This document shows positions 1-64,000 of a DNA stretch of 64,000 bases, one piece after another. The position numbers were made by a program, and so were the translations under genes. Each line of letters opens with the position of its first letter. Position 1 is the first letter of the stretch. Origin of the DNA: Longimicrobiales bacterium (GTDB lineage: Bacteria; Gemmatimonadota; Gemmatimonadetes; Longimicrobiales; Gaopeijiaceae). The notes beneath the pieces are model-generated. The model did not search any database, was not told the DNA's origin, and saw only the letters and a list, made by a program, of their open reading frames with translations. The stretch is from contig CBDFMQ010000002.1 in the NCBI GenBank assembly GCA_965249725.1, positions 1,504,001 through 1,568,000 of the forward strand, written 5' to 3'.

Positions 1-235
1 ACACCTCCACCGTCATCGGATAGAGAATCCGTAGGTGGTATCGCACCCCTACCTCTGCCATCACGTACCGCACGTCGTCTATACTCTGCGTGCCCACGAC
101 TTCACCCCAGTACGCCCAACGGGCTTCCTCGAAGTAGATGAGCGCCCTGGAATGATGGGCATGTCCATAGGCATCGATGTCCTGGAATCGGACGCCGACG
201 GGGAGTCGGAACCGGAAGAGGTCAGGATCGGACAT
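1..235 (-). CDS. Acyl-CoA thioesterase (4HBT/YbgC-like hot-dog fold), 5' part; runs off the window
   Basis: Manual minus-strand translation (not in the ORF track): MSDPDLFRFRLPVGVRFQDIDAYGHAHHSRALIYFEEARWAYW..., with a DxDxxGH...YFEEAR motif; AGGAG upstream. Confidence 0.8.
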   Translation of the reverse strand, partial: MSDPDLFRFRLPVGVRFQDIDAYGHAHHSRALIYFEEARWAYWGEVVGTQSIDDVRYVMAEVGVRYHLRILYPMTVEV

Positions 236-360
236 GCATGGCTCCTGGAGCTGTGTTTCGCGGATGGCTCGACGCCCTATTCTCCCGAGACCGTCGTGAG
301 AACGCAAAGGTCTACATCAAACCTCTGGATCTCAGTGGATCCTTGGGCTTAGTCTTCAGA

Positions 361-1266
361 ATGGACAAGCGGACGCTTCCACCCATCCTCAGGAGCCAGA
401 CAGTGCCTCCGTCGCAACCGTCTACTCGCCTGTGGTCCACTCCGGGCCTGTTCGCCGTGCTGCTCGGCTCCTCGATCCTCACCACCGCCTGTGTGTCGGG
501 CGGAGGCCCGCCCTCGTCGATGGTGGTGGCACCGGAGTCCGTTTGGCAGAGCCTGAGGCGGCCACGGCCTCAACCGCTCGCCACGGCCCCCCGCATCTCG
601 GTGGGCGAGGTGATCCTCGTCGGGGGAGCGTGGCCGGAAGAGTCTGCGGTGTCGCACACCATCGGACTCCAAGAGCTCGTGGCCGCTGGCCTCATCCGGC
701 GACGGGACGTTCAGTTCGTGGAACGGAGGAGGTTCTCCGCCGCCGTGGAGCGAGAGGCCCGAGGGTTGCCCCCACTGCGCAACTCGCCAGCCCCGGGGGT
801 CTCGCCCGGCGCCCAGCTCCAACTAGCGGGAAGCTGGATCCCGTCTGGAGGCTCGGCGATCCTGGACCTGAGACTCATCGATGTGGAGACGAGCGCCATC
901 GTGGCAGCGTGGAGGACGACGACCCCGCAGGCAGTCGACCCGACTGCTGTGGCCCGCACCATCGTGGGTTCCACGATCTCTGCCCTCCAGGAGTTGGGGC
1001 GGGTGCCAGCCTGGACCGACCCGCTGGCGAGCGCCAGCATCGCTCCCTCACCCACCGAGTACACTCCCTCTGGCATATCCACCCAAGCGGTCGCCGCGTT
1101 CCTCCGAGGGGTGGCGGCCGAGGACAGGTTCGATTGGGAGACGGCACGTCGCGCCTATCAGCAGGCCATTGAGTCGGCTGGTGCCGGCTTCTTCGAGCCG
1201 GACCTGGCTTTGGCAAGGGTCGCGCGGCTGCGAGCCGGGGGCACGCTGGGCGCCAGCGACGACTAG
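361..1266 (+). CDS. Putative lipoprotein, CsgG/TolB-N-like domain plus C-terminal TPR-like helices
   Basis: Lipobox-like LTTAC; 'VQFVERRRF' and 'LDLRLIDVETSAIVAA' resemble the CsgG/FlgO fold; start uncertain. Confidence 0.5.
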   Translation: MDKRTLPPILRSQTVPPSQPSTRLWSTPGLFAVLLGSSILTTACVSGGGPPSSMVVAPESVWQSLRRPRPQPLATAPRISVGEVILVGGAWPEESAVSHTIGLQELVAAGLIRRRDVQFVERRRFSAAVEREARGLPPLRNSPAPGVSPGAQLQLAGSWIPSGGSAILDLRLIDVETSAIVAAWRTTTPQAVDPTAVARTIVGSTISALQELGRVPAWTDPLASASIAPSPTEYTPSGISTQAVAAFLRGVAAEDRFDWETARRAYQQAIESAGAGFFEPDLALARVARLRAGGTLGASDD

Positions 1267-1351
1267 AGGGTATTCGGAGCAAAGTCCGTAGCCTCGGCGG
1301 AAGACACGCGGTGCCTTCTCGACCTGAAATCTCCCCCCACCCGTCGGAGTC

Positions 1352-3448
1352 ATGTCGAACGGCGACACCCTTCATGTTCTGCTGGTCGAGGACAATCCCG
1401 GAGAACGATGGCTGTTCTCCGAGATCCTGAGATCTCGTGGACATATCGTCGCTGCTTGCGACGATGGAGAGTCCGCGTGGGATGCGTTTCGTGAGCAGCC
1501 CTCGCCTCTCGTTCTCCTCGACCTGGTAATGCCGGGAATCGACGGCCTGGAGCTGACTCGGCGGATCCGAAACAGCCCGGGGGGAGACCAGCCGGTGATC
1601 TTGGTCGTGACCGCGAAGAACGAGCCCGACGTCCTCGAGTCGGTGCTCGAGGCCGGTGCCAACGATTACGTGGCCAAGCCGGTGGACATCGCGCTCCTCA
1701 ACATCCGCCTGGCCGTGGCCGAGCGTGAGGTCCGGACGCAAGCGGAGCGGGCGGCGACTCAAGCCGCGCTGCTGGCCACGACCAGTGAGCTGAGCACGCT
1801 CTTCGAGAGCCTGGACGAGGTCTTCTTCTCTGTGGACGTCCCGGAGGACCGGCTCATCCAGGTCTCACAGGCTGCTCAAGCCGTGCTCGGCGTCACCCCG
1901 AAGAGGCTCCTCGGCGACTCCGACCTCTGGCACGAGTTTCTCTATCCGGCCGCGCTAACTAGCGCAGATTCCACTTTGGCGGGAGTCGCTCCTGGCGAGT
2001 CCTTCACACACAGCTATCAAACACAGACTCCCAAGGGAGAGGATCGCTGGATCGAGGCCACACTGAAGCCTCACCTGGCCGACGACGAAACCCTGCTGCG
2101 CATCGACGGCATCATTTCGGACGTGACGGAACGGCATCGGGCTCAAGCGGAGTTGGCAGCCCAGAATGAAGAGCTGACGACCCTGTACCGGATTTCGGAG
2201 CTGTCTCTCGCGGCGGAGAGCCTAGGTGGGGCCCTCGATGACATTCTCGAGGAGGTGAGCCGCGCCACCCGCTGTCCCATCGTCGTCATCGAACGTTACG
2301 ACGCGGAGCGGGACGCCATGGTCTTCATGGCTAGCAAGGGGGTTCCCCTGCCCGAGGACGGGGAACCCATCGTCATTCCCGTGCACAAGACTCTGTCGGG
2401 ATTGGCGGTCCAGAAAGCCAAGCCCGTGGTCGAACGAGATGCTCGCTCCAAGAAGCGCCATGCCGACGAGGTTTTCCGCGACCTGGGCATCCAGACGTAT
2501 ATGGCGTTCCCGATGGTGATAGGAGGCGAGGTCGTCGGCACCTTGACGCTCGCCCATACGGAGGAGCTGGAGCCGGACCAGTGGGTGAGTCGCCTGGCGA
2601 CCAGTCTGGCACATACCATTGCCGGGCTCATGGACCGAGTCGGTGCGGCCGAGGCGTTGCGACAGAGCGAGGCGGAGTTCCGGACGCTCGCGGGACAGCT
2701 CCAGCAGGCGAACGATGAACTCGAGGCCTTCGCATACTCGGTCTCGCACGACCTCCGTACGCCGCTGCGCACCATGACCGGATTCGCTCACGCCCTGCTG
2801 GAGACCTTGGGGGAGGATGCGAACAAGGACGCGAAGAACTTCGCCGAGCGAATCATCACTTCGGGTGCCTGGGCCGAAGACCTGATCTCTGACCTCCTGG
2901 ACTACAGCCGCCTTACCTTCGAAGCCCTGGAACTTCAGTCGATCGACCTGAAGGAGGTCGTGGAGTCGGTGCTGGAGCAGGTTGGTCCCGCGCTGAAGAA
3001 CCTCAAGGCTGATATTCAGGTGGATGAGGACCTTCCTACCGTGATGGCCCAGAAGACGATCCTCACACAGATCCTGTCGAACCTGGTGACCAATGCAGCC
3101 AAGTTTGTGCCGGAGGAACGCACGCCCGAGATCGGGATCCGGTGCGAGGAGCGCGAGGAGCACGAGGAGCGCATACGAATCTGGGTAGAAGACAACGGAA
3201 TCGGCGTCCCCGAAGGCCAGGAGGAACGCATCTTCGGTGTCTTCGAGCGACTCGACGAGTCCTCTGAGCGTCCCGGTACCGGCATTGGCCTGGCCATCGT
3301 GCGGCGTGGCATGGAGCGGATCGGCGGAGAGGCGGGAGTCGAGCGGCGGGCGGTGGGAAGCGCCTTCTGGGTCGACATCCCCAGAGAGCTGAAGAGAAGT
3401 TGGAAGCCGTGGATTCGACGGCGGGAACGAACCGACACCGACGTATGA
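1352..3448 (+). CDS. Hybrid sensor kinase REC-PAS-GAF-HisKA-HATPase
   Basis: Receiver motifs VLLVED, LLDLVMP, KP; H-box FAYSVSHDLRTPL; N-box NLVTNAAKF; DNGIG; GTGIGLAIV. Confidence 0.9.
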   Translation: MSNGDTLHVLLVEDNPGERWLFSEILRSRGHIVAACDDGESAWDAFREQPSPLVLLDLVMPGIDGLELTRRIRNSPGGDQPVILVVTAKNEPDVLESVLEAGANDYVAKPVDIALLNIRLAVAEREVRTQAERAATQAALLATTSELSTLFESLDEVFFSVDVPEDRLIQVSQAAQAVLGVTPKRLLGDSDLWHEFLYPAALTSADSTLAGVAPGESFTHSYQTQTPKGEDRWIEATLKPHLADDETLLRIDGIISDVTERHRAQAELAAQNEELTTLYRISELSLAAESLGGALDDILEEVSRATRCPIVVIERYDAERDAMVFMASKGVPLPEDGEPIVIPVHKTLSGLAVQKAKPVVERDARSKKRHADEVFRDLGIQTYMAFPMVIGGEVVGTLTLAHTEELEPDQWVSRLATSLAHTIAGLMDRVGAAEALRQSEAEFRTLAGQLQQANDELEAFAYSVSHDLRTPLRTMTGFAHALLETLGEDANKDAKNFAERIITSGAWAEDLISDLLDYSRLTFEALELQSIDLKEVVESVLEQVGPALKNLKADIQVDEDLPTVMAQKTILTQILSNLVTNAAKFVPEERTPEIGIRCEEREEHEERIRIWVEDNGIGVPEGQEERIFGVFERLDESSERPGTGIGLAIVRRGMERIGGEAGVERRAVGSAFWVDIPRELKRSWKPWIRRRERTDTDV

Positions 3449-3534
3449 ACGCCAGAGCGGCCCCAGCCTAGAGGCTGGAGCCGCTCCGATTCCGAGACCC
3501 GCGTGGGATCTCGAGGGCTCTTCGGGAGCGATCC

Positions 3535-4608
3535 CTACCGGCGAGCCAACCGGACACTCCCGGAGCCCGTATCGATGTTGATCCGGCCCCTGCCATCTCC
3601 GATCGAGCCGACCACGTGATCCCGGTCCGCGCGTCGGATCTGCACCGGGAAGTCCAGGTCGATGCCCCCATTCCCAGACTCCACTTCGAGCTCCGCGCCG
3701 GCCCCTTCCGGTATCCACACGGTCACTGAACCGGACCCCGTGTCCACCATCAAAGTCTCGATGTCCTGCAACAGCTCCACCCGCACACTGCCGCTTCCCG
3801 TGTCCAGATAGACGTCCCCGGACGCCACCTGCTCGAGCTCGATGCCCCCGGAACCGGTATCCACCCGGACGGTCCCGGCGCTGAGATTCAGGCCGGTGAC
3901 GCTGCCGGAGCCCGTATCGACGTTGATCTCGCTACCCCGAACGTCCTCCACGTCGACTCGACCGGATCCCGTGTCCACCTCCACATCCCCCTCGACCCTG
4001 AGCACGGACACCTGGCCGGAACCGGTGTCCACATTCAAAGATCCTTCGATGTCTTGAGCCGTCACCTCACCCGAACCGGTGTCGATGATGAAGTCACCTT
4101 CCACCCCACGGATGTCCGTGGCGCCGACCGCCAGGTAGAGAGCGAATTCCGTCCCGTCAGGGACCTCGATCTCGAGGTCGGCAGAGGCCTCGAGTCCACG
4201 GCCGGAACCGCGGACCTCGACCCGATCCCCACGACTACGACGACCACCATCGTAGAAGGTACCGTCGCTGTTCACCTGCACCGTTGTGCTCGATCCCCTG
4301 CCGAGCTCGGGATATATGATCCGGTCGCTCGGGTAGATCACCCGCAGCGCCTCGGCTCCATCCACTCTGCCGACTTCGATCTCGAGGTCGGCGGCATCGG
4401 ACCCTTGCGTGATCACCCGCACCACCACGTCCGAACCTTGACCTCGTGTGATTCGGGCCTCACCCGCCAGGTTGTATGCGGCCACGTCCCCACCGGAGAG
4501 CCGGAACTCCTCAGAGCTCTGCCCGGCGACGGCCGGTGCCGTGACCATGAGAGCCGCTGCAGCCACCGTCAGGCGAGGGAGCACGCTCCTTAGCGTCATG
4601 TCGTTCAT
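3535..4608 (-). CDS. DUF4097 (putative adhesin) beta-strand repeat protein
   Basis: Signal peptide; many VDTGSG repeats. Confidence 0.8.
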   Translation of the reverse strand: MNDMTLRSVLPRLTVAAAALMVTAPAVAGQSSEEFRLSGGDVAAYNLAGEARITRGQGSDVVVRVITQGSDAADLEIEVGRVDGAEALRVIYPSDRIIYPELGRGSSTTVQVNSDGTFYDGGRRSRGDRVEVRGSGRGLEASADLEIEVPDGTEFALYLAVGATDIRGVEGDFIIDTGSGEVTAQDIEGSLNVDTGSGQVSVLRVEGDVEVDTGSGRVDVEDVRGSEINVDTGSGSVTGLNLSAGTVRVDTGSGGIELEQVASGDVYLDTGSGSVRVELLQDIETLMVDTGSGSVTVWIPEGAGAELEVESGNGGIDLDFPVQIRRADRDHVVGSIGDGRGRINIDTGSGSVRLARR

Positions 4609-4626
4609 TACCAGTTTCCTTATCAC

Positions 4627-5619
4627 CTAATGAAGGTGGATGGACCCGTTTACGGTCTTGAGGCTGAGCTCCGGGCCGCCTTCACCAAGAGCACCTCGTG
4701 CCGCGTGCTTGGACAAGCGTCCCACCAGCTCGAGCGGCAGATCGGCTTCCAGGCTCCCGTTCACCCACTTGGCGTCCACATCTGCGTCGATGTCATCGGG
4801 CACGTCGAGGGTGATGCTCCCGTTCACCGTGGAGAAGCTCAATCCGCGCTGGACATCGAAGCTGCCCATGGCCGCCTCGATGGACCCGTTCACGGTGTTG
4901 GCCTCCGCATAGCCGGTGGTCGCGATCTCGATGTCGCCGTTGACCGTATGGGCGTTCACGTCAGAAGAGAGATCGTTCACCTCGACATCTCCGTTCACGG
5001 TGCGGCCTCGGAACTCGACTCCAGCGGGCACCTTCACGTAGAAGGTCACCTGCACGTCGTTGTTGCGGACGTTGTTGCGTCCACCAGAACCAGGCTCACA
5101 CGAGTTCTCTTCCCCCCGCGACGAGGGATAGACGGCGCAGACCGTGACCCCGTCCGAGTGCTCGATGACCTCGATTCTCACTTCGTCCGGGTCGTTTCGG
5201 CGGGCCCTCTTCTCGGCACGCACTTCGATCTCCGAGCCATCTGCCAACTCGGCGATCACGTCACCGTTCACGCCCTTGATCTCGATCGACTCGCCGGTGG
5301 AAACTGCGCCGCTCCAAGTGAAGTCGCCGACCTGTTGGGCCCCCTGCTGGGCCCCCGTGTCGCGCACCCTGACGTCCACCTCGACGTGGGTGTCACGCGC
5401 ACTACGGGTATCGCCGGTATCCCGGTCGTGGCTACGGCCGAAGAAGCTGCCCAACTTGTGGCTGACGGCCATGGCGACCCTCTCAGCTTTGTGCGCGACC
5501 GCCCTCGATCCGTCGATCAGTCCACCCGACATCGCGTTCCCGCTCCGCGCCTGGGCAACAGTAAGCACCCCCGCGGCCACGATAGCGGCCATCGCCGCCA
5601 TCCGATTCACACCCTTCAT
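4627..5619 (-). CDS. DUF4097 beta-strand repeat protein
   Basis: Signal peptide after an AAGGAGG RBS; repeated TVNG motifs. Confidence 0.8.
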   Translation of the reverse strand: MKGVNRMAAMAAIVAAGVLTVAQARSGNAMSGGLIDGSRAVAHKAERVAMAVSHKLGSFFGRSHDRDTGDTRSARDTHVEVDVRVRDTGAQQGAQQVGDFTWSGAVSTGESIEIKGVNGDVIAELADGSEIEVRAEKRARRNDPDEVRIEVIEHSDGVTVCAVYPSSRGEENSCEPGSGGRNNVRNNDVQVTFYVKVPAGVEFRGRTVNGDVEVNDLSSDVNAHTVNGDIEIATTGYAEANTVNGSIEAAMGSFDVQRGLSFSTVNGSITLDVPDDIDADVDAKWVNGSLEADLPLELVGRLSKHAARGALGEGGPELSLKTVNGSIHLH

Positions 5620-5680
5620 TCTTCCTCCTTGACCCGCAGCCATGCGCCGACCGAAGGGTCCGGCGCTCCCCATAGAACTC

Positions 5681-6544
5681 TCATCGATCGGGCGTGCCGC
5701 TATCACGCAGCAGGCGGATGGCCCCGTCGAATGCCTGCAACCGCACCCGGGCCCCACCTCCACCCAACTCGAAACTCAACTCTCTACCGCTCTCCAACCT
5801 CTGAAGCAGGATCGGGAATTCCGTCTCGAACTCCCCGTCGTACGTGGCGACCGACACGTCCGCGTTCACGTCCCCCTGAACTTCGAACGAGATGTCACCG
5901 TCGTGGGTCACCAGCTCGTACTCACCATCGGAATGCACCGATCCCGAGAAGTGGATATGACCGTCCACGGTGCTGGCGGACACGATTCCGGCATCCACAT
6001 CCACGAGATCGATATCGCCGTCATTGGCGTCGATGTAGAGATCCCCCTGGACGTCGCGGAGGCTCACGTCATCGTCCAACGACGTGAGTTCGAACCGTCC
6101 ACTCGACTGTCTCACCTCCATGAAGCCCTCGAGAGTCCTCGCCACCACCTCACCCGTGTGGTCTCGCACGGAGACGTCACCCTCCCGGGTCGTCACCTCC
6201 AGCGCCGCACGCAGCCCCTCGACCGTCACGTCCAACTCCCTCCCGCGAATCTCCACCTCGAGCCATGCCGGCACGAGCACCACATAGGACCGATGTCGGT
6301 CCCTCCCCTTCCGATCGGAGGCACGAATTTCGATGCGACCTCCCGTTCGGTCGATGCTTATCGGAGCACCGCGCCGTTCCTCGAACTCGACACTCACTTC
6401 CGACCGGTCCCACGTCCGTACGTCGAGATCGCCCGAAAAGTTTTCGATGACGATGACATCGCCGCGCCGCACCGACACGACCGTGTCAGCCGGCGGTGGG
6501 ACGACTACCAAGATGCCTGTGAGAAGCGCCGCGATCATCGTCAC
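5681..6544 (-). CDS. DUF4097 beta-strand repeat protein
   Basis: Signal peptide; repeated T/N-x-D/E-G-D motifs. Confidence 0.75.
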   Translation of the reverse strand: MTMIAALLTGILVVVPPPADTVVSVRRGDVIVIENFSGDLDVRTWDRSEVSVEFEERRGAPISIDRTGGRIEIRASDRKGRDRHRSYVVLVPAWLEVEIRGRELDVTVEGLRAALEVTTREGDVSVRDHTGEVVARTLEGFMEVRQSSGRFELTSLDDDVSLRDVQGDLYIDANDGDIDLVDVDAGIVSASTVDGHIHFSGSVHSDGEYELVTHDGDISFEVQGDVNADVSVATYDGEFETEFPILLQRLESGRELSFELGGGGARVRLQAFDGAIRLLRDSGTPDR

Positions 6545-6548
6545 GTCC

Positions 6549-7262
6549 TCAGCCTCTCACCCAGCCAGAGATGTCCGAAGCATCCCTCAGGTAGTCGACC
6601 TTGCGCTCGAAGGCCCGCCCCAAGTGCTCGAGCAGGTACTCGTTGCCCGGATCCGCGGCCAAGGCTTCGCTCGACTCCTCGATGGCACGGTCGATAATGG
6701 CCAGGTTCTTTTCGAGAATGCGCACCGTGTTGGGCGCCAGCTCATCGCGGTGGTCGGCGATGAGGGCCTCGAGCTGCGCCACCTCCTGCGTATAGCCGGC
6801 GAGGGCCGGTCGATCCGCCAGCGAGGCCGGGAGCACCACCGCGGAGGTCTCCGCACCGGCTACGGCACCCGCTTGAGGTGCCATGGGCCGGATAGACCAC
6901 GCAATGGCGCCCGAGGCCATGATCATGATGACGCTCGCCGCCACCAACTGGGTCACGCTGAGCCTGACTCGCCGGTCGACTTCAACCGGATGAGAACCTC
7001 CGATCCGGGCCGACAGATCGATGACCTGCTCGTCCTCCTGAGGCACGGCCTGGATGGCTTGGGCGATCCTGGTCCACAGGTCGTTTGCCGGGGCCGAGTC
7101 CTCGAGGTCACCCGCCCTGGCGACCACGGCTCTCAGTTCCTCCAGCAGCGTCCGACACTCCCCGCATGCAGCCAGGTGTGCCTCGACCTCCAGGCGCTCG
7201 GCCTGCTGCAGGTCGCCGTTCAGATAGTCCGACAGTTCGTCGGTCCAGTGTCTTTCCGTCAT
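6549..7262 (-). CDS. Zinc-finger (zf-HC2) membrane anti-sigma factor
   Basis: HLAACGEC motif, one transmembrane helix, directly downstream of an ECF sigma gene. Confidence 0.85.
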   Translation of the reverse strand: MTERHWTDELSDYLNGDLQQAERLEVEAHLAACGECRTLLEELRAVVARAGDLEDSAPANDLWTRIAQAIQAVPQEDEQVIDLSARIGGSHPVEVDRRVRLSVTQLVAASVIMIMASGAIAWSIRPMAPQAGAVAGAETSAVVLPASLADRPALAGYTQEVAQLEALIADHRDELAPNTVRILEKNLAIIDRAIEESSEALAADPGNEYLLEHLGRAFERKVDYLRDASDISGWVRG

Positions 7263-7309
7263 GGGTCTCTTCCTCAGGTCGGCTTACCGTGCCCTGATCC
7301 CCTTCGTCA

Positions 7310-7843
7310 TCAATCCAAGAACGTCCGTAACATCATGCGAGCGCGGTGGAGTTGGGACTTCGAGGTCCCGGTGCTGATCCCCATGCGCGTCGCAATCTCC
7401 TGATGGCTGTATCCCTCCACGTCGTAGAGGACGAATACCTCCCTCGCCCCCTCGGGAAGCCCCCCGACCGCCCTGTCGAAATCCAGGCCGAATCCGGGAA
7501 TGCCCTGTCGCCCCGACATCCTCTCCAGCATCTCCTGACCGCCCCCCCGCCTCGACTCCCGCTTCCGGAGGCTCTCTCGCCGAGTCAGGATCAGGTTCAC
7601 CGCCAGCCGGTGCAGCCAGGTCCCGAACGCCGATTCACCTCTGAACGTCGGCAGCTTCTGCCAGGCACGGATGAAGACCTCTTGGGTCAGATCATCCGCG
7701 ACATCATCGCCTGCCATTCGCCGAGCGAGGCTGTGAATCCTGGACACACTGCCATGATACAGTCGCTCGAAAGCGGCCGAAACTCCTGATGCGGCCAGAG
7801 TGACATCATTGCCCTCAGCCTTCATGGTGGCTCGGACGGCCAA
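7310..7843 (-). CDS. ECF RNA polymerase sigma factor
   Basis: Region 2 DDLTQEVFIRAW...FGTWLHRLAVN; region 4 GYSHQEIA...GTSKSQLHRAR. Confidence 0.92.
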   Translation of the reverse strand: MAVRATMKAEGNDVTLAASGVSAAFERLYHGSVSRIHSLARRMAGDDVADDLTQEVFIRAWQKLPTFRGESAFGTWLHRLAVNLILTRRESLRKRESRRGGGQEMLERMSGRQGIPGFGLDFDRAVGGLPEGAREVFVLYDVEGYSHQEIATRMGISTGTSKSQLHRARMMLRTFLD

Positions 7844-8003
7844 ATCGTTCAGCTCTCAGTACCGGCTCGAGGTTTGTCTTCCCAAACACTTGGACATCTC
7901 CCACCCCTCGGGGGTTGGAACACCACCGCCTTGCGTAGGCGGAGCAGCAGGCGCGACCATTCGACACCCGCTGATCATAACTCCTACGGCATTGAGGTCG
8001 CTC

Positions 8004-8354
8004 ATGTTGTTTGCAGCACTGCCACTCCTCCAGGCCCCGCCGATCATGCCCATCGATCTGACGGCCCTCCTCGCCGTGTTCATGGGCATCTCCATCGTGC
8101 TCATACCGGTGTTGGGCATCACTGCGCGGTTCGCCTTGAAGCCGACGGTCGAGGCGTTGAGTCGCTTCTTCGATCGCAAAGGAGACGAAGAAGTGGTGTC
8201 GATCCTGGAGCGTAGGATGGCGCTGATGGAGCAGCAGATCGAGTCGATCGAGGCGAACGTCCATCGGCTGGTCGAAATGAACGAGTTCCATCACGAGCTG
8301 CAGTCGCCGGCCAAGGACCAGGCGCAACTCCCCGCCGGCAGCGATGGAGAGTAG
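8004..8354 (+). CDS. Small membrane protein with a coiled coil
   Basis: Transmembrane helix then LERRMALMEQQIESIE; GAGGT upstream. Confidence 0.55.
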   Translation: MLFAALPLLQAPPIMPIDLTALLAVFMGISIVLIPVLGITARFALKPTVEALSRFFDRKGDEEVVSILERRMALMEQQIESIEANVHRLVEMNEFHHELQSPAKDQAQLPAGSDGE

Positions 8355-8355
8355 G

Positions 8356-9084
8356 ATGCCCGAGATTATAGGGCACCGCGGTTACGCCGCGGCGGCCCCG
8401 GAGAACACGCTCGCCTCCCTCGAGGCGGCCCTCGCGGCCGGCGCGCGCGCGGTCGAGTTCGACCTGCACGTGGCCTCGTGCGGGACGCCTGTGTTGTTCC
8501 ACGACGTGAATCTCGGCCGTACCACCAACGGAGTGGGACCGGTGCGACGCCGGACGCTGGGCCAACTGCAGGCCATGGACGCCGGCAAGTGGTTCTCGCC
8601 CGAGTTCGCCGGAGAGAAGGTCCCTTCGCTGACCGAAGCCCTCGACGCACTCGGCGGGCGCGTCGACCGCATCTATCCAGAGGTAAAAGGGTTCCGAGAA
8701 CTCGAAGACCTGGACCGCATGGTGCGCCTGGTCCGTGAGTCCGGGCTCGGCGATATCACCACGTTCATCAGCCTGGACTGGAATATCCTCGACCGCATCC
8801 GCAGCCAGGACCCGGGCTTGGGCATCGGCTTCATCATCGACACGGCGGATCGGTTCGATGACGGGCTCGAACGGGCGACGAACGATTCGAATGCCATTCT
8901 CGATCTGAGTCACCTGCTCGCCCTCGAGGACCCGTCCACGGTTGGGCGGGCGAAGGACGCCGGGATCGACGTGGCGGTCTGGACCGTCAACGAGCCGGAA
9001 GAGGCCACCCGCCTCGCGGAAGCCGGAGTCACGCGCTTCACCACCGACCAGGTCGAGCGACTGCTCGCCTGGGCCGGCGCCTGA
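8356..9084 (+). CDS. Glycerophosphodiester phosphodiesterase
   Basis: IIGHRG, PENT, VEFD, HD and WTVN motifs. Confidence 0.9.
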   Translation: MPEIIGHRGYAAAAPENTLASLEAALAAGARAVEFDLHVASCGTPVLFHDVNLGRTTNGVGPVRRRTLGQLQAMDAGKWFSPEFAGEKVPSLTEALDALGGRVDRIYPEVKGFRELEDLDRMVRLVRESGLGDITTFISLDWNILDRIRSQDPGLGIGFIIDTADRFDDGLERATNDSNAILDLSHLLALEDPSTVGRAKDAGIDVAVWTVNEPEEATRLAEAGVTRFTTDQVERLLAWAGA

Positions 9085-9099
9085 CCGCGCGGACCTGAC

Positions 9100-10773
9100 A
9101 TGTCTCCTTCCTCGTTCACGGACTCCACTGGGCGACAGGAGGCCCTCGCGGGCTTGGGCCGTCAGCACTTCGATCTCCTCATCATCGGCGGCGGTATCAC
9201 CGGCTGTGGAATCGCTCGTGACGCCGCTCTCCGAGGCTGGACCGTTGCGCTCGTAGAGAAGGAGGACTTCGGATTCGGCACCTCCAGTCGCTCATCGAAG
9301 ATCGTCCACGGCGGCGTCCGATACCTCGAGTACGGGCACTTCCTCCTGGTGAGGGAGTCGGCTCAGGAACGTGAGGTGTTGCGGAAGATCGCCCCCCATC
9401 TGGTGCACCCCCTGGCATTCATGTACCCGGTCTTCGAGGGCGAAAGCGTCATGAAGATCAGGGCCGGACTGACCGTGTTCGATTTCCTGGCGAGCAACGA
9501 AGCTGAGGACAGGCACTCGAACCTCTCTCCCGAGGAAGTCCGCGAACAGCTTCCGGGACTCCGCGAGAAGCTCAAGGGGGGCGTTCGTTATCTCGAGTAC
9601 ATCACCGACGACGCCCGCCTGACGCTGGAGAACGCCCAGTCGGCGGCCGAGCACGGGGCGCTGGTTGTCAATCATGCCCGGGCAGACCAGTTGAGGATGG
9701 AGGAGGGTCGAGTGACGGGCTGTCGGGTTACGGACATGCTCGACGGCACCTCCGTGGAGGTGACGGCTCGGGTAGTCGTGAATGCCACGGGGGTCTGGTG
9801 CGACGAGGTCTTGGCAGGGGAATCGATCGAGACGGAGTACCCCCTCATCCCCAGCAAGGGCATCCACATTCTGCTGCGGGCCGAGCGACTCCCCATAACG
9901 GGAGCGACGTTTCTGCGTGCCACCAACGGGAAGCGCGGGCTCGCGATGCGGCGGTTGGACTACGTGTACGTGGGGACGACGGACACCGAATACGACGGTC
10001 CGTTAGACCGGCCCCGGGCCACGAGAGCCGATGTCGATGAGGTTCTCGAGATGACCAAAGACTGCTTTCCCGATCAGAATCTCACGCACGACGACATACT
10101 GGCTACGTGGGCAGGGATTCGGCCCCTGATCTTCGAGGAGGGGAGGAGCACTCGGGATACATCTCGCGAAGATGCCGTGTGGCACTCCCCTCCAGGTCTG
10201 ATCAGCATCGCTGGGGGAAAGCTCACGACATACCGGACGATGGCGCACAGGATTCTCGCCATTGCCGACGCAGAGTTGCCCCCGGTTGCGGGCCTTCCAG
10301 GGCGCACCGCAGTGGTACCCCTGCCCGGGGCGGACGTGGGCCCCGATGGGATGGAGGCGTTCCGTGCAGACCGTGGTCGGACTCTCCTGGACATGGGTGT
10401 TCCCCAGACGACCGTCGATCGGCTCTGCTGGCTCTACGGCAAGCAGCTGGACGACTTCATCGCCCTCGCGGTCGAAGACGCGTCCTGGCTCGAACCACTG
10501 CATCCCGATGTCCCCGCCATCAGAGCCGAGGTTCGCAACGCCGTGACCCACGAGATGGCTCAGACGCTCACGGACTTCATGGACCGCCGAGCGGCCCTAC
10601 TTCTGTTCAGCAAGGACTTCGGACTCGCGGCCGCGGAACCGACAGCCCACATCATGGCCCACGAGCTAGGATGGAATACCGACCGCAGGACGCAGGAGCT
10701 GGAGGATTATCGTATTCTCGCCTCCGAACACGGACTTCCGACGGAGGGACCCGCCGAGGGACCCGCCGAGTGA
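9100..10773 (+). CDS. glpD: FAD-dependent glycerol-3-phosphate dehydrogenase
   Basis: GGGITGCG, GTSSRSSKIVHGGVRYL, GGKLTTYR. Confidence 0.9.
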   Translation: MSPSSFTDSTGRQEALAGLGRQHFDLLIIGGGITGCGIARDAALRGWTVALVEKEDFGFGTSSRSSKIVHGGVRYLEYGHFLLVRESAQEREVLRKIAPHLVHPLAFMYPVFEGESVMKIRAGLTVFDFLASNEAEDRHSNLSPEEVREQLPGLREKLKGGVRYLEYITDDARLTLENAQSAAEHGALVVNHARADQLRMEEGRVTGCRVTDMLDGTSVEVTARVVVNATGVWCDEVLAGESIETEYPLIPSKGIHILLRAERLPITGATFLRATNGKRGLAMRRLDYVYVGTTDTEYDGPLDRPRATRADVDEVLEMTKDCFPDQNLTHDDILATWAGIRPLIFEEGRSTRDTSREDAVWHSPPGLISIAGGKLTTYRTMAHRILAIADAELPPVAGLPGRTAVVPLPGADVGPDGMEAFRADRGRTLLDMGVPQTTVDRLCWLYGKQLDDFIALAVEDASWLEPLHPDVPAIRAEVRNAVTHEMAQTLTDFMDRRAALLLFSKDFGLAAAEPTAHIMAHELGWNTDRRTQELEDYRILASEHGLPTEGPAEGPAE

Positions 10774-10807
10774 CCCGCCGAGGGCACTGAAAATCCAGGA
10801 AGACCGC

Positions 10808-12583
10808 TCAGGCGGTCTTGGTTTCTCGATGAAGCGGCAGCACGAAGGTGAACCGGCTCCCCTCCCCAACTTCGGTATCGACCCGGACCTGGGTGCCGTG
10901 GGCCGCGAGAATCCCCTCCACGATCGCGAGACCGAGGCCGGCGCCGCCACCCGCCGAACGGTGGCCCTTCCAGAAGCGGTCGAAGAGGTGCTGGCGCATT
11001 TCGGGGTCGATGCCCGGCCCGGTATCGCTCACCGCGACCAGCACCCCTCCATCGGCGGATGAGGCCGTGACGGTCACCTGTCCGCCTTCCAGTGTGAACT
11101 TGAGGGCGTTGCCGATGAGGTTGGACATCACCTGGAGAATCCGGCCACGATCCGCTGCCACATGAGGGAGTCGCGGCTCGATCTCGGCGCGCAGCCGAAT
11201 TCCGTGTTCATCGGCCCGCACCCGCGCCGACGCGACGGACTCTTGGAGCATCTCAACGGTGTCCACGGGTTTCGGCCAAACGGAGAGCCGGCCCGCCTCG
11301 ATCTGAGCCACATCCAACAGATCCTGGATGAGACGGTTGATTCGGTCTGCGGCCCGGTGGATGATCTCGAGGTGTTCACCCCTCGCCTCAGACGGCAGCG
11401 GTACGTCCGCGAGGAGTTCGGCCGCAGCCGAGATCGTGCCCACCGGATTCCTCAAGTCGTGTGAGACCACGGCAAGCACCTCGTCACGGGCCCGGACAGC
11501 CGCGCGCAGCGCCTCCTGTGCCGCACGCATCTCGGTCATGTCGGTGATCGTCAACACAACTCCCCTGACCTCCAGTCCATCCTTCATGGGACTCACGCTG
11601 AGCTGCACAGGGAAGGAGGACCCGTCCTTGCGCCAAACGACATCGTCCAGCACACGGATGGTGTCACCCGTCGCCAGCGAGGTCCGCACCGGACACTCAT
11701 CGGAGGGGTGGGGCGTGCCGTCGGGATGGGTATGGTGGATCAGCGGATGGAGCGACTGACCACGCAACTCCCTGGGGGAGTATCCCAGCAGTTCTGCGCC
11801 GGCCTCATTCAGGAAGGTGCAACGTCCCTCGAGATCGAGACCTACGAGCACGTCGCCCGTCCCCCCCAAAACCGCTCGGAGTCCGCGGCGAGCGGCCACG
11901 GTCTCCTGGCGTCGCCGTGTCTCGTTCCGCACCAACTCCTGCAGGCGGAACCCTACCATCCCCATGGCCAGCGCTCCCACGACCGCGAGCAAGATCGTGC
12001 CGATAGAGACCCAGAGCTGAATGAGAGCCTGGCGGTCCCACCTGACGGACGCGGACGCCGCGTCACGAATCAGCCGGTCCTCGAAGGCTCGTGTCTCGGC
12101 GCGCACCGCCTCGTAACGTGCGCGATCGTCCTCGAGTCTCTCTCCGAACTCCTCGGGACTGATGGCGATCACGCCACCCTCCATGAGGGGCGCGTGCAGT
12201 ACCTGCCAATCGCTGATGCGCATCTCGAGCTGAGTCAACTCCCTCAGGTACGAAAAGGAGGAGGGCATCTCTCCGATCACCTGCTCGAGCTCATCCAGCC
12301 GAGAGGATTCCCTTTCCAGATCCTCCCGGTAGAGCTGCAAGAAGACCGTATCGCCGGAGGCGACGAACTGCTCCACTCGCATCATCTGATTCGAGTGGGA
12401 CAGGGCGATCTCGGGAATGAGCGGTCGCGCCTCTGAGAAGACGTCGATATCGCGCTCGAGGTCGGCCTGTTGCCGCTCGAGGAACCATGGGATCAGGGCG
12501 AGGGACAACAACGCCACGAAGGACACCCCCAAGGAGAGTATCCACCCCGACCTACCGACCCGCGGCTCACCGCTAGAAGACAT
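10808..12583 (-). CDS. Membrane PAS-domain sensor histidine kinase
   Basis: Two transmembrane helices, PAS domain, VVSHDLRNP, NLIGNALKF, GAGLGLAIV. Confidence 0.88.
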   Translation of the reverse strand: MSSSGEPRVGRSGWILSLGVSFVALLSLALIPWFLERQQADLERDIDVFSEARPLIPEIALSHSNQMMRVEQFVASGDTVFLQLYREDLERESSRLDELEQVIGEMPSSFSYLRELTQLEMRISDWQVLHAPLMEGGVIAISPEEFGERLEDDRARYEAVRAETRAFEDRLIRDAASASVRWDRQALIQLWVSIGTILLAVVGALAMGMVGFRLQELVRNETRRRQETVAARRGLRAVLGGTGDVLVGLDLEGRCTFLNEAGAELLGYSPRELRGQSLHPLIHHTHPDGTPHPSDECPVRTSLATGDTIRVLDDVVWRKDGSSFPVQLSVSPMKDGLEVRGVVLTITDMTEMRAAQEALRAAVRARDEVLAVVSHDLRNPVGTISAAAELLADVPLPSEARGEHLEIIHRAADRINRLIQDLLDVAQIEAGRLSVWPKPVDTVEMLQESVASARVRADEHGIRLRAEIEPRLPHVAADRGRILQVMSNLIGNALKFTLEGGQVTVTASSADGGVLVAVSDTGPGIDPEMRQHLFDRFWKGHRSAGGGAGLGLAIVEGILAAHGTQVRVDTEVGEGSRFTFVLPLHRETKTA

Positions 12584-12645
12584 CGACCCCCTTCTGCCGT
12601 AGCGACCTGGTGCCCAGGCACACGCTTCGGCCTATCCTTCGACTC

Positions 12646-13719
12646 ATGGAGCACATCCTCTTCACCGGGTTCCCGGGATTCCTGGGAAGCCAGTTGCTGT
12701 TTCGACTACTGACCCGGCACGCCCAGGCCCAGGCCCACTGCCTCGTCCAACCCGCTTTCACCCCGCTGGCCAGACGTACTCTGCAAGAACTCGGCCCTGA
12801 CATCTCTGAGCGGGTCGAACTGATCGAGGGAGACATCACCCGCCCTGGTCTCGGGCTCAACTCGACGAAATGGCTCAACTCGGTGGATCACGCGTTCCAT
12901 CTGGCCGCGATCTACGATCTCGACACGTCACGGAGGCGGGCCCTGTCGGTCAATCTGGAGGGCACACGCAACCTGCTGGCTCTCCTGGACGAGTGCTCGA
13001 ACCTAAGACGCTTGCACTACGTGAGCACGTGTTATGTGAGTGGCAGGCACCCTGATGTGTTCCATGAGGTGGATCTGGACGTCGGCCAGTCCTTCAACAA
13101 CGTGTACGAGGAGACCAAGTTCCTGGCGGAGGGCGCAGTGCGTGACTGGAGCGCCAACGGCGGCCCCGTTACCGTGTACCGGCCCGCCTCGGTCGTCGGG
13201 GATTCGGATACGGGAGCGACCCAAAAATACGACGGCTCCTACTTCGTCTTGAAGCTGATCCTGAAGCAAGGCAGAACGGCGGTCATCCCCCTCCTGGGTG
13301 GCGGCGAGGCGCGGGTCAACTTCGTCCCGCGAGACTTCGTCACGAGTGCCATCGACTTTCTTTCGAGCCGGTCCTCGACTCTCGGGCACACCTTTCACCT
13401 GGCGGACCCGGACCCCTACACCGCAAACGAAGTCATCGACCTCATGGGGCGCATCACCGGCCGGCGCATCCTGCGGGCACGACTCCCCCACGCCTTGGCG
13501 GATTGGGCGACCCAGCGGGTACCCGCGGTCCGGCGTTGGACCGGCATCCCCGCAGGTGCCTTGGGCTACTTCACACACCCCACGCTCTATGCCACTGATG
13601 CCACCGAACGGGCGTTGGAAGGGAGTGGGCTACGGGTGCCGCGATTCGACTGTTATCTCCCGCGGCTGGCGGACTTCGTGGAAGCCCACCCGGAGATCGG
13701 GTCCGACCCCATGGCCTAG
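12646..13719 (+). CDS. Extended SDR (NAD_binding_4 / male-sterility-like) oxidoreductase
   Basis: TGFPGFLG, HLAA, YVST and YEETK motifs. Confidence 0.85.
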   Translation: MEHILFTGFPGFLGSQLLFRLLTRHAQAQAHCLVQPAFTPLARRTLQELGPDISERVELIEGDITRPGLGLNSTKWLNSVDHAFHLAAIYDLDTSRRRALSVNLEGTRNLLALLDECSNLRRLHYVSTCYVSGRHPDVFHEVDLDVGQSFNNVYEETKFLAEGAVRDWSANGGPVTVYRPASVVGDSDTGATQKYDGSYFVLKLILKQGRTAVIPLLGGGEARVNFVPRDFVTSAIDFLSSRSSTLGHTFHLADPDPYTANEVIDLMGRITGRRILRARLPHALADWATQRVPAVRRWTGIPAGALGYFTHPTLYATDATERALEGSGLRVPRFDCYLPRLADFVEAHPEIGSDPMA

Positions 13720-14264
13720 GTCAGAAGGGCGCGCTCAACCAGGTCTGCAAGGCGCTCCGATAGATCCGGAGCATTCAGGTCCATCACCGGAATCGGGAGC
13801 TCGAGGTCGACCGCGTCCGTGACCAGGGCCAGAAAGTGCTCGGCTCCTTCTCCGTCGGCTCGGTACACCGGTTCGGAGTGTGCTTCGGGGCGGTGGACTT
13901 CGATCTTGGGGATGGCGGCCTTCTTGTAGCCCTCCACGACGACGATCTCGGCGTCGGAGACGAATCGCCGCACGACCTCGTCGAGCGGCGGCTCCCCCTC
14001 GGGGCCCCACTCTCCCATCACCACGCACTCATCCGGGCCGACGAGAACGACGCGACAGGCGTGACCCTCATTGCGCAGCCGCCAGGAGTCGGTGCCGGGC
14101 GTATCGATATCGAACCCATGCCCATGTTTGACGACCATGACCCTTCGTCCGCGTCGCTCCAACGCCCCGACGAGCCCCACCGCCACCGACGTCTTGCCAC
14201 TGTCCTTGAACCCGATGACGCTCACCACGGGCGGAGTAGCCTCCTCTGACGGGTGCAGGCTCAT
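13716..14264 (-). CDS. mobB: Molybdopterin-guanine dinucleotide biosynthesis protein B
   Basis: GFKDSGKT, VKH, DSWR, VEGYK. Confidence 0.9.
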   Translation of the reverse strand: MSLHPSEEATPPVVSVIGFKDSGKTSVAVGLVGALERRGRRVMVVKHGHGFDIDTPGTDSWRLRNEGHACRVVLVGPDECVVMGEWGPEGEPPLDEVVRRFVSDAEIVVVEGYKKAAIPKIEVHRPEAHSEPVYRADGEGAEHFLALVTDAVDLELPIPVMDLNAPDLSERLADLVERALLT

Positions 14265-14890
14265 CGGGTGCCCCCGGGTGTCGCCGCGATCAACTCCGTC
14301 GCCCGCGCCGCATCCGCCTCGGTGTTGACGTTCAAGAATACGGTCGCCGGGTCCGCCACATCAGAGATCCGCTCCTCACTCACAACATCTGCGTCCACGG
14401 CCTTGAGCAGCCCGTGCAGAGAGCGATCGTCGGAGCGGATCCTGCGCTCGATCTCCGAAAGACAGGCGGACCGGTAGAGCGCACAGAGGGGCTGGAGGCC
14501 GTCGGTACTCTCCGGAGCCACAGCGAGCGCCGCAGATTCGTGGTTCATCACCAATCGGATCAGGTCCGCGGTAACCAAGGGCATATCGCACCCGAGAAGG
14601 AAGACCGCGGTTTCGCCTCGCTCCTCCACCCACTCCAGGGCCGTCCACAGACCACCGATAGGTCCAAGGCCAGTCTCGATATCGGGACGTATAGGGATAC
14701 CCAGGGCCCTGCCGATGTCCTCGTCGGACGTGACTACGCCCACGGTCAGACCCGCGTTTCGAAGGGCGTTCACACTCCGACCCGCCAAGGATACGCCACC
14801 CACCTCGGCCAAGGCCTTGGAATGACCGAACCGGCGACTCGCACCGCCGGCAAGGACGACTCCGAAGACGCGCTCCACAGCCCCACTCAC
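14261..14890 (-). CDS. mobA: Molybdenum cofactor guanylyltransferase
   Basis: LAGGASRRFG..K, GPIGG, CDMP, NVNT. Confidence 0.9.
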   Translation of the reverse strand: MSGAVERVFGVVLAGGASRRFGHSKALAEVGGVSLAGRSVNALRNAGLTVGVVTSDEDIGRALGIPIRPDIETGLGPIGGLWTALEWVEERGETAVFLLGCDMPLVTADLIRLVMNHESAALAVAPESTDGLQPLCALYRSACLSEIERRIRSDDRSLHGLLKAVDADVVSEERISDVADPATVFLNVNTEADAARATELIAATPGGTR

Positions 14891-15735
14891 TCCGCAACAC
14901 GCTCCGGGCCGGCGTAGATGTTGAATCCCTCGGCCCGAGTGAATCCGAGGAGCGTCATGTTGAAGGTGTGGGCAAGCTCCACCGCCAGACTGGAGGGAGC
15001 GCCAACGGCGGTCACGATAGGAATGCCGGCCGCCACGGCCTTCTGCATGATCTCGAAGGAAGCTCGGCCCGAGACGGCGAGGATGGTCCGTCCGAGCGGC
15101 AGCTCCCCAGCGAGAAAGGCCTCGCCCACGACCTTGTCGACGGCATTGTGTCGCCCCACGTCCTCCTTGAGAGACAGGAGCTGCCCCGTCTCGTCGAACC
15201 GCCCCGCAGCGTGAATCCCACCGGTACGATCGAAGAGTCCTTGCTCGGCCCGCAGGATCCCCGGAAGGCCCGTGAGCACCTCCGCTGGCACCTTCAACCC
15301 TTCGTCGGGCAATGGCTCACAGCCACCGATTTCCACCGCCTCGAGAGACGCCTTGCCACACACTCCGCAACTCGAGGTCATATAGAAATTTCTGGAGAGA
15401 GATTCGGGATCGAACGGCGTCTCGGGACGTAACCTCACCTGTACGATGTTGTACGTCTGAGGCTCGTCCCCTTGGCAGTAGTTGATCTCCGATACCTGGT
15501 CTCGGTGCTGCAGAATCCCCTCTCCCGAGAGAAATCCGGCGGCCAACTCGAAATCGCTCCCGGGAGTCCGCATCGTCACGGAGATCGCCGACATATGTCG
15601 GGCCCCGTCTCGCGTATGTTCGATCCGAATCTCGAGCGGCTCCTCGACGGCGACCACGTCCTTGCGATCCAGAAGGCGGCCGTCGACGTGCCGTCGGATG
15701 CGGACGTTGGAGAGGCCTTTGCCCGGCGAAATCAC
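14887..15735 (-). CDS. fdhD: Formate dehydrogenase accessory sulfurtransferase
   Basis: MRTPG, SSCGVCG, EDVGRHNAVDK. Confidence 0.93.
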   Translation of the reverse strand: MISPGKGLSNVRIRRHVDGRLLDRKDVVAVEEPLEIRIEHTRDGARHMSAISVTMRTPGSDFELAAGFLSGEGILQHRDQVSEINYCQGDEPQTYNIVQVRLRPETPFDPESLSRNFYMTSSCGVCGKASLEAVEIGGCEPLPDEGLKVPAEVLTGLPGILRAEQGLFDRTGGIHAAGRFDETGQLLSLKEDVGRHNAVDKVVGEAFLAGELPLGRTILAVSGRASFEIMQKAVAAGIPIVTAVGAPSSLAVELAHTFNMTLLGFTRAEGFNIYAGPERVAE

Positions 15736-15739
15736 GTGG

Positions 15740-16234
15740 TCAGACCCCCGCGAGCGCCATGAGGATCTGTGCGGGAAGCCACCCCAACCAAGCCGTCAAG
15801 AGAGCCTTGCCCGTGCCGAAGTCGAGAGCCTGGCGAATCGCCACGATGCCCGTCACGAGCATCCAGATGCCCACGACGCCCCTCACTGCGAAGCCTAGGG
15901 GTAGAATCGCGAGCACGAGTAGGATGCCAGGCGCCTGGGCAAAACCCAGAGTACGGAGCAGCTCGCCCCAGGTGGCGGTCCCTCCGAAGATCTTGTCTCC
16001 GACCACGTAGGTGACGCCCGCCCAGATCACCCACGCGAGGAGCGCGGCCAACGGTCCGATGATGAGGCCTCGACTAGGCCCACCGATCCCTGCTACGGCC
16101 TGCGCTACGGCGACCATGGCCACGACTCCGGCCGCTTGCGCCGTCAGGCTCTCGTCGGCCTCGACCTCTTCGTAGACCTCCACGTCGAGCATCGCGGCGC
16201 CGAGCATCCGGTCCATCATCGTGCGTTCAGACAT
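15740..16234 (-). CDS. YIP1-like membrane protein
   Basis: Several transmembrane helices; YEEVEAD...LRTLGFAQAP. Confidence 0.6.
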   Translation of the reverse strand: MSERTMMDRMLGAAMLDVEVYEEVEADESLTAQAAGVVAMVAVAQAVAGIGGPSRGLIIGPLAALLAWVIWAGVTYVVGDKIFGGTATWGELLRTLGFAQAPGILLVLAILPLGFAVRGVVGIWMLVTGIVAIRQALDFGTGKALLTAWLGWLPAQILMALAGV

Positions 16235-16277
16235 GATCAGTGGCCTCCGGTCAGATTGGGCTGCCCATGAAGATAGA

Positions 16278-17102
16278 TCATGGCCCGTCCGAAGCGGAGG
16301 GAACGAACGCCACGATACGCAGTGGCCCGCCGCTTCCGCCCTCGATTTTCATGGGTAGAGCAACGACAAAGGCGCCCGTCTCGGGAACACTGCCCAGATT
16401 GGCGACGTTCTCGAAGCCGGGCGTATTGGACGAGTAGAGAATCACGTGGGTCTCAAAGCCCGTGGACTGCCCGTAGTCGATGCTCGGCGTGTCGATCCCC
16501 ACCGCGGCGACCGCACGCTGCTCGACGATCCACCGGGCCGCCTCGGGATGAATGCCGGGAAAGTGCAACTCGGGCACGGCATCGGGGCCCGTCCGATCGG
16601 TGCCCAAATAGGCCAGGCGGTCCGGCCAGCGCTCGCCCCAGCCGGTCCTGAACAGCAGGATCGAGCCGTCGGGAATGCGGCCATGTTCGACCTCCCATGA
16701 CTCGAGATCCGCGGCGGAGATCAGGTAGTCCGGAGTCGCCTGGTCCGACACGTCCACGACGACCGCCGGTGCGATCAGGCGGTCCAGAGGAATCTCGTCG
16801 GCCTTCATGCCACCACGGAAGAAGTGGAAGGGCGCATCCAGATGGGTGCCACCATGCTCGGCGGTCGATACCCCGTAGGAGCTGTAGAAATAACCCGCCT
16901 CGGTCTCACCGTAGGCCAGCTCGTCCAACTGGAAGCCACCCGCCGTCGGCCAATAGATGGTCTCGTCCGAGTAGGCATAGCTCAGGTCGATCCAGCTTCC
17001 ACCGGAGCCATCGAAGACCGCCGAGTAATCCACCTGTCCGGCGGGTGCCTGACATCCCATGACCACCGCCAAGCCCGCGACGCACGCCAGTGAACCACGC
17101 AT
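16278..17102 (-). CDS. Cyclase family (kynurenine formamidase-like) lipoprotein
   Basis: HGGTHLDAPFHF, GIDTPSID, GGPLR; N-terminal lipobox. Confidence 0.88.
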   Translation of the reverse strand: MRGSLACVAGLAVVMGCQAPAGQVDYSAVFDGSGGSWIDLSYAYSDETIYWPTAGGFQLDELAYGETEAGYFYSSYGVSTAEHGGTHLDAPFHFFRGGMKADEIPLDRLIAPAVVVDVSDQATPDYLISAADLESWEVEHGRIPDGSILLFRTGWGERWPDRLAYLGTDRTGPDAVPELHFPGIHPEAARWIVEQRAVAAVGIDTPSIDYGQSTGFETHVILYSSNTPGFENVANLGSVPETGAFVVALPMKIEGGSGGPLRIVAFVPSASDGP

Positions 17103-17213
17103 GACTGTCTCCTTTTGATCACCCTTTGATCACCCATTGATCTCCTAGGGAAGTACTAGACTCCCCCGTCTGACGATGGGGCGCAATCCCACATCCAGCC
17201 CCCTGGAACGAGA

Positions 17214-17246
17214 AGCGCCTCGCCGGATCCGGTCCGGCGAGGCGCT
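17214..17246. terminator. Perfect 14-bp inverted-repeat hairpin, probable terminator
   Basis: agcgcctcgccgga-tccgg-tccggcgaggcgct just 3' of the 17272-17550 gene. Confidence 0.55.
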
Positions 17247-17271
17247 CTTCTCATCGAGATCGGTCCCCGCG

Positions 17272-17550
17272 TCAGTCCTCCAGCAGCGGCTTCTTCGCAT
17301 CCGAAGCGCCCAGCGACACTCCGGTGCCCACACCCGCGCCGAACGCCACTGCGGTTCCGACCCCGACGAGCGGTAGCACGGCGACGATGGGAGACGCCAC
17401 GATCGTCGCGGCGACACCTGCCGCGAGGCCGATGCCCGGCTTCTCCACCACGCTCGTGAACCGCAACTTCCGACCCACGAACTTCCGGGACTTCATATGT
17501 CCGACGATCCCCACGGCCGCAGCCACGCCCAAGCCGATCAACTCAAACAT
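17272..17550 (-). CDS. Small hypothetical membrane protein
   Basis: Gly/Ala-rich hydrophobic ORF with an AAGGA RBS. Confidence 0.6.
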   Translation of the reverse strand: MFELIGLGVAAAVGIVGHMKSRKFVGRKLRFTSVVEKPGIGLAAGVAATIVASPIVAVLPLVGVGTAVAFGAGVGTGVSLGASDAKKPLLED

Positions 17551-17788
17551 CTTGCATCCTTGCCTTAGAGTCCTGTGGGCTCCTGTCCCACATCACTCCT
17601 ACCCCTACGGCCCCCCGTCGAGGTCCGTTTCGACGGTGCCTGCCGGCGCCTCCATTCGCACGGGACGGGTCGGTGTCGCCAAAGATCCGCTTTGCCAATC
17701 AAGGAGCGCAAACGAACCGTGGCCGGCTCGGACCTGGCCGAAGGCAGACCGGTGCGCGAACTTCCCCCTCCCCGGCAATCGACGGCCC

Positions 17789-18073
17789 TCATTTCTTCCA
17801 GGAGGCGTGCCGTTCGGGTCCCACCTCTTCTCGGAGGTCATCGGAATTGGCGACGATCTGTTGGACCTGTTGAACTAGTCTCCTCGTCCTCAGAACACGA
17901 CCGACGACACGGTTGGCGAGGGCGATCAATCCCATGCTACCGACGACCAAACCGACGAGATTGTTGAACGCAAACAACAACAGGACAGCGACGATCAACC
18001 ACCGCCACCGAGCCGCTACCCAATCCACCAGGATTTCCTGCCAGTCTCGTGATTCCTCACCTGACATCGTCAT
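17789..18073 (-). CDS. Small hypothetical membrane protein
   Basis: Two hydrophobic segments. Confidence 0.45.
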   Translation of the reverse strand: MTMSGEESRDWQEILVDWVAARWRWLIVAVLLLFAFNNLVGLVVGSMGLIALANRVVGRVLRTRRLVQQVQQIVANSDDLREEVGPERHASWKK

Positions 18074-18433
18074 GATCTTGGGCTCACTCCCTCATGACAG
18101 GCGACGCGATTCCACTCCGCACGACTATGCCGATCTCCGGCTTCGGATGCAATCGGGATGCGATCGAGAAAGGAGGCGAGGTAACTAGGTCCGTGCGAGA
18201 GAGCCTCATGGTCGCCTCCTTGGATCAGTGTTAAGGACTATCTGCATGGAGGTGAGAGTCTGAAGCTCACCCTGCGGCAAGGCCCCCGGCCTCCAACCGG
18301 GGACCGGGAGTACCTGTCGCTTCGAGGCCTTGTCGACTACCGCTTCTTCTTCGCCTGGGACCACGGACGCACCCGACACCGGACTTCCCTCGTCGTCAGT
18401 CGAACCCGACCGCATCGAACCGTCACACCGCCT

Positions 18434-18477
18434 AGTGGGCGGTGGCAGCTTCGAACTGCCGACCTCCTGGGTGTAAA
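18434..18477 (-). repeat. attR: displaced 3' fragment of tRNA-Val
   Basis: 43/44 identical to 40953-40996; identity begins exactly at the anticodon loop TTTACAC. Confidence 0.93.
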
Positions 18478-18606
18478 GAATGCTACGGACCGGTGGTGGA
18501 TTCGGCCAGAAACCGCGTAATCCCTTGTGGTACCTCAGCAAGAGCCTTCCGACACAACCGAATCCAACCGCTCAAAGCACGCAAGATCACCGTTCTTGAC
18601 CGCCTC

Positions 18607-18631
18607 GTGGGATGCAAATGGGATGCAAAGC
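18607..18631 (+). repeat. Arm-type integrase-binding repeat (GGGATGCAAA x2)
   Basis: 24/25 identical to 40861-40885. Confidence 0.7.
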
Positions 18632-18741
18632 TGGCGCAAGGCCGCCCCCATGCGCTCAAGCTATGGGTGATGCTGAGGTTGGGCGATGGCCGGATGGGGC
18701 ATACGGCGAACCGCAGAATCGACTTGTTTGACTCGTACCCG

Positions 18742-19467
18742 CTACTCGATCACCGTGCGAAGCTGGTCACGAACCGCTTCGAAGCTCACACGTAGCACAA
18801 CAAGTTGGTTTAGGGCGAACTTCGCGTAATAGCGGCGAGTCTCAACGAGATTGATGGCGTCGAGGTCGCGAGGAAGTGTCGCGTGGTCGACAGGGATCGC
18901 GACGGCCTCCTCGTTGAATACTGAGCCGCGCGACACCACAGTATTGATGCGCCATTCGAAGGTGTCATGGAGGTCGACGTAGCGAGCGAGGCCCGGTGTG
19001 AGCGCCTCCAGGACGAAGGACCGCGCGGCTTGTTCGTCCTCTTGGTAGTCCCCGAGCGCGGCTGGCCAGTCGGCCAAGCGACTCTGAAGAGCCTGGCTTC
19101 GTATCAAGTCGAGGCTGCCTGAAGCGATGAGGGCGTCGAGCGTGCCTCGCTGCGGGTCCGCAGTTGGCGTGAGGAATAGGGACGCTAGCGCCGAAATACT
19201 CACTGTCGCGTCGCTCGTTGCTGCACCACGAAGTTGCTCAAGGATGGCATCAGCCCCCGAGACTACCTCGGCGTGCCGCTGTTCGACTCGGTCCAGCTCA
19301 ACCTCGGCTCCGTTAAACTCGACGAGAAGCGCACGGAGCACTTCGTCTTCCTCTTTGGCTCGCTGCTGACCGCCCCACCAAGCCTCCAAGGCGAACGCCA
19401 TCAGAATGCTGACCACGATCACCACGCCTTCCACGAAGACGCGCAGCCAAGGGACCTGACGGTTCAA
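18742..19467 (-). CDS. N-terminal TM-anchored helical protein (DUF6090-like)
   Basis: EGVVIVVSILMAF..W and LIASGSLDLIRS; paralog of the cassette genes at 29093-29797 and 26825-27481. Confidence 0.65.
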   Translation of the reverse strand: MNRQVPWLRVFVEGVVIVVSILMAFALEAWWGGQQRAKEEDEVLRALLVEFNGAEVELDRVEQRHAEVVSGADAILEQLRGAATSDATVSISALASLFLTPTADPQRGTLDALIASGSLDLIRSQALQSRLADWPAALGDYQEDEQAARSFVLEALTPGLARYVDLHDTFEWRINTVVSRGSVFNEEAVAIPVDHATLPRDLDAINLVETRRYYAKFALNQLVVLRVSFEAVRDQLRTVIE

Positions 19468-22115
19468 TTCGGCACCAGGCGCTTCAACTCCTCGAAGAAG
19501 TTCACGATTATCTGGACAGGAATTATCGGGACACGGTCGACCTCGGTTTCCTCAGTGGTAGGCCCCATCACTGCCACGAACGATTCACCGTTCGGGTGAA
19601 TATCCCAGTCGTGTCTACCCAGAGCATCGGCCATCCACTCCGCCTCGAATAGTACGTTGAGCGAACCCACCGACAACGTCTTGTCGACAGTGACGGCTGC
19701 TCGGATGACCCGACTACCATCGCGGAAGTAGATCGCCGACCCGTCGGGTGCCCAAAGAGGTTGGGTGCCTCCGTCTGACGAGATGACCTGTTGCCCATCG
19801 GCCTCGGGGAACGAGCGGACGTATACCTCCGGGATGCCTGACTCGTCGGACACATAGGCCAGCCAACGTCCGTCCGGTGATAGTGTCCCCGACGTTTCGT
19901 TCCAGTTAGCCCTGAGGTAATCAGAGAAGACGGCGCTGCCGGCGTCCTGCGTCACGAGCATCATGTCGCGCCCTCTGTCGGGCGTTGTCACCTCCACAAG
20001 CAGTAATTTGCGGTCTAGGGAGAGTGCCAACGGGAAATCGTCACCGTCCCTTTCGTAAAGGACCTCCTCCTCCTCCGAGGCGTCCGCCAGTCTGCGTACT
20101 CCGTCATAATGGGTGACCCCAACATAGCCGGAATAGTAAACGTAGCGGCCATCTCGTGACCACCACGGCGACTGGTAGTTGTTCGCATTGGTGAGGAAAT
20201 CGATAGCACCCGTGACTCGGTCGTAGACCCCGATCTGGCGGCCGCTCTCGTAGGGGATGCGTCGGCCATCAGGTGGTGAGAAACGGGGATGGTTGAAGCT
20301 TCTAAGGAACGGGAGCGGAGACTCAGAACCATCGAAGGCTACGATCGCAAGAGCACGGTCTTGAGCACCCACCGCGGGAAGACCTACAACAGCGGTGCCA
20401 GTCTCGGAAACGCTGAACTGGGTTGCGCCCCCGTTGAAGACCAACACCTCAGGCAGCACGATTGAGGGCGCGCCCGTAACCCGGTGCGTCGCTAGGTCGA
20501 AGGGGACCGCCATCAACGACTGACTGCTGTGTCCATATACGACATGCCCGGTAGGGACGTACCTAGGGTTACTCCCAACGATCCCTAGGTCAGTTACCGC
20601 GCCGGACCCGATATCGACCAACATCAGGCGCCTGGTGTCGATATCGCCCGGTCCTTGGAAGAGAATGGCCCTTCCATCGGGTAGAAGGTACGGGCGAATG
20701 GCGCCCTGAGAGATGTCCTCACTCTCGAGCACGAGGGTAGGCTCACCGCCCGCGACTGCAATCCGATAGATGCCGTGGCCTCGCGAGAACACGAGCATGT
20801 CCTCGACGCCCCAATGCGGCTCTGTTCCCGTGGCCACAGACACCATCCGATCGCCAGACAACCCCACCCTTCTTATTTCCTCGGGTTCGACGACGAATGC
20901 CAACCATTCGCCATCTGGGGAAAACGTGGGCTGGGCGGCGCGTTCCGTGTTGGGGACTTCGGTAAATCCAACCTCGTTACCCAACCGCATAAACAGCCGA
21001 CTCATGCCGTCCTGGTGACTTGCCAACACGATTCGTGAGCCATCCGGGGAGATCGCTAGCCGCCGGTCGGAACCGACGTCAGCCGCGAGTCGAAACTCCG
21101 AGAGCGGGAAACGTAGTGTGGGGGCCGCGGTGTTCAGCGCAGGAATCGTAGGTGGCCTTAGCCAGCCCCAGGTTGCCGCGAGCGAAAGGAGGACGGTCAG
21201 GGTCGCCAAGCCGACCGCCAGCCGGTTCCAAGGTCCTGGGGCGGCACCCGCTACTCCGGCGACAGCCTCCCCATACCGGAAGTGCTCATCCCCGAGCGCC
21301 CTCGCGAACTCCTGCGCCGACGTGAACCGATCCGCCGGTAGCTTCTCCAGCGCCTTCCGGAGTGCCGCGTCCACATTCACCGGCACAGCCGCTCGCTCTT
21401 CACGGGCCGATACCGGCTTGCCCTGGATGATCTTTCCGAGGATCGCCTGTGCGTTACTCCCTGTGTATGGCGGCTCTCCGACCAGCATCTCGTATAGGAC
21501 CGACCCAAGTGCGTAGATGTCCGTTGATGGGCCTACGATCTGGTCTCCTGTGGCCTGTTCGGGACTCATATAGTGCGGTGTGCCGAGGCTCAGACCCGTC
21601 TCGGTCAGTCTCCCGCCACCCGCTGCGCTTACGGCGAGTGCGATCCCGAAGTCGGCTACGAGAGGACGACCCCGGCTGAGTAGGATGTTCGCGGGCTTGA
21701 TGTCCCGGTGGATGACGCCCTGTTCGTGGGCGGCTTGAAGGGCGTCGGCTATCTCCGTCGCGATCTTAACCGCCTCGTCCACGGGAAGCTGGCTTTCGCG
21801 CTCAAGGCGGTCGCCGAGGGTCTCTCCCTCGACATACGGCATGACGTAGTAGAGGAAGCCGTCAGCTTCACCGGAGTCATGGAGCGGGAGGATGTGGGGA
21901 TGCTGGAGATTCGCAGTCGTCTTGATTTCGGCCAGGAAGCGTTCGGCTCCGACTACCGCTGCCAGTTCCGGTTTCAAGACCTTCAGCGCGACCTTGCGTT
22001 CGTGCTTGAGGTCGTCAGCCAGGTAGACCGTGGCCATGCCGCCTTCGCCCAACTCACGCTCGATGGTGTAGCGGCCTTCAAGGGCAGCGTTCAGCCTGGC
22101 AACGGGATCGGACAT
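19464..22115 (-). CDS. Hanks-type Ser/Thr protein kinase with TM helix and TolB/PD40-like beta-propeller
   Basis: LGEGGMATVY, VALK, HRDIKPAN, DFG, GTPHYMSPE; SPDG repeats. Confidence 0.9.
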   Translation of the reverse strand: MSDPVARLNAALEGRYTIERELGEGGMATVYLADDLKHERKVALKVLKPELAAVVGAERFLAEIKTTANLQHPHILPLHDSGEADGFLYYVMPYVEGETLGDRLERESQLPVDEAVKIATEIADALQAAHEQGVIHRDIKPANILLSRGRPLVADFGIALAVSAAGGGRLTETGLSLGTPHYMSPEQATGDQIVGPSTDIYALGSVLYEMLVGEPPYTGSNAQAILGKIIQGKPVSAREERAAVPVNVDAALRKALEKLPADRFTSAQEFARALGDEHFRYGEAVAGVAGAAPGPWNRLAVGLATLTVLLSLAATWGWLRPPTIPALNTAAPTLRFPLSEFRLAADVGSDRRLAISPDGSRIVLASHQDGMSRLFMRLGNEVGFTEVPNTERAAQPTFSPDGEWLAFVVEPEEIRRVGLSGDRMVSVATGTEPHWGVEDMLVFSRGHGIYRIAVAGGEPTLVLESEDISQGAIRPYLLPDGRAILFQGPGDIDTRRLMLVDIGSGAVTDLGIVGSNPRYVPTGHVVYGHSSQSLMAVPFDLATHRVTGAPSIVLPEVLVFNGGATQFSVSETGTAVVGLPAVGAQDRALAIVAFDGSESPLPFLRSFNHPRFSPPDGRRIPYESGRQIGVYDRVTGAIDFLTNANNYQSPWWSRDGRYVYYSGYVGVTHYDGVRRLADASEEEEVLYERDGDDFPLALSLDRKLLLVEVTTPDRGRDMMLVTQDAGSAVFSDYLRANWNETSGTLSPDGRWLAYVSDESGIPEVYVRSFPEADGQQVISSDGGTQPLWAPDGSAIYFRDGSRVIRAAVTVDKTLSVGSLNVLFEAEWMADALGRHDWDIHPNGESFVAVMGPTTEETEVDRVPIIPVQIIVNFFEELKRLVPN

Positions 22116-24740
22116 CAGTTCCCAACCCGCTCCTTCAACTCCTCGAAGAAGTTGAGGACGAGGATGAGTTGTTGCTTTTCGGCGGACCTCACCGCAAGGG
22201 TTGGTTGAACGACGATGATCCTGTCGCCGTCGGGATGGAGGTCCCAGTGCTCGGGACTGAAGTCTCCGGCAAGAACCACCTCACGGGATCGCACAGTGAA
22301 CGTAGGTTCAGCATCTACCCGTGCGGCGTACAGCGTGTCGATCTGTTCGTCCTCATGCCGCCAGTAGTAGAGGGTGGTGCCGTCAGGCGACCAGCGCGGG
22401 AACTCGCCGCCGCCCTGGGAGACCAACACCGGCTGCCGGGGGTCTGGGAAGCTGCGTACGTAGACTTCGTCGGTACCGGTCTCGTCGGACTGGTACGCAG
22501 CCCAGCCACCAGCAGGTGAGACAACGACATCGTCGAGATCCGCGTCCGACTCCAGATACGCCGTCGGATTCTCACCACCCGATGGAGCGAACGTCCCTAG
22601 GGTCGATGGGTTCGGGCTACTCTCGAACACCGCGAGGTCATCCTCGGGCCAGCTTCGGATTAACTGGATGCCGGGGAGGGTCAGAATCTCCTCTTCGGGT
22701 GCGTCGTCGTTGACGGTCCGCACGAAGAGATCCCACTCGTCGGTTCCCTCCCGCAGGGAAGTGAACGCGATACGACTCCCATCCGGTGACCATACGGGGA
22801 ACCGATTGTCACCCTCGAACGTGAGTTGCCTTGGTGTGGTCTGCGATTCCACATCGTAGGCGTAGATCTGGCGGTCTCCCGGACGACCACTGTGGTAAGC
22901 TATAGAGCTGCCATTCGGCGACCATCGTGGACCGCCGAACACCTGTGGGGTGAGCGCCAGGACGAGAGCCTCCTCGTTGCCCTCTAGATCGACGACAACG
23001 AGCTTGTGCGTCCCAGCCATCGGAGTTAGACCCTACCACGTAGAGGAGCGTCCCGTCGGCTGCTAGCCGCATGTCCGCCCTGTTCGTGGTAACACGCACC
23101 CCGTCGAAGAGTGGAATCGCCCCACCCGTGATCGCGAGCCCACTGAGATCGAAGGGCAAGGCGAAGAGTGCCCCGTCGGTTCGGAGGTAGACCAGGTGGC
23201 CCGTGGTCGTGTACCAAGCTCTGATGACTTGCTCCAGGATGACTTCCGACGACAGAGCCCGCAGGTCCACGACGTGAAGCTCGTTGTTGGTGGGGACCAC
23301 AAACGCACCCCGAGCCTTGGGAAGGCCGTGCACCCAATAAAGCCCAGGACCTGGCCCAAAGACCACGAGCGGTTCCCCACCGTCTTCAGGAATTCGCACG
23401 ACCCTCCCACCGGTTGTCTCGTAGAGGATCGTCCCATCATCGAGCCAAGCCAGTCCAACCCGATTAGAGCCCCCCTCGGTGTCCTCGGCCAGCCTCAACG
23501 CAGACCCCCCCACGAGGGGCCGCTTGTAGAGGTCCGTTCCTATGGCATACGCGATCCATTGGCCGCTGGGGGAGTACACAACGTCCCGACCCCGTTCGGT
23601 TCCAGGAATCGGAGTAATCTCGGTCGAGCCCCGCATCTTGAGCGCCAATTGATCGCCGACTGGGAGGATCATACTCGATCCATCGGGGGCAACCGCCGCG
23701 TAACGTCCGAACTCTGTCCCCAGACCGGCCCAGCCTTCCGTGCTCAGAACCTGGCGCATTGCGGGCTGAGGTGGCGCGGGGCGGAGGAGCGACCAGCCGA
23801 AACCGGACGCGAACACGAGCGCCAGTGCACCCAATCCCATCGACAGCGGGTTCCAAAGCCCCCGGCCAACCGTCACGCCCCCCGCAGCTTCGTCCCCGTG
23901 CCGGAACCCCTGATCAGCCAGCGCCTTCGCAAACTCCTGAGCCCCCGTGAACCGATCCGCAGGCAGTTTCTCTAGCGCCTTCCGAATCGCGGCGTCCACG
24001 TTGGCTGGAACCGACTTTCTGATCGCCGTTGCCGACACCGGCAGGCCCTGAATGATCTTGCCCAACACGGCCTGAGCGGTATTGCCGGGATAGGGGGGCT
24101 CGCCCACCAGCATCTCATAGAGAACACACGCCGGAGCGAACGTGTCACTCGCGGGTCCAACCGCTTGGTCCCCGGTCGCCTGTTCGGGGGACATATAGAA
24201 AGGAGTACCCAGCGAGAGCCCGGTCTCGGTGAGGCGACCGCCTCCACCGACGCTGACCGCCAGCGCGATTCCGAAGTCGGCAACGAGCGGTTCTCCACGG
24301 CTCAGAAGGATGTTGGCGGGCTTGATGTCGCGGTGGACCACACCATGCTCGTGAGCCGTCTGAAGAGCGTTCGCCACGGCAGTGGCAATGCCGAGCGCCT
24401 CATCGACGGGTAGCTGTCTCTCACGGTCGATCCGCTCCCCTAGCGTCTCACCCTCGATGTAGGGCATGACGTAGTAGAGGAAGCCGTCTGCTTCCCCCGA
24501 GTCATGGAGCGGCAGGATGTGGGGGTGCTGAAGATTGGCGGTGGTCTTGATTTCGGCCAGGAAGCGTTCGGCTCCGACGACCGCAGCCAACTCGGGCTTC
24601 AAGACCTTGAGGGCGACTTTACGCTCGTGCTTCAGGTCGTCAGCGAGGTACACCGTCGCCATGCCCCCCTCGCCCAACTCTCGCTCAATGGTGTAGCGGC
24701 CTTGGAGGGCTGCGTTCAGGCGGGAGACGGGATCAGACAT
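22115..24740 (-). pseudogene. Second Ser/Thr kinase-propeller paralog, frameshifted near 23020-23035
   Basis: Kinase ORF 22809-24776 and propeller ORF 22115-23020 together are colinear with the 883-aa paralog; both end NFFEELK. Confidence 0.85.
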
Positions 24741-24753
24741 GATGATTGGCGAC

Positions 24754-25215
24754 TCAGTCTTCTTCTTCGGAGCCATCCCCTCGATACGACTTCAGGTTGC
24801 CCCCAGCGTCAGCGATCCAGCCCCATCGACCTCCGTCATTCAGGAGCACATCCGTCCATCGCGACCACACTAACGTCGCTCCACCGTCAGCCAGCGGGAC
24901 CGCGTTTTGCAGCATCAGGTGGACCACTGCTACGTCGCCGATGACGATGATTGCGAGAGGTCGCGCCGTGATCAAAGTGGCGTTGCTCCAATAAGGATTA
25001 GAAGCCCTCATCGCATCGAGATCCACAGGCAGGGGATCAGCCGCATTCCAGCCTACATACGCCTCGTGGAAGCACTGTGCCACTCGATCTGCCGGACTCA
25101 TTGCAGAACACTCCAACTCGAACTCCCAGACCTCCATTTGCTCGGCGTTCCAGTCTTGAGCAGACGCTGGTGCAGTGATAACGGTGGCCGCGGCGATGAG
25201 TATCAGAGTGCGCAT
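24754..25215 (-). CDS. Secreted NTF2/DUF4440-like protein
   Basis: Signal peptide; GDVAVVH...RWTDVL..W. Confidence 0.6.
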   Translation of the reverse strand: MRTLILIAAATVITAPASAQDWNAEQMEVWEFELECSAMSPADRVAQCFHEAYVGWNAADPLPVDLDAMRASNPYWSNATLITARPLAIIVIGDVAVVHLMLQNAVPLADGGATLVWSRWTDVLLNDGGRWGWIADAGGNLKSYRGDGSEEED

Positions 25216-25601
25216 GATCGTTCCTCTGGGAAGTGAGGCAACTTGCTGCTGGTCTGGATGTCCTCCATCAGCGGAGGATCAAACCGTGACCAACATCCTA
25301 TCCGCAGGTCGGGAAGCGCAAGCAGAACCGTGTCCAGGGGCTGTTAACGGCGTTCTGCATGTATGCCGATTTTGCCTTTGGCATCCGGGCCAGGGTCCGG
25401 GTGTTCTGGTGGCCTAGGGGGGCGTTAACGGGGCACGGTTGCACAGACCAAACGGTGGGCGGTTCGTGGTGGCACGGTGCCGGAGCCTTGGGCCAGTGGT
25501 CGGTTCATGCCTGACTGCGCTCAGGCTCATGTGCACTCAAGGGGCAGGCGACGAGCAACGTAGCGCAGAGCACTACGATCATTCTCGCACTCACGTATTC
25601 C

Positions 25602-26010
25602 TTAGCGCCGGAACACGTAGGCCACGCCCTCGCGGATGACGGTCAGCACGTTTCCTGTGAGGGACGCGCTTTCTTGAGAGCCGTCTGAGGAGTTGAAGAC
25701 GATGGCCGAGGCGTTCTGCACGAACGCGCCCGTGTCGGTCTCTGTTTCAGTCGTGACTGCGCCGTTTTCCGTAACGCGGAAAGTAAACGACCTTGAGAAT
25801 GTCCGGTCGCTGTTCAGGCGGATGGAGCCGGAGAGGAACTCCAAGGTGGTCCCAGGAATCGCGAACAGCGTCCACGGGAGGGTCTCCCCGGCGATGCTCT
25901 GCAACGTGTACGTTCCGGCGATGGTCTCGGGTGCGAACGGGTCGCCCCCACTTCCGTCGTCGCCGCCACACGCAGCCAAGACCGTAGGGGCGTGTATTCG
26001 CGTTCTGAGC
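25602..26010 (-). CDS. Lipocalin-like lipoprotein; start unclear or decayed
   Basis: LAAC lipobox; IAGTYTLQS; beta-rich. Confidence 0.55.
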
Positions 26011-26086
26011 GTCTTCGGTGTTTATTCGGCATCCCGGGTAAGGTAGAAGGCTCTCGTGGCTTAGAACGCTGTTTACCGATCCGCCA

Positions 26087-26105
26087 CAGCAATCGCTTGT
26101 TGCGT
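26087..26105 (-). repeat. Degenerate half attC ending cassette 5
   Basis: cagcaatcgcttgtt matches the L''/spacer side of the other attC sites; the R'' box and the remainder are lost. Confidence 0.55.
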
Positions 26106-26110
26106 GCGGT

Positions 26111-26683
26111 TCAGCCCCCATACGCGGACGTCGAGCTCAGAACGAGCATGTAGACCAGGATCGGTGTGAAAAGAAGTGTGATGCCGATCTGAATCCGTCG
26201 GTCGCGAGCCACGATCATCCCAAGCATTAAGGCGATCTCGACGTAGATGACGAGACTCATCCGAGCCCACAGTGAGGCTCCAAACCACACGACATTCCCA
26301 ACCGTCCCCAAGACGTGGTAGGCGATGATCGCCGCGAGCGCCCATCGACCGTTTTCTCTGAAGTACATGCGAAGATCGACACCCGAGACTGGCACCTCCT
26401 CGGGCAGGATCAGGTTCGCAGCTACATAGAGGCAAGCGGGCAGGGCGAGCAGGAGGGAGAAGTCGAGAATTGTCCACTCTGGCACCAGACGGTCCAGCTC
26501 GAAAATGCCCCACCAGTACTGCATCTGGAGGAGCAGTAGGAAGACCGCCCAGATCAGCGGGAGCCAGTCCCAGTCAACCAAACGTCGATCACGGAACAGC
26601 CTAACAAACGCTTGGAGAACCTGCGCAAGCGCCAAACCAAGGACCAGCGAGGCGGCGACGGAAATGAACTCGAATGGCGACAT
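26111..26683 (-). CDS. Integron cassette 5: multi-pass membrane protein
   Basis: Six hydrophobic segments; lies between attC 26706-26805 and the attC remnant. Confidence 0.7.
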   Translation of the reverse strand: MSPFEFISVAASLVLGLALAQVLQAFVRLFRDRRLVDWDWLPLIWAVFLLLLQMQYWWGIFELDRLVPEWTILDFSLLLALPACLYVAANLILPEEVPVSGVDLRMYFRENGRWALAAIIAYHVLGTVGNVVWFGASLWARMSLVIYVEIALMLGMIVARDRRIQIGITLLFTPILVYMLVLSSTSAYGG

Positions 26684-26705
26684 GGTACCGATCTGCACAC
26701 GCGCG

Positions 26706-26805
26706 TTCTAACGGATTGCGATTCTGCTGCGCGACTAAGATGTGGATCTGAAGCGATGCACGCGAGCTAGATGTCTACCGCGACTGCAGCCATCGCTTGT
26801 TAGAA
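26706..26805 (-). repeat. Integron attC site (100 bp)
   Basis: Minus strand: TTCTAAC-aagcg-ATGGCTGC...GCAGAAT-cgcaatcc-GTTAGAA. Confidence 0.9.
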
Positions 26806-26824
26806 CGCGCACCCAGAGAGATTG

Positions 26825-27481
26825 CTAGTGCCGGAGTTCGTTCAACACGCCTGCTAGGCGATCGAGCCAGGCGCCAAGAATACCGACCGTGCCGTTGTTG
26901 TTGATGATGCACCCCGCTGTCACCAATCCGGCGATGTTCGGGATCTCCCGAAGGCGTTCGCCGAACTCCTCCGCGGGGAAGAGGAGTATGGCGTCACTCT
27001 GGTTCACCGCCCCAGCCAACGGTTGTCGATTCAAGTAGCGCGCGTCCTGTAGTCTTGCGAGCGTGGCGTCGACATAGCCGCGATAGTCGAAGAGTAACTG
27101 TCGGACTGTTGGGGATAAGAGATCCAGGGCACCTGTGTTCAGGATTTCCTGGAAAGTGGCGCCCCCGGCATGGGGTAGTGGTGCGTGTCGGATGCATTGC
27201 TCGTAAAGCTCACCCATCGGCGCCGCGCTACCCGTTTGGAGCGAAGCAAGGAGAGCCTTTCCGGCTTCCCTCGCCTCAAACGCGGTGCGCTGCTCTGAGT
27301 CCAGTCGAACGGAATCGGCGACGAACTCCCCGATTAGGCGGTTACGGTAGTCAGCCCCTTCGGCGCGGTCCAGACGAGCCTGATTCCAGCGGTCGGCGGC
27401 CAACGCCGCAAGCACTCCGACCAAGATCACAGCGAACTCCCCGGCGAGTCGGCCGATTCTTTCTGATCTGGAACTCGTCAT
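26825..27481 (-). CDS. Integron cassette 4: DUF6090-like TM-anchored protein
   Basis: GEFAVILVGVLAALAADRW, ILNTGALDLL; between attC sites. Confidence 0.7.
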   Translation of the reverse strand: MTSSRSERIGRLAGEFAVILVGVLAALAADRWNQARLDRAEGADYRNRLIGEFVADSVRLDSEQRTAFEAREAGKALLASLQTGSAAPMGELYEQCIRHAPLPHAGGATFQEILNTGALDLLSPTVRQLLFDYRGYVDATLARLQDARYLNRQPLAGAVNQSDAILLFPAEEFGERLREIPNIAGLVTAGCIINNNGTVGILGAWLDRLAGVLNELRH

Positions 27482-27533
27482 GGTTGTAGAACCCCTACAC
27501 GGATCGTTCAGCGGACCGGCTGAGGATTGCGCG

Positions 27534-27633
27534 TTCTAACGGATTGCGATTCTGCTGCGCGACCAAGATGCCGACCGCAAGCGAAGCGCGCGAGCTAGAT
27601 GCCTACCGCGACTGCAGCAATCGCTTGTTATGT
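27534..27633 (-). repeat. Integron attC site (100 bp)
   Basis: ACATAAC-aagcg-ATTGCTGC...GCAGAAT-cgcaatcc-GTTAGAA. Confidence 0.9.
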
Positions 27634-27643
27634 AGCCCATGAT

Positions 27644-28033
27644 TTATCGAATTGGACGAACATGCCGTTCGATCCATTCCTGGAACTCCTCCCGGGTTCT
27701 CTGGCCTGCGGCCACCGCGAGAATCTCTGCTTCGGCTTCGTCGACTTCCGCGGTGATTTCGAAGCCATTCAGCATGAGAACTGCCTCCGCTGCAGCGTGG
27801 CCAATTCTCTTGTTCCCGTCGATGAAGGGGTGATTCATGATCAGGGAGAAGCCCAAAGCGGCTGCCTTGGAAGAAAGGCTCGGGTACAGATCTTCGCCGC
27901 CGAACGTCTGCCGGGATTGGCCAAGTGCGGACTCCAGCATACCGAGATCCCGCAAGCCGTCAGAGCCCCCAGATTCTGCGATGATGAGACCGTGAAGCTT
28001 GAGGACCTCAGCCAAACTGAGGTAGCGCGTCAC
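27644..28033 (-). CDS. Doc (death-on-curing)/Fic family toxin, cassette 3
   Basis: HPFIDGNKRIG motif; GLRDLGMLESAL. Confidence 0.9.
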   Translation of the reverse strand: MTRYLSLAEVLKLHGLIIAESGGSDGLRDLGMLESALGQSRQTFGGEDLYPSLSSKAAALGFSLIMNHPFIDGNKRIGHAAAEAVLMLNGFEITAEVDEAEAEILAVAAGQRTREEFQEWIERHVRPIR

Positions 28034-28224
28034 CCGAGGCGCTCGTAGAGCTCCCGGTTCTTCTCCAGAATCTTGGACGCCACACGGTCGAAGTCCGCCT
28101 CCGGCTGGGCGACAAGTTCGCGGACAGCCGCCTCGGCTAGAGACTCGGCCGGAACGTTGAGTCGTCCCGCGATCTCAGCGAGTCGCCGCTGCTGGGCTTC
28201 GGAAAGTTCTATGGCGAGTTTCAT
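28030..28224 (-). CDS. Putative antitoxin (RHH-like), cassette 3
   Basis: 64 aa ending ILEKNRELYERLG; 4-bp overlap with the toxin; GGAGG RBS. Confidence 0.8.
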   Translation of the reverse strand: MKLAIELSEAQQRRLAEIAGRLNVPAESLAEAAVRELVAQPEADFDRVASKILEKNRELYERLG

Positions 28225-28282
28225 GATTCCTCCCTTCCCCACAAAGCTACCCAGGTTCGACAGGTACGACCAATGGAGGGCT

Positions 28283-28382
28283 ACATAACGGATTGCGATT
28301 CTGCTGCGCGACCAAGATGTGGACCGCAAGCGAAGCGCGCGAGCCGAATGTCTACCGCGACTGCAGCAATCGCTTGTTAGGC
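28283..28382 (-). repeat. Integron attC site (100 bp)
   Basis: GCCTAAC-aagcg-ATTGCTGC...GCAGAAT-cgcaatcc-GTTATGT. Confidence 0.9.
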
Positions 28383-28414
28383 TGCTGGCCCAGGTGTTTG
28401 GGGCTAGTCAAAGC

Positions 28415-28906
28415 CTAGGGCTGGAGTTGTGCTAGGAAGGTCGCGGAATCGAAGAGGATCCACTCCTCGGCAATCTTTCCGCCCTCGATGCGAAGAATGA
28501 GCATTTCACTGACGTGGACCGTCCGCCCGGTCGCCCCAATTCCCGCGAAGTCTCCGGTGTGCTGCAGCGTGATGTCTACCAATAGGGCGATTCGGTCGCC
28601 TTCCGAAACCGATTCCCGTATGACATGGCGTATGTCGGAGAACCCCGTGAAGAATGGCAGTAGGCTCTCACGGTAGGCTGCGAATTCTATCACCTCCGAC
28701 CCCCCGGCCTCGTGGCTGACGAAGCTAGCGGTCAACCATTGGTCTACCACCTCAAGAGATGGATCGGCATCAAACTCCTCGAAGTATCGCTCGATTAGAG
28801 CCCGGTGTTCCTCCGCATCGCTGTGGGTCGTCTCGTCGGTCTGCGGTTGGCAGGCGGAGAGAATGGCGGCAAGAACAAGGGTCGGACCGACGAAGCCTCG
28901 GGGCAT
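28415..28906 (-). CDS. Integron cassette 2: SnoaL-like ester cyclase lipoprotein
   Basis: LSAC lipobox; EGDRIA...HTGDFAGIGATGR...GKIAEEW. Confidence 0.85.
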   Translation of the reverse strand: MPRGFVGPTLVLAAILSACQPQTDETTHSDAEEHRALIERYFEEFDADPSLEVVDQWLTASFVSHEAGGSEVIEFAAYRESLLPFFTGFSDIRHVIRESVSEGDRIALLVDITLQHTGDFAGIGATGRTVHVSEMLILRIEGGKIAEEWILFDSATFLAQLQP

Positions 28907-28953
28907 TTGGAATAGTCCCTCCGTAAGAGGTACATCACTTGTGCTCTGCAGCA

Positions 28954-29053
28954 GCCTAACGGACTGCGATTCTGCTGCGCGTCTAAGATGGTGACCGCAA
29001 GCGAAGCGCGCGAGCTAGCTGGCTACCGCGACCGCAGCAATCGCTTGTTAGAG
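28954..29053 (-). repeat. Integron attC site (100 bp)
   Basis: CTCTAAC-aagcg-ATTGCTGC...GCAGAAT-cgcagtcc-GTTAGGC. Confidence 0.9.
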
Positions 29054-29092
29054 CGCACCCCGCGCATTATGCAGACACGAGGCGCTCGTTGA

Positions 29093-29797
29093 TCAAGCGA
29101 ACGATGCGTTCGATGAGCCATTGCGTCGCCTGGAGTCGCCCCCCCCTTGTTCGAGTCGCATCCAACGCTCGGCAAGCATGTCCTCGAAGCTTGGACTGAG
29201 CAGCACGGCGTCCCACTCGGCTCCATGAGGTGAGGGTCCGAACGGAAGGGACCGAACGGATCCATCACGGAGGGTTCCGAAGGAACCGCGCCGGAGCCGG
29301 TCTACCCGTGGGATCCGGCCCTCCAGGAATGGTTGCATCCGTTGCTCCCAGGTGGCCCAAGCCCGCGCGTCGGCAGCCCGAAGCTGGTCCAGAAAGGCGG
29401 GGTAGCTCGCGAGGGCCAGCCGAAGGCTATCCGACTGAATCAGCTGTGTCTCGCCCGAGGAGATCAGATCATCAAGGACGGCTCGCGGGGGATCGAACTC
29501 GATCTGCTGCGACAAGCCGGAAGCCCACAGATACAACGAGTCCAGCGGTGCTCGCTCTGATCCTTGAGCCTGGTTGATGAGCGCCTCGGCCGAGTGGACG
29601 GCGTGCCCCCGCATTGGAGTGGCAGTCTGCTGAAGGGCAACTGTGAACTCCTGACGTAGGGACATCAAGTAGCTTCGCTCCCGATCAAGAGCCTGCGAGC
29701 CATCCCACCAAGCCTCGATACCAAACGCGAGGAGAATCGAGGCAACGATGACGATCCCCTCAACAGCGATTCGGCCCCAAGGGATGTTCTCGTTCAT
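29093..29797 (-). CDS. Integron cassette 1: DUF6090-like protein; possible G8 frameshift near the 3' end
   Basis: WGRIAVEGIVIVASILLAFGIEAWW; LISSGETQLIQS. Confidence 0.7.
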   Translation of the reverse strand: MNENIPWGRIAVEGIVIVASILLAFGIEAWWDGSQALDRERSYLMSLRQEFTVALQQTATPMRGHAVHSAEALINQAQGSERAPLDSLYLWASGLSQQIEFDPPRAVLDDLISSGETQLIQSDSLRLALASYPAFLDQLRAADARAWATWEQRMQPFLEGRIPRVDRLRRGSFGTLRDGSVRSLPFGPSPHGAEWDAVLLSPSFEDMLAERWMRLEQGGGDSRRRNGSSNASFA

Positions 29798-29819
29798 GCT
29801 ATCGGCCCGTGCGTGTGCG

Positions 29820-29855
29820 CTCTAACTCCTATTGTACTGCACTATTTCGCCCCCA
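29820..29855 (-). other. Probable attI (array entry site)
   Basis: Core GTTAGAG complementary to the R'' of cassette 1, preceded by non-attC sequence (gaaatagtgcagtacaatagga). Confidence 0.55.
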
Positions 29856-29860
29856 TCATC

Positions 29861-30558
29861 GATGGTGTCCCGCTGACAGTTGAAGGTGGTGGCTCCGGAG
29901 AGTCTCCTTGTTAGCCTGCCTTTCTCATTTCGGCAACCGGTTCATGGTCGTCGAGGTGGGCTTTGAGCATCCAGAGCTGGTCGAAGCCGATGATCCTCCG
30001 GTAGCTCTTCTCGGTCTCCACGAACGAGGCCGCGGCCCATCTGAGGGCCATCGCTCCGTTCTTCCAGTTGGTCACCCTGTGGGTCTTCTGTCTTACGCCC
30101 GAGTGGGTGCTGTCGATCAGGTTGGTCGAGCCCAGGCACTTCCTCAGCCGCGGCGGGAGGCCGAGCCGGTTGATCGTGAACATCTCGCTGAGGCCTTCGC
30201 GTAGGCTGGCCGAGGCCGAGGGGTGGTCGCGCTCGAGCCATCGGGCGAGCTGCTCGAGCTTCTGCTCGCCCTGCTTCGCGTCCAGCTTCATCGCCGCCCG
30301 GAACGCCGCCTTCACCTGAGGATGCTGATCCTTCGGCAGATGACCCAGCACGTTGCGGAGCTTGTGGTTGCGGCAGCGCTGGATGGGGTGACGTTGGCCG
30401 AACACCTTCTCGATCGCCTTCCTGAGCGCTTTCGAGCCGTCGATCACGAACAGCCGCCGCCTGCCCGGGTCCAGGCCGCGCTCGACCAGATCCTCTAGGA
30501 GCGCGCTGGTCACCTCGGCGTTCTCACTCGCTCCTTCCCTCACGCCCAGCACGTGCTT
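29861..30558 (-). mobile_element. Truncated IS256-family element (3' half of transposase plus one terminal IR)
   Basis: VLGVREGASEN...LFVIDGSKAL...QRCRNHKLRN...STNLIDS; terminus GATGGTGTCCCG..AGTTGAA; N-terminal half missing. Confidence 0.85.
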
Positions 30559-30559
30559 G

Positions 30560-30812
30560 GATAAGCTCGGGGGAAGGAAGCACGCCCGACCAGGTGGTGG
30601 TGGTTGAGGTCTTCTTCGCACCGGATCGGGTTCGCCGGCGTGAGTCTGTGAGCGTCGATACGTACTATCGCATCCAATACGCACTCCGGCCCCGTGCTGG
30701 CTGCGATACACTTGCTGTTCGTTTCACACCTCCCAACGGGATCACCCATGTAGAGAAGCTCGGCAAATGTGAAGATCACGTCGTGGACTACGTCATCCCC
30801 CCAGGCGAATAG
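30560..30812 (+). pseudogene. 5'-truncated paralog of the 30823-31596 gene
   Basis: VVVEVFFAPDRV...CDTLAVRF...LGKCEDHVVDYVIPPGE aligns with the neighbour's C-terminus. Confidence 0.65.
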
Positions 30813-30822
30813 GGGAGGAACC

Positions 30823-31596
30823 ATGTCTGCGACGAGTAAGACTCTGAGCCGTTTGCGGGTTATGCGTCTGTTCCTCGTTGTCATGCCGTCGCTCTGGGCG
30901 TGCAGCACGTGGGAGCCCATCTCTATCGAAACTCTCGGGCCTGAGCCTCACCCGTCTTCTGTCAGAGTCTACAGAGGTCCGCTGTACGAATCCCTCCACG
31001 ATGTGCATGTCTTCGCCGACACGCTTCTGGTCGGCGTCACGCGCACCGGAACGACAGTTTGGGTCGAGAGCATATCCCTCGATCAAGTCACGAACATCGA
31101 GCAATCCAAGGGTGTTGATCTCGGCAAGACCGTCCTTGCCGTTGGCGGCGGCGCGGTGATCGCAGCGGCGGCGGTGACCGTATATCCGGCAGTGGCGGTG
31201 GTCTGCGACGACGACCCCTTCGACTGTGACCGAGCCCCACCCCCTCGGAAGAAGAGTACTGCCGAAACCGTGTGGGACCTCGCTCGCGCAGACTGGGCAC
31301 CCCGTCGGGACACGACCCCACCACCACCGCCTCTGTTCGTGGGCGGCTGGGTCAGCGCGCCCGGTGATAACCCAGATCACAGGGTGATGGTCGAACTCTT
31401 CGACGCACCGGATCGAGTCCTCCACCGTGAGCGTGTTCGAGTCAACGGATCGTATCGTATCAACTACCCTCGCGGCTTGATGCATTGCGAGACCCTGGCT
31501 GTGCGCTTCACGACGCCCGACGGACTCACCCACCTCGGTGAGCTTGGCAGTTGTGGTCAGCATGTCGTTGATCTCGACATCCTCCCCGGCGAGTAG
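30823..31596 (+). CDS. Hypothetical lipoprotein
   Basis: GGAGG RBS, LWAC lipobox, Pro-rich linker, Cys-containing C-terminal domain. Confidence 0.6.
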   Translation: MSATSKTLSRLRVMRLFLVVMPSLWACSTWEPISIETLGPEPHPSSVRVYRGPLYESLHDVHVFADTLLVGVTRTGTTVWVESISLDQVTNIEQSKGVDLGKTVLAVGGGAVIAAAAVTVYPAVAVVCDDDPFDCDRAPPPRKKSTAETVWDLARADWAPRRDTTPPPPPLFVGGWVSAPGDNPDHRVMVELFDAPDRVLHRERVRVNGSYRINYPRGLMHCETLAVRFTTPDGLTHLGELGSCGQHVVDLDILPGE

Positions 31597-31729
31597 AGGG
31601 AGACCATGTCTACCACCAGCAACGGCTTCCTGAGCCAGTTCGGTCTCCTGACGATTGTAGCGTCTCCGCTGATCTCCTTGTGGTGGCTGGAGGCGTGCGT
31701 CGACCCTGGTACGACTTCGTATCGCTGCG

Positions 31730-32127
31730 ACTAAGCACAGCACCCCTTCTCCGGGACCAGCACCCCGCCCGCTCTCCACGCCAGCGACCGTGGTCATCGC
31801 TGGGGGTTCCCCGCTCGCATCCACCAGCACATGCCCAACCGGCTGCCTGAGCAACTCAAGCCTTAGATCCTGCAGAAACAGCATACGTGCATCATCAGCC
31901 ATCCCTTCCAGCACCTGCACATGTTCGGGTGACACCCGCACCGTTACCTGGAGGAAGAGGTGGTTGTAGTCGGCCTTCTTGAGAGCCACCAGCGTAGAGA
32001 ACGTCTGCCCCGTGACAGAGAGCGCCCACTCGTACGGAACGTCTTCCTGGAGGTCGAGTTCCTCGTACGAGAGTTCGAGACCCGTCAGCCAATCTTGAAC
32101 GGTCTCTTTATCGATCTTGCCCGCCAT
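31730..32127 (-). pseudogene. DUF2299-like protein, 3' end apparently disrupted
   Basis: VQDWL...VRVSPEH...FLQDLRLELL; the ORF then runs antisense through the neighbouring gene. Confidence 0.4.
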
Positions 32128-32757
32128 GTACCCCTTGGGTTGTCATTCTTGGCTGTTGGAACAAGGTATCGACTGGGGGGAGCCAAAGGATAAGGCCCGC
32201 CATCCCAATGCCGCAACCATCCCAAAATGGTCCCATCCTGACATTCTCCCGCCGGTCCGTCCTACCCAGATTATCGGTCATGGGTATGTACGACATGATG
32301 ATGGACGGCGCGGTGGGCTGGAGGCCACGGTACGACAGCCTCACGCCCACCCAAGAGCCCATCACCGGACCGCGGCTCACTGTCCAGTGCACCTATCCCG
32401 GTACGAGCCTAGCCCCAACCGTGATCACATTCGGACTCTCGCCGCGCTACGGCTATTCGACTGCTCGGGAGGCACATGAGCTATTTCCTCAGATTAGTAC
32501 GCGAGCAGAAGGAATTCGAGGTCGATACAGATCGGGCAGGCAGGCTTCCGATCCCGTTCGTTAGCGGGACCGTCAAGAGCGTGCATTCTTCGATTTCCCC
32601 CTGAGGGCCCTTCGACCCCATCTCGGTTTCGCCATCTTTTGGACATGCGCCGTGCTTTCTGGTTGTTCGTCCTGCTCGTTTGCTACTATCTCTTCGTCGG
32701 GTGATGGCCGCGTGTGATCGCCATGTGCGGCACCGCCTCTCAACATCGTTCTCAAAC

Positions 32758-33111
32758 TCAAGCACCCCGCCGTCTCTGAAGAAAATCCCGTACATCGTTC
32801 TCCGGTAAGCTCGGGCCCCATCCGTTCGTCCGCTTAACAGGCAGATCACCCCGACGGATACGGGGTCGCCCTCTCTCACCAGCGTTCGGGATCGTGCCCG
32901 CGGCCACCATCTTGCGCAGATGGTCTATCGAGTAGTTGGACTCGAGTGCGGCCTCCACGAGTGTCAGTGTCTCGTCTTGGTCGTCCCTCAACGCCTCGTC
33001 CACCTCAACGGCCAATCGGCGAATCAGCTTGCCAGTGACCTCATGCCCACACCGTTCCACTGTCTCGGCTTCGTTACGCCACCGGGTGAGTAGTTCCTGC
33101 ATCGCGTTCAT
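32758..33111 (-). CDS. Excisionase-like HTH protein
   Basis: LTLVEAALESNYSIDHLRKMVAAGTIPNAG...RIRRGDL (MerR/Xis-type winged HTH). Confidence 0.65.
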   Translation of the reverse strand: MNAMQELLTRWRNEAETVERCGHEVTGKLIRRLAVEVDEALRDDQDETLTLVEAALESNYSIDHLRKMVAAGTIPNAGERGRPRIRRGDLPVKRTNGWGPSLPENDVRDFLQRRRGA

Positions 33112-33271
33112 TTCGAGATGCCTCGACCAGGCTTTTCGGTGCCCCGAATAGCCCTGTCACATGCTGTGACGGCAGGAGGTTGGGGCTGTAAGTCGTTGTC
33201 CCATATGGCCGACACTACCCAATGCATCCCGCGTGCATCCGAAACCGCCCTCGAATCGCCATTTCGCCGCA

Positions 33272-34915
33272 TTAGAAGGGGTACCTTCGCTGGAGGCGTT
33301 GTTGGCGTGCATGGCGCTCAAATAGGCGCTCCAAGCCGTAGTCCGTATTCCGCTCCCGCTTCTTCAATTTCTCGGGTCTCTTGAAAGCGGGGCGAGAGCG
33401 AACCCAGTTCCAGAAAACCGCGGCGTCGCCCTTGTCTGGGCTGCGCCCCAAACGCTCACGGATCTTTTCCTTCGGCTCGACAAGGATCTTGCCGTTGCGG
33501 GTAAGCCAGGTGGGGGTCGTGAGGTCGTCGAAGAGCTCTCGATCGTCGGGAAGGGCGATGTGACCACGCTGAAGATCCGTGCGTAGCTTCCAGTACATCT
33601 GAGCACGCAGGTTCGCGAACTGCTCGTCAGAGTACACAGCTCTTCCCGTCCTCGCCCGTGCCTCACTGTCCAGACCGCCGGTGGGTTTCGTCCCCGCGTT
33701 GAGGCTTCGCACGTAAGAGCCCATCTGCTTCAGGGCTCCGACTGCCCCAGCTCCTACGCCGACACTATCCACCCCCACCCGCCTTGGGTCGATGCCGTCG
33801 GCCTGGATCAGCGCTCCTACATCGATACCGAGTTGAACTGGATCGGGACACGCGAAGGAGCGGACCTCCAACAAGCAGGCTCCCTTCCCTTGGGCGATCG
33901 CCGCCTTGTCGCCCGCCTCGCTGGCCGCCACATCCACACCAAGAGCCATCACCCCCTGACGGAATGTTGGATCTGCATAGCGTGTGGCAGCCTCTTCACA
34001 CCACTCGAGATTGATGAGTGCGTCCTCGGCTTCTGCCGGAGAGATACCACGTATCCGAGAGCGGTAAAGGCGGCTGTCCTCGCCATATTTCCGCGCCCTC
34101 TTGTGAACCGATTCAAGTGAGACCGCACCAGGTACGATGTCCGCGTCGTCACAAACAACGTTCGGGTGGTCGAGGCCGGATATGCGCACATGCTCAACGT
34201 CTGGAGACGTGCAGAAGCGGTGTAGCTCGTCGTGCTGGCTGTCCGGGTTCCCTACGCAGATGCGGAGGTTGTGAGGGCCTGTGGACGTGTTCTCTAACGC
34301 CGTCATGACCGCCGGCGCGAGACCCGGCATCTCCTCAACGATGAGGAGCATGTGCTCAGCGTGGGCGCCCTGAGCTCGTGTAGCCGACTGCTCTCCAGAC
34401 CCAACACCGACAGCGTATCCCCACGCGCCCCACTGGTCTGATTTCGGAATCATGCGTAACCGGAGATCGGTCAGTTCAGCCTGTGGGAAGTGCGGCTTGA
34501 ACGCCGGCCACAGCTTCCGCATCTCGGCCCACATGAAGAGCCGAAGCTGATCCTCCTTTGGGGCATACGAGAACACGCGAGCATCGGGCCAGCAGGCGAC
34601 GAACCAGAAGGTCAGACACGCGAGCATAAAGCTCTTGCCGGCACCTGTCGCGGACTCGACACCTACGTCTCCGCCCAGGGCGAGTGCGTCGGCCATCCGC
34701 ATCAGCGGCTCGACAGTGCCGTCCCACTTGTGGTCGCGGTATCCCGTGTTGATCGACCACCGCAACGTGCGTTCATCGACGCCTAGGACATCGACGATCC
34801 AGCCGATTGGCTTCTGCTGGTAATCGCTGTGAACTGTGGTGGCATTGCCTTCCTTCTTGAGGCGTATCGCCCGCAGCACCGTCCTGGCCTGACCAGCATC
34901 GCGGATCATTGCCAC
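33272..34915 (-). CDS. terL: Phage terminase large subunit
   Basis: Walker A SATGAGKS, Walker B LLIVEE, coupling motif VGNP, nuclease LGVDVA, VGVDSVGVG, RSPDKGDA. Confidence 0.88.
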   Translation of the reverse strand: MAMIRDAGQARTVLRAIRLKKEGNATTVHSDYQQKPIGWIVDVLGVDERTLRWSINTGYRDHKWDGTVEPLMRMADALALGGDVGVESATGAGKSFMLACLTFWFVACWPDARVFSYAPKEDQLRLFMWAEMRKLWPAFKPHFPQAELTDLRLRMIPKSDQWGAWGYAVGVGSGEQSATRAQGAHAEHMLLIVEEMPGLAPAVMTALENTSTGPHNLRICVGNPDSQHDELHRFCTSPDVEHVRISGLDHPNVVCDDADIVPGAVSLESVHKRARKYGEDSRLYRSRIRGISPAEAEDALINLEWCEEAATRYADPTFRQGVMALGVDVAASEAGDKAAIAQGKGACLLEVRSFACPDPVQLGIDVGALIQADGIDPRRVGVDSVGVGAGAVGALKQMGSYVRSLNAGTKPTGGLDSEARARTGRAVYSDEQFANLRAQMYWKLRTDLQRGHIALPDDRELFDDLTTPTWLTRNGKILVEPKEKIRERLGRSPDKGDAAVFWNWVRSRPAFKRPEKLKKRERNTDYGLERLFERHARQQRLQRRYPF

Positions 34916-35400
34916 ACCTGCTGCTTCAGAGCGTCCATCAACTCGTCATCACCAAGCGCCTCGAGTTCCTTCATCTTCGAGACAGGCAGAGACGCCAACC
35001 GTTCCAAGACATCGACCTTCAACTCAAGGCGATCCTTGAACATCCCGAGATGTTGGCCGAGGTGACGCAGTGCCTGGTTCGCCACAGCACCGTCGTATCG
35101 ATACTCGCCTGTGGGAGTGCCCTGACGGTCCGTCACGGGCTTCGCCTGCATCGCCCGCCCAACGTTCTCCACGAGCTTGGTAATCACCCAGTCAGCCGTG
35201 ATTTCTGTTCGCTCGACGCGCTCCTGTAACGCCTTATCAATTTGGGCGGCTACCTTAGCGTTCCTTAACAGCCTGTGACCCGCGACCTCGGCCCCGTTCG
35301 GGCTGTACCCGGCGCGACGTGCTGCACCCGTAGCGTTCAAGTCCACCAGGTACTCGTGGACGAACGCCTGCTGCTTCGGGGTGAGTCTGGGGGTGTTCAC
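34906..35400 (-). CDS. terS: Phage terminase small subunit (Terminase_2-like)
   Basis: LTPKQQAFVHEYLVDLNATGAARRAGYS...ALRHLGQHLGMF. Confidence 0.92.
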   Translation of the reverse strand: MNTPRLTPKQQAFVHEYLVDLNATGAARRAGYSPNGAEVAGHRLLRNAKVAAQIDKALQERVERTEITADWVITKLVENVGRAMQAKPVTDRQGTPTGEYRYDGAVANQALRHLGQHLGMFKDRLELKVDVLERLASLPVSKMKELEALGDDELMDALKQQVWQ

Positions 35401-35439
35401 CGGTGAGCCCCTCCCTGCACTTCCTTCGGGTCATCAAGG

Positions 35440-35730
35440 TCACCCCAATAGGGAGCGGGGAACTTCCTCGCATCTGACTCCTTGCAGCGCCGGAAGTTCT
35501 CCAGCGACTGCTGCAGCCACTCGATGACTCTCGAATAGGTCTTCCGGGTAGAGCCACACCGCCCCCCCCGGCTCCAAGTTGTCCAGGTCTCGGGTACTGT
35601 CGAACTCTTCCAGCAACAGCTTTGGCGGCTCATCTAGGTTGCCGGGGTCAACCTGAAACAGCATCAGAAGCCGGTCGTGACTGAGTTCGAGGTTGTCCAA
35701 CCAATCAGGGGCCGTGGGTTCGGGTCTCAT
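35440..35730 (-). CDS. Hypothetical protein
   Basis: Translationally coupled (ATGA overlap) within the rep-ter operon. Confidence 0.45.
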   Translation of the reverse strand: MRPEPTAPDWLDNLELSHDRLLMLFQVDPGNLDEPPKLLLEEFDSTRDLDNLEPGGAVWLYPEDLFESHRVAAAVAGELPALQGVRCEEVPRSLLG

Positions 35731-36134
35731 TTGTGGGCTTCCTCAGGTTTGAGCGACTCCAGATTGTCCCTAAGGATCGCCTCGAGGACTGTTCTCAGGT
35801 CTTCGTAACCCGGCTGTGCCGTGATTCTGAGAAGCATCATCTGGGTGTCACTGTTCGTGATGCATAGATGATTCCAACAGAGCTTCTCCAGGTCCACTAG
35901 AGCCGCTAAGTGCAGTGGCCGTTGAAGGACCTCGTGCACATGCGGATGGTCCCGGACGAGCTGGTCGAGGATCTTGCCGTGCTTGGCCACCTGCTCGATG
36001 GCCGTGTACGCCACATCGTGATCCCAGGAAAGGCGGTCACAGATGTCCAGCACGGTCCGAGCGTGGGCGCGTTTGGAGACGGCCACCGCAAGTATCTCCA
36101 ACTCCAGCTTGTTCTTGTCCACGAATACCGTCAT
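35727..36134 (-). CDS. Hypothetical protein
   Basis: 4-bp overlaps with both neighbours. Confidence 0.55.
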   Translation of the reverse strand: MTVFVDKNKLELEILAVAVSKRAHARTVLDICDRLSWDHDVAYTAIEQVAKHGKILDQLVRDHPHVHEVLQRPLHLAALVDLEKLCWNHLCITNSDTQMMLLRITAQPGYEDLRTVLEAILRDNLESLKPEEAHK

Positions 36135-37045
36135 GGCCAGAGTGCTTCTTCGTCGGGTAAAGCCTGACGGATACGGTGGGTGCGGTAGTCGATCTCGATT
36201 GGGATGTCTCCCTCCCTACCGTGTCGGTTCTTAGCCACCAGCAGCCACGTTCGCGTGATGTGCTCATCGTCCTCACGCCTAGTGTGGTCGAGCAGCCAGC
36301 CGAAGTGGGCTTGCTTGGAGAGCAGCGGGCAGCTGTCGAGGCTCTCGATGGTTGGGCGCACCTTGGGTGCGGAGCTCTGCCGATTGAACTGGCTCGCCAC
36401 CACCACGAGGGAGCCGGTGGATTCCATGAAGCTCACGATGCCCCGCACAGCGTCTTTCAGGGCACTGAAGTGGCGGGTATCGCTCTCGAGACTCAGGAGC
36501 TGGAAATAGTCGATCAGGAAGACACGAACCCCGGAGCTCGAATTCATCGTCGCCATCCACCCGAGTGCGTCATCGACAGCCGTAAGAGACGCGGCCATCT
36601 GGTTGGTCAGCAGACGACCCCACGATCCTTCTCGGGTCTTCTGCTCGATCGTCTCACGGACGTGCTCGGCTTCCATTGAGTCGAAGTGACGGCCCGGAGA
36701 GAGATGCTTTGCGGGCACGTTGGTCAGGATCGACCAGATCGCGGGCGTCGCCTCCGCCGCGTCGATCTCGAGGCTCACGAGCCCAACGTTGACGGCCTGT
36801 TGGATGAAGTCGGCGGCGAGGTTCCAGAGCAATCGGGTCTTGTTGTTTCCGGTCTTCCCGCCCACAACGGCGAGCTTCCCGAGTGGAATCGCGCCCGGCG
36901 TCACGTGATATACCCACTCGCCCAACGACGGCACGCCCGTGCTGAGCACGTAGTCCTCGCCATGGCTCTTCCCCATTTCGGCCAACGCCTGCTGCTCTGC
37001 GGCCCAGACGCGGCTGACGACATCTACCGTGACCAGGTCGTTCAC
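36131..37045 (-). CDS. DnaB-like (SF4) helicase, C-terminal domain only
   Basis: GGKTGNNKT, VSLE, LIDYFQLL, ASQFNR, AKNRHG. Confidence 0.8.
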   Translation of the reverse strand: MNDLVTVDVVSRVWAAEQQALAEMGKSHGEDYVLSTGVPSLGEWVYHVTPGAIPLGKLAVVGGKTGNNKTRLLWNLAADFIQQAVNVGLVSLEIDAAEATPAIWSILTNVPAKHLSPGRHFDSMEAEHVRETIEQKTREGSWGRLLTNQMAASLTAVDDALGWMATMNSSSGVRVFLIDYFQLLSLESDTRHFSALKDAVRGIVSFMESTGSLVVVASQFNRQSSAPKVRPTIESLDSCPLLSKQAHFGWLLDHTRREDDEHITRTWLLVAKNRHGREGDIPIEIDYRTHRIRQALPDEEALWP

Positions 37046-37827
37046 TGGACAAGCTCCTGGGACTGCGATCGCCTGGCTGCCAGGTACTTGGCCTTGCCGG
37101 CGTCTAGCTTGGGGAATTCGATCTTCTTCGGCGGTAGCGAGCGAGCGCCTTCTGCCTCGTTGCAGTTTCGGATGATCCCGCGGGCGTAGTTCTCGTCCTT
37201 ACCCTCAGCGGCATACCCCTTCTCGACGTAGATGCGAAGACCGGCGACGACCTTCGGGATCTCATGGTTTGCCCACCACTCGAACTCTTGGAGGATGACG
37301 CTGTCGGCGATCCGGTTCGTCTGACGAGTTGAGCGAAACGCGGCGACCGCGGAGTCGACAACTGCGAGCTGTTCGGGGGAGTAGCGAGTACGGTTTTCGA
37401 GAATCTCTTCTTCGGGGGTCTTTTCCGTACTACCCGTACTCTCCTCTATAGGGGGTGTGGGGGAAAGTTCATGAGAATGAACCTCTTCATGTGCCTCTTT
37501 GGCTTGATGTTCACCCTCGTGAACCTCTTCCGGGGATAGCACCGCTCGAAGCTCCGGCGCTTTGGGTCCACGACGGATCACCTTGAGCCATCCCTTCCTT
37601 GCTAGGGACGCCCTCACCTGCTTCACATGACTCTCGGACCGCCGGAGCAGCGTCATCAGGTACTCCGTGTCGGCATAGCAGCCGCGGTCCGCACCCTCTA
37701 GACTCCGCACCATCATCCAGAACCTGAATTCAGCATCGGTGAGTTCTCCTGCTGCCGTTGCCCGGGTCGCATCGAAGAGCTCTCGAAGCGTCGTCCGTCC
37801 ATCCTGCTTTCCTTTCTTTGCCATCAT
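37042..37827 (-). CDS. Putative replication initiator (N-terminal winged HTH)
   Basis: GCYADTEYLMTLLRRSESHVKQVRASLARKGWL; internal short repeats; directly upstream of the helicase. Confidence 0.6.
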   Translation of the reverse strand: MMAKKGKQDGRTTLRELFDATRATAAGELTDAEFRFWMMVRSLEGADRGCYADTEYLMTLLRRSESHVKQVRASLARKGWLKVIRRGPKAPELRAVLSPEEVHEGEHQAKEAHEEVHSHELSPTPPIEESTGSTEKTPEEEILENRTRYSPEQLAVVDSAVAAFRSTRQTNRIADSVILQEFEWWANHEIPKVVAGLRIYVEKGYAAEGKDENYARGIIRNCNEAEGARSLPPKKIEFPKLDAGKAKYLAARRSQSQELVQ

Positions 37828-37897
37828 GCTCCCTCACGAGCGGTATATGTGTGCCCGGCCCGGTGGTGAGGCACCGAGGAGGTCGAGACCTCACCCG

Positions 37898-38095
37898 CTA
37901 GTGCGAGCCCGAGCTTGGTTTCTTGTTCTTCATGACTTCCATGAGCGGGCGACCTTCGTCGAGCCGTCTCTGTCGCTCGCACATCTGGAGCAGGTGTTTG
38001 TCGCACGCCGCCTTGTGCCGCACCCAGCGTTCCTTTTCCTGATCTCGCCCAGTCACGCAGTCGAGGTGCTCGTCACCCGGTCTTGGTGCCATCAC
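37898..38095 (-). CDS. Small hypothetical protein
   Basis: Co-oriented within the leftward operon. Confidence 0.35.
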   Translation of the reverse strand: MMAPRPGDEHLDCVTGRDQEKERWVRHKAACDKHLLQMCERQRRLDEGRPLMEVMKNKKPSSGSH

Positions 38096-38350
38096 CTACA
38101 CACCCACCGTCCCGCCATGTCGTGCCGGGTGGTTCCGGTCACGCCGGGCGCGGAATTGCCGCAGATCGCCCAGACGGTAAAGATTGCTGCGCCCATTCCA
38201 TCCGCACGGCTGAGGCCGATCCCTTCGTGCGTCACTGGCCCACTGCCTGAGCGTCTGTTGGCCCACTCGAAGAAACCGAGCCGCTTCGTTGGTCGTCACG
38301 ATGCGGCGCCCATCTGCGGATTCCAGTTCAATCGTCGTGTCTGCGCACAC
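38096..38350 (-). CDS. HTH DNA-binding protein (Xis/AlpA/MerR-like)
   Basis: VTTNEAARFLRVGQQTLRQWAS...LYRLGDLRQF. Confidence 0.7.
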   Translation of the reverse strand: MCADTTIELESADGRRIVTTNEAARFLRVGQQTLRQWASDARRDRPQPCGWNGRSNLYRLGDLRQFRARRDRNHPARHGGTVGV

Positions 38351-38513
38351 GCTTTGTCCCTCCGCTTCTTGTGCAGGCCACCGTCCTCATGTATATTTGA
38401 GAGCGTTAGCCGGAGTAGCCATTCATATTGGATACACCAATCTAAGTCGAAGACGGATGAGGGTGTTAGCGGCATCCGCACTTGGCCCACACAACGACCC
38501 GGAGGCAGCCAGC

Positions 38514-39629
38514 GTGGCTAACATCGAACGGATTCCCGCCAACAAGGACCAAGTGGTCAAGAAACGGCTGCGAGAGGTGAGGGAGAAGGAGGGGTGGGGT
38601 TTCCGAAAGACTAGGACGAAGGTGCTTGCTGTGCTCAAGCAGGTGGACCCCGAGGCCAAGCTTCACCCCCCGGATGTGAAGCGCTTCGAGGGGAGTGACG
38701 AGCGCAAGACGCGACCGCCAGTATGGTACGTGGAGGCGTTTGCCGAGGCCGCCGGAGTGCCCGTCAGTTACCTAATGGCCGACGACATCTCGCCTTGGTC
38801 CATCAAAGAGTTCGAGACCGTCTTTAGGGAGATCCAAAGGGACTACCGGAGTCGCCTCGCGCATCCCACCAGCACCAACGAAGAGCGAACAAGGGAGGAG
38901 CTCAGGGACAAGGTCGCGAAGACGCTTCTTCTCGCTTCGGGCATCCCGCTACCCCGCCAGAAGAACCCACTGGGACGCCATCGGGATGACGTTCTGGCTG
39001 AGATCTATGCGGATATGCAGGTGCTCTACTGGGAGGCATTTTGGGGCAGGGAGTTCACGGAGCACGAACAGTTCCTGGACGCTGCGATGCAACTCGGGCG
39101 GCTAATTCCCTCACCTGCAAAACTTCCAGAACAGGGCTTTCTGCCGCTCGAAGAGGTAAGCGAGGACCGACTCCGGCGATGGTGGGTGCTACAGGCCGAA
39201 GCCCTCCGTGTTCTGTTGCGGCCCGGCGAGTTTGAGAAGGAAAAGATGAACCTCGGTCGAGGTGGTGAGCTTGGCCCGCTCTCCTGGGCGGAGCTCATGA
39301 AGAACCGTAGCAAGCTGGCAATCCCATGGGACGACGAGAACGCGATTCGGGCCGCCGCGTCGCCAGCCAAGTCGGAAGAAGAACAGGAAGAAGAGGCCGC
39401 ACGTGCAAAGCGGGTCACCCAGAAGACGCGTAAAAGGGAAGAGGTCGCGCGAATCAAGTCGCCGGAGGATCGCAAGCGCGCGATGGATGAGGCCTACCAC
39501 GAAGGGGCGTTAGAGAAGAGGGAACGGTGGGCGAGGGAGCAGGACCAGATTCCGGGGGACTCGGCCATGAGTACAGCCGAGCCAATTGAAGAAACCGACG
39601 AGTCAGGAGAAGGAGGCGAAGATGCCTAA
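38514..39629 (+). CDS. XRE/CI-like repressor with a long C-terminal domain
   Basis: RLREVREKEGWG...PPVWYVEAFAEAAGVPVSYLM; GGAGG RBS; divergent from the HTH-rep operon. Confidence 0.6.
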   Translation: MANIERIPANKDQVVKKRLREVREKEGWGFRKTRTKVLAVLKQVDPEAKLHPPDVKRFEGSDERKTRPPVWYVEAFAEAAGVPVSYLMADDISPWSIKEFETVFREIQRDYRSRLAHPTSTNEERTREELRDKVAKTLLLASGIPLPRQKNPLGRHRDDVLAEIYADMQVLYWEAFWGREFTEHEQFLDAAMQLGRLIPSPAKLPEQGFLPLEEVSEDRLRRWWVLQAEALRVLLRPGEFEKEKMNLGRGGELGPLSWAELMKNRSKLAIPWDDENAIRAAASPAKSEEEQEEEAARAKRVTQKTRKREEVARIKSPEDRKRAMDEAYHEGALEKRERWAREQDQIPGDSAMSTAEPIEETDESGEGGEDA

Positions 39630-40833
39630 GAAGAAAGCCCACTGGTCGAAAATCATCGACGCAGACGGAATCAGCATTCGACTCTACGAGCGGCTGGGAG
39701 GCACAGCCGTCTACATGTCATTTAAGTGGGATGAAAAGAAGGTGCAGAGGAGCACGAAGCGCAGTGATAGACGGGAGGCGGGAGAGTACGCTCGCCGATT
39801 CGTCCACGGCCTAGTAGAAGATCGATTCCTGGGACGCGCTGGGCCGGTGACGTTGGCGCAGGTGTTCCGCGTCTATAGGACCCATCGCCTTCCCCTGCCG
39901 ACTGACTCGTGGCAGAAAGCCGCCGAGATGCGGCTCAGGCTCTTCGAGGTGGCGTGGGGCTCCAACCTCAGCGTCGATGACATCGGTCAGACACAAATCG
40001 ACTCTTTCGACCACCTCCGGCGCTCTGGCCAGTTGACGCCCGACCACAACCGTGCCCGTAAAGCAGTCCGAGCCGGAACAATAGACAGCGACCTTCAGTT
40101 CTTGAGCGCCGTGTTCAATTGGGCTCACAAGCACAAGGTCGATGGTCGGAGACTCTTGTCGGAAAACCCGCTCCGAGATGTCGAGTGGCCGAGGGAGGAG
40201 AACGTTCGCCGACCCATCGCCTCGCACGAGCGATTCATGAAGACGATGGGGCACGTGGATGCCATCGACTCCGGGGGCCGCCTACGTTGCATCCTGACGT
40301 TGGCCCGGCACACCGGGCGCCGAGAGAACGCCATCTGCCAACTACTCGCCAGTGACTTGCTCCGCACCGAAGCGGAAGTCGGAGCCGTGTTGAGTGCGCT
40401 CGGGCTCGATGAGCGCCAAGCTAAGCACTTCCCCCACGGAGGCATTCGGTGGAGGGCCGAGACGGATAAGACCGGACGCTATACAGTGACGCCGATCCGA
40501 CAGGACGTTCGTGAGGCGATGGACGCGTACCTGCGGCAAAACCCACGGGTAGGAGACGTGCCGCTCTTCCCCGCCCCGAAGGATGACAGCAAGGCCATCC
40601 GCCGGGACCTCGCCGCACGATGGCTCCTGAAGGCTGAGAAGCTCGCAGGGCTACCCAAGCTGGCCGGCGGCCAGTTCCATCCCTACCGGAGGCTGTGGGC
40701 TACGGAACGGAAGGATCTACCAGTCCAGGACGTGGCGGCTGCCGGTGGATGGAAGAGCATGGAGACCGTTCAACGCCTCTACCAGCAGGCGGACGGGGCA
40801 ACCACACTGGCGGCGGTGGAGGCCGGAGAGTGA
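39622..40833 (+). CDS. int: Tyrosine recombinase / integrase
   Basis: HTGRR (R), TDK (K), FHPYRR (HxxR), GGW, LYQQ (Y); adjacent to the tRNA att site. Confidence 0.92.
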   Translation: MPKKKAHWSKIIDADGISIRLYERLGGTAVYMSFKWDEKKVQRSTKRSDRREAGEYARRFVHGLVEDRFLGRAGPVTLAQVFRVYRTHRLPLPTDSWQKAAEMRLRLFEVAWGSNLSVDDIGQTQIDSFDHLRRSGQLTPDHNRARKAVRAGTIDSDLQFLSAVFNWAHKHKVDGRRLLSENPLRDVEWPREENVRRPIASHERFMKTMGHVDAIDSGGRLRCILTLARHTGRRENAICQLLASDLLRTEAEVGAVLSALGLDERQAKHFPHGGIRWRAETDKTGRYTVTPIRQDVREAMDAYLRQNPRVGDVPLFPAPKDDSKAIRRDLAARWLLKAEKLAGLPKLAGGQFHPYRRLWATERKDLPVQDVAAAGGWKSMETVQRLYQQADGATTLAAVEAGE

Positions 40834-40860
40834 CGCAGGGTCTCCTTTTCTTGTGTCCCG

Positions 40861-40885
40861 GTGGGATGCAAACGGGATGCAAAGC
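40861..40885 (+). repeat. Arm-type integrase-binding repeat (GGGATGCAAA x2)
   Basis: 24/25 identical to 18607-18631; lies between the int stop and the att core. Confidence 0.7.
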
Positions 40886-40954
40886 GAAAAAGAGGCGGAA
40901 CGTGAGATGGGACTACAAGCCCCAGAAGCCAGTTGCCTATTAGGCTTTCGCAAG

Positions 40955-41029
40955 TGGGCGGTGGCAGATTCGAACTGCCGACCTCCTGGGTGTAAACCAG
41001 GCGCTCTGAACCAACTGAGCTAACCGCCC
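40955..41029 (-). tRNA. tRNA-Val(TAC), CCA not encoded
   Basis: GGGCGGTTAGCTCAGTTGGTTCAGAGCGCCTGG-TTTACAC-CCAGGAGGTCGGCAGTTCGAATCTGCCACCGCCCA cloverleaf. Confidence 0.97.
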
Positions 41030-41108
41030 GTGGGGTATTCCTCCAGCAACCAAGCCAAGAACACCGACTTCCCGACACAACTGCCGATGGCGTGGTTCTC
41101 CCCGGGGC

Positions 41109-41175
41109 CTCCCCCAGCTGCCCGGTATCCAACAAGACGTGCAACATAGTCTCGTCGTCGGCCTGAGTGTAGATG
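41109..41175 (-). pseudogene. Integrase C-terminal fragment (copy 1)
   Basis: IYTQADDETMLHVLLDTGQLGE; 56/67 identical to 44360-44426. Confidence 0.55.
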
Positions 41176-41348
41176 CCTGTACCACGGCACGGCACTCCCG
41201 CCCGCTCGCCCCGGCATGGATTAGAGGTGAGCCAGTCAGCTACTACGCCTGGAATAGGTTCAAGAAGTATTGGCTCCTACATCCCGCAGCGACAGTCCAG
41301 AACTGCTTGCAATAGAGAGAGCGTCGGGATTCCTCTCCCACTTCGGGC

Positions 41349-44179
41349 TCAACAGGGGTCGGAGAACACAAACACTCCTTTGGCTTGCAGAGCGGCCACG
41401 TCCGTGCAACTCACGCTCGTGCCACGAAGGTCAACGGTGTTCCCCGCTCCGAGCCCCGTGTTGTCGAGCAGTGGCTGAATGTCGGTGAGGCCGGCGTTGA
41501 ATTGGAGGCGGAGAAAAGTCAGGCTTGTGAGCCCGCTCAGCACGCTGACGTCGCTGATCAAGTTGCTGGGGAGGAAGAGGAGCGTCAGGCTCGTGAGCTC
41601 GCTCAGCGCGCCGAGGTCGCTGATCGTGTTGGCGGAGAGGAAGAGGAGCGTCAGGCTCGTGAGCTCGCTCACCGCGCCGAGGTCGCTGATCGTGTTGAAG
41701 CTGAGCCGCAGGTCCGTCAGGCTCGTGAGCTCGCTCAGCGCGCCGATGTCGGTGATCGTGTTGTTGGAGAGGCCGAGGTGTGTCAGGCCCGTGAGCTCGC
41801 TCAGCGCGCCGATGTCGGTGATCGTGTTGAAGCGGAGGCCAAGGAAGGTCAGGCTCGTGAGATTCTGGATCCCCACCAAGCTCACGATCCCAAGGGAGTA
41901 GGCATCCATAGCCGTCAGCCACGATATCCGGCTGCAGGTGAGATCGTCCAGCGGGCCGAGCGCGAGCGCCACCCTGATCGCCGCGTCCAGGTTGGTATCC
42001 TCGAACGTCGCGATGGCAGAGGCGGGGTGATCGCTGCAGAGGTCGCCGGGCAAAAGTTCCGTCGTCCCGATTACCTCGGGGAGCCTCACGAATACGATTG
42101 TCGTGACCGGATCCTCATCCACAACAACCACGGTCAGCGTGTTGCCGGAGATAGTGTACTGGAGATCCTCGTCGTCGCACCCCGGGTCACAGATGAAGAA
42201 GCGAGTGCCCATGACATACCACGTGCCGTCGTCGGTGCAGCTGGTCTCCTCGTCGCAAAACAATTCCTGCGTGTCGCCGGCAACGGACTCCAAGAACGTT
42301 CCGTCGCCCATCAAATTGATAATGAACTGGGTGCTCGTTCCAACGAGCAATTCCACGCCGTTCTGCAAGACACTTGTGGCCCTCCATAACCCGACTAGGC
42401 TAGGTCCAATAGCCACGACAGTGGCACTGCCCGAGTTGTTGCTCGGATCGTCCTCCTGGTGCTCCAGCACCGCAGCGGTTGCCGTGTTCGTGAGCGTCTC
42501 GCCGGCAAAGCCTTCAGCCACCACGGCCGTTATCGTGAGGCGGACCAGGGCCCCCGGGGCCAGGCTCGGGATCGTCCACTCGCCGGTGCTGGGATTGAAC
42601 GCTCCATCGGACGAACGAACTGGAGTCCCGGGGGCAGATGGTCGGTGACCACGATGTGGTCGGCCCGGTCGGGCCCGTGGTTCGTGACGGCGATCGTGAA
42701 CACGACCTCCTCCGCCTCATGGACTTCGACCTGGTCGGCCTCCTTGGTGACCGCGATGTCGGCGACCCGTCGGCCCACGTCCACGAGCGCGGACGCCACG
42801 TTGTTGGACGGATCGTCGGTCTGATCGGTCAGCTGGGCAGCCGATGCGACGTTCTCCAGGGTCTCGCCTCCGGTCCCGTCGGCCAACGTGGCGACGATGG
42901 TGAGCGTGGCGGACGCCCCCGGCGCGAGGCTTCCCACGTCCCAGGCGCCAACAGGGTCGACGCTCCCGCTGGACGGCGTCATGGTCTCGAAGAACATGCC
43001 GTAGGGCTCGGGGTCGTCCACCTTGACCCCGGTAGCCGTCGCCGGGCCGTTGTTGACCACCGTGACCGTGAAGGTCACCAGGTCCCCCTCCAGCGCCGTC
43101 GGCTTGTCCACAACCTTGGTCACCGCGATGTCGGCCGTCAGGAGCGAGACTTCGAAGTCCTGGCTGGTGGCCGGATTGAGGCCCTGGGCGGTAGCAAAGA
43201 GCCGGAACAACCCGGCATCGGGACTGACCAGACCCTCGAACGTGGCGAGGCCCGCCACGGCGTCGACCGTGGTGGTGCCGTTCAGCTCGGCGGCCTGCGG
43301 TGCACCGACTTCGCCTGGTGCGGCTGCGGCGGCCGCAGCCACCACCGCTGCGGCCCGATTCTGTAGCTCGAGCGTGATCGAGCCCGTGTAGCTTGCGACG
43401 CGATCGCCCCGGGCGTCCACCGCCTCGACGCTGGGAGCGGGCTCGAGAGGCTGGTCGACTTCCACGGCGCCGGGCTGGGTCACAAAAGCCAGAGCGATGA
43501 CTCGCGGCAACACCAACAGGCTGAGGCTGGCCGATTCGGTTCCAGCGAGCACGGTGATGTCGACCGGGCCGGGAAGGTGCGCCTGAAGGAAGCCCCCCTG
43601 GGTCACCGTAGCGATCGACGAATTCGAGCTGTCCCAAATCAGTGTCGGAGTGCCGGGCTCGCTCATCTTGACCTGGGCTTGCAGCTGGAGCCCGTCGCCT
43701 TCGGTTACGGGGCCGGCTTCGAGCAACGTGAGCGACGTCACGAAGTTGTTGCTCAAGGGCCCGTGCACGAGCTGAGCCTCCTGGACTTGAGTTTGCGCGG
43801 TGAGGACGAACTCGGCGGTGACGCCCGAAAACTCCACCGCCCCGACCGCATTGACGGCCTCGAATGTGAGGTAGATCGCCTCCTGAGTGGCTTCGAACTC
43901 GCAGGTGACGACCCACTCGGTCAGGGTTGGATCGACCGACTCGACACATACCGCGAGGACGGCATCGTCGGACGCCCGCTTGACCGTCACCCGGATCTCC
44001 TCGACGGCGGCAGCCTGGTCGGTTGTGGTTCCCTGGGGGAAGACGGTCCGCAGACCTACCCCCACTGTCCCAGGGGAGGCTTGCCCGACTGGAGACGACC
44101 CGTCTACGCAGGAGGAGACCAGCAAGAGAGAAACAAGACCACAAAGGCCCAGAAGCCGTCGAGACACCATGGAGACCAT
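41349..44179 (-). pseudogene. Large lipoprotein with Ig-like, two DUF11, lipocalin-like and internalin-type LRR domains; frameshift near 42610
   Basis: LVSSC lipobox; ADIAVTK..VTFTVTVVNNGP repeats; second frame continues FNPSTGEWTIPSLAPG; 22-aa LxxLxxLxLxxNxIxD repeats. Confidence 0.75.
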
Positions 44180-44359
44180 CGCTGACGAGGAAGCGGAGGC
44201 TCGCTCCCTTAAAAAACAAATGTCGTGCTTACTTCAATCATGCGTCCATGAGGGTCATCCGGCAAACGCTTCGCGCGACTCGGTGTCGGCCGTCGCGGTA
44301 AGCACACCGCTCGAGGCCTCCAACCCCTTGGGTTTGGTTTAGGGTTGGTAGTCATCGGG

Positions 44360-44426
44360 CTCCCGCAGCTGCCCGGCGTTCAACACGACCTTCAAGGTAG
44401 TCTCGTCATCGGCCTGCGTGTAGATG
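44360..44426 (-). pseudogene. Integrase C-terminal fragment (copy 2)
   Basis: IYTQADDETTLKVVLNAGQLRE. Confidence 0.55.
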
Positions 44427-44427
44427 T

Positions 44428-45021
44428 CTACCATACGCCGGGGAAGAGCCGGTAACGAACCCGCGCAGCGTAGTCGGCGTAGCCGGGGAGCTTCGCCTGC
44501 AGTGTGCGGTCCTCGAGTGACGTACGGACGACAAGGGCGGCGATTGCGCCTAAGGCGGGGATGAACGCGCGGGCCGAGGACAGGAGAGGGGGAAGCGAGA
44601 GGATGAAGGCGAGCATGCCGACATATCCGGGGTGGCGCACGAACCGGTACGGGCCGGTGTCGACCGTGTGGTGCCCCCGTTCACTCTGAATGCGGACTGT
44701 CTTTTCAAAGAACGGGTTCTCACCCATGGCACGAAGGAAGAGGCCGCCGCCTAGTAGAAACAACGCAAGGCCAATCGGCTCCGCCCATGGAGGCAGCGGG
44801 GCCGAGCCGGAGTTGGCGTCGAATCCTGCAACCGCCGGGATCGCAAAGAACAACGGCGCGAACACTGCAAACCACACCCAGTCCCAGGTCTCAGTGCCTT
44901 TCTTAAGCCACATGCGGTGGCCAAGGACCTGAGGGTTCACGGCCCCTACATAGAGCAGTTGGCCGAAGCCGAAGATGAGCATGAGGCCCACAAAGCGACC
45001 CCAAGGGGAATCGGGTATCAT
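44428..45021 (-). CDS. Isoprenylcysteine carboxylmethyltransferase family protein
   Basis: GPYRFVRHPGY...EDRTL...PGYADY..RYRLFPGVW. Confidence 0.85.
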   Translation of the reverse strand: MIPDSPWGRFVGLMLIFGFGQLLYVGAVNPQVLGHRMWLKKGTETWDWVWFAVFAPLFFAIPAVAGFDANSGSAPLPPWAEPIGLALFLLGGGLFLRAMGENPFFEKTVRIQSERGHHTVDTGPYRFVRHPGYVGMLAFILSLPPLLSSARAFIPALGAIAALVVRTSLEDRTLQAKLPGYADYAARVRYRLFPGVW

Positions 45022-45101
45022 TCGAGCCAGTGGTCCGGCGGTGCCGAAGCAACTATCCCGGCAAGGTCGGCCACTCCCAGAGGTGACGATTCCATCGCGT
45101 G

Positions 45102-45488
45102 CTACTCGGCGCTCTGTTTGGGCAGGGACGCGTGCACCAGGAAGCCACCAAGCAGCACACCGCCCAAGCCGCCCCCGACGCGATATGCAGCGAGCTGTTC
45201 GACGAACCACCATCGAATCAGCCCTGCCCAGAGGTCGAGGGGCACGAATGGAAGGATGAGGCCCACGAGGAGCACCAGGGCTCCGAAGATCCGAAGGCCC
45301 CTAGGGTATCTGGTTGCCGAGGCGCTGAAGATCAGAAGGAGGCCGGTGATGATCCGAATCGAAGCCGCAATGTAGAGGCCGGTTCGCGACTCCCAGTCTG
45401 CAACCGACACGAGTTGCTCCGGCAAGACGGCGATCCAAACGCCCGAGAGAATCACGGCGCCGCCGAGGGCCGCCACTGGTTTGGACAT
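45102..45488 (-). CDS. Hypothetical membrane protein
   Basis: Four hydrophobic helices. Confidence 0.6.
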   Translation of the reverse strand: MSKPVAALGGAVILSGVWIAVLPEQLVSVADWESRTGLYIAASIRIITGLLLIFSASATRYPRGLRIFGALVLLVGLILPFVPLDLWAGLIRWWFVEQLAAYRVGGGLGGVLLGGFLVHASLPKQSAE

Positions 45489-45660
45489 GTCTACCTTTGA
45501 TCTGTTTGTTCGTCGGAAGCCTGTAGTACAAAGCGAAGCTGCAACCTAGCACCCCCGCCGGTGGGGCGGCACGTCGTAACAACATGCGTGGCGTCGGGCC
45601 ACCGGCTTGACCATCTTTCCCGTTGAAAAAGCACACCGCGAACACGAGTCGAGATCTGAT

Positions 45661-47028
45661 ATGACAACGCTGAAATCCTACAACCCGGCCGACGGCGAAC
45701 TGGTCGGTGACGTCCCGGTCACGTCTCCCGACGACATCCCGGCAATGGTGGATCGCGCACGAGCGGCCCAGCCGGCGTGGGAAGCTCTGGGGCACGAAGA
45801 ACGCGCGCGCCTACTGGCGAAGGCCTCCGAGACGTTCGCGGAGCGAGCCGAGGACCTGGGAAGACTGATCACCGAAGAGATGGGCAAGCCTCTGCCCGAG
45901 GGGATTGGCGAGGCAAAATCCCTGGCCTACGTAGGCGAGGAGCTCGAGGAGATCGGTGAGGCTCTGGCACCCGAGACGTTCGAGGACGGTCGGAACCACT
46001 CCACCGTGTATCACGACGCCCTCGGGGTTTGCGCGGCGATTACTCCGTGGAACTTCCCGATGTCCATGCCCCACTGGATGGTGCTTCCCGCGCTGGCAGC
46101 CGGGAACACGGTGATTCTCAAGCCATCGGAGGAGACGCCGCTCTGCGGTCAGGCATACGCTGACGTGCTGAACGCGGCGCTCCCACCCGACGTCCTACAG
46201 GTGGTCCACGGGGCGGACGACCAGGGCAAGCGGCTCGTGGAGAGTGACGTCGACCTCATCGCCTTCACGGGCTCCAGAGAGACCGGCAAGCACATTCTGA
46301 GAGCGGCCAGTGGCGAGTTGAAGCGCGTTATCCTGGAACTAGGGGGCAAGGACCCCATGGTCGTCCTCGAGAACGCCGATCTCGAGAGGGCAGCCAAGTT
46401 CGCGGCCATGAACAGCTTCAGGAACGCGGGGCAGGTCTGTGTGAGCACAGAACGCATCTTCGTGCCGGAGTCCATCGCCGATCGCTTCGAGGCCCTCCTC
46501 GTAGAGGCGGGTGAAGCCATGAAGCAGGGCGACGGCATGGAGGAGGGCGTCAAGGTGGGACCCATGGTCAATGCCCAGCAGCGAGACCATGTCCTGGGGC
46601 AGATCGACACGGCGGTAGCCGAAGGCGCGAAGGTCCTGTCAGGTGGTGCCGGCCACCACGACAACTTCGTCACCCCCACCATCCTCACTGACGTGAGCGA
46701 AGAGATGGGCATCGCCAAGGACGAGACCTTCGGGCCGGTAGCTTGCGTGACGCGCGTGGCCTCTGAGGAGGACGCCATCGAACGGGCCAATGCCACGCAC
46801 TTCGGGTTGGGCGCCGTCGTCTTCGGTGAGGACGACGAGCGGACGGCCCAGGTCGCCCGGCGACTGACCGCCGGAATGATCGGAATCAACAAGGCTGCTG
46901 GCGGTGCGGCGGGAACGCCGTGGGTCGGGGCCCGGCAGAGCGGCTACGGCTTCCACAAATCCAAGGACGGGCACCGCCAGTTCACGCAGACGCGCGTGGT
47001 CACGAAGCCGGTTCCCAGGACCTCCTAG
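45661..47028 (+). CDS. NAD(P)-dependent aldehyde dehydrogenase
   Basis: PWNFP, FTGS, ELGGKD, GQVC, ETFGP. Confidence 0.92.
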
Positions 47029-47094
47029 AGTCCGGCGATCACGAAGAGCGGTGACGACCGACGCCAATAACGGATGGATCAGGAGATCCGACCT

Positions 47095-47301
47095 CTACAG
47101 GATGATGGCCAGAGGTACGAGAAACACGTAGCCGACGACCAACAGGATCGGGGCCATCGTGATGGACCCTTGGGCGAGAAGCCAGTACCCCAACGTGATC
47201 GTGAGCAGTGCTCCGACTCCGAACGCCAGATTGACGGTGGAGAACTGCAGCGATGCCTTCTCTGCAGCTCCACCTGACTTCGCATCGTTCTTCTTGGCCA
47301 T
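47095..47301 (-). CDS. Small membrane protein (DUF3098-like)
   Basis: Two transmembrane helices; SITMAPILLVVGY. Confidence 0.55.
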   Translation of the reverse strand: MAKKNDAKSGGAAEKASLQFSTVNLAFGVGALLTITLGYWLLAQGSITMAPILLVVGYVFLVPLAIIL

Positions 47302-47349
47302 GGTCACGATCCTATTTGGCTCAGATTCCCCGGTCAACCGACCCGCGGG

Positions 47350-48705
47350 CTAGAGTCCGAAGCGTTCAACGTAGCGCGCGAGACGCGAGCGTGAGATCCC
47401 GAGCCGCCCCGCCGCCTCGGTCTTGTTGCCTCCAGTGCTCTCGAGCACCGAACGAAGCTGCCGCTCGATCGCACCGTCCAGAGTCATGTCACCCTCGTTG
47501 GCGGGGAGCGCCTGATCGGCCGGCCGGCGGTTGTCCCCCGCGAGGCCGAGCGCGAGATGTTCAGGCCCCACAACAGGCCCGCGTGCGACGACAGCACCTC
47601 TCGTGAGTGCGTTCTCGAGCTCACGCACGTTACCGGGCCAGTCGTGCGCGAGGAGTTCTCCCATCGCCGCCTCGGAGATCTGCCGAACGTCGCTACCTGT
47701 CTCGGTGCGGATTCTACTCAGGAGATGGTTCGCCAGAAGAGGAATGTCGTCTTTCCGCTCTCTCAGGTTGGGCACGACCATCTCGACGACGCGCAGGCGA
47801 AAGTAGAGATCCTCCCGGAATCCCCCCTCCTTGACGAGTTCCTCCATCGGTTGGTGCGTGGCTGCGACCACCCGGGCTTCCGTCCGCTTCGCTTGCTCGC
47901 CTCCCACAGGATAGAACTGCCTCTCCTGGAGCACGCGGAGCAACTTCGATTGAAAGTCGGGCGAAGTGTCGCCGATCTCGTCCAGAAAGATGGTCCCCCG
48001 CCCCGCCAGCTCGAAGTACCCCTTCTTGTTGGCGACGGCACCGGTAAACGCACCGCGGGCGTGCCCGAACAGCTCCGATTCCAGCAGCGTGTCGGTGAGC
48101 GCCGTGCAGTTCACCGCAATGAAGGGATCGGCTGCGTGGAGCGAGTGGTCGTGTATGGCGCGGGCCACCATCTCCTTACCCGTACCGGTCTCGCCGCGCA
48201 CGAGCACCGTGGTTCGGTTGCGGGACAGAACACCGATCATCTTGTAGATGTCGATCATCCGCGGGTCACGGCCCACCACGGTACCGGATGCTTCCGGGTC
48301 GGCGATGTCAGGCTCGGGATCCTCGGCGGCGGCACGGACCAGTTCCTGCTCGCCGAGGCAGCGCTCGACGACGGACTCCAGTTCCTTCAGGCCCACGGGC
48401 TTGACCAAGTAGTCGAACGCCCCGGACTTCATGGCCTCCACGGCCGACGTCATCGAGTCATGTCCGGTCATTACGATGACATCCACCCCCGCCATCGATT
48501 CGCGGAGCCGGTTCAGGAGCTCCAGCCCCGTCATCCCCTCCATCCGGACGTCGGTGATGACGACCGCGGGATCGAACGACATCACCTTGCCCAGGGCCTC
48601 CTCCGCGCTCTCCGCCTCATCCAGTTCATAGCCCGAATGCTCGAGCTTGGTCCGGAAGACCGAGCGGGTGTCGGCGTCGTCGTCGACGAGCAAGATGCGA
48701 GACAA
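47350..48705 (-). CDS. Sigma-54-dependent response regulator (NtrC family)
   Basis: Receiver domain, GETGTGKE, GAFTGA, WPGNVREL, Fis-type HTH. Confidence 0.93.
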   Translation of the reverse strand: MSRILLVDDDADTRSVFRTKLEHSGYELDEAESAEEALGKVMSFDPAVVITDVRMEGMTGLELLNRLRESMAGVDVIVMTGHDSMTSAVEAMKSGAFDYLVKPVGLKELESVVERCLGEQELVRAAAEDPEPDIADPEASGTVVGRDPRMIDIYKMIGVLSRNRTTVLVRGETGTGKEMVARAIHDHSLHAADPFIAVNCTALTDTLLESELFGHARGAFTGAVANKKGYFELAGRGTIFLDEIGDTSPDFQSKLLRVLQERQFYPVGGEQAKRTEARVVAATHQPMEELVKEGGFREDLYFRLRVVEMVVPNLRERKDDIPLLANHLLSRIRTETGSDVRQISEAAMGELLAHDWPGNVRELENALTRGAVVARGPVVGPEHLALGLAGDNRRPADQALPANEGDMTLDGAIERQLRSVLESTGGNKTEAAGRLGISRSRLARYVERFGL

Positions 48706-48774
48706 AGTGTCCTCTACAGGCCTGTTGAATGGGTACAGCGGGTCGCGTTAGCAGCGCCGAGGCGTCCGTCACTC

Positions 48775-49734
48775 TTACTCCGACCCGTCGGAGTCGGGTC
48801 CCGGCTGCTCGGGGGGCGAGGCGTCCTCCATCCAGAAACTGGGCTGATCGGGAGCGTCCAAGGCCCTCAGGCGGGCGAGACGTTCGCGCCGGGCCCTTCG
48901 CCGGACTCCCACCATGGCGACCATCGCCAGGCTCAGGAACATCCAGAATACGGCCGAGTGCGACAGAACGAAGATCCAGCCATACCGGTCCTTAACGTAG
49001 CGACGCCAATCCTCCTCGAACTGGGCCGTGGTAACGCCGTAGGTGGATCGGAATGCCCGCTCGAAATTGCTCGTCTCCTTCCACCGGGCGAGCAACACTT
49101 CGAGAGCCCTTGGACTGCTCTGCACGACCAGATACTCGATGGTGGTGGCGGAGAGCAGGTACGCGGTCTGGGCGCGGGCCTGGTCCCGAGGCCACGAGAG
49201 GGCGAGAGAGTCCAGCGGGTTTCGATCCCTCGCCAGGGCCACCCTGAGCTTCCAACCCTCCGACCAATCCCATCCGCCGCTGGCCCACTGCGCGTATCCC
49301 TCGGAAAACCACCTCGGGACCCGGAGTCCGTCCAGGTACTGGTGCAGCCCGATGTGTGCCCATTCGTGACGGAGTACCTGGCTGTCGCTCCACCCACGTC
49401 CGCGGGCCGATACGTATGCGGGCATGACGATGGTCGCCTCGGCCGGCAAGGCGACCCCAGCGCCCCAATCTGGAGCTCGTCCTCCGGTCAGTCGCTGAAA
49501 CCCGGCCTCGTCAGCCGCAAGGAAGACCCGAACGTCTTGAGGCATCCCCGACGGTAGTCCTGGTAGCGGGGGGGCCGTCTCCAGGGCGGACAGAACGAGC
49601 GCGGCCTTGCCGGAGTCGGGCGGCATGAAGAAGACGGTCGCTCGGTTTCCAACGAGCTGGTCGCCACCGTCGAACGCCTGCGTGGGAGTGTCCTGCCCGA
49701 TCCCGAAGAGGAGGACCAGGAGTGCGGAGATCAC
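48775..49734 (-). CDS. Peptidase MA-like metalloprotease
   Basis: HEWAH plus WFSEG; signal peptide and C-terminal transmembrane helix. Confidence 0.75.
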   Translation of the reverse strand: MISALLVLLFGIGQDTPTQAFDGGDQLVGNRATVFFMPPDSGKAALVLSALETAPPLPGLPSGMPQDVRVFLAADEAGFQRLTGGRAPDWGAGVALPAEATIVMPAYVSARGRGWSDSQVLRHEWAHIGLHQYLDGLRVPRWFSEGYAQWASGGWDWSEGWKLRVALARDRNPLDSLALSWPRDQARAQTAYLLSATTIEYLVVQSSPRALEVLLARWKETSNFERAFRSTYGVTTAQFEEDWRRYVKDRYGWIFVLSHSAVFWMFLSLAMVAMVGVRRRARRERLARLRALDAPDQPSFWMEDASPPEQPGPDSDGSE

Positions 49735-51347
49735 GCTCCCTCAGGCGCCCCGATCTGATCGAGCTTGGCCTGAAGCGTGTGGTTTTCCGGATTGAGCTCC
49801 AGGGCACGCCGCCAGAGCACTCCCGCCTCAGCTGTCTGGGAATTCTCCAGAGCGATGGCCCCGAGTTTGATGTAGACGTCGTCTCCGAGGCGGGGATCGG
49901 CTTCGACCGCGAGCTCGTACTGGAACTGTGCCCGCTCCTTGTCACCTCGGCGCAGGGCCTGGTCCCCCAGGGCCTTGTGGGCCTGGGGCACCACCGGCTC
50001 ACGCTCCAGAGCACGTTCGTAGTAGCTCTCGGCGGCCTCGTTCTCTCCTCGGTGCTCCAGCACCGCCCCGGTGTTGACCAGAATCGCCCCGTCCTGTGGG
50101 TACAGCTTCAGGCCCTCCCGGCCGATCTCGACGGCTCGGTCCATGTCGCCGGCGATTCCGGACGCGAGCACTGAGAACGCGAAGAACATCGGTGACAGCG
50201 TTCCATCGCCGACCTTGTCCTGATAGCCCTTGAACGAGCCCATGGCGGCCGCTCCGTCCCCGGCCTTGAACTGTACGATGCCGCGAGCGAGGAGAAGACA
50301 GGGGTCGTCGGCATCAAGCTTCTCGGCCTCCGCGAGCGCGACGAGCGCATCGTCGTAACGCCCGATCCTCTCGAGGGCCAGCGCATGGTTACGGTGCAGC
50401 GGGTAGGTCATCTCGGCGGCATCTCCCATCTCGTCGAAATGCACGCTCGCCTCCTGTGCCCGCCCGGACTTGAGGCTGATGAGACCGAGATACGCCCGCG
50501 CCTGCGGATGCTTGGCATCCAGCTCTAGCGTCTTTCGGAACTCCCTCATGGAGTCCTCCATCATCCCCGACCGGTAGAACGCCAAGCCGAGGTTGAGGTG
50601 CTCATCGACCGAGCCCTTCGCCTGCGACTCCGCGGATCGCTTGCCGACCTGTACCGCGAATCCCGCCTGAATAAGCCCGTAGAGCGCCTTGCCCGTGTCG
50701 AACTCCACCAAGCCCGAATCGTCCACCAAATTGGCCACGGTGCGTTCGCCGTCGATGAGCGGAATGATCCGCTGCTGTCCGTCCGTGAGCTCGATGCCTT
50801 CCTCCTGAAGAGGATCCCGCTCGAGGGAGAAGATCAGGTCCATCGACGAGATCTTCCTCTCGATCAAGCTCCACTCATCGACCCGACGGGCCCCCTCCAT
50901 CAGGAGCGCATCGATGCTGATGGATACCCGCATCACATGATCTTCGGGTACGATGTCTGGCTGGAACTGGAACGTGCCCTGATCCCAGGTAAAGACGTGG
51001 TAGACGGCCTCTTCGATCTGTAGCGAGATGTACCGCTCGAGCTCCTCCTGAGTGAGGGCTCCTCCCTCGACCAGCAGCTGCCCGAGCTTCTTGCCCTTTT
51101 CGTGGGCCTGCTTCTCCATCGCCTCCGAAAGCTGATCCCGGTCAATCACTTCGTTCTTGACCAGGAGCTCACCGAGCCGATCCGGGCGGTTTACCACCGA
51201 CGCGTATATGACCCGACCGTCCTCGAAGTAGATGTAGCCGAAGTTGGACTGGTCTGTCAGTGACAGGCAGCCCGTCTTCCCTCCCATGGCCAGCAGCTGG
51301 GAGATATCGGCTAAGCTGACATCCGCGAGAGCGCCTTCGATCGCCAT
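49731..51347 (-). CDS. DUF4388 (PatA-N-like) domain plus TPR protein
   Basis: MAIEGALADVSLADISQLL...GYIYFEDGRV...RLGELLV...LLMEGARRVDEW; TPR helices. Confidence 0.85.
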   Translation of the reverse strand: MAIEGALADVSLADISQLLAMGGKTGCLSLTDQSNFGYIYFEDGRVIYASVVNRPDRLGELLVKNEVIDRDQLSEAMEKQAHEKGKKLGQLLVEGGALTQEELERYISLQIEEAVYHVFTWDQGTFQFQPDIVPEDHVMRVSISIDALLMEGARRVDEWSLIERKISSMDLIFSLERDPLQEEGIELTDGQQRIIPLIDGERTVANLVDDSGLVEFDTGKALYGLIQAGFAVQVGKRSAESQAKGSVDEHLNLGLAFYRSGMMEDSMREFRKTLELDAKHPQARAYLGLISLKSGRAQEASVHFDEMGDAAEMTYPLHRNHALALERIGRYDDALVALAEAEKLDADDPCLLLARGIVQFKAGDGAAAMGSFKGYQDKVGDGTLSPMFFAFSVLASGIAGDMDRAVEIGREGLKLYPQDGAILVNTGAVLEHRGENEAAESYYERALEREPVVPQAHKALGDQALRRGDKERAQFQYELAVEADPRLGDDVYIKLGAIALENSQTAEAGVLWRRALELNPENHTLQAKLDQIGAPEGA

Positions 51348-51353
51348 ATCGCC

Positions 51354-53348
51354 TTACTCTTCCTCTTCGACTGCAACAATGCGGTCTTCGATGACCGGCC
51401 AGTCCCAAACCACGTTCTCCCTGGAGGGACGCCACGGAGACCCCGGATCGGCGACAACCTCTGGTTCCGCTACCAGCTCCGCAGGCGCTGCCGCGACCTC
51501 CTCGGGCTCCATGATGATCATCCCACCCCGGTCCCCGACCTCGATCTCCTCGAGCGGCGGCACGACCCCGGCCCCGGACTTGGGCCTGATGAACCCTGAC
51601 CACAGATCCTCGTCCTGGATGTACTCGGGGGGAGCTTCCTCGAGGTTCAGCGTCGCCGCGCCGGGAGGCAACGATTCGGGCGTCGCCTCAACGACGAGAC
51701 CCATCTCGAAGCGCGAGCGGAGGCGATCATCGATGCCTGTGATTCCGGCGGGCTCCCGATCGCCCGTAATCAGGATCTTGGCTCCCTTCCGCTTGGACGC
51801 CTCGAAGAGGTGGAAGAACTCGTCCTGGGCCCGCTCCGTGTCGGAGAGTGCCTGAGCGTCGTAGACCAGGAGGAGATCGACACCCCACCAACGCTCTCTC
51901 CAGGCACCCGCCACGCCATCGGACAGGGCGCGTATGAAGTCCTCCGAGAATTCCTCCGCGGACACGATCGCGTAGCTTCCGAGCTTGTCGTGGTCCCGGT
52001 ACATGCGGGCGGTCGCAGCCAAGAGGGCCATCGGTCCGTCAGGCGTCGGACTCCACACATAGAGCGGATTGTACTCAGGGCGCTCTTCAGTCACCAGCTG
52101 TTGGGCGGCCTTTATTGCCACCGCGGGAAAGTGGTCCGCGAGATCGTCGAGCTGCGGCCCCTCGCCGATGAGCGGGAACGGGCGCACGCGCTCCATCGCA
52201 GACGCCAACAGAGACTCGGCCTCGTCCAGTCGCTCCGGATCCTTGAGAAGGCCAACCGCAGCCTCAGGCCAGGGATTCCCCACCTTGTCGAGTGACTTGG
52301 CGATCTGGCGCAGCCTCGTGATGTCGCGCCGAAACTCGTCCGCAACGGCCTGGGGATCGGCAGGAGCTTCGTCGCCTTCGAAGAGCATTCGGAGCCGAGT
52401 GCCCGAGTAGCCGTCCTTCTCGAAGCTCTCTGCGGTCTCCCTGAGCACCCTTCGCCATGGAGCCTCTTCCCGCTCCACCTTGGTGGCCACCGTTTGGCTC
52501 AGTTCCTCCATGAACGAGCCGAACTCGTCCAGGAGCTGCTGACCCGCGATCGGGCCTCCCGCCGCAGACTCCGCCTGAAGGCCCGGCATGGCTTTGACCT
52601 CGTCGGCCGTTACCTGCCTGCCTTCGAGCTCCTGGATCGCCAGCACCTTGTTGAGGGCGCCAGCGAGCTCCCGCACGCTCTTGAACGCGAACTTGGCCAA
52701 CACCTCGGCCACCCCAGCCTCGAACGACTGACCACGTTCCTCAGCCTTCTTCCGGAGGATGGCCACCTTGGTCTCGTACTCGGGAGCGGCGATATCGACG
52801 ATTAGACCGCCGGAGAACCTGGTGACCAGCCGCTCGTCGAGCCCGTCTATCTCCGAAGGTGGGCGATCACTGGCCAGAACGATCTGACCACCGGAGGCAC
52901 TGAGCTGGTCCAAGAGCCGCAGCAGCATTTCCTGGGCTTCCTTCTGCCCGGTCAGGAACTGCACGTCATCGAGGAGCAGGATGTGTAGTTCTTCGTACTG
53001 CTCCCGAAGCTCGTCCTGGGTGCCGGCCTGGAGCGCCCGTGTCAGCTCGTCGAGGAAGACCTCGACCGCCAGGTAGACGACTCCGAACTCCGGGTGGACC
53101 TTGGTCGCGTAGTGCGCGATACCACTGAGAATGTGGCTCTTGCCGAGGCCGGAACCCGAGTAGATGAAAAGCGGGTTGTACGAGGTGCCGGGAGCGTCTG
53201 CCGCACGACGAGCGGCCGCAGAGGCCAGCCGATTGGCGGGCCCCACGACAAAGCTGTCGAAGGTGAACCTCGGATCCAGATCCGTCGCTACCACCGGTTT
53301 CTGCCTGCCTCGCTCATGGTACGTCTTCCGATCGTGCCCACTCGGCAC
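51354..53348 (-). CDS. DnaA/Hda-like protein with two AAA+ modules
   Basis: FTFDSFVVGPANRLA, YNPLFIYSGSGLGKSH, LLLDDVQF, RLVTRF; second module YNPLYVW...QDEFFHLF...RLRSRF; start may be ~53294. Confidence 0.8.
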   Translation of the reverse strand: MPSGHDRKTYHERGRQKPVVATDLDPRFTFDSFVVGPANRLASAAARRAADAPGTSYNPLFIYSGSGLGKSHILSGIAHYATKVHPEFGVVYLAVEVFLDELTRALQAGTQDELREQYEELHILLLDDVQFLTGQKEAQEMLLRLLDQLSASGGQIVLASDRPPSEIDGLDERLVTRFSGGLIVDIAAPEYETKVAILRKKAEERGQSFEAGVAEVLAKFAFKSVRELAGALNKVLAIQELEGRQVTADEVKAMPGLQAESAAGGPIAGQQLLDEFGSFMEELSQTVATKVEREEAPWRRVLRETAESFEKDGYSGTRLRMLFEGDEAPADPQAVADEFRRDITRLRQIAKSLDKVGNPWPEAAVGLLKDPERLDEAESLLASAMERVRPFPLIGEGPQLDDLADHFPAVAIKAAQQLVTEERPEYNPLYVWSPTPDGPMALLAATARMYRDHDKLGSYAIVSAEEFSEDFIRALSDGVAGAWRERWWGVDLLLVYDAQALSDTERAQDEFFHLFEASKRKGAKILITGDREPAGITGIDDRLRSRFEMGLVVEATPESLPPGAATLNLEEAPPEYIQDEDLWSGFIRPKSGAGVVPPLEEIEVGDRGGMIIMEPEEVAAAPAELVAEPEVVADPGSPWRPSRENVVWDWPVIEDRIVAVEEEE

Positions 53349-54279
53349 ACGAACTCAGGTCCTCTGGGAGCGGTGCCTCGAAGCGGAGCCTCTCATCGCT
53401 GACCGGATGTTGAAAGGAAAGCCGCCACGCGTGTAGGAACTGCCTTGCTACGCGCTTGTTGAGCAATTGCGCCCAACGATGTGCTTTCCCGCCCATCCCT
53501 CGCTCCCAACCCACTCCGTAAACAGGATCTCCCACCACCGGATGCCCGATGTGGGCGAGGTGAACCCTGATTTGGTGCGTCCTTCCGGTCTCGAGTGCAA
53601 CGTCCAACAACTCCGCGCCGAGCCAATGCTCGGCCACTCGAAAGCGGGTGACTGCTCGGCGCCCTCCCTCCACAACAGCCATGCGCTGTCGGTTGGCCGG
53701 ATCCCGTCCCACCGGCGCATCCACCTCAAGCGGAGTCTCGGAGAGATGCCCCCAGGACGCCGCCTTGTATAAGCGCTTAATCTCACGTCGTTGGAGCGCT
53801 TCGGAAAGGGCATGATGCGCGGCGTCGTTCTTGGCCACAACCAGCAGTCCCGACGTGTCCTTGTCCAGGCGGTGTACGATGCCGGGCCGAAGCTTTCCAC
53901 CGATGCCCGAGAGGTCTTTCGCATGGGCCAGCAGGGCGTTGACCAACGTGCCGGTCGAGTGCCCCGGACCCGGGTGGACGACCATCCCGGCGGCCTTGTT
54001 CACCACCACAACCGAGGCATCCTCGAAGAGGACATCGAGCGGAATGTCCTCGGGCTCAATGGTCAGGGCCTCAGGCGCCGGAACGCGCACCTCGATCCGT
54101 TGCCCCTCGTCGAGCCGCTCGGACTTGCGGGGCGGCTGTCCGTCGAGCAGGACCATTCCATCTTCCACCAGGCCCTGCACCCGGGTCCGCGAAAGCCCCA
54201 AATGATCCGCCACATAGGTGTCGAGGCGGTCGCCTTCCCGCTCAACCGTCAAGATCTCGACGCGCTCTTCCGACGTCAT
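53314..54279 (-). CDS. rluD: RluA-family 23S rRNA pseudouridine synthase
   Basis: S4 domain, GIVHRLDKDTSG, GRTHQIRVH. Confidence 0.88.
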   Translation of the reverse strand: MTSEERVEILTVEREGDRLDTYVADHLGLSRTRVQGLVEDGMVLLDGQPPRKSERLDEGQRIEVRVPAPEALTIEPEDIPLDVLFEDASVVVVNKAAGMVVHPGPGHSTGTLVNALLAHAKDLSGIGGKLRPGIVHRLDKDTSGLLVVAKNDAAHHALSEALQRREIKRLYKAASWGHLSETPLEVDAPVGRDPANRQRMAVVEGGRRAVTRFRVAEHWLGAELLDVALETGRTHQIRVHLAHIGHPVVGDPVYGVGWERGMGGKAHRWAQLLNKRVARQFLHAWRLSFQHPVSDERLRFEAPLPEDLSSCAEWARSEDVP

Positions 54280-57200
54280 TCAGCCAGCGGCCCCGGGCGC
54301 ACCAGTCTCACCCTTGGAATCGACCTCCACTTCCCGGTTCAGAGCGATCACCGCGGCCAAGTCGTCGATCTGGATGCTCGACATCGCGTCGTACCCCTCC
54401 ACTTCACCGCCGTCACTCTCGATCACCAACCGGACCGCAAGCGTCTCTCCACAGATGAAGTCGCGGTAGTCGTCCGCAGCCGCCTGAATCTCCTCCGGCC
54501 CGAAGATGGCCAGTCGAATCCGATCCGTGATCTCGAGGCCACCTTCCTTGCGGAGACGCTGAATGCGGTTGACCAGCTCTCTGGCTCGTCCTTCGGCCCG
54601 GAGGTCGTCGCTCAGCACGGGGTCCAACGCAGCGGTGTAGCCGCCCTCTGAGCGCACCACCAGTTCACCTTTCGACTCCTCGACTACCTCGAAATCCTCG
54701 ACTTCGAGATGTACCGTGCGCCCCCCGACCTCGATCGAGACCGGCTCGCCGTTCCGGTGTGCCCCCAGGGCCTCCGGCGACAGGCTGCGAATCGCGGCCG
54801 CAGCAAGTTCGGAGTCCTTCTGAAACCGAGGGCCGAGAGCCTTGAAGTTCGGCTTCGCGACCAATGTGACCAATCCCTCGGCCGACGTCAGAAAGTCGAC
54901 CTCCTTCACATTGAGTTCTTCTCGGAGCAGGCTCAGAACGTCGAGACGGATCTCCACGTCGCCCGGTACCACGGCGAACAACCGCTGGAGCGGCTGCCGC
55001 ACGCGGATCTTGACCTCCTCCCGCGCCGCCCGGCCGAGGGAGACCAGGGCGCGGACGGCCGCCATTTCGTCTTCGAGAGCCTTGTCGACACCGTCGGTGT
55101 CGGCCTCGGGAAAGGACTGCAAGTGCACGCTCTCACCCGTGAGACCCTGGTGGATCCAATCCGTCACGAACGGCGTCACAGGGGCTGCCACCAGACACAC
55201 GGTGCGGAGCGCCTCCTGGAGCGTCCGGAACGCGGCCCGGGCGTCCGCAGCGTCCGTGTTTCCCCAGAACCGCGGGCGGGACCGTCTCACGTACCAGTTC
55301 GACAGCTCCTCGCTGACGAACTCTCCGAGGGTCCGATAGGCCCGAGTGAGCTGATAGGAATCGAGTTCCTCGCGAACCTCGGCCACCACCGATGTCAGAC
55401 GGGACAGAAGCCACCGGTCGAGCAGGCTACGATCGGCCGGAGCCGGATCCGCATCGGACGGGGCCCATTCCTCGGCGTTGGCATAAAGCGTGAAGAACCG
55501 GTAGGTGTTGAACAGCGTATCCAGGAACTTGCGTGAGCTCTCCTTCACTGCCGTCGGATCGTATCTCTTGGGCACCCAGGGATTGCTGGCCGTAATGAAA
55601 TACCAGCGGATCCCGTCCGCCCCGTGGTCGCCTATCGCGTCCCAGGGATCGACGGTATTGCCCTTGGACTTCGACATCTTCTGGCCATCGGCATCGAGAA
55701 TCAGATCGTTGACGACCACGTTCCTGAATGGAGGCCCCACGTCGAGCATGGTCGCGATGGCCAGGAGGGAATAGAACCAGCCACGAGTCTGGTCGAGCCC
55801 TTCACAGATGAAGTCCGCCGGGAAGTGGCGTTCGAAGTCTTCATGGTTCTCGAACGGGTAGTGCCACTGGGCGTAGGGCATCGACCCCGAGTCGAACCAC
55901 GCGTCGACCACTTCGGGTGCCCGGCGCATCGTGCCGTCGCACTGCGTACAACCCCACGTGTGTTCGTCGATGTACGGACGGTGCGGATCGAAATCATCGC
56001 CCAAGGGACCGGCACGCCCTTCCAGCTCCTCGAAGCTGCTGATCCACTCCAGGTGGTCTTCTTCGGCATCGCATACCCAGACGGGCAGCGGAGTCCCCCA
56101 GTACCGATCCCGCGAGAGAGCCCAGTCCACGTTGCCCTTCAACCACTCGCCCATCCGCCCCTCGCCCACATCCGGTGGGAACCAGTTGGCGGCATCGTTG
56201 TTCGCCAACATTTCGTCCTTGAGCGTAGACGTGGCGGCGAACCATGAGTCTCTGGCGAGGTAGAGCAGCGGTGACTCGCACCTCCAACAATGCGGGTAGG
56301 AGTGCACCTCGGTGCCGAACCGGAACAGGTTGCCTCTCTCATCGAGGGCCTCGACAAGCCGCGGATCGGCATCTTTGACGAACATCCCCCCGACCAGCTC
56401 CACGTCGGGAAGGAAGCATCCGGCGTCGTCGATGGGTCGAAGCATCGGCAGGCCGTGCCGCTGTCCCGCGGCGTAGTCATCGGAACCGAAGGCAGGCGCC
56501 ATGTGCACGATGCCGGTGCCGTCTTCGGAGCTGACGAAGTCCTCGTTGACGACCGTCCAACCGTTCTCTGGGTCGGCCGGCATCGCCACCACCTCCAGTG
56601 GACGCGCGTACCGGACTCCGGCCAGTTCGGTCCCCTTGTAGCGTCGAACCACCTCGACCCCTTCGCCCATCACCGCCTCGAGGCGATCCTCCGCAAGCAC
56701 CAGCACCCGCCCGTCTTGCTCGACCTGCACGTAGGTCAGGTCCGGGTGAATAGCGAGGCCGGTGTTGGACGGGACGGTCCACGGGGTGGTGGTCCACACC
56801 ACGAATGCTCGTCCCTCGGGGTCAGGATCCCCGTCCGGCGTGAGCCAGCGACAGAGGAAGTGGAGCGACGAATCCTCGATGTCCTTGTAACCCTGAGCCA
56901 CCTCGTGGGAGCTGAGCGCAGTGCCGCAGCGGGGGCAGTAAGGAACGCTCTTGTACCCCTTGTAGAGCAGTCCGCGATCGGCCAGCTGCTTGAAGATCCA
57001 CCAAACGCTCTCCACATAACTCGAGTGGAAGGTGACGTACGGACGCGAGTAGTCGAGCCAATATCCGATGCGCTCGGACAGGTTCTCCCAGTCCTCCTTG
57101 TACGTGAACACCGAGTTCCGGCAGGCCTCGTTGAACTCGGCTATACCCAGGGCCTCGATCTCCGGCTTGCCGCTGATCCCCAGGCGCTTTTCGGCCTCGA

Positions 57201-57480
57201 TCTCCACCGGGAGCCCGTGTGTGTCCCAGCCGGCGATGCGCGTAACGCTCCTTCCCTCCATGGTCCGCAGCCGACAAACGAGATCCTTGATCGTGCGACT
57301 GATGATGTGATGGAGTCCGGGCTTTCCGTTCGCCGTGGGCGGACCCTCGAAGAACACGAAGGGCTCTCCGCCCTCCGTCGCCTCCAGCGTCTGGTGGAAG
57401 AGGTCCTCGGCCCTCCAACGGCCGAGCGTCTCCTCTTCCAGCGTGATCAGGGTGTCGGGTATCTCTGGGTATCGCATCAA
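54280..57480 (-). CDS. ileS: Isoleucine-tRNA ligase (type 2)
   Basis: EGPPTANG, GWDTHGLP, WTTTPWT, GTGIVH, SRDRYWGTP, KMSKS; long C-terminal domain. Confidence 0.95.
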   Translation of the reverse strand: MMRYPEIPDTLITLEEETLGRWRAEDLFHQTLEATEGGEPFVFFEGPPTANGKPGLHHIISRTIKDLVCRLRTMEGRSVTRIAGWDTHGLPVEIEAEKRLGISGKPEIEALGIAEFNEACRNSVFTYKEDWENLSERIGYWLDYSRPYVTFHSSYVESVWWIFKQLADRGLLYKGYKSVPYCPRCGTALSSHEVAQGYKDIEDSSLHFLCRWLTPDGDPDPEGRAFVVWTTTPWTVPSNTGLAIHPDLTYVQVEQDGRVLVLAEDRLEAVMGEGVEVVRRYKGTELAGVRYARPLEVVAMPADPENGWTVVNEDFVSSEDGTGIVHMAPAFGSDDYAAGQRHGLPMLRPIDDAGCFLPDVELVGGMFVKDADPRLVEALDERGNLFRFGTEVHSYPHCWRCESPLLYLARDSWFAATSTLKDEMLANNDAANWFPPDVGEGRMGEWLKGNVDWALSRDRYWGTPLPVWVCDAEEDHLEWISSFEELEGRAGPLGDDFDPHRPYIDEHTWGCTQCDGTMRRAPEVVDAWFDSGSMPYAQWHYPFENHEDFERHFPADFICEGLDQTRGWFYSLLAIATMLDVGPPFRNVVVNDLILDADGQKMSKSKGNTVDPWDAIGDHGADGIRWYFITASNPWVPKRYDPTAVKESSRKFLDTLFNTYRFFTLYANAEEWAPSDADPAPADRSLLDRWLLSRLTSVVAEVREELDSYQLTRAYRTLGEFVSEELSNWYVRRSRPRFWGNTDAADARAAFRTLQEALRTVCLVAAPVTPFVTDWIHQGLTGESVHLQSFPEADTDGVDKALEDEMAAVRALVSLGRAAREEVKIRVRQPLQRLFAVVPGDVEIRLDVLSLLREELNVKEVDFLTSAEGLVTLVAKPNFKALGPRFQKDSELAAAAIRSLSPEALGAHRNGEPVSIEVGGRTVHLEVEDFEVVEESKGELVVRSEGGYTAALDPVLSDDLRAEGRARELVNRIQRLRKEGGLEITDRIRLAIFGPEEIQAAADDYRDFICGETLAVRLVIESDGGEVEGYDAMSSIQIDDLAAVIALNREVEVDSKGETGAPGAAG

Positions 57481-57516
57481 TTCGTGCCTGTCTTCTCGTG
57501 CCTGTCTTCGTTGTGT

Positions 57517-58332
57517 TCAGATCCGCGCGATTACGGCCCGGATGAGCGTGGTCAGTTTGGGCTCCGCCTCCATCGCCGTGGCGATGATGCTCTGGACGTC
57601 CGCCTCTTCGAGGGCGTCCGGGAGACACTGGTCCGTAATAATGCAGAGGCCCAAGACCTTCATATCCATGTGCCTGGCGACGATCACCTCGGGCACGGTG
57701 GACATTCCCACCACGTCGGCCCCCATCCCCCGGAGCATTCGGTACTCGGCCCGGGTCTCCAGGTTGGGTCCGACCACCGCCGCGTACACGCCCCTCCGAA
57801 GAGGGATGGACAACTCCAGAGCCGCTTCCATCGTGACGTCTTGCAGCGCCCGGTCATACGGTTCCGACATATCCGGGAATCGCGGTCCGAGTTCGTCGAT
57901 GTTGTGGCCGACCAGCGGATTGTCACCTAAGAGATTGATGTGGTCATCCAGAACGACCAGTTCACCGGGAGCCCAAAGCGGATGCATACCCCCGACCGCT
58001 CCCGATACGACGAGGGTCTCCGCCCCCAGAGTTCGCATCACCCGTATGGGCAGGGTGACGTCGCGGACGTCATGTCCCTCGTAAAGGTGAAAGCGCCCCT
58101 GCATCGCGATGACCGATCGCCCCTCCAAGGTGCCGAACAACAGCCGGCCGGAGTGGCTCTCGACGGTGGGCACCGGGAAGTTCGGAACATCCTCGTAGGA
58201 GATCGCGTGCTCGATCTCGATCTCGTCGGCCAGTCCGCCGAGGCCGGTTCCCAGGACGATCCCGATGCGAGGTTCGGCCGACACCTGTTCTCGAATCGCC
58301 TGGGTGCTCTCCTGGATGCGATCCCACTCCAT
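57517..58332 (-). CDS. punA: Purine-nucleoside phosphorylase
   Basis: LGTGLG, QGRFHLYEG, GPNLET, VGMSTVPE. Confidence 0.9.
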   Translation of the reverse strand: MEWDRIQESTQAIREQVSAEPRIGIVLGTGLGGLADEIEIEHAISYEDVPNFPVPTVESHSGRLLFGTLEGRSVIAMQGRFHLYEGHDVRDVTLPIRVMRTLGAETLVVSGAVGGMHPLWAPGELVVLDDHINLLGDNPLVGHNIDELGPRFPDMSEPYDRALQDVTMEAALELSIPLRRGVYAAVVGPNLETRAEYRMLRGMGADVVGMSTVPEVIVARHMDMKVLGLCIITDQCLPDALEEADVQSIIATAMEAEPKLTTLIRAVIARI

Positions 58333-58334
58333 CC

Positions 58335-59150
58335 TCAATCGGACTCCTGCTGATCTCGCTTCAGGATGGTGGAAAGCCACAGCGCGTTGTCGGGGCTCAT
58401 GCCCTCCGGTATATCCTCGTCGGCGCTATCGGGCTCCTCGGCGCCAATGCCATCCTCTACACTGGCCTCCGGCTCAGGCAGGTCAACGGACTCCGGGTCG
58501 GGTGGATCGTCGACCTCGTCGGAAGCTGAGGCCTCTTCAGGCTCGGAAGCAGAGACCTCATCCGCCGTAACGGCCTCCATGCTCCCACTGTCATTGCCGT
58601 CATTGCCGGCGTCCTCGGCCTCTTCATCGGCGTCGTCCGTCGTCCAGCTGCCACGCCCCAGCTCCAGATCGAGCGTGACGTCTTCGAGGGGCATCCGGTT
58701 CGCCTCAACCTCGACCGCATCCAGTTCCCTCTCGAGGAGGGTTCGGAACGCCTTGAGGAACCGGGTCCGGTGCCGCTCGAGCTCCTCGAGTGCCGACTTG
58801 CGGTCGGCGAGGAGCTTTTCGGCTTCCTGTAGCATCTTCTCGATGCGTCCGCGAGCCTCCCTTTCCAGGAGTTGTGCCTCGCGATTGGCCTGCTCCTTCA
58901 CTTGCTGCCGTAGCTCCTGGGCAGTGACCAGGGCCTCCTGCACGGCCTGCTCGCGACCCTCCTGCCCTTTGACCTGGTCGCCGAGTCTGTCGGAGCGTTC
59001 CTTCAACTGGAGGTTCTCCTTCACGAGCACCTCCATCCGCTCCGCCACGAGCTCGAGGAAGACGTCCACCTCCTGGGCTTCGTATCCACGGAGAGCCTTG
59101 GCGAAATCGCCTCGCTTCTTTCGTACGTCCAGTGGTGTGAGGTCGATCAT
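58335..59150 (-). CDS. divIVA: DivIVA domain protein with acidic tail
   Basis: LTPLDVRK...RGYEAQEVDVFL; coiled coil. Confidence 0.85.
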   Translation of the reverse strand: MIDLTPLDVRKKRGDFAKALRGYEAQEVDVFLELVAERMEVLVKENLQLKERSDRLGDQVKGQEGREQAVQEALVTAQELRQQVKEQANREAQLLEREARGRIEKMLQEAEKLLADRKSALEELERHRTRFLKAFRTLLERELDAVEVEANRMPLEDVTLDLELGRGSWTTDDADEEAEDAGNDGNDSGSMEAVTADEVSASEPEEASASDEVDDPPDPESVDLPEPEASVEDGIGAEEPDSADEDIPEGMSPDNALWLSTILKRDQQESD

Positions 59151-59854
59151 GCCGTGCGTCCTCCGAAAAGAGCGGTACCTAGGCGTATCATCGTGCTGCC
59201 TTCCTCAATTGCAATCTCGTAATCATTCGTCATCCCCATCGAGAGCTCCTGCCCGACATATCCATCCAAGCCCTTGAGTCGGTCGTTCAACTCCCGCAGG
59301 CCCCGAAACGTACCCCGTAACACGGCCTCATCATCGGTAAAGGGAGCCATCGTCATGAGGCCCCTGACCTCTAATCCCGACATCGCGAGGATGTCTCTAA
59401 GATCGTCTCCGATCCCCCCGCCAGGGAGACCACCCTTGGTCTCCTCACCTGAGGTGTTCACCTGAATCAGCACGGGCTGTTTGCGCCCGAGTTCCTCGGC
59501 CGCGTGCGAGAGGCGCCGCGCCAAGCGGAGCGAGTCGACCGAGTGCACCAGCCCGGCCACTCCCACCACGCGCGGGGCCTTGCGGCTCTGAAGATGACCG
59601 ATCATATGCCACCGCACCCGCTCATCGGAGACCTCGACCGCCTTCTCTGCAAGATCCTCGACGCGATTCTCGCCCAGATCGAAGAGGCCGTGCATGAGTG
59701 CGGCTCGAACGGCCTCCAACGAATGCGCCTTGGTCACCGCAACCAGCGTGACCGCGTCCGGATCCCGCGCGCATCCTTCGGTCGCGCGGGCGATCCTCTC
59801 CCGGACCTCTCCGAGGGAACGTTCGAGCCGTGCCTCATACACAGGCGTGATCAT
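59147..59854 (-). CDS. yggS: PLP homeostasis protein
   Basis: VAVTK, GENR, WHMIGHLQS, LSMGMTND, RLGTALFG. Confidence 0.92.
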   Translation of the reverse strand: MITPVYEARLERSLGEVRERIARATEGCARDPDAVTLVAVTKAHSLEAVRAALMHGLFDLGENRVEDLAEKAVEVSDERVRWHMIGHLQSRKAPRVVGVAGLVHSVDSLRLARRLSHAAEELGRKQPVLIQVNTSGEETKGGLPGGGIGDDLRDILAMSGLEVRGLMTMAPFTDDEAVLRGTFRGLRELNDRLKGLDGYVGQELSMGMTNDYEIAIEEGSTMIRLGTALFGGRTA

Positions 59855-59886
59855 TCTATCGTGTCAATTCGGGACATGGTATGGGT

Positions 59887-59921
59887 AAAAAAAGGACCCC
59901 GCCGGCCACGCCGGCGGGGTC
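59887..59921 (-). terminator. Rho-independent terminator after tonB
   Basis: gaccccgccggc-cac-gccggcggggtc stem followed by T7 on the minus strand. Confidence 0.8.
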
Positions 59922-59949
59922 GCCATTTCGGAACCCTCGAACCGGTCTG

Positions 59950-60636
59950 TTAGCGGACCTCGAAGGTAATCGGGATCTGCACCCAGACCTTGACCACCTT
60001 GTCACGGTTCAGGGCCGGGGTGAACTCGTAGACAGCCGCTACCTCGAGCGCCGCCTCGTCGAGCTGCTCGTGACCCGACGTCCGGGAAATCCTCTTGTCG
60101 AGGACTCGACCCTGTTCAGAGATGAAGAACCAGACCAGGGCCTGTCCGCCGATTCCGGCATCCCGAAGGATCGGTGGGTAGGCCCTCATCATGGCCTGAA
60201 TCACCTCACCTCGGTTCTTGATTTCCGGTCGCACGGTCATCGGTGTAAAGACCGGTGCCGCGGAGATATCCGTGGTCGCCTCGGTCGGCGGCGGCGGCAG
60301 ATCTTCGACCGGGTTCTCCTCGAACGTCGTCGGGGCGATCGTGATGTCTTCGTCCACGGCTGCGGTCGCGATCACCGGCGTCGCGGGACGAGCGATCTGC
60401 TCGGGCGGCGGCGGAATCTCGATCTCGGGCGGGAGCTCGATAGTCTCGAGCTCTTCACTCGTGAACGAAACGTCCTCGGCCGTGAGCGTGGGCCAGAACT
60501 GGAAGATCATGAAGTGGACCACCGTCGCGGCGATCATCGACCCCCAAAACCATGAACTGAACGACTGCTTGAACCGGTCGTTCTCGGTCTCGAGACCGCT
60601 TACACTTCCCTCGGACGGCACAGCTTGAGCGTTCAT
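59950..60636 (-). CDS. tonB: Energy transducer TonB
   Basis: TM helix with His, Pro-rich linker, YP...GIGG...LDEAAL...FTPA. Confidence 0.88.
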   Translation of the reverse strand: MNAQAVPSEGSVSGLETENDRFKQSFSSWFWGSMIAATVVHFMIFQFWPTLTAEDVSFTSEELETIELPPEIEIPPPPEQIARPATPVIATAAVDEDITIAPTTFEENPVEDLPPPPTEATTDISAAPVFTPMTVRPEIKNRGEVIQAMMRAYPPILRDAGIGGQALVWFFISEQGRVLDKRISRTSGHEQLDEAALEVAAVYEFTPALNRDKVVKVWVQIPITFEVR

Positions 60637-61079
60637 CGTCTTTCTCTCGTCATACGTTGCTCGAGTTCCGTGGCGAACACCACACGTACCACTCCCGCGG
60701 CCACCAGTTGCTTCTGGATAAGGTCGATCGTGTTGTAGGTGACTTCACGGTCTCCACGGATAGAGATCACCAGGGCGCGGTCCGATGCAGCGTATAGCGG
60801 GCCGACGGTCCCAGCGATGTCACCCATGGCGAACGGTCGGTCGTTGATGAAAACGCCACCGTCCCGCTCCACCCAGATGTTCAGAATGTTCTTCACCTTC
60901 TCGTCGATCTTCTCGGTGGCTTCGGCTTCCGCCCAGACGATGGGCCGGTTCTTGTCATTCTGGAAGACCGTCGTGACCATGAAGAAGATGAGAAGTAAGA
61001 ACGCGATGTCGGCCAGTGACGAGGAGGGAACCTCCGACGACACCTTCGACTTGCGCGAGAATCCGCCTTTCATCGCCAT
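60633..61079 (-). CDS. exbD: Biopolymer transporter ExbD
   Basis: SLADIAFLLLIFFMVTT. Confidence 0.88.
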   Translation of the reverse strand: MAMKGGFSRKSKVSSEVPSSSLADIAFLLLIFFMVTTVFQNDKNRPIVWAEAEATEKIDEKVKNILNIWVERDGGVFINDRPFAMGDIAGTVGPLYAASDRALVISIRGDREVTYNTIDLIQKQLVAAGVVRVVFATELEQRMTRERR

Positions 61080-61084
61080 TGTCG

Positions 61085-61510
61085 CTAGCCCTCCAGTAGC
61101 TGAAGAGAGATACGTTCGGCACCGGCTGTATGGAGAGCGTCCAAGACGTCGATCATGAACTTGTACGGTGCGTCGGGGTGCGTCTTCACGGCTGCGATGA
61201 GGTTGTCGTTGTCCGCGACATCCTGTCGCCAGATGCCCTCCAACTGATTGGGGCTGACCTGCTGCACCTGCGGGCTCTCACCACGCTTCAGGTCGACGAT
61301 GCCATTCGCCTGGATGATGATGTGCAGGATGTTCTTCTGGTTGATCGCGACCGTTTCCGACTCCTCCGGAAGGACGATGGCCAGGCCTTTGTCCTTCGGG
61401 AAGGTGGTGGTCACGAGAAAGAAGATCAGAAGCAGAAACGCGATGTCTGCCATCGACGAGGTCGGGACCTCGTCACTGACCTTCGATTTCTTGTTGTTGA
61501 GAACGGCCAT
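61085..61510 (-). CDS. exbD: Biopolymer transporter ExbD
   Basis: SMADIAFLLLIFFLVTT. Confidence 0.88.
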   Translation of the reverse strand: MAVLNNKKSKVSDEVPTSSMADIAFLLLIFFLVTTTFPKDKGLAIVLPEESETVAINQKNILHIIIQANGIVDLKRGESPQVQQVSPNQLEGIWRQDVADNDNLIAAVKTHPDAPYKFMIDVLDALHTAGAERISLQLLEG

Positions 61511-61578
61511 CTGAAGCCCCCGTGTATGTGCCAGCTACCGGCAATCCGCCGGAAAGGTTCCTCTAGTTCTTATGCGGA

Positions 61579-62307
61579 TCAGGCTTCGCCGGATCCCGGC
61601 GCCTCACTTGCGGGTGGTGCCGAATACGCCGGAGGATCGCCGGGCGCGGCTCCCGCCGAAGCAGCCGTCATGCCACCGAGATCGTAGGCGAGATCGAGAA
61701 CCTTCTGCGCACCCTGCTCCATATCGATGATCAACGTATCGATGCGGGAGACGAAGAAGTTGTATGCGATGTTCACCGGAATCGCGATCAACAGGCCTGT
61801 CGCTGTGGTAAGCAGGGCCACCTTGATGCCCCCCGCTACCAGCGTCGGGTCCACGTCACCGGCGGCTTCGATCGCCGCGAAGGCGAGGATCATGCCGACC
61901 ACGGTGCCCAAGAAGCCCATGAGCGGAGCGACGTTGGCCACGGTCGCCAGAATCACCAGGCCGCGCTCCAAGAAGCCCAACTCGATGGTCCCGGTGGTCT
62001 TGATGGCCTGAGTCATTTCCTCCATCTCGACTTCATCGGCCTTGATCTTGCGCAGTCCCGCCACGAGGATGGCGGCGGCCGGTCCCGGCCTTGCCGAAGC
62101 AAGTGCCAAGGCCTCGTCGAGGCGGCCCGCGTGGGCGGCCTCGTCGACCTCGGCGAGGACGGCTTGGGTGCTGCTATGGGCGACCCAGAGGGTCCACGCC
62201 TTCGCGATCATCACGCCGAGCGCGATGAGCGAACAGAGCACCAACGGATACATCATCAAGCCACCATCGGCGAACAGCGACAGAATATCGTATTGACTCG
62301 CGTCCAA
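61579..62307 (-). CDS. exbB: MotA/TolQ/ExbB proton channel
   Basis: APLMGFLGTVVGMI...GIKVALLTTATGL; AAGGAG RBS before TTG. Confidence 0.88.
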   Translation of the reverse strand: MDASQYDILSLFADGGLMMYPLVLCSLIALGVMIAKAWTLWVAHSSTQAVLAEVDEAAHAGRLDEALALASARPGPAAAILVAGLRKIKADEVEMEEMTQAIKTTGTIELGFLERGLVILATVANVAPLMGFLGTVVGMILAFAAIEAAGDVDPTLVAGGIKVALLTTATGLLIAIPVNIAYNFFVSRIDTLIIDMEQGAQKVLDLAYDLGGMTAASAGAAPGDPPAYSAPPASEAPGSGEA

Positions 62308-62460
62308 GCGACGCTCCTTTGTGCAACGGTCCTGTTACCGTCTACCTGCAGACGGTCCCATCCGAGTAAGACGGGCCAATCTAGTGCCCGGTCCCGGAAA
62401 TTCCTAGACCACCTGTCAGGTCATACGAGAACACAGTATTTGGGCTTTCATGCGGGCCCG

Positions 62461-62725
62461 CAAGCGCACCTACAAACGCACCTACAAGCGCACCTACAAG
62501 CGCACCTTACAAGCGCACCTACAAGCGCACCTACAAGCGCACCTACAAGCGCACCTACAAGCGCACCTACAAGCGCACCTACAAGCGCACCTACAAGCGC
62601 ACCTACAAGCGCACCTACAAGCGCACCTACAAGCGCACCTACAAGCGCACCTACAAGCGCACCTACAAGCGCACCTACAAGCGCACCTACAAGCGCACCT
62701 ACAAACGTACCTACAAGCGCACCTA
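62461..62725. repeat. 12-bp tandem repeat (CAAGCGCACCTA) x22
   Basis: Direct count; three variant units. Confidence 0.97.
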
Positions 62726-63520
62726 CGCGAGACTGGGTGCGAGGGCTGCTTGCCGCTCCGGCAAAGTCCCCCCGAGGATCTCCCTCAGGCGGGCCGAATC
62801 CACGTCTCTCTCCAGTCGCCCCCGCTGAGCAACCGAGACCCGAGCGGTCTCTTCGCTCACCACGACGACCAGGGCATCGGTCTCTTCGCTCAGGCCGATG
62901 GCCGCACGGTGGCGCGTACCCAAGGTCTTGTCGGCCACCGCATACTGCGTCAGCGGAAGGATGGCACCCGCCGCGCGTATCTCGTCTCCCACCACGATCA
63001 CGGCCCCATCGTGCAGGGGGCTTCCTGGAGTGAAGATCGTCTGGAGCATCTCAGAGGAGACCGTCACCCTCTCCCGGCTGCCGGTCTGCGCGTATTCGTC
63101 GAGGCCGACCTCCTGCTCGATGGCAATGATCGCCCCCAACTTCTTGCGAGATAGTTCTTCGACGGCCTGGACGATCTCGTCGATCAGCACGCCCCCCTGC
63201 ATGGGACTGACCATGCGGATCAATCGACTCCGACCGAGACGGCTCAGCGCGGTTCTCAGCTCGGGCTGAAAGACGACCAGCGCCGCGATGACCCCGTACC
63301 GGAAGACCGACTCGAGGATGTACTCGATCAGGGTCAACCGGAGCACCTGCGAGACCAGGTAGGTCGCAGCCAAGACGAGCAGCCCTGACAGAATCTGCAT
63401 CGCCCGGGTCCGCTGGATGATCAGCAGCACCCGGTAGAACAAGAACGCGACGATGAGGATCTCGACCAGGTCGAGCCACCCCGGAAGGAAGAACTGCAGC
63501 TGATTCCAGAGTCGGGACAC
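62723..63520 (-). CDS. cdaA: Diadenylate cyclase CdaA
   Basis: Three transmembrane helices, FQPELR, PLHDGA, GTRHRAA, VVSEET. Confidence 0.92.
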   Translation of the reverse strand: MSRLWNQLQFFLPGWLDLVEILIVAFLFYRVLLIIQRTRAMQILSGLLVLAATYLVSQVLRLTLIEYILESVFRYGVIAALVVFQPELRTALSRLGRSRLIRMVSPMQGGVLIDEIVQAVEELSRKKLGAIIAIEQEVGLDEYAQTGSRERVTVSSEMLQTIFTPGSPLHDGAVIVVGDEIRAAGAILPLTQYAVADKTLGTRHRAAIGLSEETDALVVVVSEETARVSVAQRGRLERDVDSARLREILGGTLPERQAALAPSLA

Positions 63521-63529
63521 GTCTACTCG

Positions 63530-64000
63530 CTAGCTAGTGGTGTCCGCCTCCGGATCCTCGGCACCGAGTCGCACCACCGGCGTGCGAACAGTGTCGGGGC
63601 TCGACTCCTCGGCGCCGGACTCGTCATGGTCCGAACCTCCGGGAGGAGGGCCCTCGAGGACCGGATCGTCTTGGACGGCGTCATCATCGTCCGCGCCTTC
63701 CTCAGCTGGCGCATTATCGGCGGCCGAGTCGAGGGAGGATGCCTCACCTTCCGCATCGTCCTCTGGATCCGCGAGCGGCGGGAGTTCCTCGCCGGCGTCC
63801 AAGAAACCGATCTCGGCCGCATCCAGAGTCTCTCGGTCGAGAAGAGCCTGCGCCAATCTCTCCAGGAGGTCCCGATGCACGGCCACCAGCTTCCGGGCGT
63901 GCTCATGGGCTTCGTCCAGAACACGCTTGATCTCTTGGTCGACCTGCTGGGACGTATGCTCGGACACCTCCCGACGCTGGACCAGCTCACGCCCTAGGAA
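63530..64000 (-). CDS. ftsH: ATP-dependent zinc metalloprotease FtsH, 3' end
   Basis: LGRE...SEHTSQQVDQEIKRVL...LAQALLDRETLD. Confidence 0.8.
   Translation of the reverse strand, partial: FLGRELVQRREVSEHTSQQVDQEIKRVLDEAHEHARKLVAVHRDLLERLAQALLDRETLDAAEIGFLDAGEELPPLADPEDDAEGEASSLDSAADNAPAEEGADDDDAVQDDPVLEGPPPGGSDHDESGAEESSPDTVRTPVVRLGAEDPEADTTS

Follow-up and report, generated by a model that had tools for sequence, protein, structure and literature searches.

A cassette array behind an IS256-truncated attI in a PICI-like tRNA-Val island of a Longimicrobiales bacterium, probably loaded in trans and now decaying

The 64,000-nucleotide stretch of a Longimicrobiales genome analysed here (the window) carries a genuine integron cassette array without an integrase of its own, which is headed by the remnant of an attI and lies among the cargo of a PICI-like island. 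Its history is probably that of an array loaded in trans, whose attI was truncated by IS256 and which is now a decaying passenger together with its island. In this scenario, the cassettes would have been inserted one by one at an attI ("attI-B") inside the island, by an integron integrase (IntI) acting in trans, either the resident IntI-A or an IntI-B that has since been lost; IS256 would then have truncated attI-B, and array and island would now decay together rather than form a working transduction vehicle.

Results

The cassette array

Four attC sites of 100 bp each lie on the minus strand behind cassette 4 (26706-26805, which reads ATGGCTGC), cassette 3 (27534-27633), cassette 2 (28283-28382) and cassette 1 (28954-29053), and the eroded 5' half of a fifth (about 26087-26102, minus strand) marks the end of cassette 5. 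All four follow the register R''-5 nt-ATT[G]CTGC...GCAGAAT-8 nt-R', in agreement with the canonical R''/L''/L'/R' structure named in a preliminary description of this DNA. Number, length and positions of the sites were also given correctly there, but "near-identical" was generous: pairwise identity without the core boxes is 85-93%, and the sites are as similar to copies elsewhere (up to 98%, as for the cassette 3 site and those at C3:824751 and C2:304115) as to each other. On the bottom strand, a stem with two unpaired bases accommodates 95.9% of the cells as paired across 29 sites from this genome, relatives and metagenome contigs, a fit that is favoured by the derivation of the structure from the same sequences; slid controls pair at only 24-54%, and two-sided changes occur at 7 of 23 stem pairs (0 of 500 shuffles). 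Single-site folding energy is ordinary (z -1.5 to +0.8), and no Rfam model matches the window sites.

Cassette starts and their own R'' are complementary: GTTAGAGCGCAC over 12, GTTAGGCTGCTG over 12, GTTATGTAGCCC over 12 and GTTAGAACGCGC over 13 bp, as had been noted at about 12 bp for cassettes 1-4; the GTT core of cassette 5 shows no such complementarity. No circle-forming cassette joint occurs among the joints listed for the contigs. All cassette genes are co-oriented on the minus strand, as described before. Cassette 1 (29093-29797) encodes a protein from a large family without a name (144 hits) and carries a frameshift near its 3' end, where short-read contigs are identical to the window. 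Cassette 2 (28415-28906) encodes a SnoaL-like protein by family match, and cassette 3 (27644-28224) a small upstream ORF and a Doc-like Fic toxin (PF02661, phrog_577); judging from the layout, the small ORF is likely the antitoxin, and the cassette thus a bacterial toxin-antitoxin pair. The genes of cassette 4 (26825-27481) and cassette 5 (26111-26698, a hydrophobic protein) have no family match, and defence models returned Fic-domain matches to the Doc-like protein and nothing else.

The attI stump and IS256

Ahead of cassette 1, the last 35 bp of the approximately 155-bp attI-B platform (29826-29860, minus strand, crossover G|TT at 29826) are the remnant of a true attI, truncated by an IS256-family element, of which 29861-30558 (minus strand) is left; its exact right end abuts the stump, and its left part is deleted, the deletion being evident at 30558. 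In 26 metagenome contigs, the attI-B motif is preceded by conserved DNA and followed by 25 different sequences in all; it continues as GTTA in 25 of the 26, the search pattern itself already including GTT. Among the seven attI-B loci with a next attC found, the first cassette bases are complementary to the R'' of that attC over 12-13 nt in five. The hallmarks of an attI are present: a conserved left arm, a G|TT crossover and a variable cassette on the right. Moreover, a co-oriented integrase, IntI-B, ends 181 bp upstream of attI-B in L125, and G327:C7 carries a full intI-attI-array with attI-B. A variant 39/40 identical to the window stump heads other cassettes at C2:303565-303604. An exact 19-mer gave 0 matches in genome_contigs, and four AT-rich matches to the attI pattern in IMG/VR, devoid of platform or attC, were taken as chance.

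IS256 splits the conserved pair TTGCGC-N18-(C/G/T)ATGAT of attI-B, which is likely the cassette promoter, as predicted from its sequence; this promoter was then likely lost through IS256. A hybrid promoter formed with the IS256 end was considered and rejected, as no promoter-like site reached the tool threshold in 25900-30100. An IS256 end placed exactly where the array begins is equally compatible with a block that moved.

The tRNA-Val island

The island (18434-40996, 22.5 kb) is bounded by a 44-bp tRNA-Val repeat and encloses the array, which lies between both repeat copies and to the left of terS and terL, so that its location in a terminase-encoding island was rightly recognised. The distal att repeat (18434-18477, minus strand) corresponds to the 3' half of tRNA-Val(TAC) and is 43/44 identical to the proximal att in the tRNA gene (40954-41029, minus strand); in G001, which is devoid of the island, sequence matching 18400-18433 comes after the tRNA. 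Close to the distal end, TGCATCCC forms a tandem arm-type repeat (18609-18627, unstranded), which is mirrored at 40863-40881 and presumably provides the integrase arm sites. The left cargo (18742-25979, minus strand) comprises a paralog of the cassette 1 family, two Ser/Thr kinase-PD40 genes, one of them split by a frameshift, a DUF4440 gene and a small ORF. On the other side of the array follow, on the minus strand, an HTH_17 (excisionase-like) gene (32758-33111; weak match, E 6e-4, with homologs in related islands), an open terL frame (33272-34909, phrog_2), terS (34906-35400; PF03592, phrog_51) and a replication module with family matches to an initiator-like protein and a DnaB-like helicase (36131-37827). 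On the plus strand are a divergent ORF without family match (38514-39629), repressor-like by position only, and the tyrosine integrase of the island (39622-40833; PF00589, phrog_1), which has no match to the IntI family model TIGR02249 and is not an IntI.

The island thus shares with PICIs the integrase, the att-bounded chromosomal location, a primase-replicase module and terS; for an alpA/merR/stl-type regulator, the possible candidates are the divergent ORF without family match and the weakly matching HTH_17 gene. From the cfPICI set (terL with capsid, portal and head-tail genes) it holds terL only, and none of its 28 ORFs matches a portal or capsid gene; in PICIs of the SaPI type, a capsid-morphogenesis gene is optional.

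Integron integrases, attC clusters and related islands

TIGR02249 has seven matches in the genome and none in the window, where the preliminary description had likewise seen no IntI; a complete integron with intI beside attI is absent from the window. The nearest, intact IntI-A (C3:1028977-1029906), is about 500 kb away, scores above the family cut-off and keeps the integron insertion and the catalytic residues R, H-x-x-R, H and Y. An IntI-B gene was not found in this genome, where the best match is IntI-A (41%). In L113, intI-B is reduced to its last 19 codons, and no recognisable attI-B follows the broken intI of G001. The genome holds 14 clusters of the window attC family, which also heads its own integron, and the family occurs in 7 of 40 relatives, in line with the suggested host-lineage origin of the cassettes; the copies elsewhere sit at gene ends, in arrays, and are not scattered repeats. 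Six of the 14 clusters lie within 6 kb of tRNA genes (1.5 expected). The cargo slot may not be special, as attC clusters are tRNA-linked generally and solo attI-B sites stand beside core genes too (e.g., hisD).

The layout recurs in related elements. attC follows terS in four of seven examined, including G062, G086 (weak) and the tRNA-Arg element of this genome; the G011 island, which has the closest integrase (57%), contains the remnants of two attC besides an array with attI-B, and the island-like C2 locus shows the same succession of attI, cassettes, leader repeat, kinase and end repeat. Among the 14 top integrase loci, five ran off contigs and two of the nine scored bear attC; three of the attC-negative loci belong to genomes without any match to the window attC family. 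Four of 20 further regions have an attC match, two of them weak, and some of these regions possibly represent the wrong side. The tRNA-Ala islands of G011 and G001 have no attC. At the tRNA-Val that the window island occupies, G002 has nothing left but an arm of the island, IS256 and cassette debris.

Contig evidence

Contigs spanning 24800-25317, 25298-26730, 26706-27558, 28353-29012, 28986-29887 (entering the IS end) and 30529-33000 (leaving the IS break) match the window without differences, although the runs behind them may be the source sample itself. In contigs of runs X1, X8 and X9, from three other studies, terL runs into an IS256 end at 34868, and the unique DNA between about 24820 and 32083 is left uncovered: contigs end at 24818 (X8, X9) and others begin at 32084 (X1, X8, X9), in each case with letters that do not match. 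Absence of the array from these runs is not counted as proven, because no contig joins across.

Discussion

Origin of the array

The cassettes are cargo from the host pool, likely loaded on site in trans, since a near-identical attI heads other cassettes elsewhere. Against the resident enzyme, whose recognition of attI-B is hypothetical, it counts that attI-A and attI-B have only part of the L box in common. The earlier proposal of a captured block holds for host-lineage cassettes residing in the island; capture as a block is not supported, because an attI stump heads the array and a near-identical attI stands with other cassettes. One version of it, in which IS256 moved stump and cassettes as one block from a chromosomal array, seems unlikely. 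In its favour are the exact position of the right end of IS256 (29861, at 35 bp from the crossover) and the 39/40 identity with the C2 attI, and IS-driven separation of array and intI is among the routes to CALINs given in PMC4889954. However, the window array has no cassette in common with the C2 or the intI-linked array, the far end of the block has no IS copy, and this IS is missing from related islands in which attI-B or attC is oriented alike.

It is rather improbable that the island is an active satellite, packaged with its array in helper particles and spreading it by transduction. In its favour are an intact set of integrase, att sites, replication genes, terS and terL, a complete siphoprophage in the genome, and an integrase C-terminus in G075, another genus, that is 96% identical to that of the island. 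Against this, portal and capsid genes are absent from the island, the terminase of the resident prophage belongs to phrog_9 rather than phrog_2, and a close relative of the island terminase in G004 adjoins a P22-like portal. Moreover, terL is interrupted in the three other studies, and 313 family genomes, with only two candidates scored in each, yielded no near-identical array (best 85% over 314 bp). The related suggestion of a phage-packaged element that moves cassettes by transduction likewise found no direct backing, given that the attC pattern has 0 matches in IMG/VR and that 30 loci of terL relatives (21 viral, and nine genome loci of only about 4.6 kb each) have neither attC nor attI-B.

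Former possession of a complete integron by the island (intI-B, attI-B and cassettes), with intI-B lost in the deletion that also took the left part of IS256, is improbable. The deletion at 30558, the position of intI-B directly upstream of attI-B in L125 and G327 and the 19 codons left in L113 would fit, but the window has no trace of intI, full attI-B sites without upstream intI exist in C2 and in the G011 island, and intI lies upstream in only 1 of 15 metagenome contigs with at least 400 bp of upstream DNA. An assembler's mis-join can practically be discounted: short-read contigs leave the 700-bp IS256 remnant unbridged and other islands of this genome are rearranged, but contigs without differences cross every junction within short-read reach, and island DNA flanks the array on both sides.

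Trans-loading at attI-B, followed by decay, is the reading that we retain; the decay is read from the promoter pair split by IS256, the frameshifts in cassette 1 and in one kinase gene, the interrupted terL of the three other studies and the remains in G002. The island may be mobile at present, because this assembly has integrase, both att sites, arm repeats, terS and terL in intact form and the C1 prophage, with its full head-and-tail set, holds the one portal and the one capsid match of the genome; it may also have been mobile in the past. Current transfer of the array in this strain is weakly indicated, so that the finding is of value chiefly for the attI family and the recurring layout. 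As a doubtful generalisation, Longimicrobiales PICI-like satellites might keep a bare attI behind the terminase, which would be loaded in trans by host IntI, carried by helper phages and thereby seed the many scattered arrays of these genomes; such a satellite would ride on a phage and an integron alike. Were such islands packaged, cassette arrays would have satellites as well as phages among their carriers.

Comparison with known systems

For CALINs, which are common elements, integrase loss, rearrangement and off-target insertion are under debate as origins (Cury et al. 2016, PMC4889954). The window array, with four full attC sites of canonical pairing and the nearest intI about 500 kb away, resembles those described there in having at least two attC without nearby intI, a small array, an IntI elsewhere in the replicon and an IS at its edge. 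In contrast to them, it has a recognisable attI that leads back to a second IntI lineage, and its location is within an island bounded by att sites. That this attI recurs without integrase at many loci, including satellite-like islands, offers a testable route to CALINs: a solo attI filled in trans.

As in Treponema "inverted" integrons, intI faces attI and cassettes in IntI-A here and in IntI-B of G327 and L125; compared with that account (PMC3607928), the phylum differs, the relatives here being Longimicrobiales/Gemmatimonadetes, and two IntI lineages share one attC family, the attI of one lineage often standing alone. With PICIs, as outlined in the main text of de Sousa et al. 2023 (PMC10085698), the island shares a tRNA-targeting integrase, a replication module, terS with accessory genes behind it, and the lack of tail and lysis genes. 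It differs in having terL, a cfPICI marker there, without capsid or portal, in lacking an alpA/merR/stl match, and in its cargo, "integron" being absent from that main text; no attC array in a satellite or PICI was found in the mainly open-access literature covered, at the level of main texts.

A further parallel comes from Qi et al. 2023 (PMC9892861), who report CALINs in phages as well as one, with an attI of its own, in the cryptic Shewanella prophage M16-3, and who consider it unclear whether the integron link preceded or followed decay. Both cases present an attI-headed array without adjacent intI, surrounded by terminase and phage genes in a possibly inactive element. However, M16-3 is described as a 40-kb prophage with structural genes and a complete integron of its own, whereas the island has neither virion genes nor intI, and its layout recurs in related satellite-like islands.

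The Cassette Array and Its Origin in the Host Lineage

The cassette array is genuine, and its interpretation in the preliminary description holds in part. The four repeats lie where they had been placed (26706-26805, 27534-27633, 28283-28382 and 28954-29053, minus strand) and have the build of attC sites: R'', 5 nt, ATT[G]CTGC, a variable loop, GCAGAAT, 8 nt (9 nt in some copies), and R'. In classical attC sites, the spacer corresponding to the 8 nt is shorter (5-6 nt). Among 29 sites counted, the stem, which has two unpaired bases, shows pairing in 95.9% of cells and two-sided changes in 7 of 23 stem pairs. The complementarity reported between the 5' start of cassettes 1-4 and their own R'' was recovered as well (12-13 bases), while cassette 5 terminates in an eroded half-site. 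The cargo comprises a frameshifted protein of a large unnamed family, a SnoaL-like protein, a Doc-like toxin with its likely antitoxin, and two proteins of unknown kind.

The proposed origin of the cassettes in the host lineage was borne out in the host genome (contigs C1-C3), where this attC family makes 14 clusters, one of which follows a full-length, co-oriented intI (IntI-A) at tRNA-Pro; the family is also present in 7 of 40 relatives. Within 4, 6, 10, 15 and 20 kb of tRNA genes lie 4, 6, 7, 10 and 10 of the 14 clusters, which exceeds the chance expectation (1.1-3.8) at each threshold tried. A tRNA-Ser(TGA) locus with an attI-B remnant and first cassettes is present twice (C3:3783-9650, C3:750846-760175), the copies being partly identical, which reflects either a duplicated locus or the inclusion of two strain versions in the assembly. 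Two arrays lie beside the RNase R gene, which is divided into two pieces (C3:823149-824084, C3:1017872-1019314).

An attI at the Head of the Array

Around the start of cassette 1, 40 bases agree with C2:303565-303604 at 39 positions, and there, too, a cassette follows. A 19-nt pattern (at most 2 mismatches) matched in 5 of 313 family genomes (control: 2), four of them in cassette context, and a gapped pattern matched 26 metagenome contigs. Since about 155 bp upstream of the motif are conserved, the DNA downstream differs in 25 of the 26 contigs, and a co-oriented integrase (IntI-B, 41% identical to IntI-A) ends a short distance upstream in locus L125 and in genome G327, and in G327 a long array follows, the motif is identified as an attI (attI-B). 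In the window, 35 bp of it remain (29826-29860).

The ~155-bp platform was located in L101-L126, at C2:303451-303602, C3:4068-4219 and C3:751285-751436 of the host genome, and in two relatives (G002 C8:1175430-1175511; G327 C7:1424177-1424319). Many copies end abruptly on the 5' side at a shared point immediately ahead of a 12-bp hairpin, and in L114 and L120 the platform begins directly behind an attC; IntI itself may have released or relocated it. An element of 2.5 kb that encodes a tyrosine recombinase and an IS91-type (Y2) transposase is present in seven near-identical copies among the loci examined (L083, L085-L088, L090 of G011); at least three of these copies are positioned precisely at the GTT of an attI, and in L125 the attI is followed by a related end.

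Proposed Assembly of the Array Within the Island

The array lies entirely within a 22.5-kb island (18434-40996), limited by a copy of the tRNA-Val 3' half (44 bp, 18434-18477) and by tandem arm-type repeats at both ends; the empty site is visible in G001. The right part holds an integrase, a divergent ORF, an initiator, DnaB, terS, terL and an HTH_17 gene, and none of the 28 island-region ORFs scanned matched portal, capsid or tail families. Cargo genes are flanked by four families of short non-coding repeats (25978-26065, 25256-25343, 19370-19507, 18647-18700), as is the case in many islands of the host genome and its relatives. The kinase-PD40 gene (22115-24776) is split near 23017 by a one-base shift that is absent from contigs of two other studies (X1, X8).

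The array was probably built on site: a solo attI would have occupied the cargo slot of the island, IntI acting in trans would have added cassettes one at a time, IS256 would then have split the attI platform, and a deletion would have taken away its upstream part. Two other copies served to define the exact IS256 end; an 8-bp target duplication is present in G001. In the window (remnant at 29861-30558), this end falls between the conserved hexamers TTGCGC and (C/G/T)ATGAT, whose spacing, as parsed, is 18 nt in 25 of 30 copies; we infer that the pair served as the cassette promoter, now lost. Transport of the whole block by IS256, whose remnant adjoins the attI stump, is unlikely.

Less likely still is an active packaged satellite, which would be compatible with on-site loading. 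In the assembly, neither the cis parts nor the two terminase genes are damaged, and C1 carries a complete head-and-tail prophage. However, its terminase family differs from that of the island, terL is fused to an IS256 end close to the gene start on contigs of three other studies (X1, X8, X9), and a survey of 313 family genomes (two candidates scored per genome) yielded no near-identical array. At tRNA-Val of G002, an island arm, IS256, two attC halves and cassette-family genes are all that remains. Given this decay, the transduction route put forward earlier is weakened in the host species. A close relative of the island terminase in G004 adjoins a P22-like portal; no attC was detected in IMG/VR or beside terL relatives. 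The C1 siphoprophage (C1:492000-533000, L200-L202) comprises terminase, portal, protease, capsid and tail genes, a repressor and an integrase, and contains an IS3-type element.

That the island itself bore intI-B and lost it, starting from an arrangement as in L125 and G327, is doubtful: intI stands upstream in 1 of 15 attI contigs having at least 400 bp of upstream sequence and is absent next to all four attI-B copies of the host genome, so attI-B is usually solo. Mis-assembly is highly improbable, with the left junctions bridged by short-read contigs (possibly from the source sample) that also run into and out of the IS256 remnant, although none crosses it whole.

Cassettes in Related Islands

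G011 has the closest integrase (57%), in a tRNA-Arg island of 19.9 kb. This island contains two attC remnants together with a complete attI-B followed by a cassette, oriented as in the window; a terminase was not detected in it. In a tRNA-Asn element of G062, the order is integrase, helicase, HTH gene, terS, two attC sites, kinase; in a tRNA-Arg element of the host genome, terS is followed by an attC half, and an 83-bp segment of this element recurs (86%) immediately upstream of the C2 attI. Overall, attC follows terS in four of seven terS-bearing elements examined (the window island, the host tRNA-Arg element, G062 and, weakly, G086), and in none of G245, G329 and G075. Counted against a satellite-specific association are the attC matches in 2 of 9 assessable top integrase loci and 4 of 20 further regions, the lack of attC in capsid-bearing relatives from genomes without this attC family, and solo attI-B copies adjoining core genes. 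Cassettes occur where the host itself has cassettes, a pattern more easily explained by loading from the host pool than by long-range carriage.

At tRNA-Arg(TCT), a second PICI-like element is divided into two parts separated by 750 kb (C3:76480-78800, C3:831700-836165); its DnaB is 85% identical to that of the window. A tRNA-Ala island with the same integrase family is broken across two contigs (C2:302913-302953, C3:83396-83829); the tRNA 5' half seems duplicated there, with a similar case at tRNA-Thr (C3:1957757-1962397). G075, of another genus, carries the C-terminus of an integrase with 96% identity to that of the window, followed by a 43-bp tRNA-Val half (C1:2670383-2670997, L151), a hint that this island type may have spread fairly recently.

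Comparison With Known Systems

The literature searched contained no description of satellites that carry cassette arrays. CALINs and their proposed origins are documented (PMC4889954; PMC9024848; PMC11389934; 10.1101/2022.09.11.507474; 10.1101/2025.06.18.660453), and Gemmatimonadota are listed among integron carriers (PMC8618304). The co-oriented intI has a precedent in Treponema (PMC3607928). Phage-borne CALINs have been published, including one that lies in a cryptic prophage and has an attI of its own (PMC9892861), and accessory genes of PICIs are described as located after terS (PMC10085698).

Follow-up and report, generated by a model that had tools for sequence, protein, structure and literature searches.

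Terminase genes without head genes are usually taken for decay, and known satellites either redirect the motor of a helper by a small subunit or adaptor or supply the motor along with a capsid and portal of their own. What, then, is a locus at which genes for both terminase subunits end an operon of regulation and replication genes, next to an integrase and a tRNA-Val gene: the stump of a prophage, or a satellite with a whole motor and no shell, whose TerL must fit a foreign portal? For the locus analyzed here, within a 64,000-nt stretch of DNA from a Longimicrobiales bacterium (the window), we favor the second answer, with a probability of about 0.55, namely a tRNA-Val-integrated, helper-dependent PICI-like satellite that carries its own TerS and TerL but lacks genes for head, tail and lysis.

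The borders of the element were placed by the tRNA gene and two pairs of direct repeats:

18434-18477, no strand assigned: attL core, a copy of the 3´ part of tRNA-Val
18579-18631, plus strand: P´ arm, with two tandem GGGATGCAAA repeats at 18609-18629
40833-40885, plus strand: P arm, with two tandem GGGATGCAAA repeats at 40863-40883
40953-41029, minus strand: tRNA-Val(tac) with the attR core (40953-40996) inside it, from ARAGORN, Rfam and the repeat

ARAGORN called the tRNA at 40954-41029 (Rfam tRNA score 72.6 bits), and its 3´ part is the 44-nt direct repeat found, with one mismatch, at 18434-18477 and 40953-40996. The arm repeats, 53 nt long and 74% identical, lie just inside each island end, both with exact matches to the GGGATGCAAA motif. 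With tRNA-3´ repeats at both ends, arm repeats and an integrase adjoining the intact tRNA, the region has the features of a tRNA-targeting tyrosine-recombinase island, 22.5 kb between the att sites. The earlier note had described a compact element of about 7.7 kb; its gene content was borne out but its size was not, the att-to-att unit being a composite in which the terminase module (32758-40952) makes up the integrase-proximal third and the other 14 kb are cargo. A flank-plus-core stretch is also present at the tRNA-Val of the sister species G457 (88% over 78 nt), and the sister species G456 has a homologous arm beside its tRNA-Val, with no integrase there.

The module comprises the following features:

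39586-40833, plus strand: tyrosine integrase (Phage_integrase 1.3e-8, phrog_1 7.6e-25)
38289-39629, plus strand: putative regulator, likely start about 38457
38096-38350, minus strand: HTH_17 protein, Xis/Cro-like (HTH_17 1e-5, phrog_66 1.9e-5)
37898-38095, minus strand: small ORF, with the HTH_17 gene the first of the leftward operon
37042-37827, minus strand: Rep, replication initiator/loader-like (HTH_36 4.7e-6, phrog_186 7.5e-6, phrog_270 1.4e-4)
36131-37045, minus strand: DnaB-like helicase, C-terminal ATPase domain only (DnaB_C 6.3e-15, phrog_19 1.6e-18)
35727-36134, minus strand: hypothetical protein of 135 aa, no Pfam or PHROG family match
35440-35730, minus strand: hypothetical protein of 96 aa, no Pfam or PHROG family match
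34906-35400, minus strand: terS, small terminase (Terminase_2 1.1e-28, phrog_51 8.8e-34)
33272-34915, minus strand: terL, large terminase (ATPase and nuclease) of 547 aa (phrog_2 2.2e-24)
33112-33271, minus strand: spacer between terL and the HTH gene, with an inverted arm-like GGATGCA pair at 33213-33238 (76% nt identity to locus L056)
32758-33111, minus strand: HTH_17 (AlpA/excisionase-like) gene downstream of terL (HTH_17 6.2e-4)

The Pfam and PHROG matches agree with the order and identities first proposed for the integrase and the leftward operon, whose minus-strand genes overlap by 4 to 10 nt. The divergent ORF at 38289-39629 gave no Pfam or PHROG match and is a putative repressor, a label that derives only from its position and an XRE-like N-terminus recognized by eye. 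No primase domain was found in the replication module with Pfam or PHROGs; Rep, which matches a DnaD-like loader family (phrog_186), and the DnaB_C helicase are present instead. The HTH_17 gene beyond terL is 68% identical and colinear in L056 (dN/dS 0.16-0.26) and has three paralogs, two in the same genome and one in G280, each directly upstream of an integrase. A 54-aa ORF in the spacer is probably not a gene, as judged by its dN/dS of 0.6-0.8. The arm-like repeat reported about 30 bp from the end of terL is indeed present, as an inverted pair 34 nt past the stop codon that is conserved in a metagenomic relative, but it is weaker than the arm repeats and the motif count is within chance (5 matches versus 2.7 expected, with 5 reached in 15 of 100 shuffles).

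The state of the terminase bears directly on the choice between stump and satellite. TerS covers positions 1-138 of the 141 in the Terminase_2 profile (101 bits, cut-off 26.1) and is encoded directly upstream of TerL, with a 10-nt overlap. TerL had no Pfam match and no PDB match by sequence, but its AlphaFold model (pLDDT 83) best matched full-length Sf6 gp2 (4ife, E 2.6e-19, 456 columns), followed by other TerLs, and aligned with the E217 and Sf6 nuclease domains at TM 0.67-0.70 by target. In a 12-sequence alignment, the ATPase residues K94 (Walker A), E195 (Walker B) and the G222-N223-P224 coupling motif were invariant, as were the nuclease residues D328, D383 and D497, as the earlier note had read from the motifs. 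On this alignment and the predicted fold, TerL is a two-domain large terminase with every catalytic residue kept. Relaxed selection, which would have pointed to decay, was not seen in comparisons with the two nearest relatives: TerL dN/dS was 0.04-0.07 against L055 (301 codons) and 0.09-0.14 against L056 (208 codons), and TerS, 87% identical in L055, gave 0.07-0.08. Against the more distant G452, G619 and G537, terminase dN/dS was 0.17-0.31, with dS saturated. These ratios indicate strong purifying selection on both subunits. The C-terminal tail of TerL is basic, clade-specific and ends in YPF, and is a candidate for the portal-docking part.

Searches for the rest of a virion returned nothing within the island, in line with the original description of the stretch between the att sites. 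Portal, capsid, tail and lysis families were absent from all 32 ORFs searched with Pfam (PHROGs were run on 16 of these as well), those of the stretch 18478-33272 beyond terL included. This absence depends on profiles able to miss divergent proteins: in G067 they gave only a weak portal match (6.8e-12) and missed the capsid. By tblastn (E 0.05 or better), among 251 proteins from 12 phage loci only TerLs matched the island, apart from a 15-residue chance match. The interval 32100-33270, named beforehand as the place where portal fragments might lie, contained none by Pfam, PHROG or tblastn. Beyond terL lie the HTH protein, cargo and IS/cassette DNA, which is not the content of a complete prophage, and the major capsid protein, protease, portal and adaptor or connector that define a cf-PICI were not found.

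The closest relatives of TerL are likewise without a portal. L056 (78% identity), G452 (63%), G619 (62%) and G537 (54%) all lack one, so that with the window included the portal is absent in five of the five closest contexts scanned (54-78% identity); this count leaves out L055, which has no downstream sequence, and G736 (56% identity), which was not classified, and for L056 covers only 0.85 kb beyond terL. Portal, capsid, protease and tail families were absent from the 43 neighboring ORFs of G452, G619 and G537 (E 1e-4 or better). The window, L055, L056, G452, G537 and G619 form one TerL clade (SH-aLRT 98), and with rows labeled by context by hand before changes were counted, the portal-less label required only one change on the tree. 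Its sister groups are TerLs of phages with portals (37-47% identity), and complete phages with portals were seen only at 47% TerL identity or less; a portal family was matched in 12 of the 14 viral or metagenomic loci examined, as well as in G067. Since the clade is nested among complete-phage TerLs, its phage origin is certain, though the loss of head genes is not dated thereby.

The surroundings of the pair vary among these relatives. The terS-terL-spacer-HTH block is colinear in L055 and L056 (77-79% nt identity), with different outer flanks. The architecture recurs at another tRNA in G619, where a portal-less element of about 7.1 kb lies between tRNA-Ser and a SusC-like host gene (PDB 8aa4, 3.2e-33) in the order tRNA-Ser, integrase, 282-aa ORF, primase/helicase, 85-aa ORF, TerS, TerL, 172-aa ORF, HTH repressor; the window integrase and helicase had no tblastn match in G619. 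G452 has an intact TerS-TerL beside host rpL25 with no integrase within about 18 kb, which fits a remnant or a domesticated pair. The module was found in neither of two other species of the genus. At its tRNA-Val locus, G456 has the P arm and cassettes like those of the island, but neither module nor attL. Nearly identical island sequence was present in contigs of runs from several studies.

The left 14 kb contain the cargo:

18742-25979 (within), minus strand: 241-aa membrane-protein family member
18742-25979 (within), minus strand: DUF4440 and lipocalin-like protein
19464-22115, minus strand: Ser/Thr kinase-PD40
22115-24776, minus strand: second kinase, split by a frameshift
26084-29797, minus strand: integron-type cassette array with attC-like repeats
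26701-26802, 27529-27630, 28278-28379 and 28949-29050, minus strand: four 102-nt attC-like sites, with a partial one at 26084-26101
27644-28033, minus strand: Doc toxin cassette with a small ORF upstream (toxin-antitoxin pair; Fic/DOC 1.4e-17)
28415-28906, minus strand: SnoaL cassette (SnoaL 7.9e-23)
29911-30711, minus strand: Mutator-family transposase fragment, an IS remnant (Transposase_mut 1.1e-21, profile positions 194-376 only)
30769-31596, plus strand: lipoprotein-like ORF (lipobox-like N-terminus by eye)
about 31812-32127, minus strand: DUF2299 gene fragment (2.3e-7 on residues 10-105 of a 444-aa ORF)

The kinases matched Pfam Pkinase at 4.5e-48 and 2e-45 and PD40 at 2.3e-22; contigs from runs X8 and X10 lack one base at 23017, in the second kinase. 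The four attC-like repeats are spaced 671-828 nt apart, have the R´´/L´´/L´/R´ layout and a predicted DNA hairpin of -28.3 kcal/mol (z -3.05), and occur in 28 clustered copies in the genome. Judged on these sites, which are repeated, show R´´-L´´...L´-R´ symmetry and follow single ORFs, this part of the cargo has the character of a CALIN. A 98% identical copy of the transposase fragment stands beside tRNA-Val in G457. With its IS fragment and frameshifted kinase, the island is a rearranged composite.

A defective prophage at tRNA-Val would have lost its portal-to-lysis region through IS or cassette rearrangement, with unrelated DNA filling the gap and TerS and TerL left intact by recency or chance. 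The place of the TerL clade among complete-phage TerLs is compatible with such a history, as are the IS fragment, attC cassettes and frameshifted kinase where late genes would be expected and the heavy turnover at the tRNA-Val locus in sister species. Decay of such modules does occur in this genome, given that a second copy of the helicase module is clearly decayed; it adjoins another IS and attC array, its helicase (85% identical) lies at G000 C3:833414-834325, and a 43% paralog of the 135-aa protein stands beside that helicase. We nevertheless consider a defective prophage rather unlikely. It needs a deletion edge just past terL in the window and L056, in G452, in G619 and in G537, each with different downstream genes; if the head genes were instead lost a single time long ago, the pair has been retained ever since, which implies function. 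Every catalytic residue was kept across 52-63% sequence divergence with low dN/dS, the tblastn search found no head-gene pseudogenes, and the G619 element is tidy, which all argue against it. With the terminase preserved and the closest relatives likewise shell-less, a capsid-borrowing phage parasite is likelier than a decaying prophage.

The pair might instead have been domesticated for a role other than island transfer, such as defense against phage packaging or GTA-like packaging of host DNA into resident phage heads. The intact G452 pair, with neither integrase nor replication genes nearby, the different backbones that carry the pair (Rep and DnaB-like helicase in the window, a primase-helicase in G619) and the toxin-antitoxin pair in the cargo would suit this explanation. 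We judge it improbable, however: in both the window and G619, an operon of integrase, regulator and replication genes beside a tRNA closes with the pair, which is the layout of self-packaging elements. No known defense family was noticed beside the pair in the general family searches, and in known satellites, as far as the account in PMC10085698 extends, helper interference and self-packaging are compatible. A very improbable further possibility, which bears only on the boundaries and could hold along with any other reading, is that two elements lie side by side, the real one being the int-to-HTH module of about 8.2 kb and the left 14 kb an older island or chromosomal cassette array. The homologous cassettes of G456 at the same locus without the module, the arm-like motif pair just past terL and the HTH_17 paralogs, which normally precede an integrase, lean this way. 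Against it, no third att core was found inside the island (best local alignment score 24 versus 88 for a full match), the left end has the core and the 74% arm repeat in the order expected for the attL of this integrase, and G456, without attL, shows no independent left-hand island.

A satellite with its own terminase is thus the reading we prefer, and it is supported by intact att cores and arms at both ends, an intact integrase and a compact operon for regulation, replication and packaging. Repression would be lifted by a helper phage, whether resident or infecting. Int, probably aided by one or other of the HTH_17 proteins, would then excise the 22.5-kb circle via the 44-nt cores, and Rep and the DnaB-like helicase would replicate it. 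TerS may then bind a pac site on the island and recruit TerL, which would cut the concatemer, dock on the portal of helper procapsids and fill them by the headful, such that island DNA and cargo would exit in helper virions. The earlier note had suggested that the element may be a separate satellite class whose whole terminase docks on helper procapsids. The portal-less clade and the intact, selected TerL speak for such a class, and none of the three findings that the note took as refuting it was seen. The composite nature of the 22.5-kb island, the G452 pair without an integrase and the profile searches behind the absence of a portal make this support partial. Tentatively, and at somewhat less than even odds, TerS-TerL may be a long-lived hijacking cassette with its own basic tail, head-less to about 52% identity and swapping integrases, replication modules, tRNA targets and cargo, as one lineage among three or more in the phylum that independently carry TerL on capsid-less islands. 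If this holds, docking a foreign motor on a helper portal would be a common, overlooked satellite strategy.

Among known systems, the island most resembles PICIs as portrayed in PMC10085698, in having an end integrase, an adjoining putative regulation module, a replication module, terS distal in the operon with accessory genes beyond it, site-specific integration and no capsid, tail or lysis genes. Judged by the PICI model of SatelliteFinder, the integrase fits and HTH_17 proteins are candidates for the adjacent regulator of AlpA, MerR or Stl type, but a complete terL stands where the model has terS and no other virion or packaging component. PICIs typically lack phage components besides terS, and terL is listed as a cfPICI marker, according to the portions of PMC10085698 used here; by the same account, PICIs have a primase-replicase rather than Rep and a DnaB-like helicase, and a median size of 9.5 kb versus 22.5 kb between the att sites of the island. 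The island also differs in its host, a high-GC environmental bacterium, and in that its induction by a helper is putative. It shares with cf-PICIs its own TerS and TerL and, as predicted, packaging independent of the helper terminase, but cf-PICIs take nothing but tails from the helper and themselves encode the portal, head-tail connectors, protease and major capsid protein (10.1101/2022.09.08.507074; PMC10085698). The Streptomyces satellites MulchRoom and MiniFlayer likewise have both terminase subunits, yet they additionally encode a portal, a major capsid protein, a scaffold and an adaptor (PMC10690885).

Tycheposons and VEIMEs (10.1101/2020.12.28.424599; PMC9618062) are likewise cargo-bearing islands integrated at tRNAs and flanked by partial tRNA repeats, with a tyrosine recombinase, replication genes and a phage packaging gene for hijacking capsids. 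For PICI-like tycheposons, however, the sections of these sources drawn on here describe terS or a capsid gene, and for marine VEIMEs terS homologs and 'motor-like ATPases', the large terminase being presumed helper-supplied; these sections describe no capsid-less class with TerS plus TerL (10.1101/2020.12.28.424599; PMC9618062). Complete temperate phages (the G067 prophage L026 and viral contigs L035 and L037) have TerLs 43-46% identical to that of the island, and in L026 genes for a helicase and a replication initiator likewise precede terL. In contrast to the island, their portal lies within 0.4-2.7 kb of terL, L035 has a capsid protease and major head gene as well, and none of their non-TerL proteins matches the window. 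We found no description of TerS plus TerL without capsid as a satellite class in the literature searched.

Such a satellite would bear on the specificity of terminase-portal recognition, on phage-borne gene transfer in poorly studied environmental phyla and on how prophage finders score loci of this kind, and kinases, integron cassettes and a toxin-antitoxin pair would travel with the island. A concrete test system is at hand, as one genome holds the island and two candidate helpers. These are resident prophage regions with full head modules, at about 492-520 kb of contig C1 and about 80-92 kb of contig C2, the latter with a TerS and a phrog_2 TerL.

Pfam and PHROG scans bore out the module gene list of the earlier note, which was right in what it had observed: a compact module with TerS and TerL and no head genes. 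The module (32758-40952) makes up the third of the tRNA-Val island that runs from int to HTH117, an HTH_17 gene downstream of terL; we refer to the rest as cargo.

Features of the tRNA-Val island and its ends
18434-18477, att core repeat, a copy of the 3´ 44 nt of tRNA-Val with one mismatch
18579-18631 and 40833-40885, arm-type direct repeat of 53 nt, just inside the cores, 74% identical between the ends, two tandem GGGATGCAAA units in each (18609-18629 and 40863-40883)
18478-32757, cargo region: two Ser/Thr kinase-PD40 genes, one split by a frameshift; DUF4440, lipocalin-like and SnoaL proteins; a Doc toxin with a small ORF upstream; a Mutator-family transposase fragment; a DUF2299 fragment
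32758-33111, second HTH_17 gene (HTH117), beyond the spacer
Spacer of 160 nt past terL, holding an inverted GGATGCA pair (33213-33238)
Minus strand, run of genes with short overlaps: HTH_17, small ORF, Rep/loader-like, DnaB_C helicase, two hypotheticals, TerS, TerL
Minus strand, TerS (Terminase_2, 101 bits)
Minus strand, TerL (phrog_2, 2.2e-24)
38289-39629, ORF upstream of the integrase, without a family match
39586-40833, plus strand, integrase (Pfam/PHROG)
40954-41029, minus strand, tRNA-Val(tac), the sole tRNA gene of the window

The repeat at 18434-18477 and the core within tRNA-Val are predicted to be attL and attR of a 22.5-kb insertion (18478-40952) with arm-type sites on both arms, and no third copy of the core was found between them. 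G+C is slightly lower within the island (0.58-0.64) than outside (0.62-0.67). The tRNA was the single Rfam match on 17000-42000, and promoter and terminator scans scored under shuffle means. The exact extent may be 22.5 kb or ~8 kb.

Two genomes of sister species show the same locus in other states. In G457, the window stretch just left of attL together with the core was found at tRNA-Val itself (88% over 78 nt), with a small duplicated scar and a 98% identical IS fragment nearby and the module absent. G456 has, in order, the left flank, ~12 kb of attC cassettes, among them ORFs homologous to those in the window's cassettes, then a complete Mutator transposase, a P arm and tRNA-Val, and no integrase, TerL or attL at this locus. 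Its P arm (L136 reverse strand, ~14810-15010) carries two GGGATGCAA units beside tRNA-Val, with the full transposase in the place of the integrase, and is the footprint of a lost related element once at that locus. The tRNA-Val locus is a hot spot, and the history of the cargo is partly separate from that of the module. To the right of the tRNA, 41349-44179 holds genes for LRR and DUF11/Big_2 surface proteins, including tandem repeats of 66 nt at 41496-41927. G457 has none of these genes at the corresponding place, so a second variable segment flanks the tRNA on its right.

Within the cargo, four 102-nt repeats following single ORFs (26084-29797) have the symmetry of integron attC sites. The genome of the window (G000) holds 28 copies of this repeat in clusters, including that of the island and others on contig C3 at ~824-829 kb, 969-974 kb and 1022-1027 kb. 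The clusters resemble cassette arrays that have no integron integrase next to them (CALIN-like), one of them within the island. The Mutator-family IS fragment (29861-30558) has a 98% identical copy in G457 (L135 7450-8147), where it lies beside tRNA-Val and the flanks are only ~80% identical. Its depth summed over metagenome contigs is very high as well, a sign that the IS is widespread and was active recently.

The earlier note proposed a capsid-less satellite with its own TerS and TerL, and named as evidence against it portal fragments, relaxed selection on TerL, and prophages with a portal gene after terL as closest relatives. No portal fragment was found: Pfam and PHROG scans of the island gave no match to portal, capsid, protease, tail or lysis families, and when the 251 proteins of 12 phage loci, of which seven belong to the TerL clade, three span the two G000 prophage regions and two are same-phylum prophages, were compared with the island, TerLs were the only matches.

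TerL itself appears intact. Aligned with 11 relatives, it retains all of the invariant residues, among them K94, E195, GNP 222-224, D328, D383 and D497. It had no Pfam match, and comparison with the PDB by sequence gave chance matches alone (E >0.6); the best match of its AlphaFold model (pLDDT 83.3) is full-length Sf6 gp2 (E 2.6e-19), followed by other large terminases. A basic C-terminal tail ending in YPF is common to the TerLs of the window, G452 and L056 and is lacking in phage TerLs. Selection on TerL is not relaxed, with dN/dS of 0.04-0.07 against L055 and 0.09-0.14 against L056, two short metagenome contigs; values against the genomes G452, G619 and G537 are 0.17-0.31, at saturated dS. 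For TerS, dN/dS is 0.07-0.08, and for HTH117 0.16-0.26.

TerL has one copy in G000. A search of genome contigs returned five loci, the best being a 2.9-kb contig. L055 matches at 88% identity over residues 1-301 and carries an 87% identical TerS upstream, preceded by a gene unlike that of the window. L056 matches at 78% over residues 338-547 and keeps the order of the window across the terL end, the spacer and HTH117 (77% nt identity), after which comes a 94-aa ORF absent from the window. Thirteen of 314 genomes of the same bacterial family, G000 counted, have a TerL match at E 1e-20 or better; neither of the two other species of the genus has one. Widening the search to the order brought in G736, which belongs to a second family. 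The closer relatives are in G452 (63%), G619 (62%), G736 (56%) and G537 (54%). At 37-47% identity stand G067, which has a P22-like portal one gene past terL, and 14 distinct viral or metagenome loci, of which 12 have a portal family match near terL and a 13th has a head-morphogenesis gene.

In a 21-row tree from a quick search, the window, L055, L056, G452, G537 and G619 form a clade (SH-aLRT 98) whose sister rows are phage TerLs or short contigs. Among the relatives with scanned context, the closest are not prophages with a portal after terL; portal is absent in all five clade members with context, the window included. In a 39-row tree, the window falls in a 100/100 clade with phage TerLs, and same-phylum TerLs with an integrase or primase form two other clades; L045 is labelled there as portal-bearing through its near-identity to L044, not its own scan. 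Context labels were set by us, so that clustering means that the trait follows the tree and carries no probability. At ~25-35% identity, 12 of 23 same-phylum loci lack a portal and have a tyrosine integrase, a primase or helicase, or both; three have a portal and eight have neither. One of the family scans behind these counts was confined to ORFs of at least ~230 aa, less 18 others (10 being 770 aa or longer). The 12 (L029-L031, L092, L094, L097, L099, L100, L102-L105), several at tRNA-Pro, tRNA-Leu or tRNA-Val, form two TerL clades separate from that of the window, which suggests that there may be further capsid-less terminase islands in the phylum.

The contexts within the clade differ. G619 has tRNA-Ser(tga), an integrase, a 282-aa ORF, a primase/helicase, an 85-aa ORF, TerS and TerL, followed by a 172-aa ORF and an HTH repressor on the opposite strand and then a SusC-like TonB receptor gene (PDB 8aa4, 3.2e-33); this element of ~7.1 kb leaves no room for head genes. 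No att repeat of at least 11 nt was found right of its tRNA, and no clean empty site in its genus, where the flanks of SusC orthologs are non-syntenic and tRNA-Ser copies mostly lie at contig ends. In G452, a 205-aa ORF, TerS, TerL and an 87-aa ORF lie between genes for ribosomal protein L25 and a Ser/Thr kinase, with no integrase within ~18 kb. On the 6.9-kb contig of G537, what comes after terL is a 106-aa ORF, then a sigma-factor-like gene; G736 has a TerS-like ORF beside TerL, and a 465-aa neighbour without a PDB match or a usable Atlas match. The int, rep and helicase of the window had no match in these loci, and the terminase pair is the part in common, on differing backbones.

Among known satellites, as described in the text of the cited papers, PICIs (phage-inducible chromosomal islands) have terS and lack terL (PMC10085698); capsid-forming PICIs and the Streptomyces satellites MulchRoom and MiniFlayer carry terL along with capsid and portal genes (10.1101/2022.09.08.507074; PMC10085698; PMC10690885); tycheposons carry terS or a capsid gene (10.1101/2020.12.28.424599); and VEIMEs carry terS homologs and 'motor-like ATPases' (PMC9618062). 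A full-text search of main texts found no description of a satellite with TerS plus TerL and no head genes.

The fewest events are needed if head genes were lost once, long ago, and islands whose backbones changed then kept the terminase intact and under selection for a long time; such retention implies that the pair works without a capsid of its own. These sequences are read most naturally as a helper-dependent, PICI-like satellite that carries its own motor, at a probability of roughly 0.55. The satellite proposal of the earlier note stands in that none of the three lines of evidence named against it materialized; its extent does not, with 22.5 kb rather than 7.7 kb between the att repeats. 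That the island is a decayed prophage, with the portal-bearing phage TerLs around its clade on one side and the low TerL dN/dS and absent portal fragments on the other, we consider unlikely. More doubtful still is a domesticated terminase, a reading to be weighed between the pair in G452 and the integrases beside the pairs in the window and G619. Candidate helpers for a satellite are two prophage regions with complete head modules in G000, one on contig C1 (~492-520 kb; L086, L087) with HNH, a phrog_9 TerL, portal, major head and tail genes, the other on C2 (~80-92 kb; L088) with TerS, a phrog_2 TerL, portal, a MuF-like protein and a major head protein.

A 54-aa ORF in the terL spacer was ruled out as a gene, and is probably none, because its dN/dS is 0.6-0.8. 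We rejected the idea that a second, inverted element with an int gene begins at HTH117, given its colinearity with terL in L056 and no integrase remnant leftward; because of that colinearity, the HTH117-terL linkage is ancestral. HTH117 paralogs lie directly upstream of integrase paralogs at C3:1703798-1705308 (adjoining tRNA-Ile) and C3:2736149-2737665 in G000 and at L029 17769-19583 (tRNA-Val) in G280, and the gene has the look of an AlpA/Xis-like partner for integrases of this family. Among viral contigs, no relatives of the helicase or HTH117 were found, and TerS had one, at 32% identity. G000 also holds a second DnaB-like helicase (85% identical) with a copy of the 135-aa hypothetical (43%) at C3:833414-834717 (L089 7414-8717), adjoining a transposase, an antitoxin and another attC array and without terS, terL, rep or int; this copy of the module is decayed.

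No RNA run is among the sequencing runs listed for the window sequence. Contigs of other studies' runs, compared over 17400-37399, carry the module, HTH117 (down to 32358) and pieces of the cargo nearly unchanged; 30740-32073 is uncovered in the X8, X10 and X16 contigs. The second Ser/Thr kinase-PD40 gene (22115-24776) is two overlapping ORFs in the window, and X8 and X10 contigs have one base fewer at 23017, so that the strains differ or the window assembly is in error. Loose contig ends occur at 18435 and 18468 and resemble tRNA-Val contexts from elsewhere.
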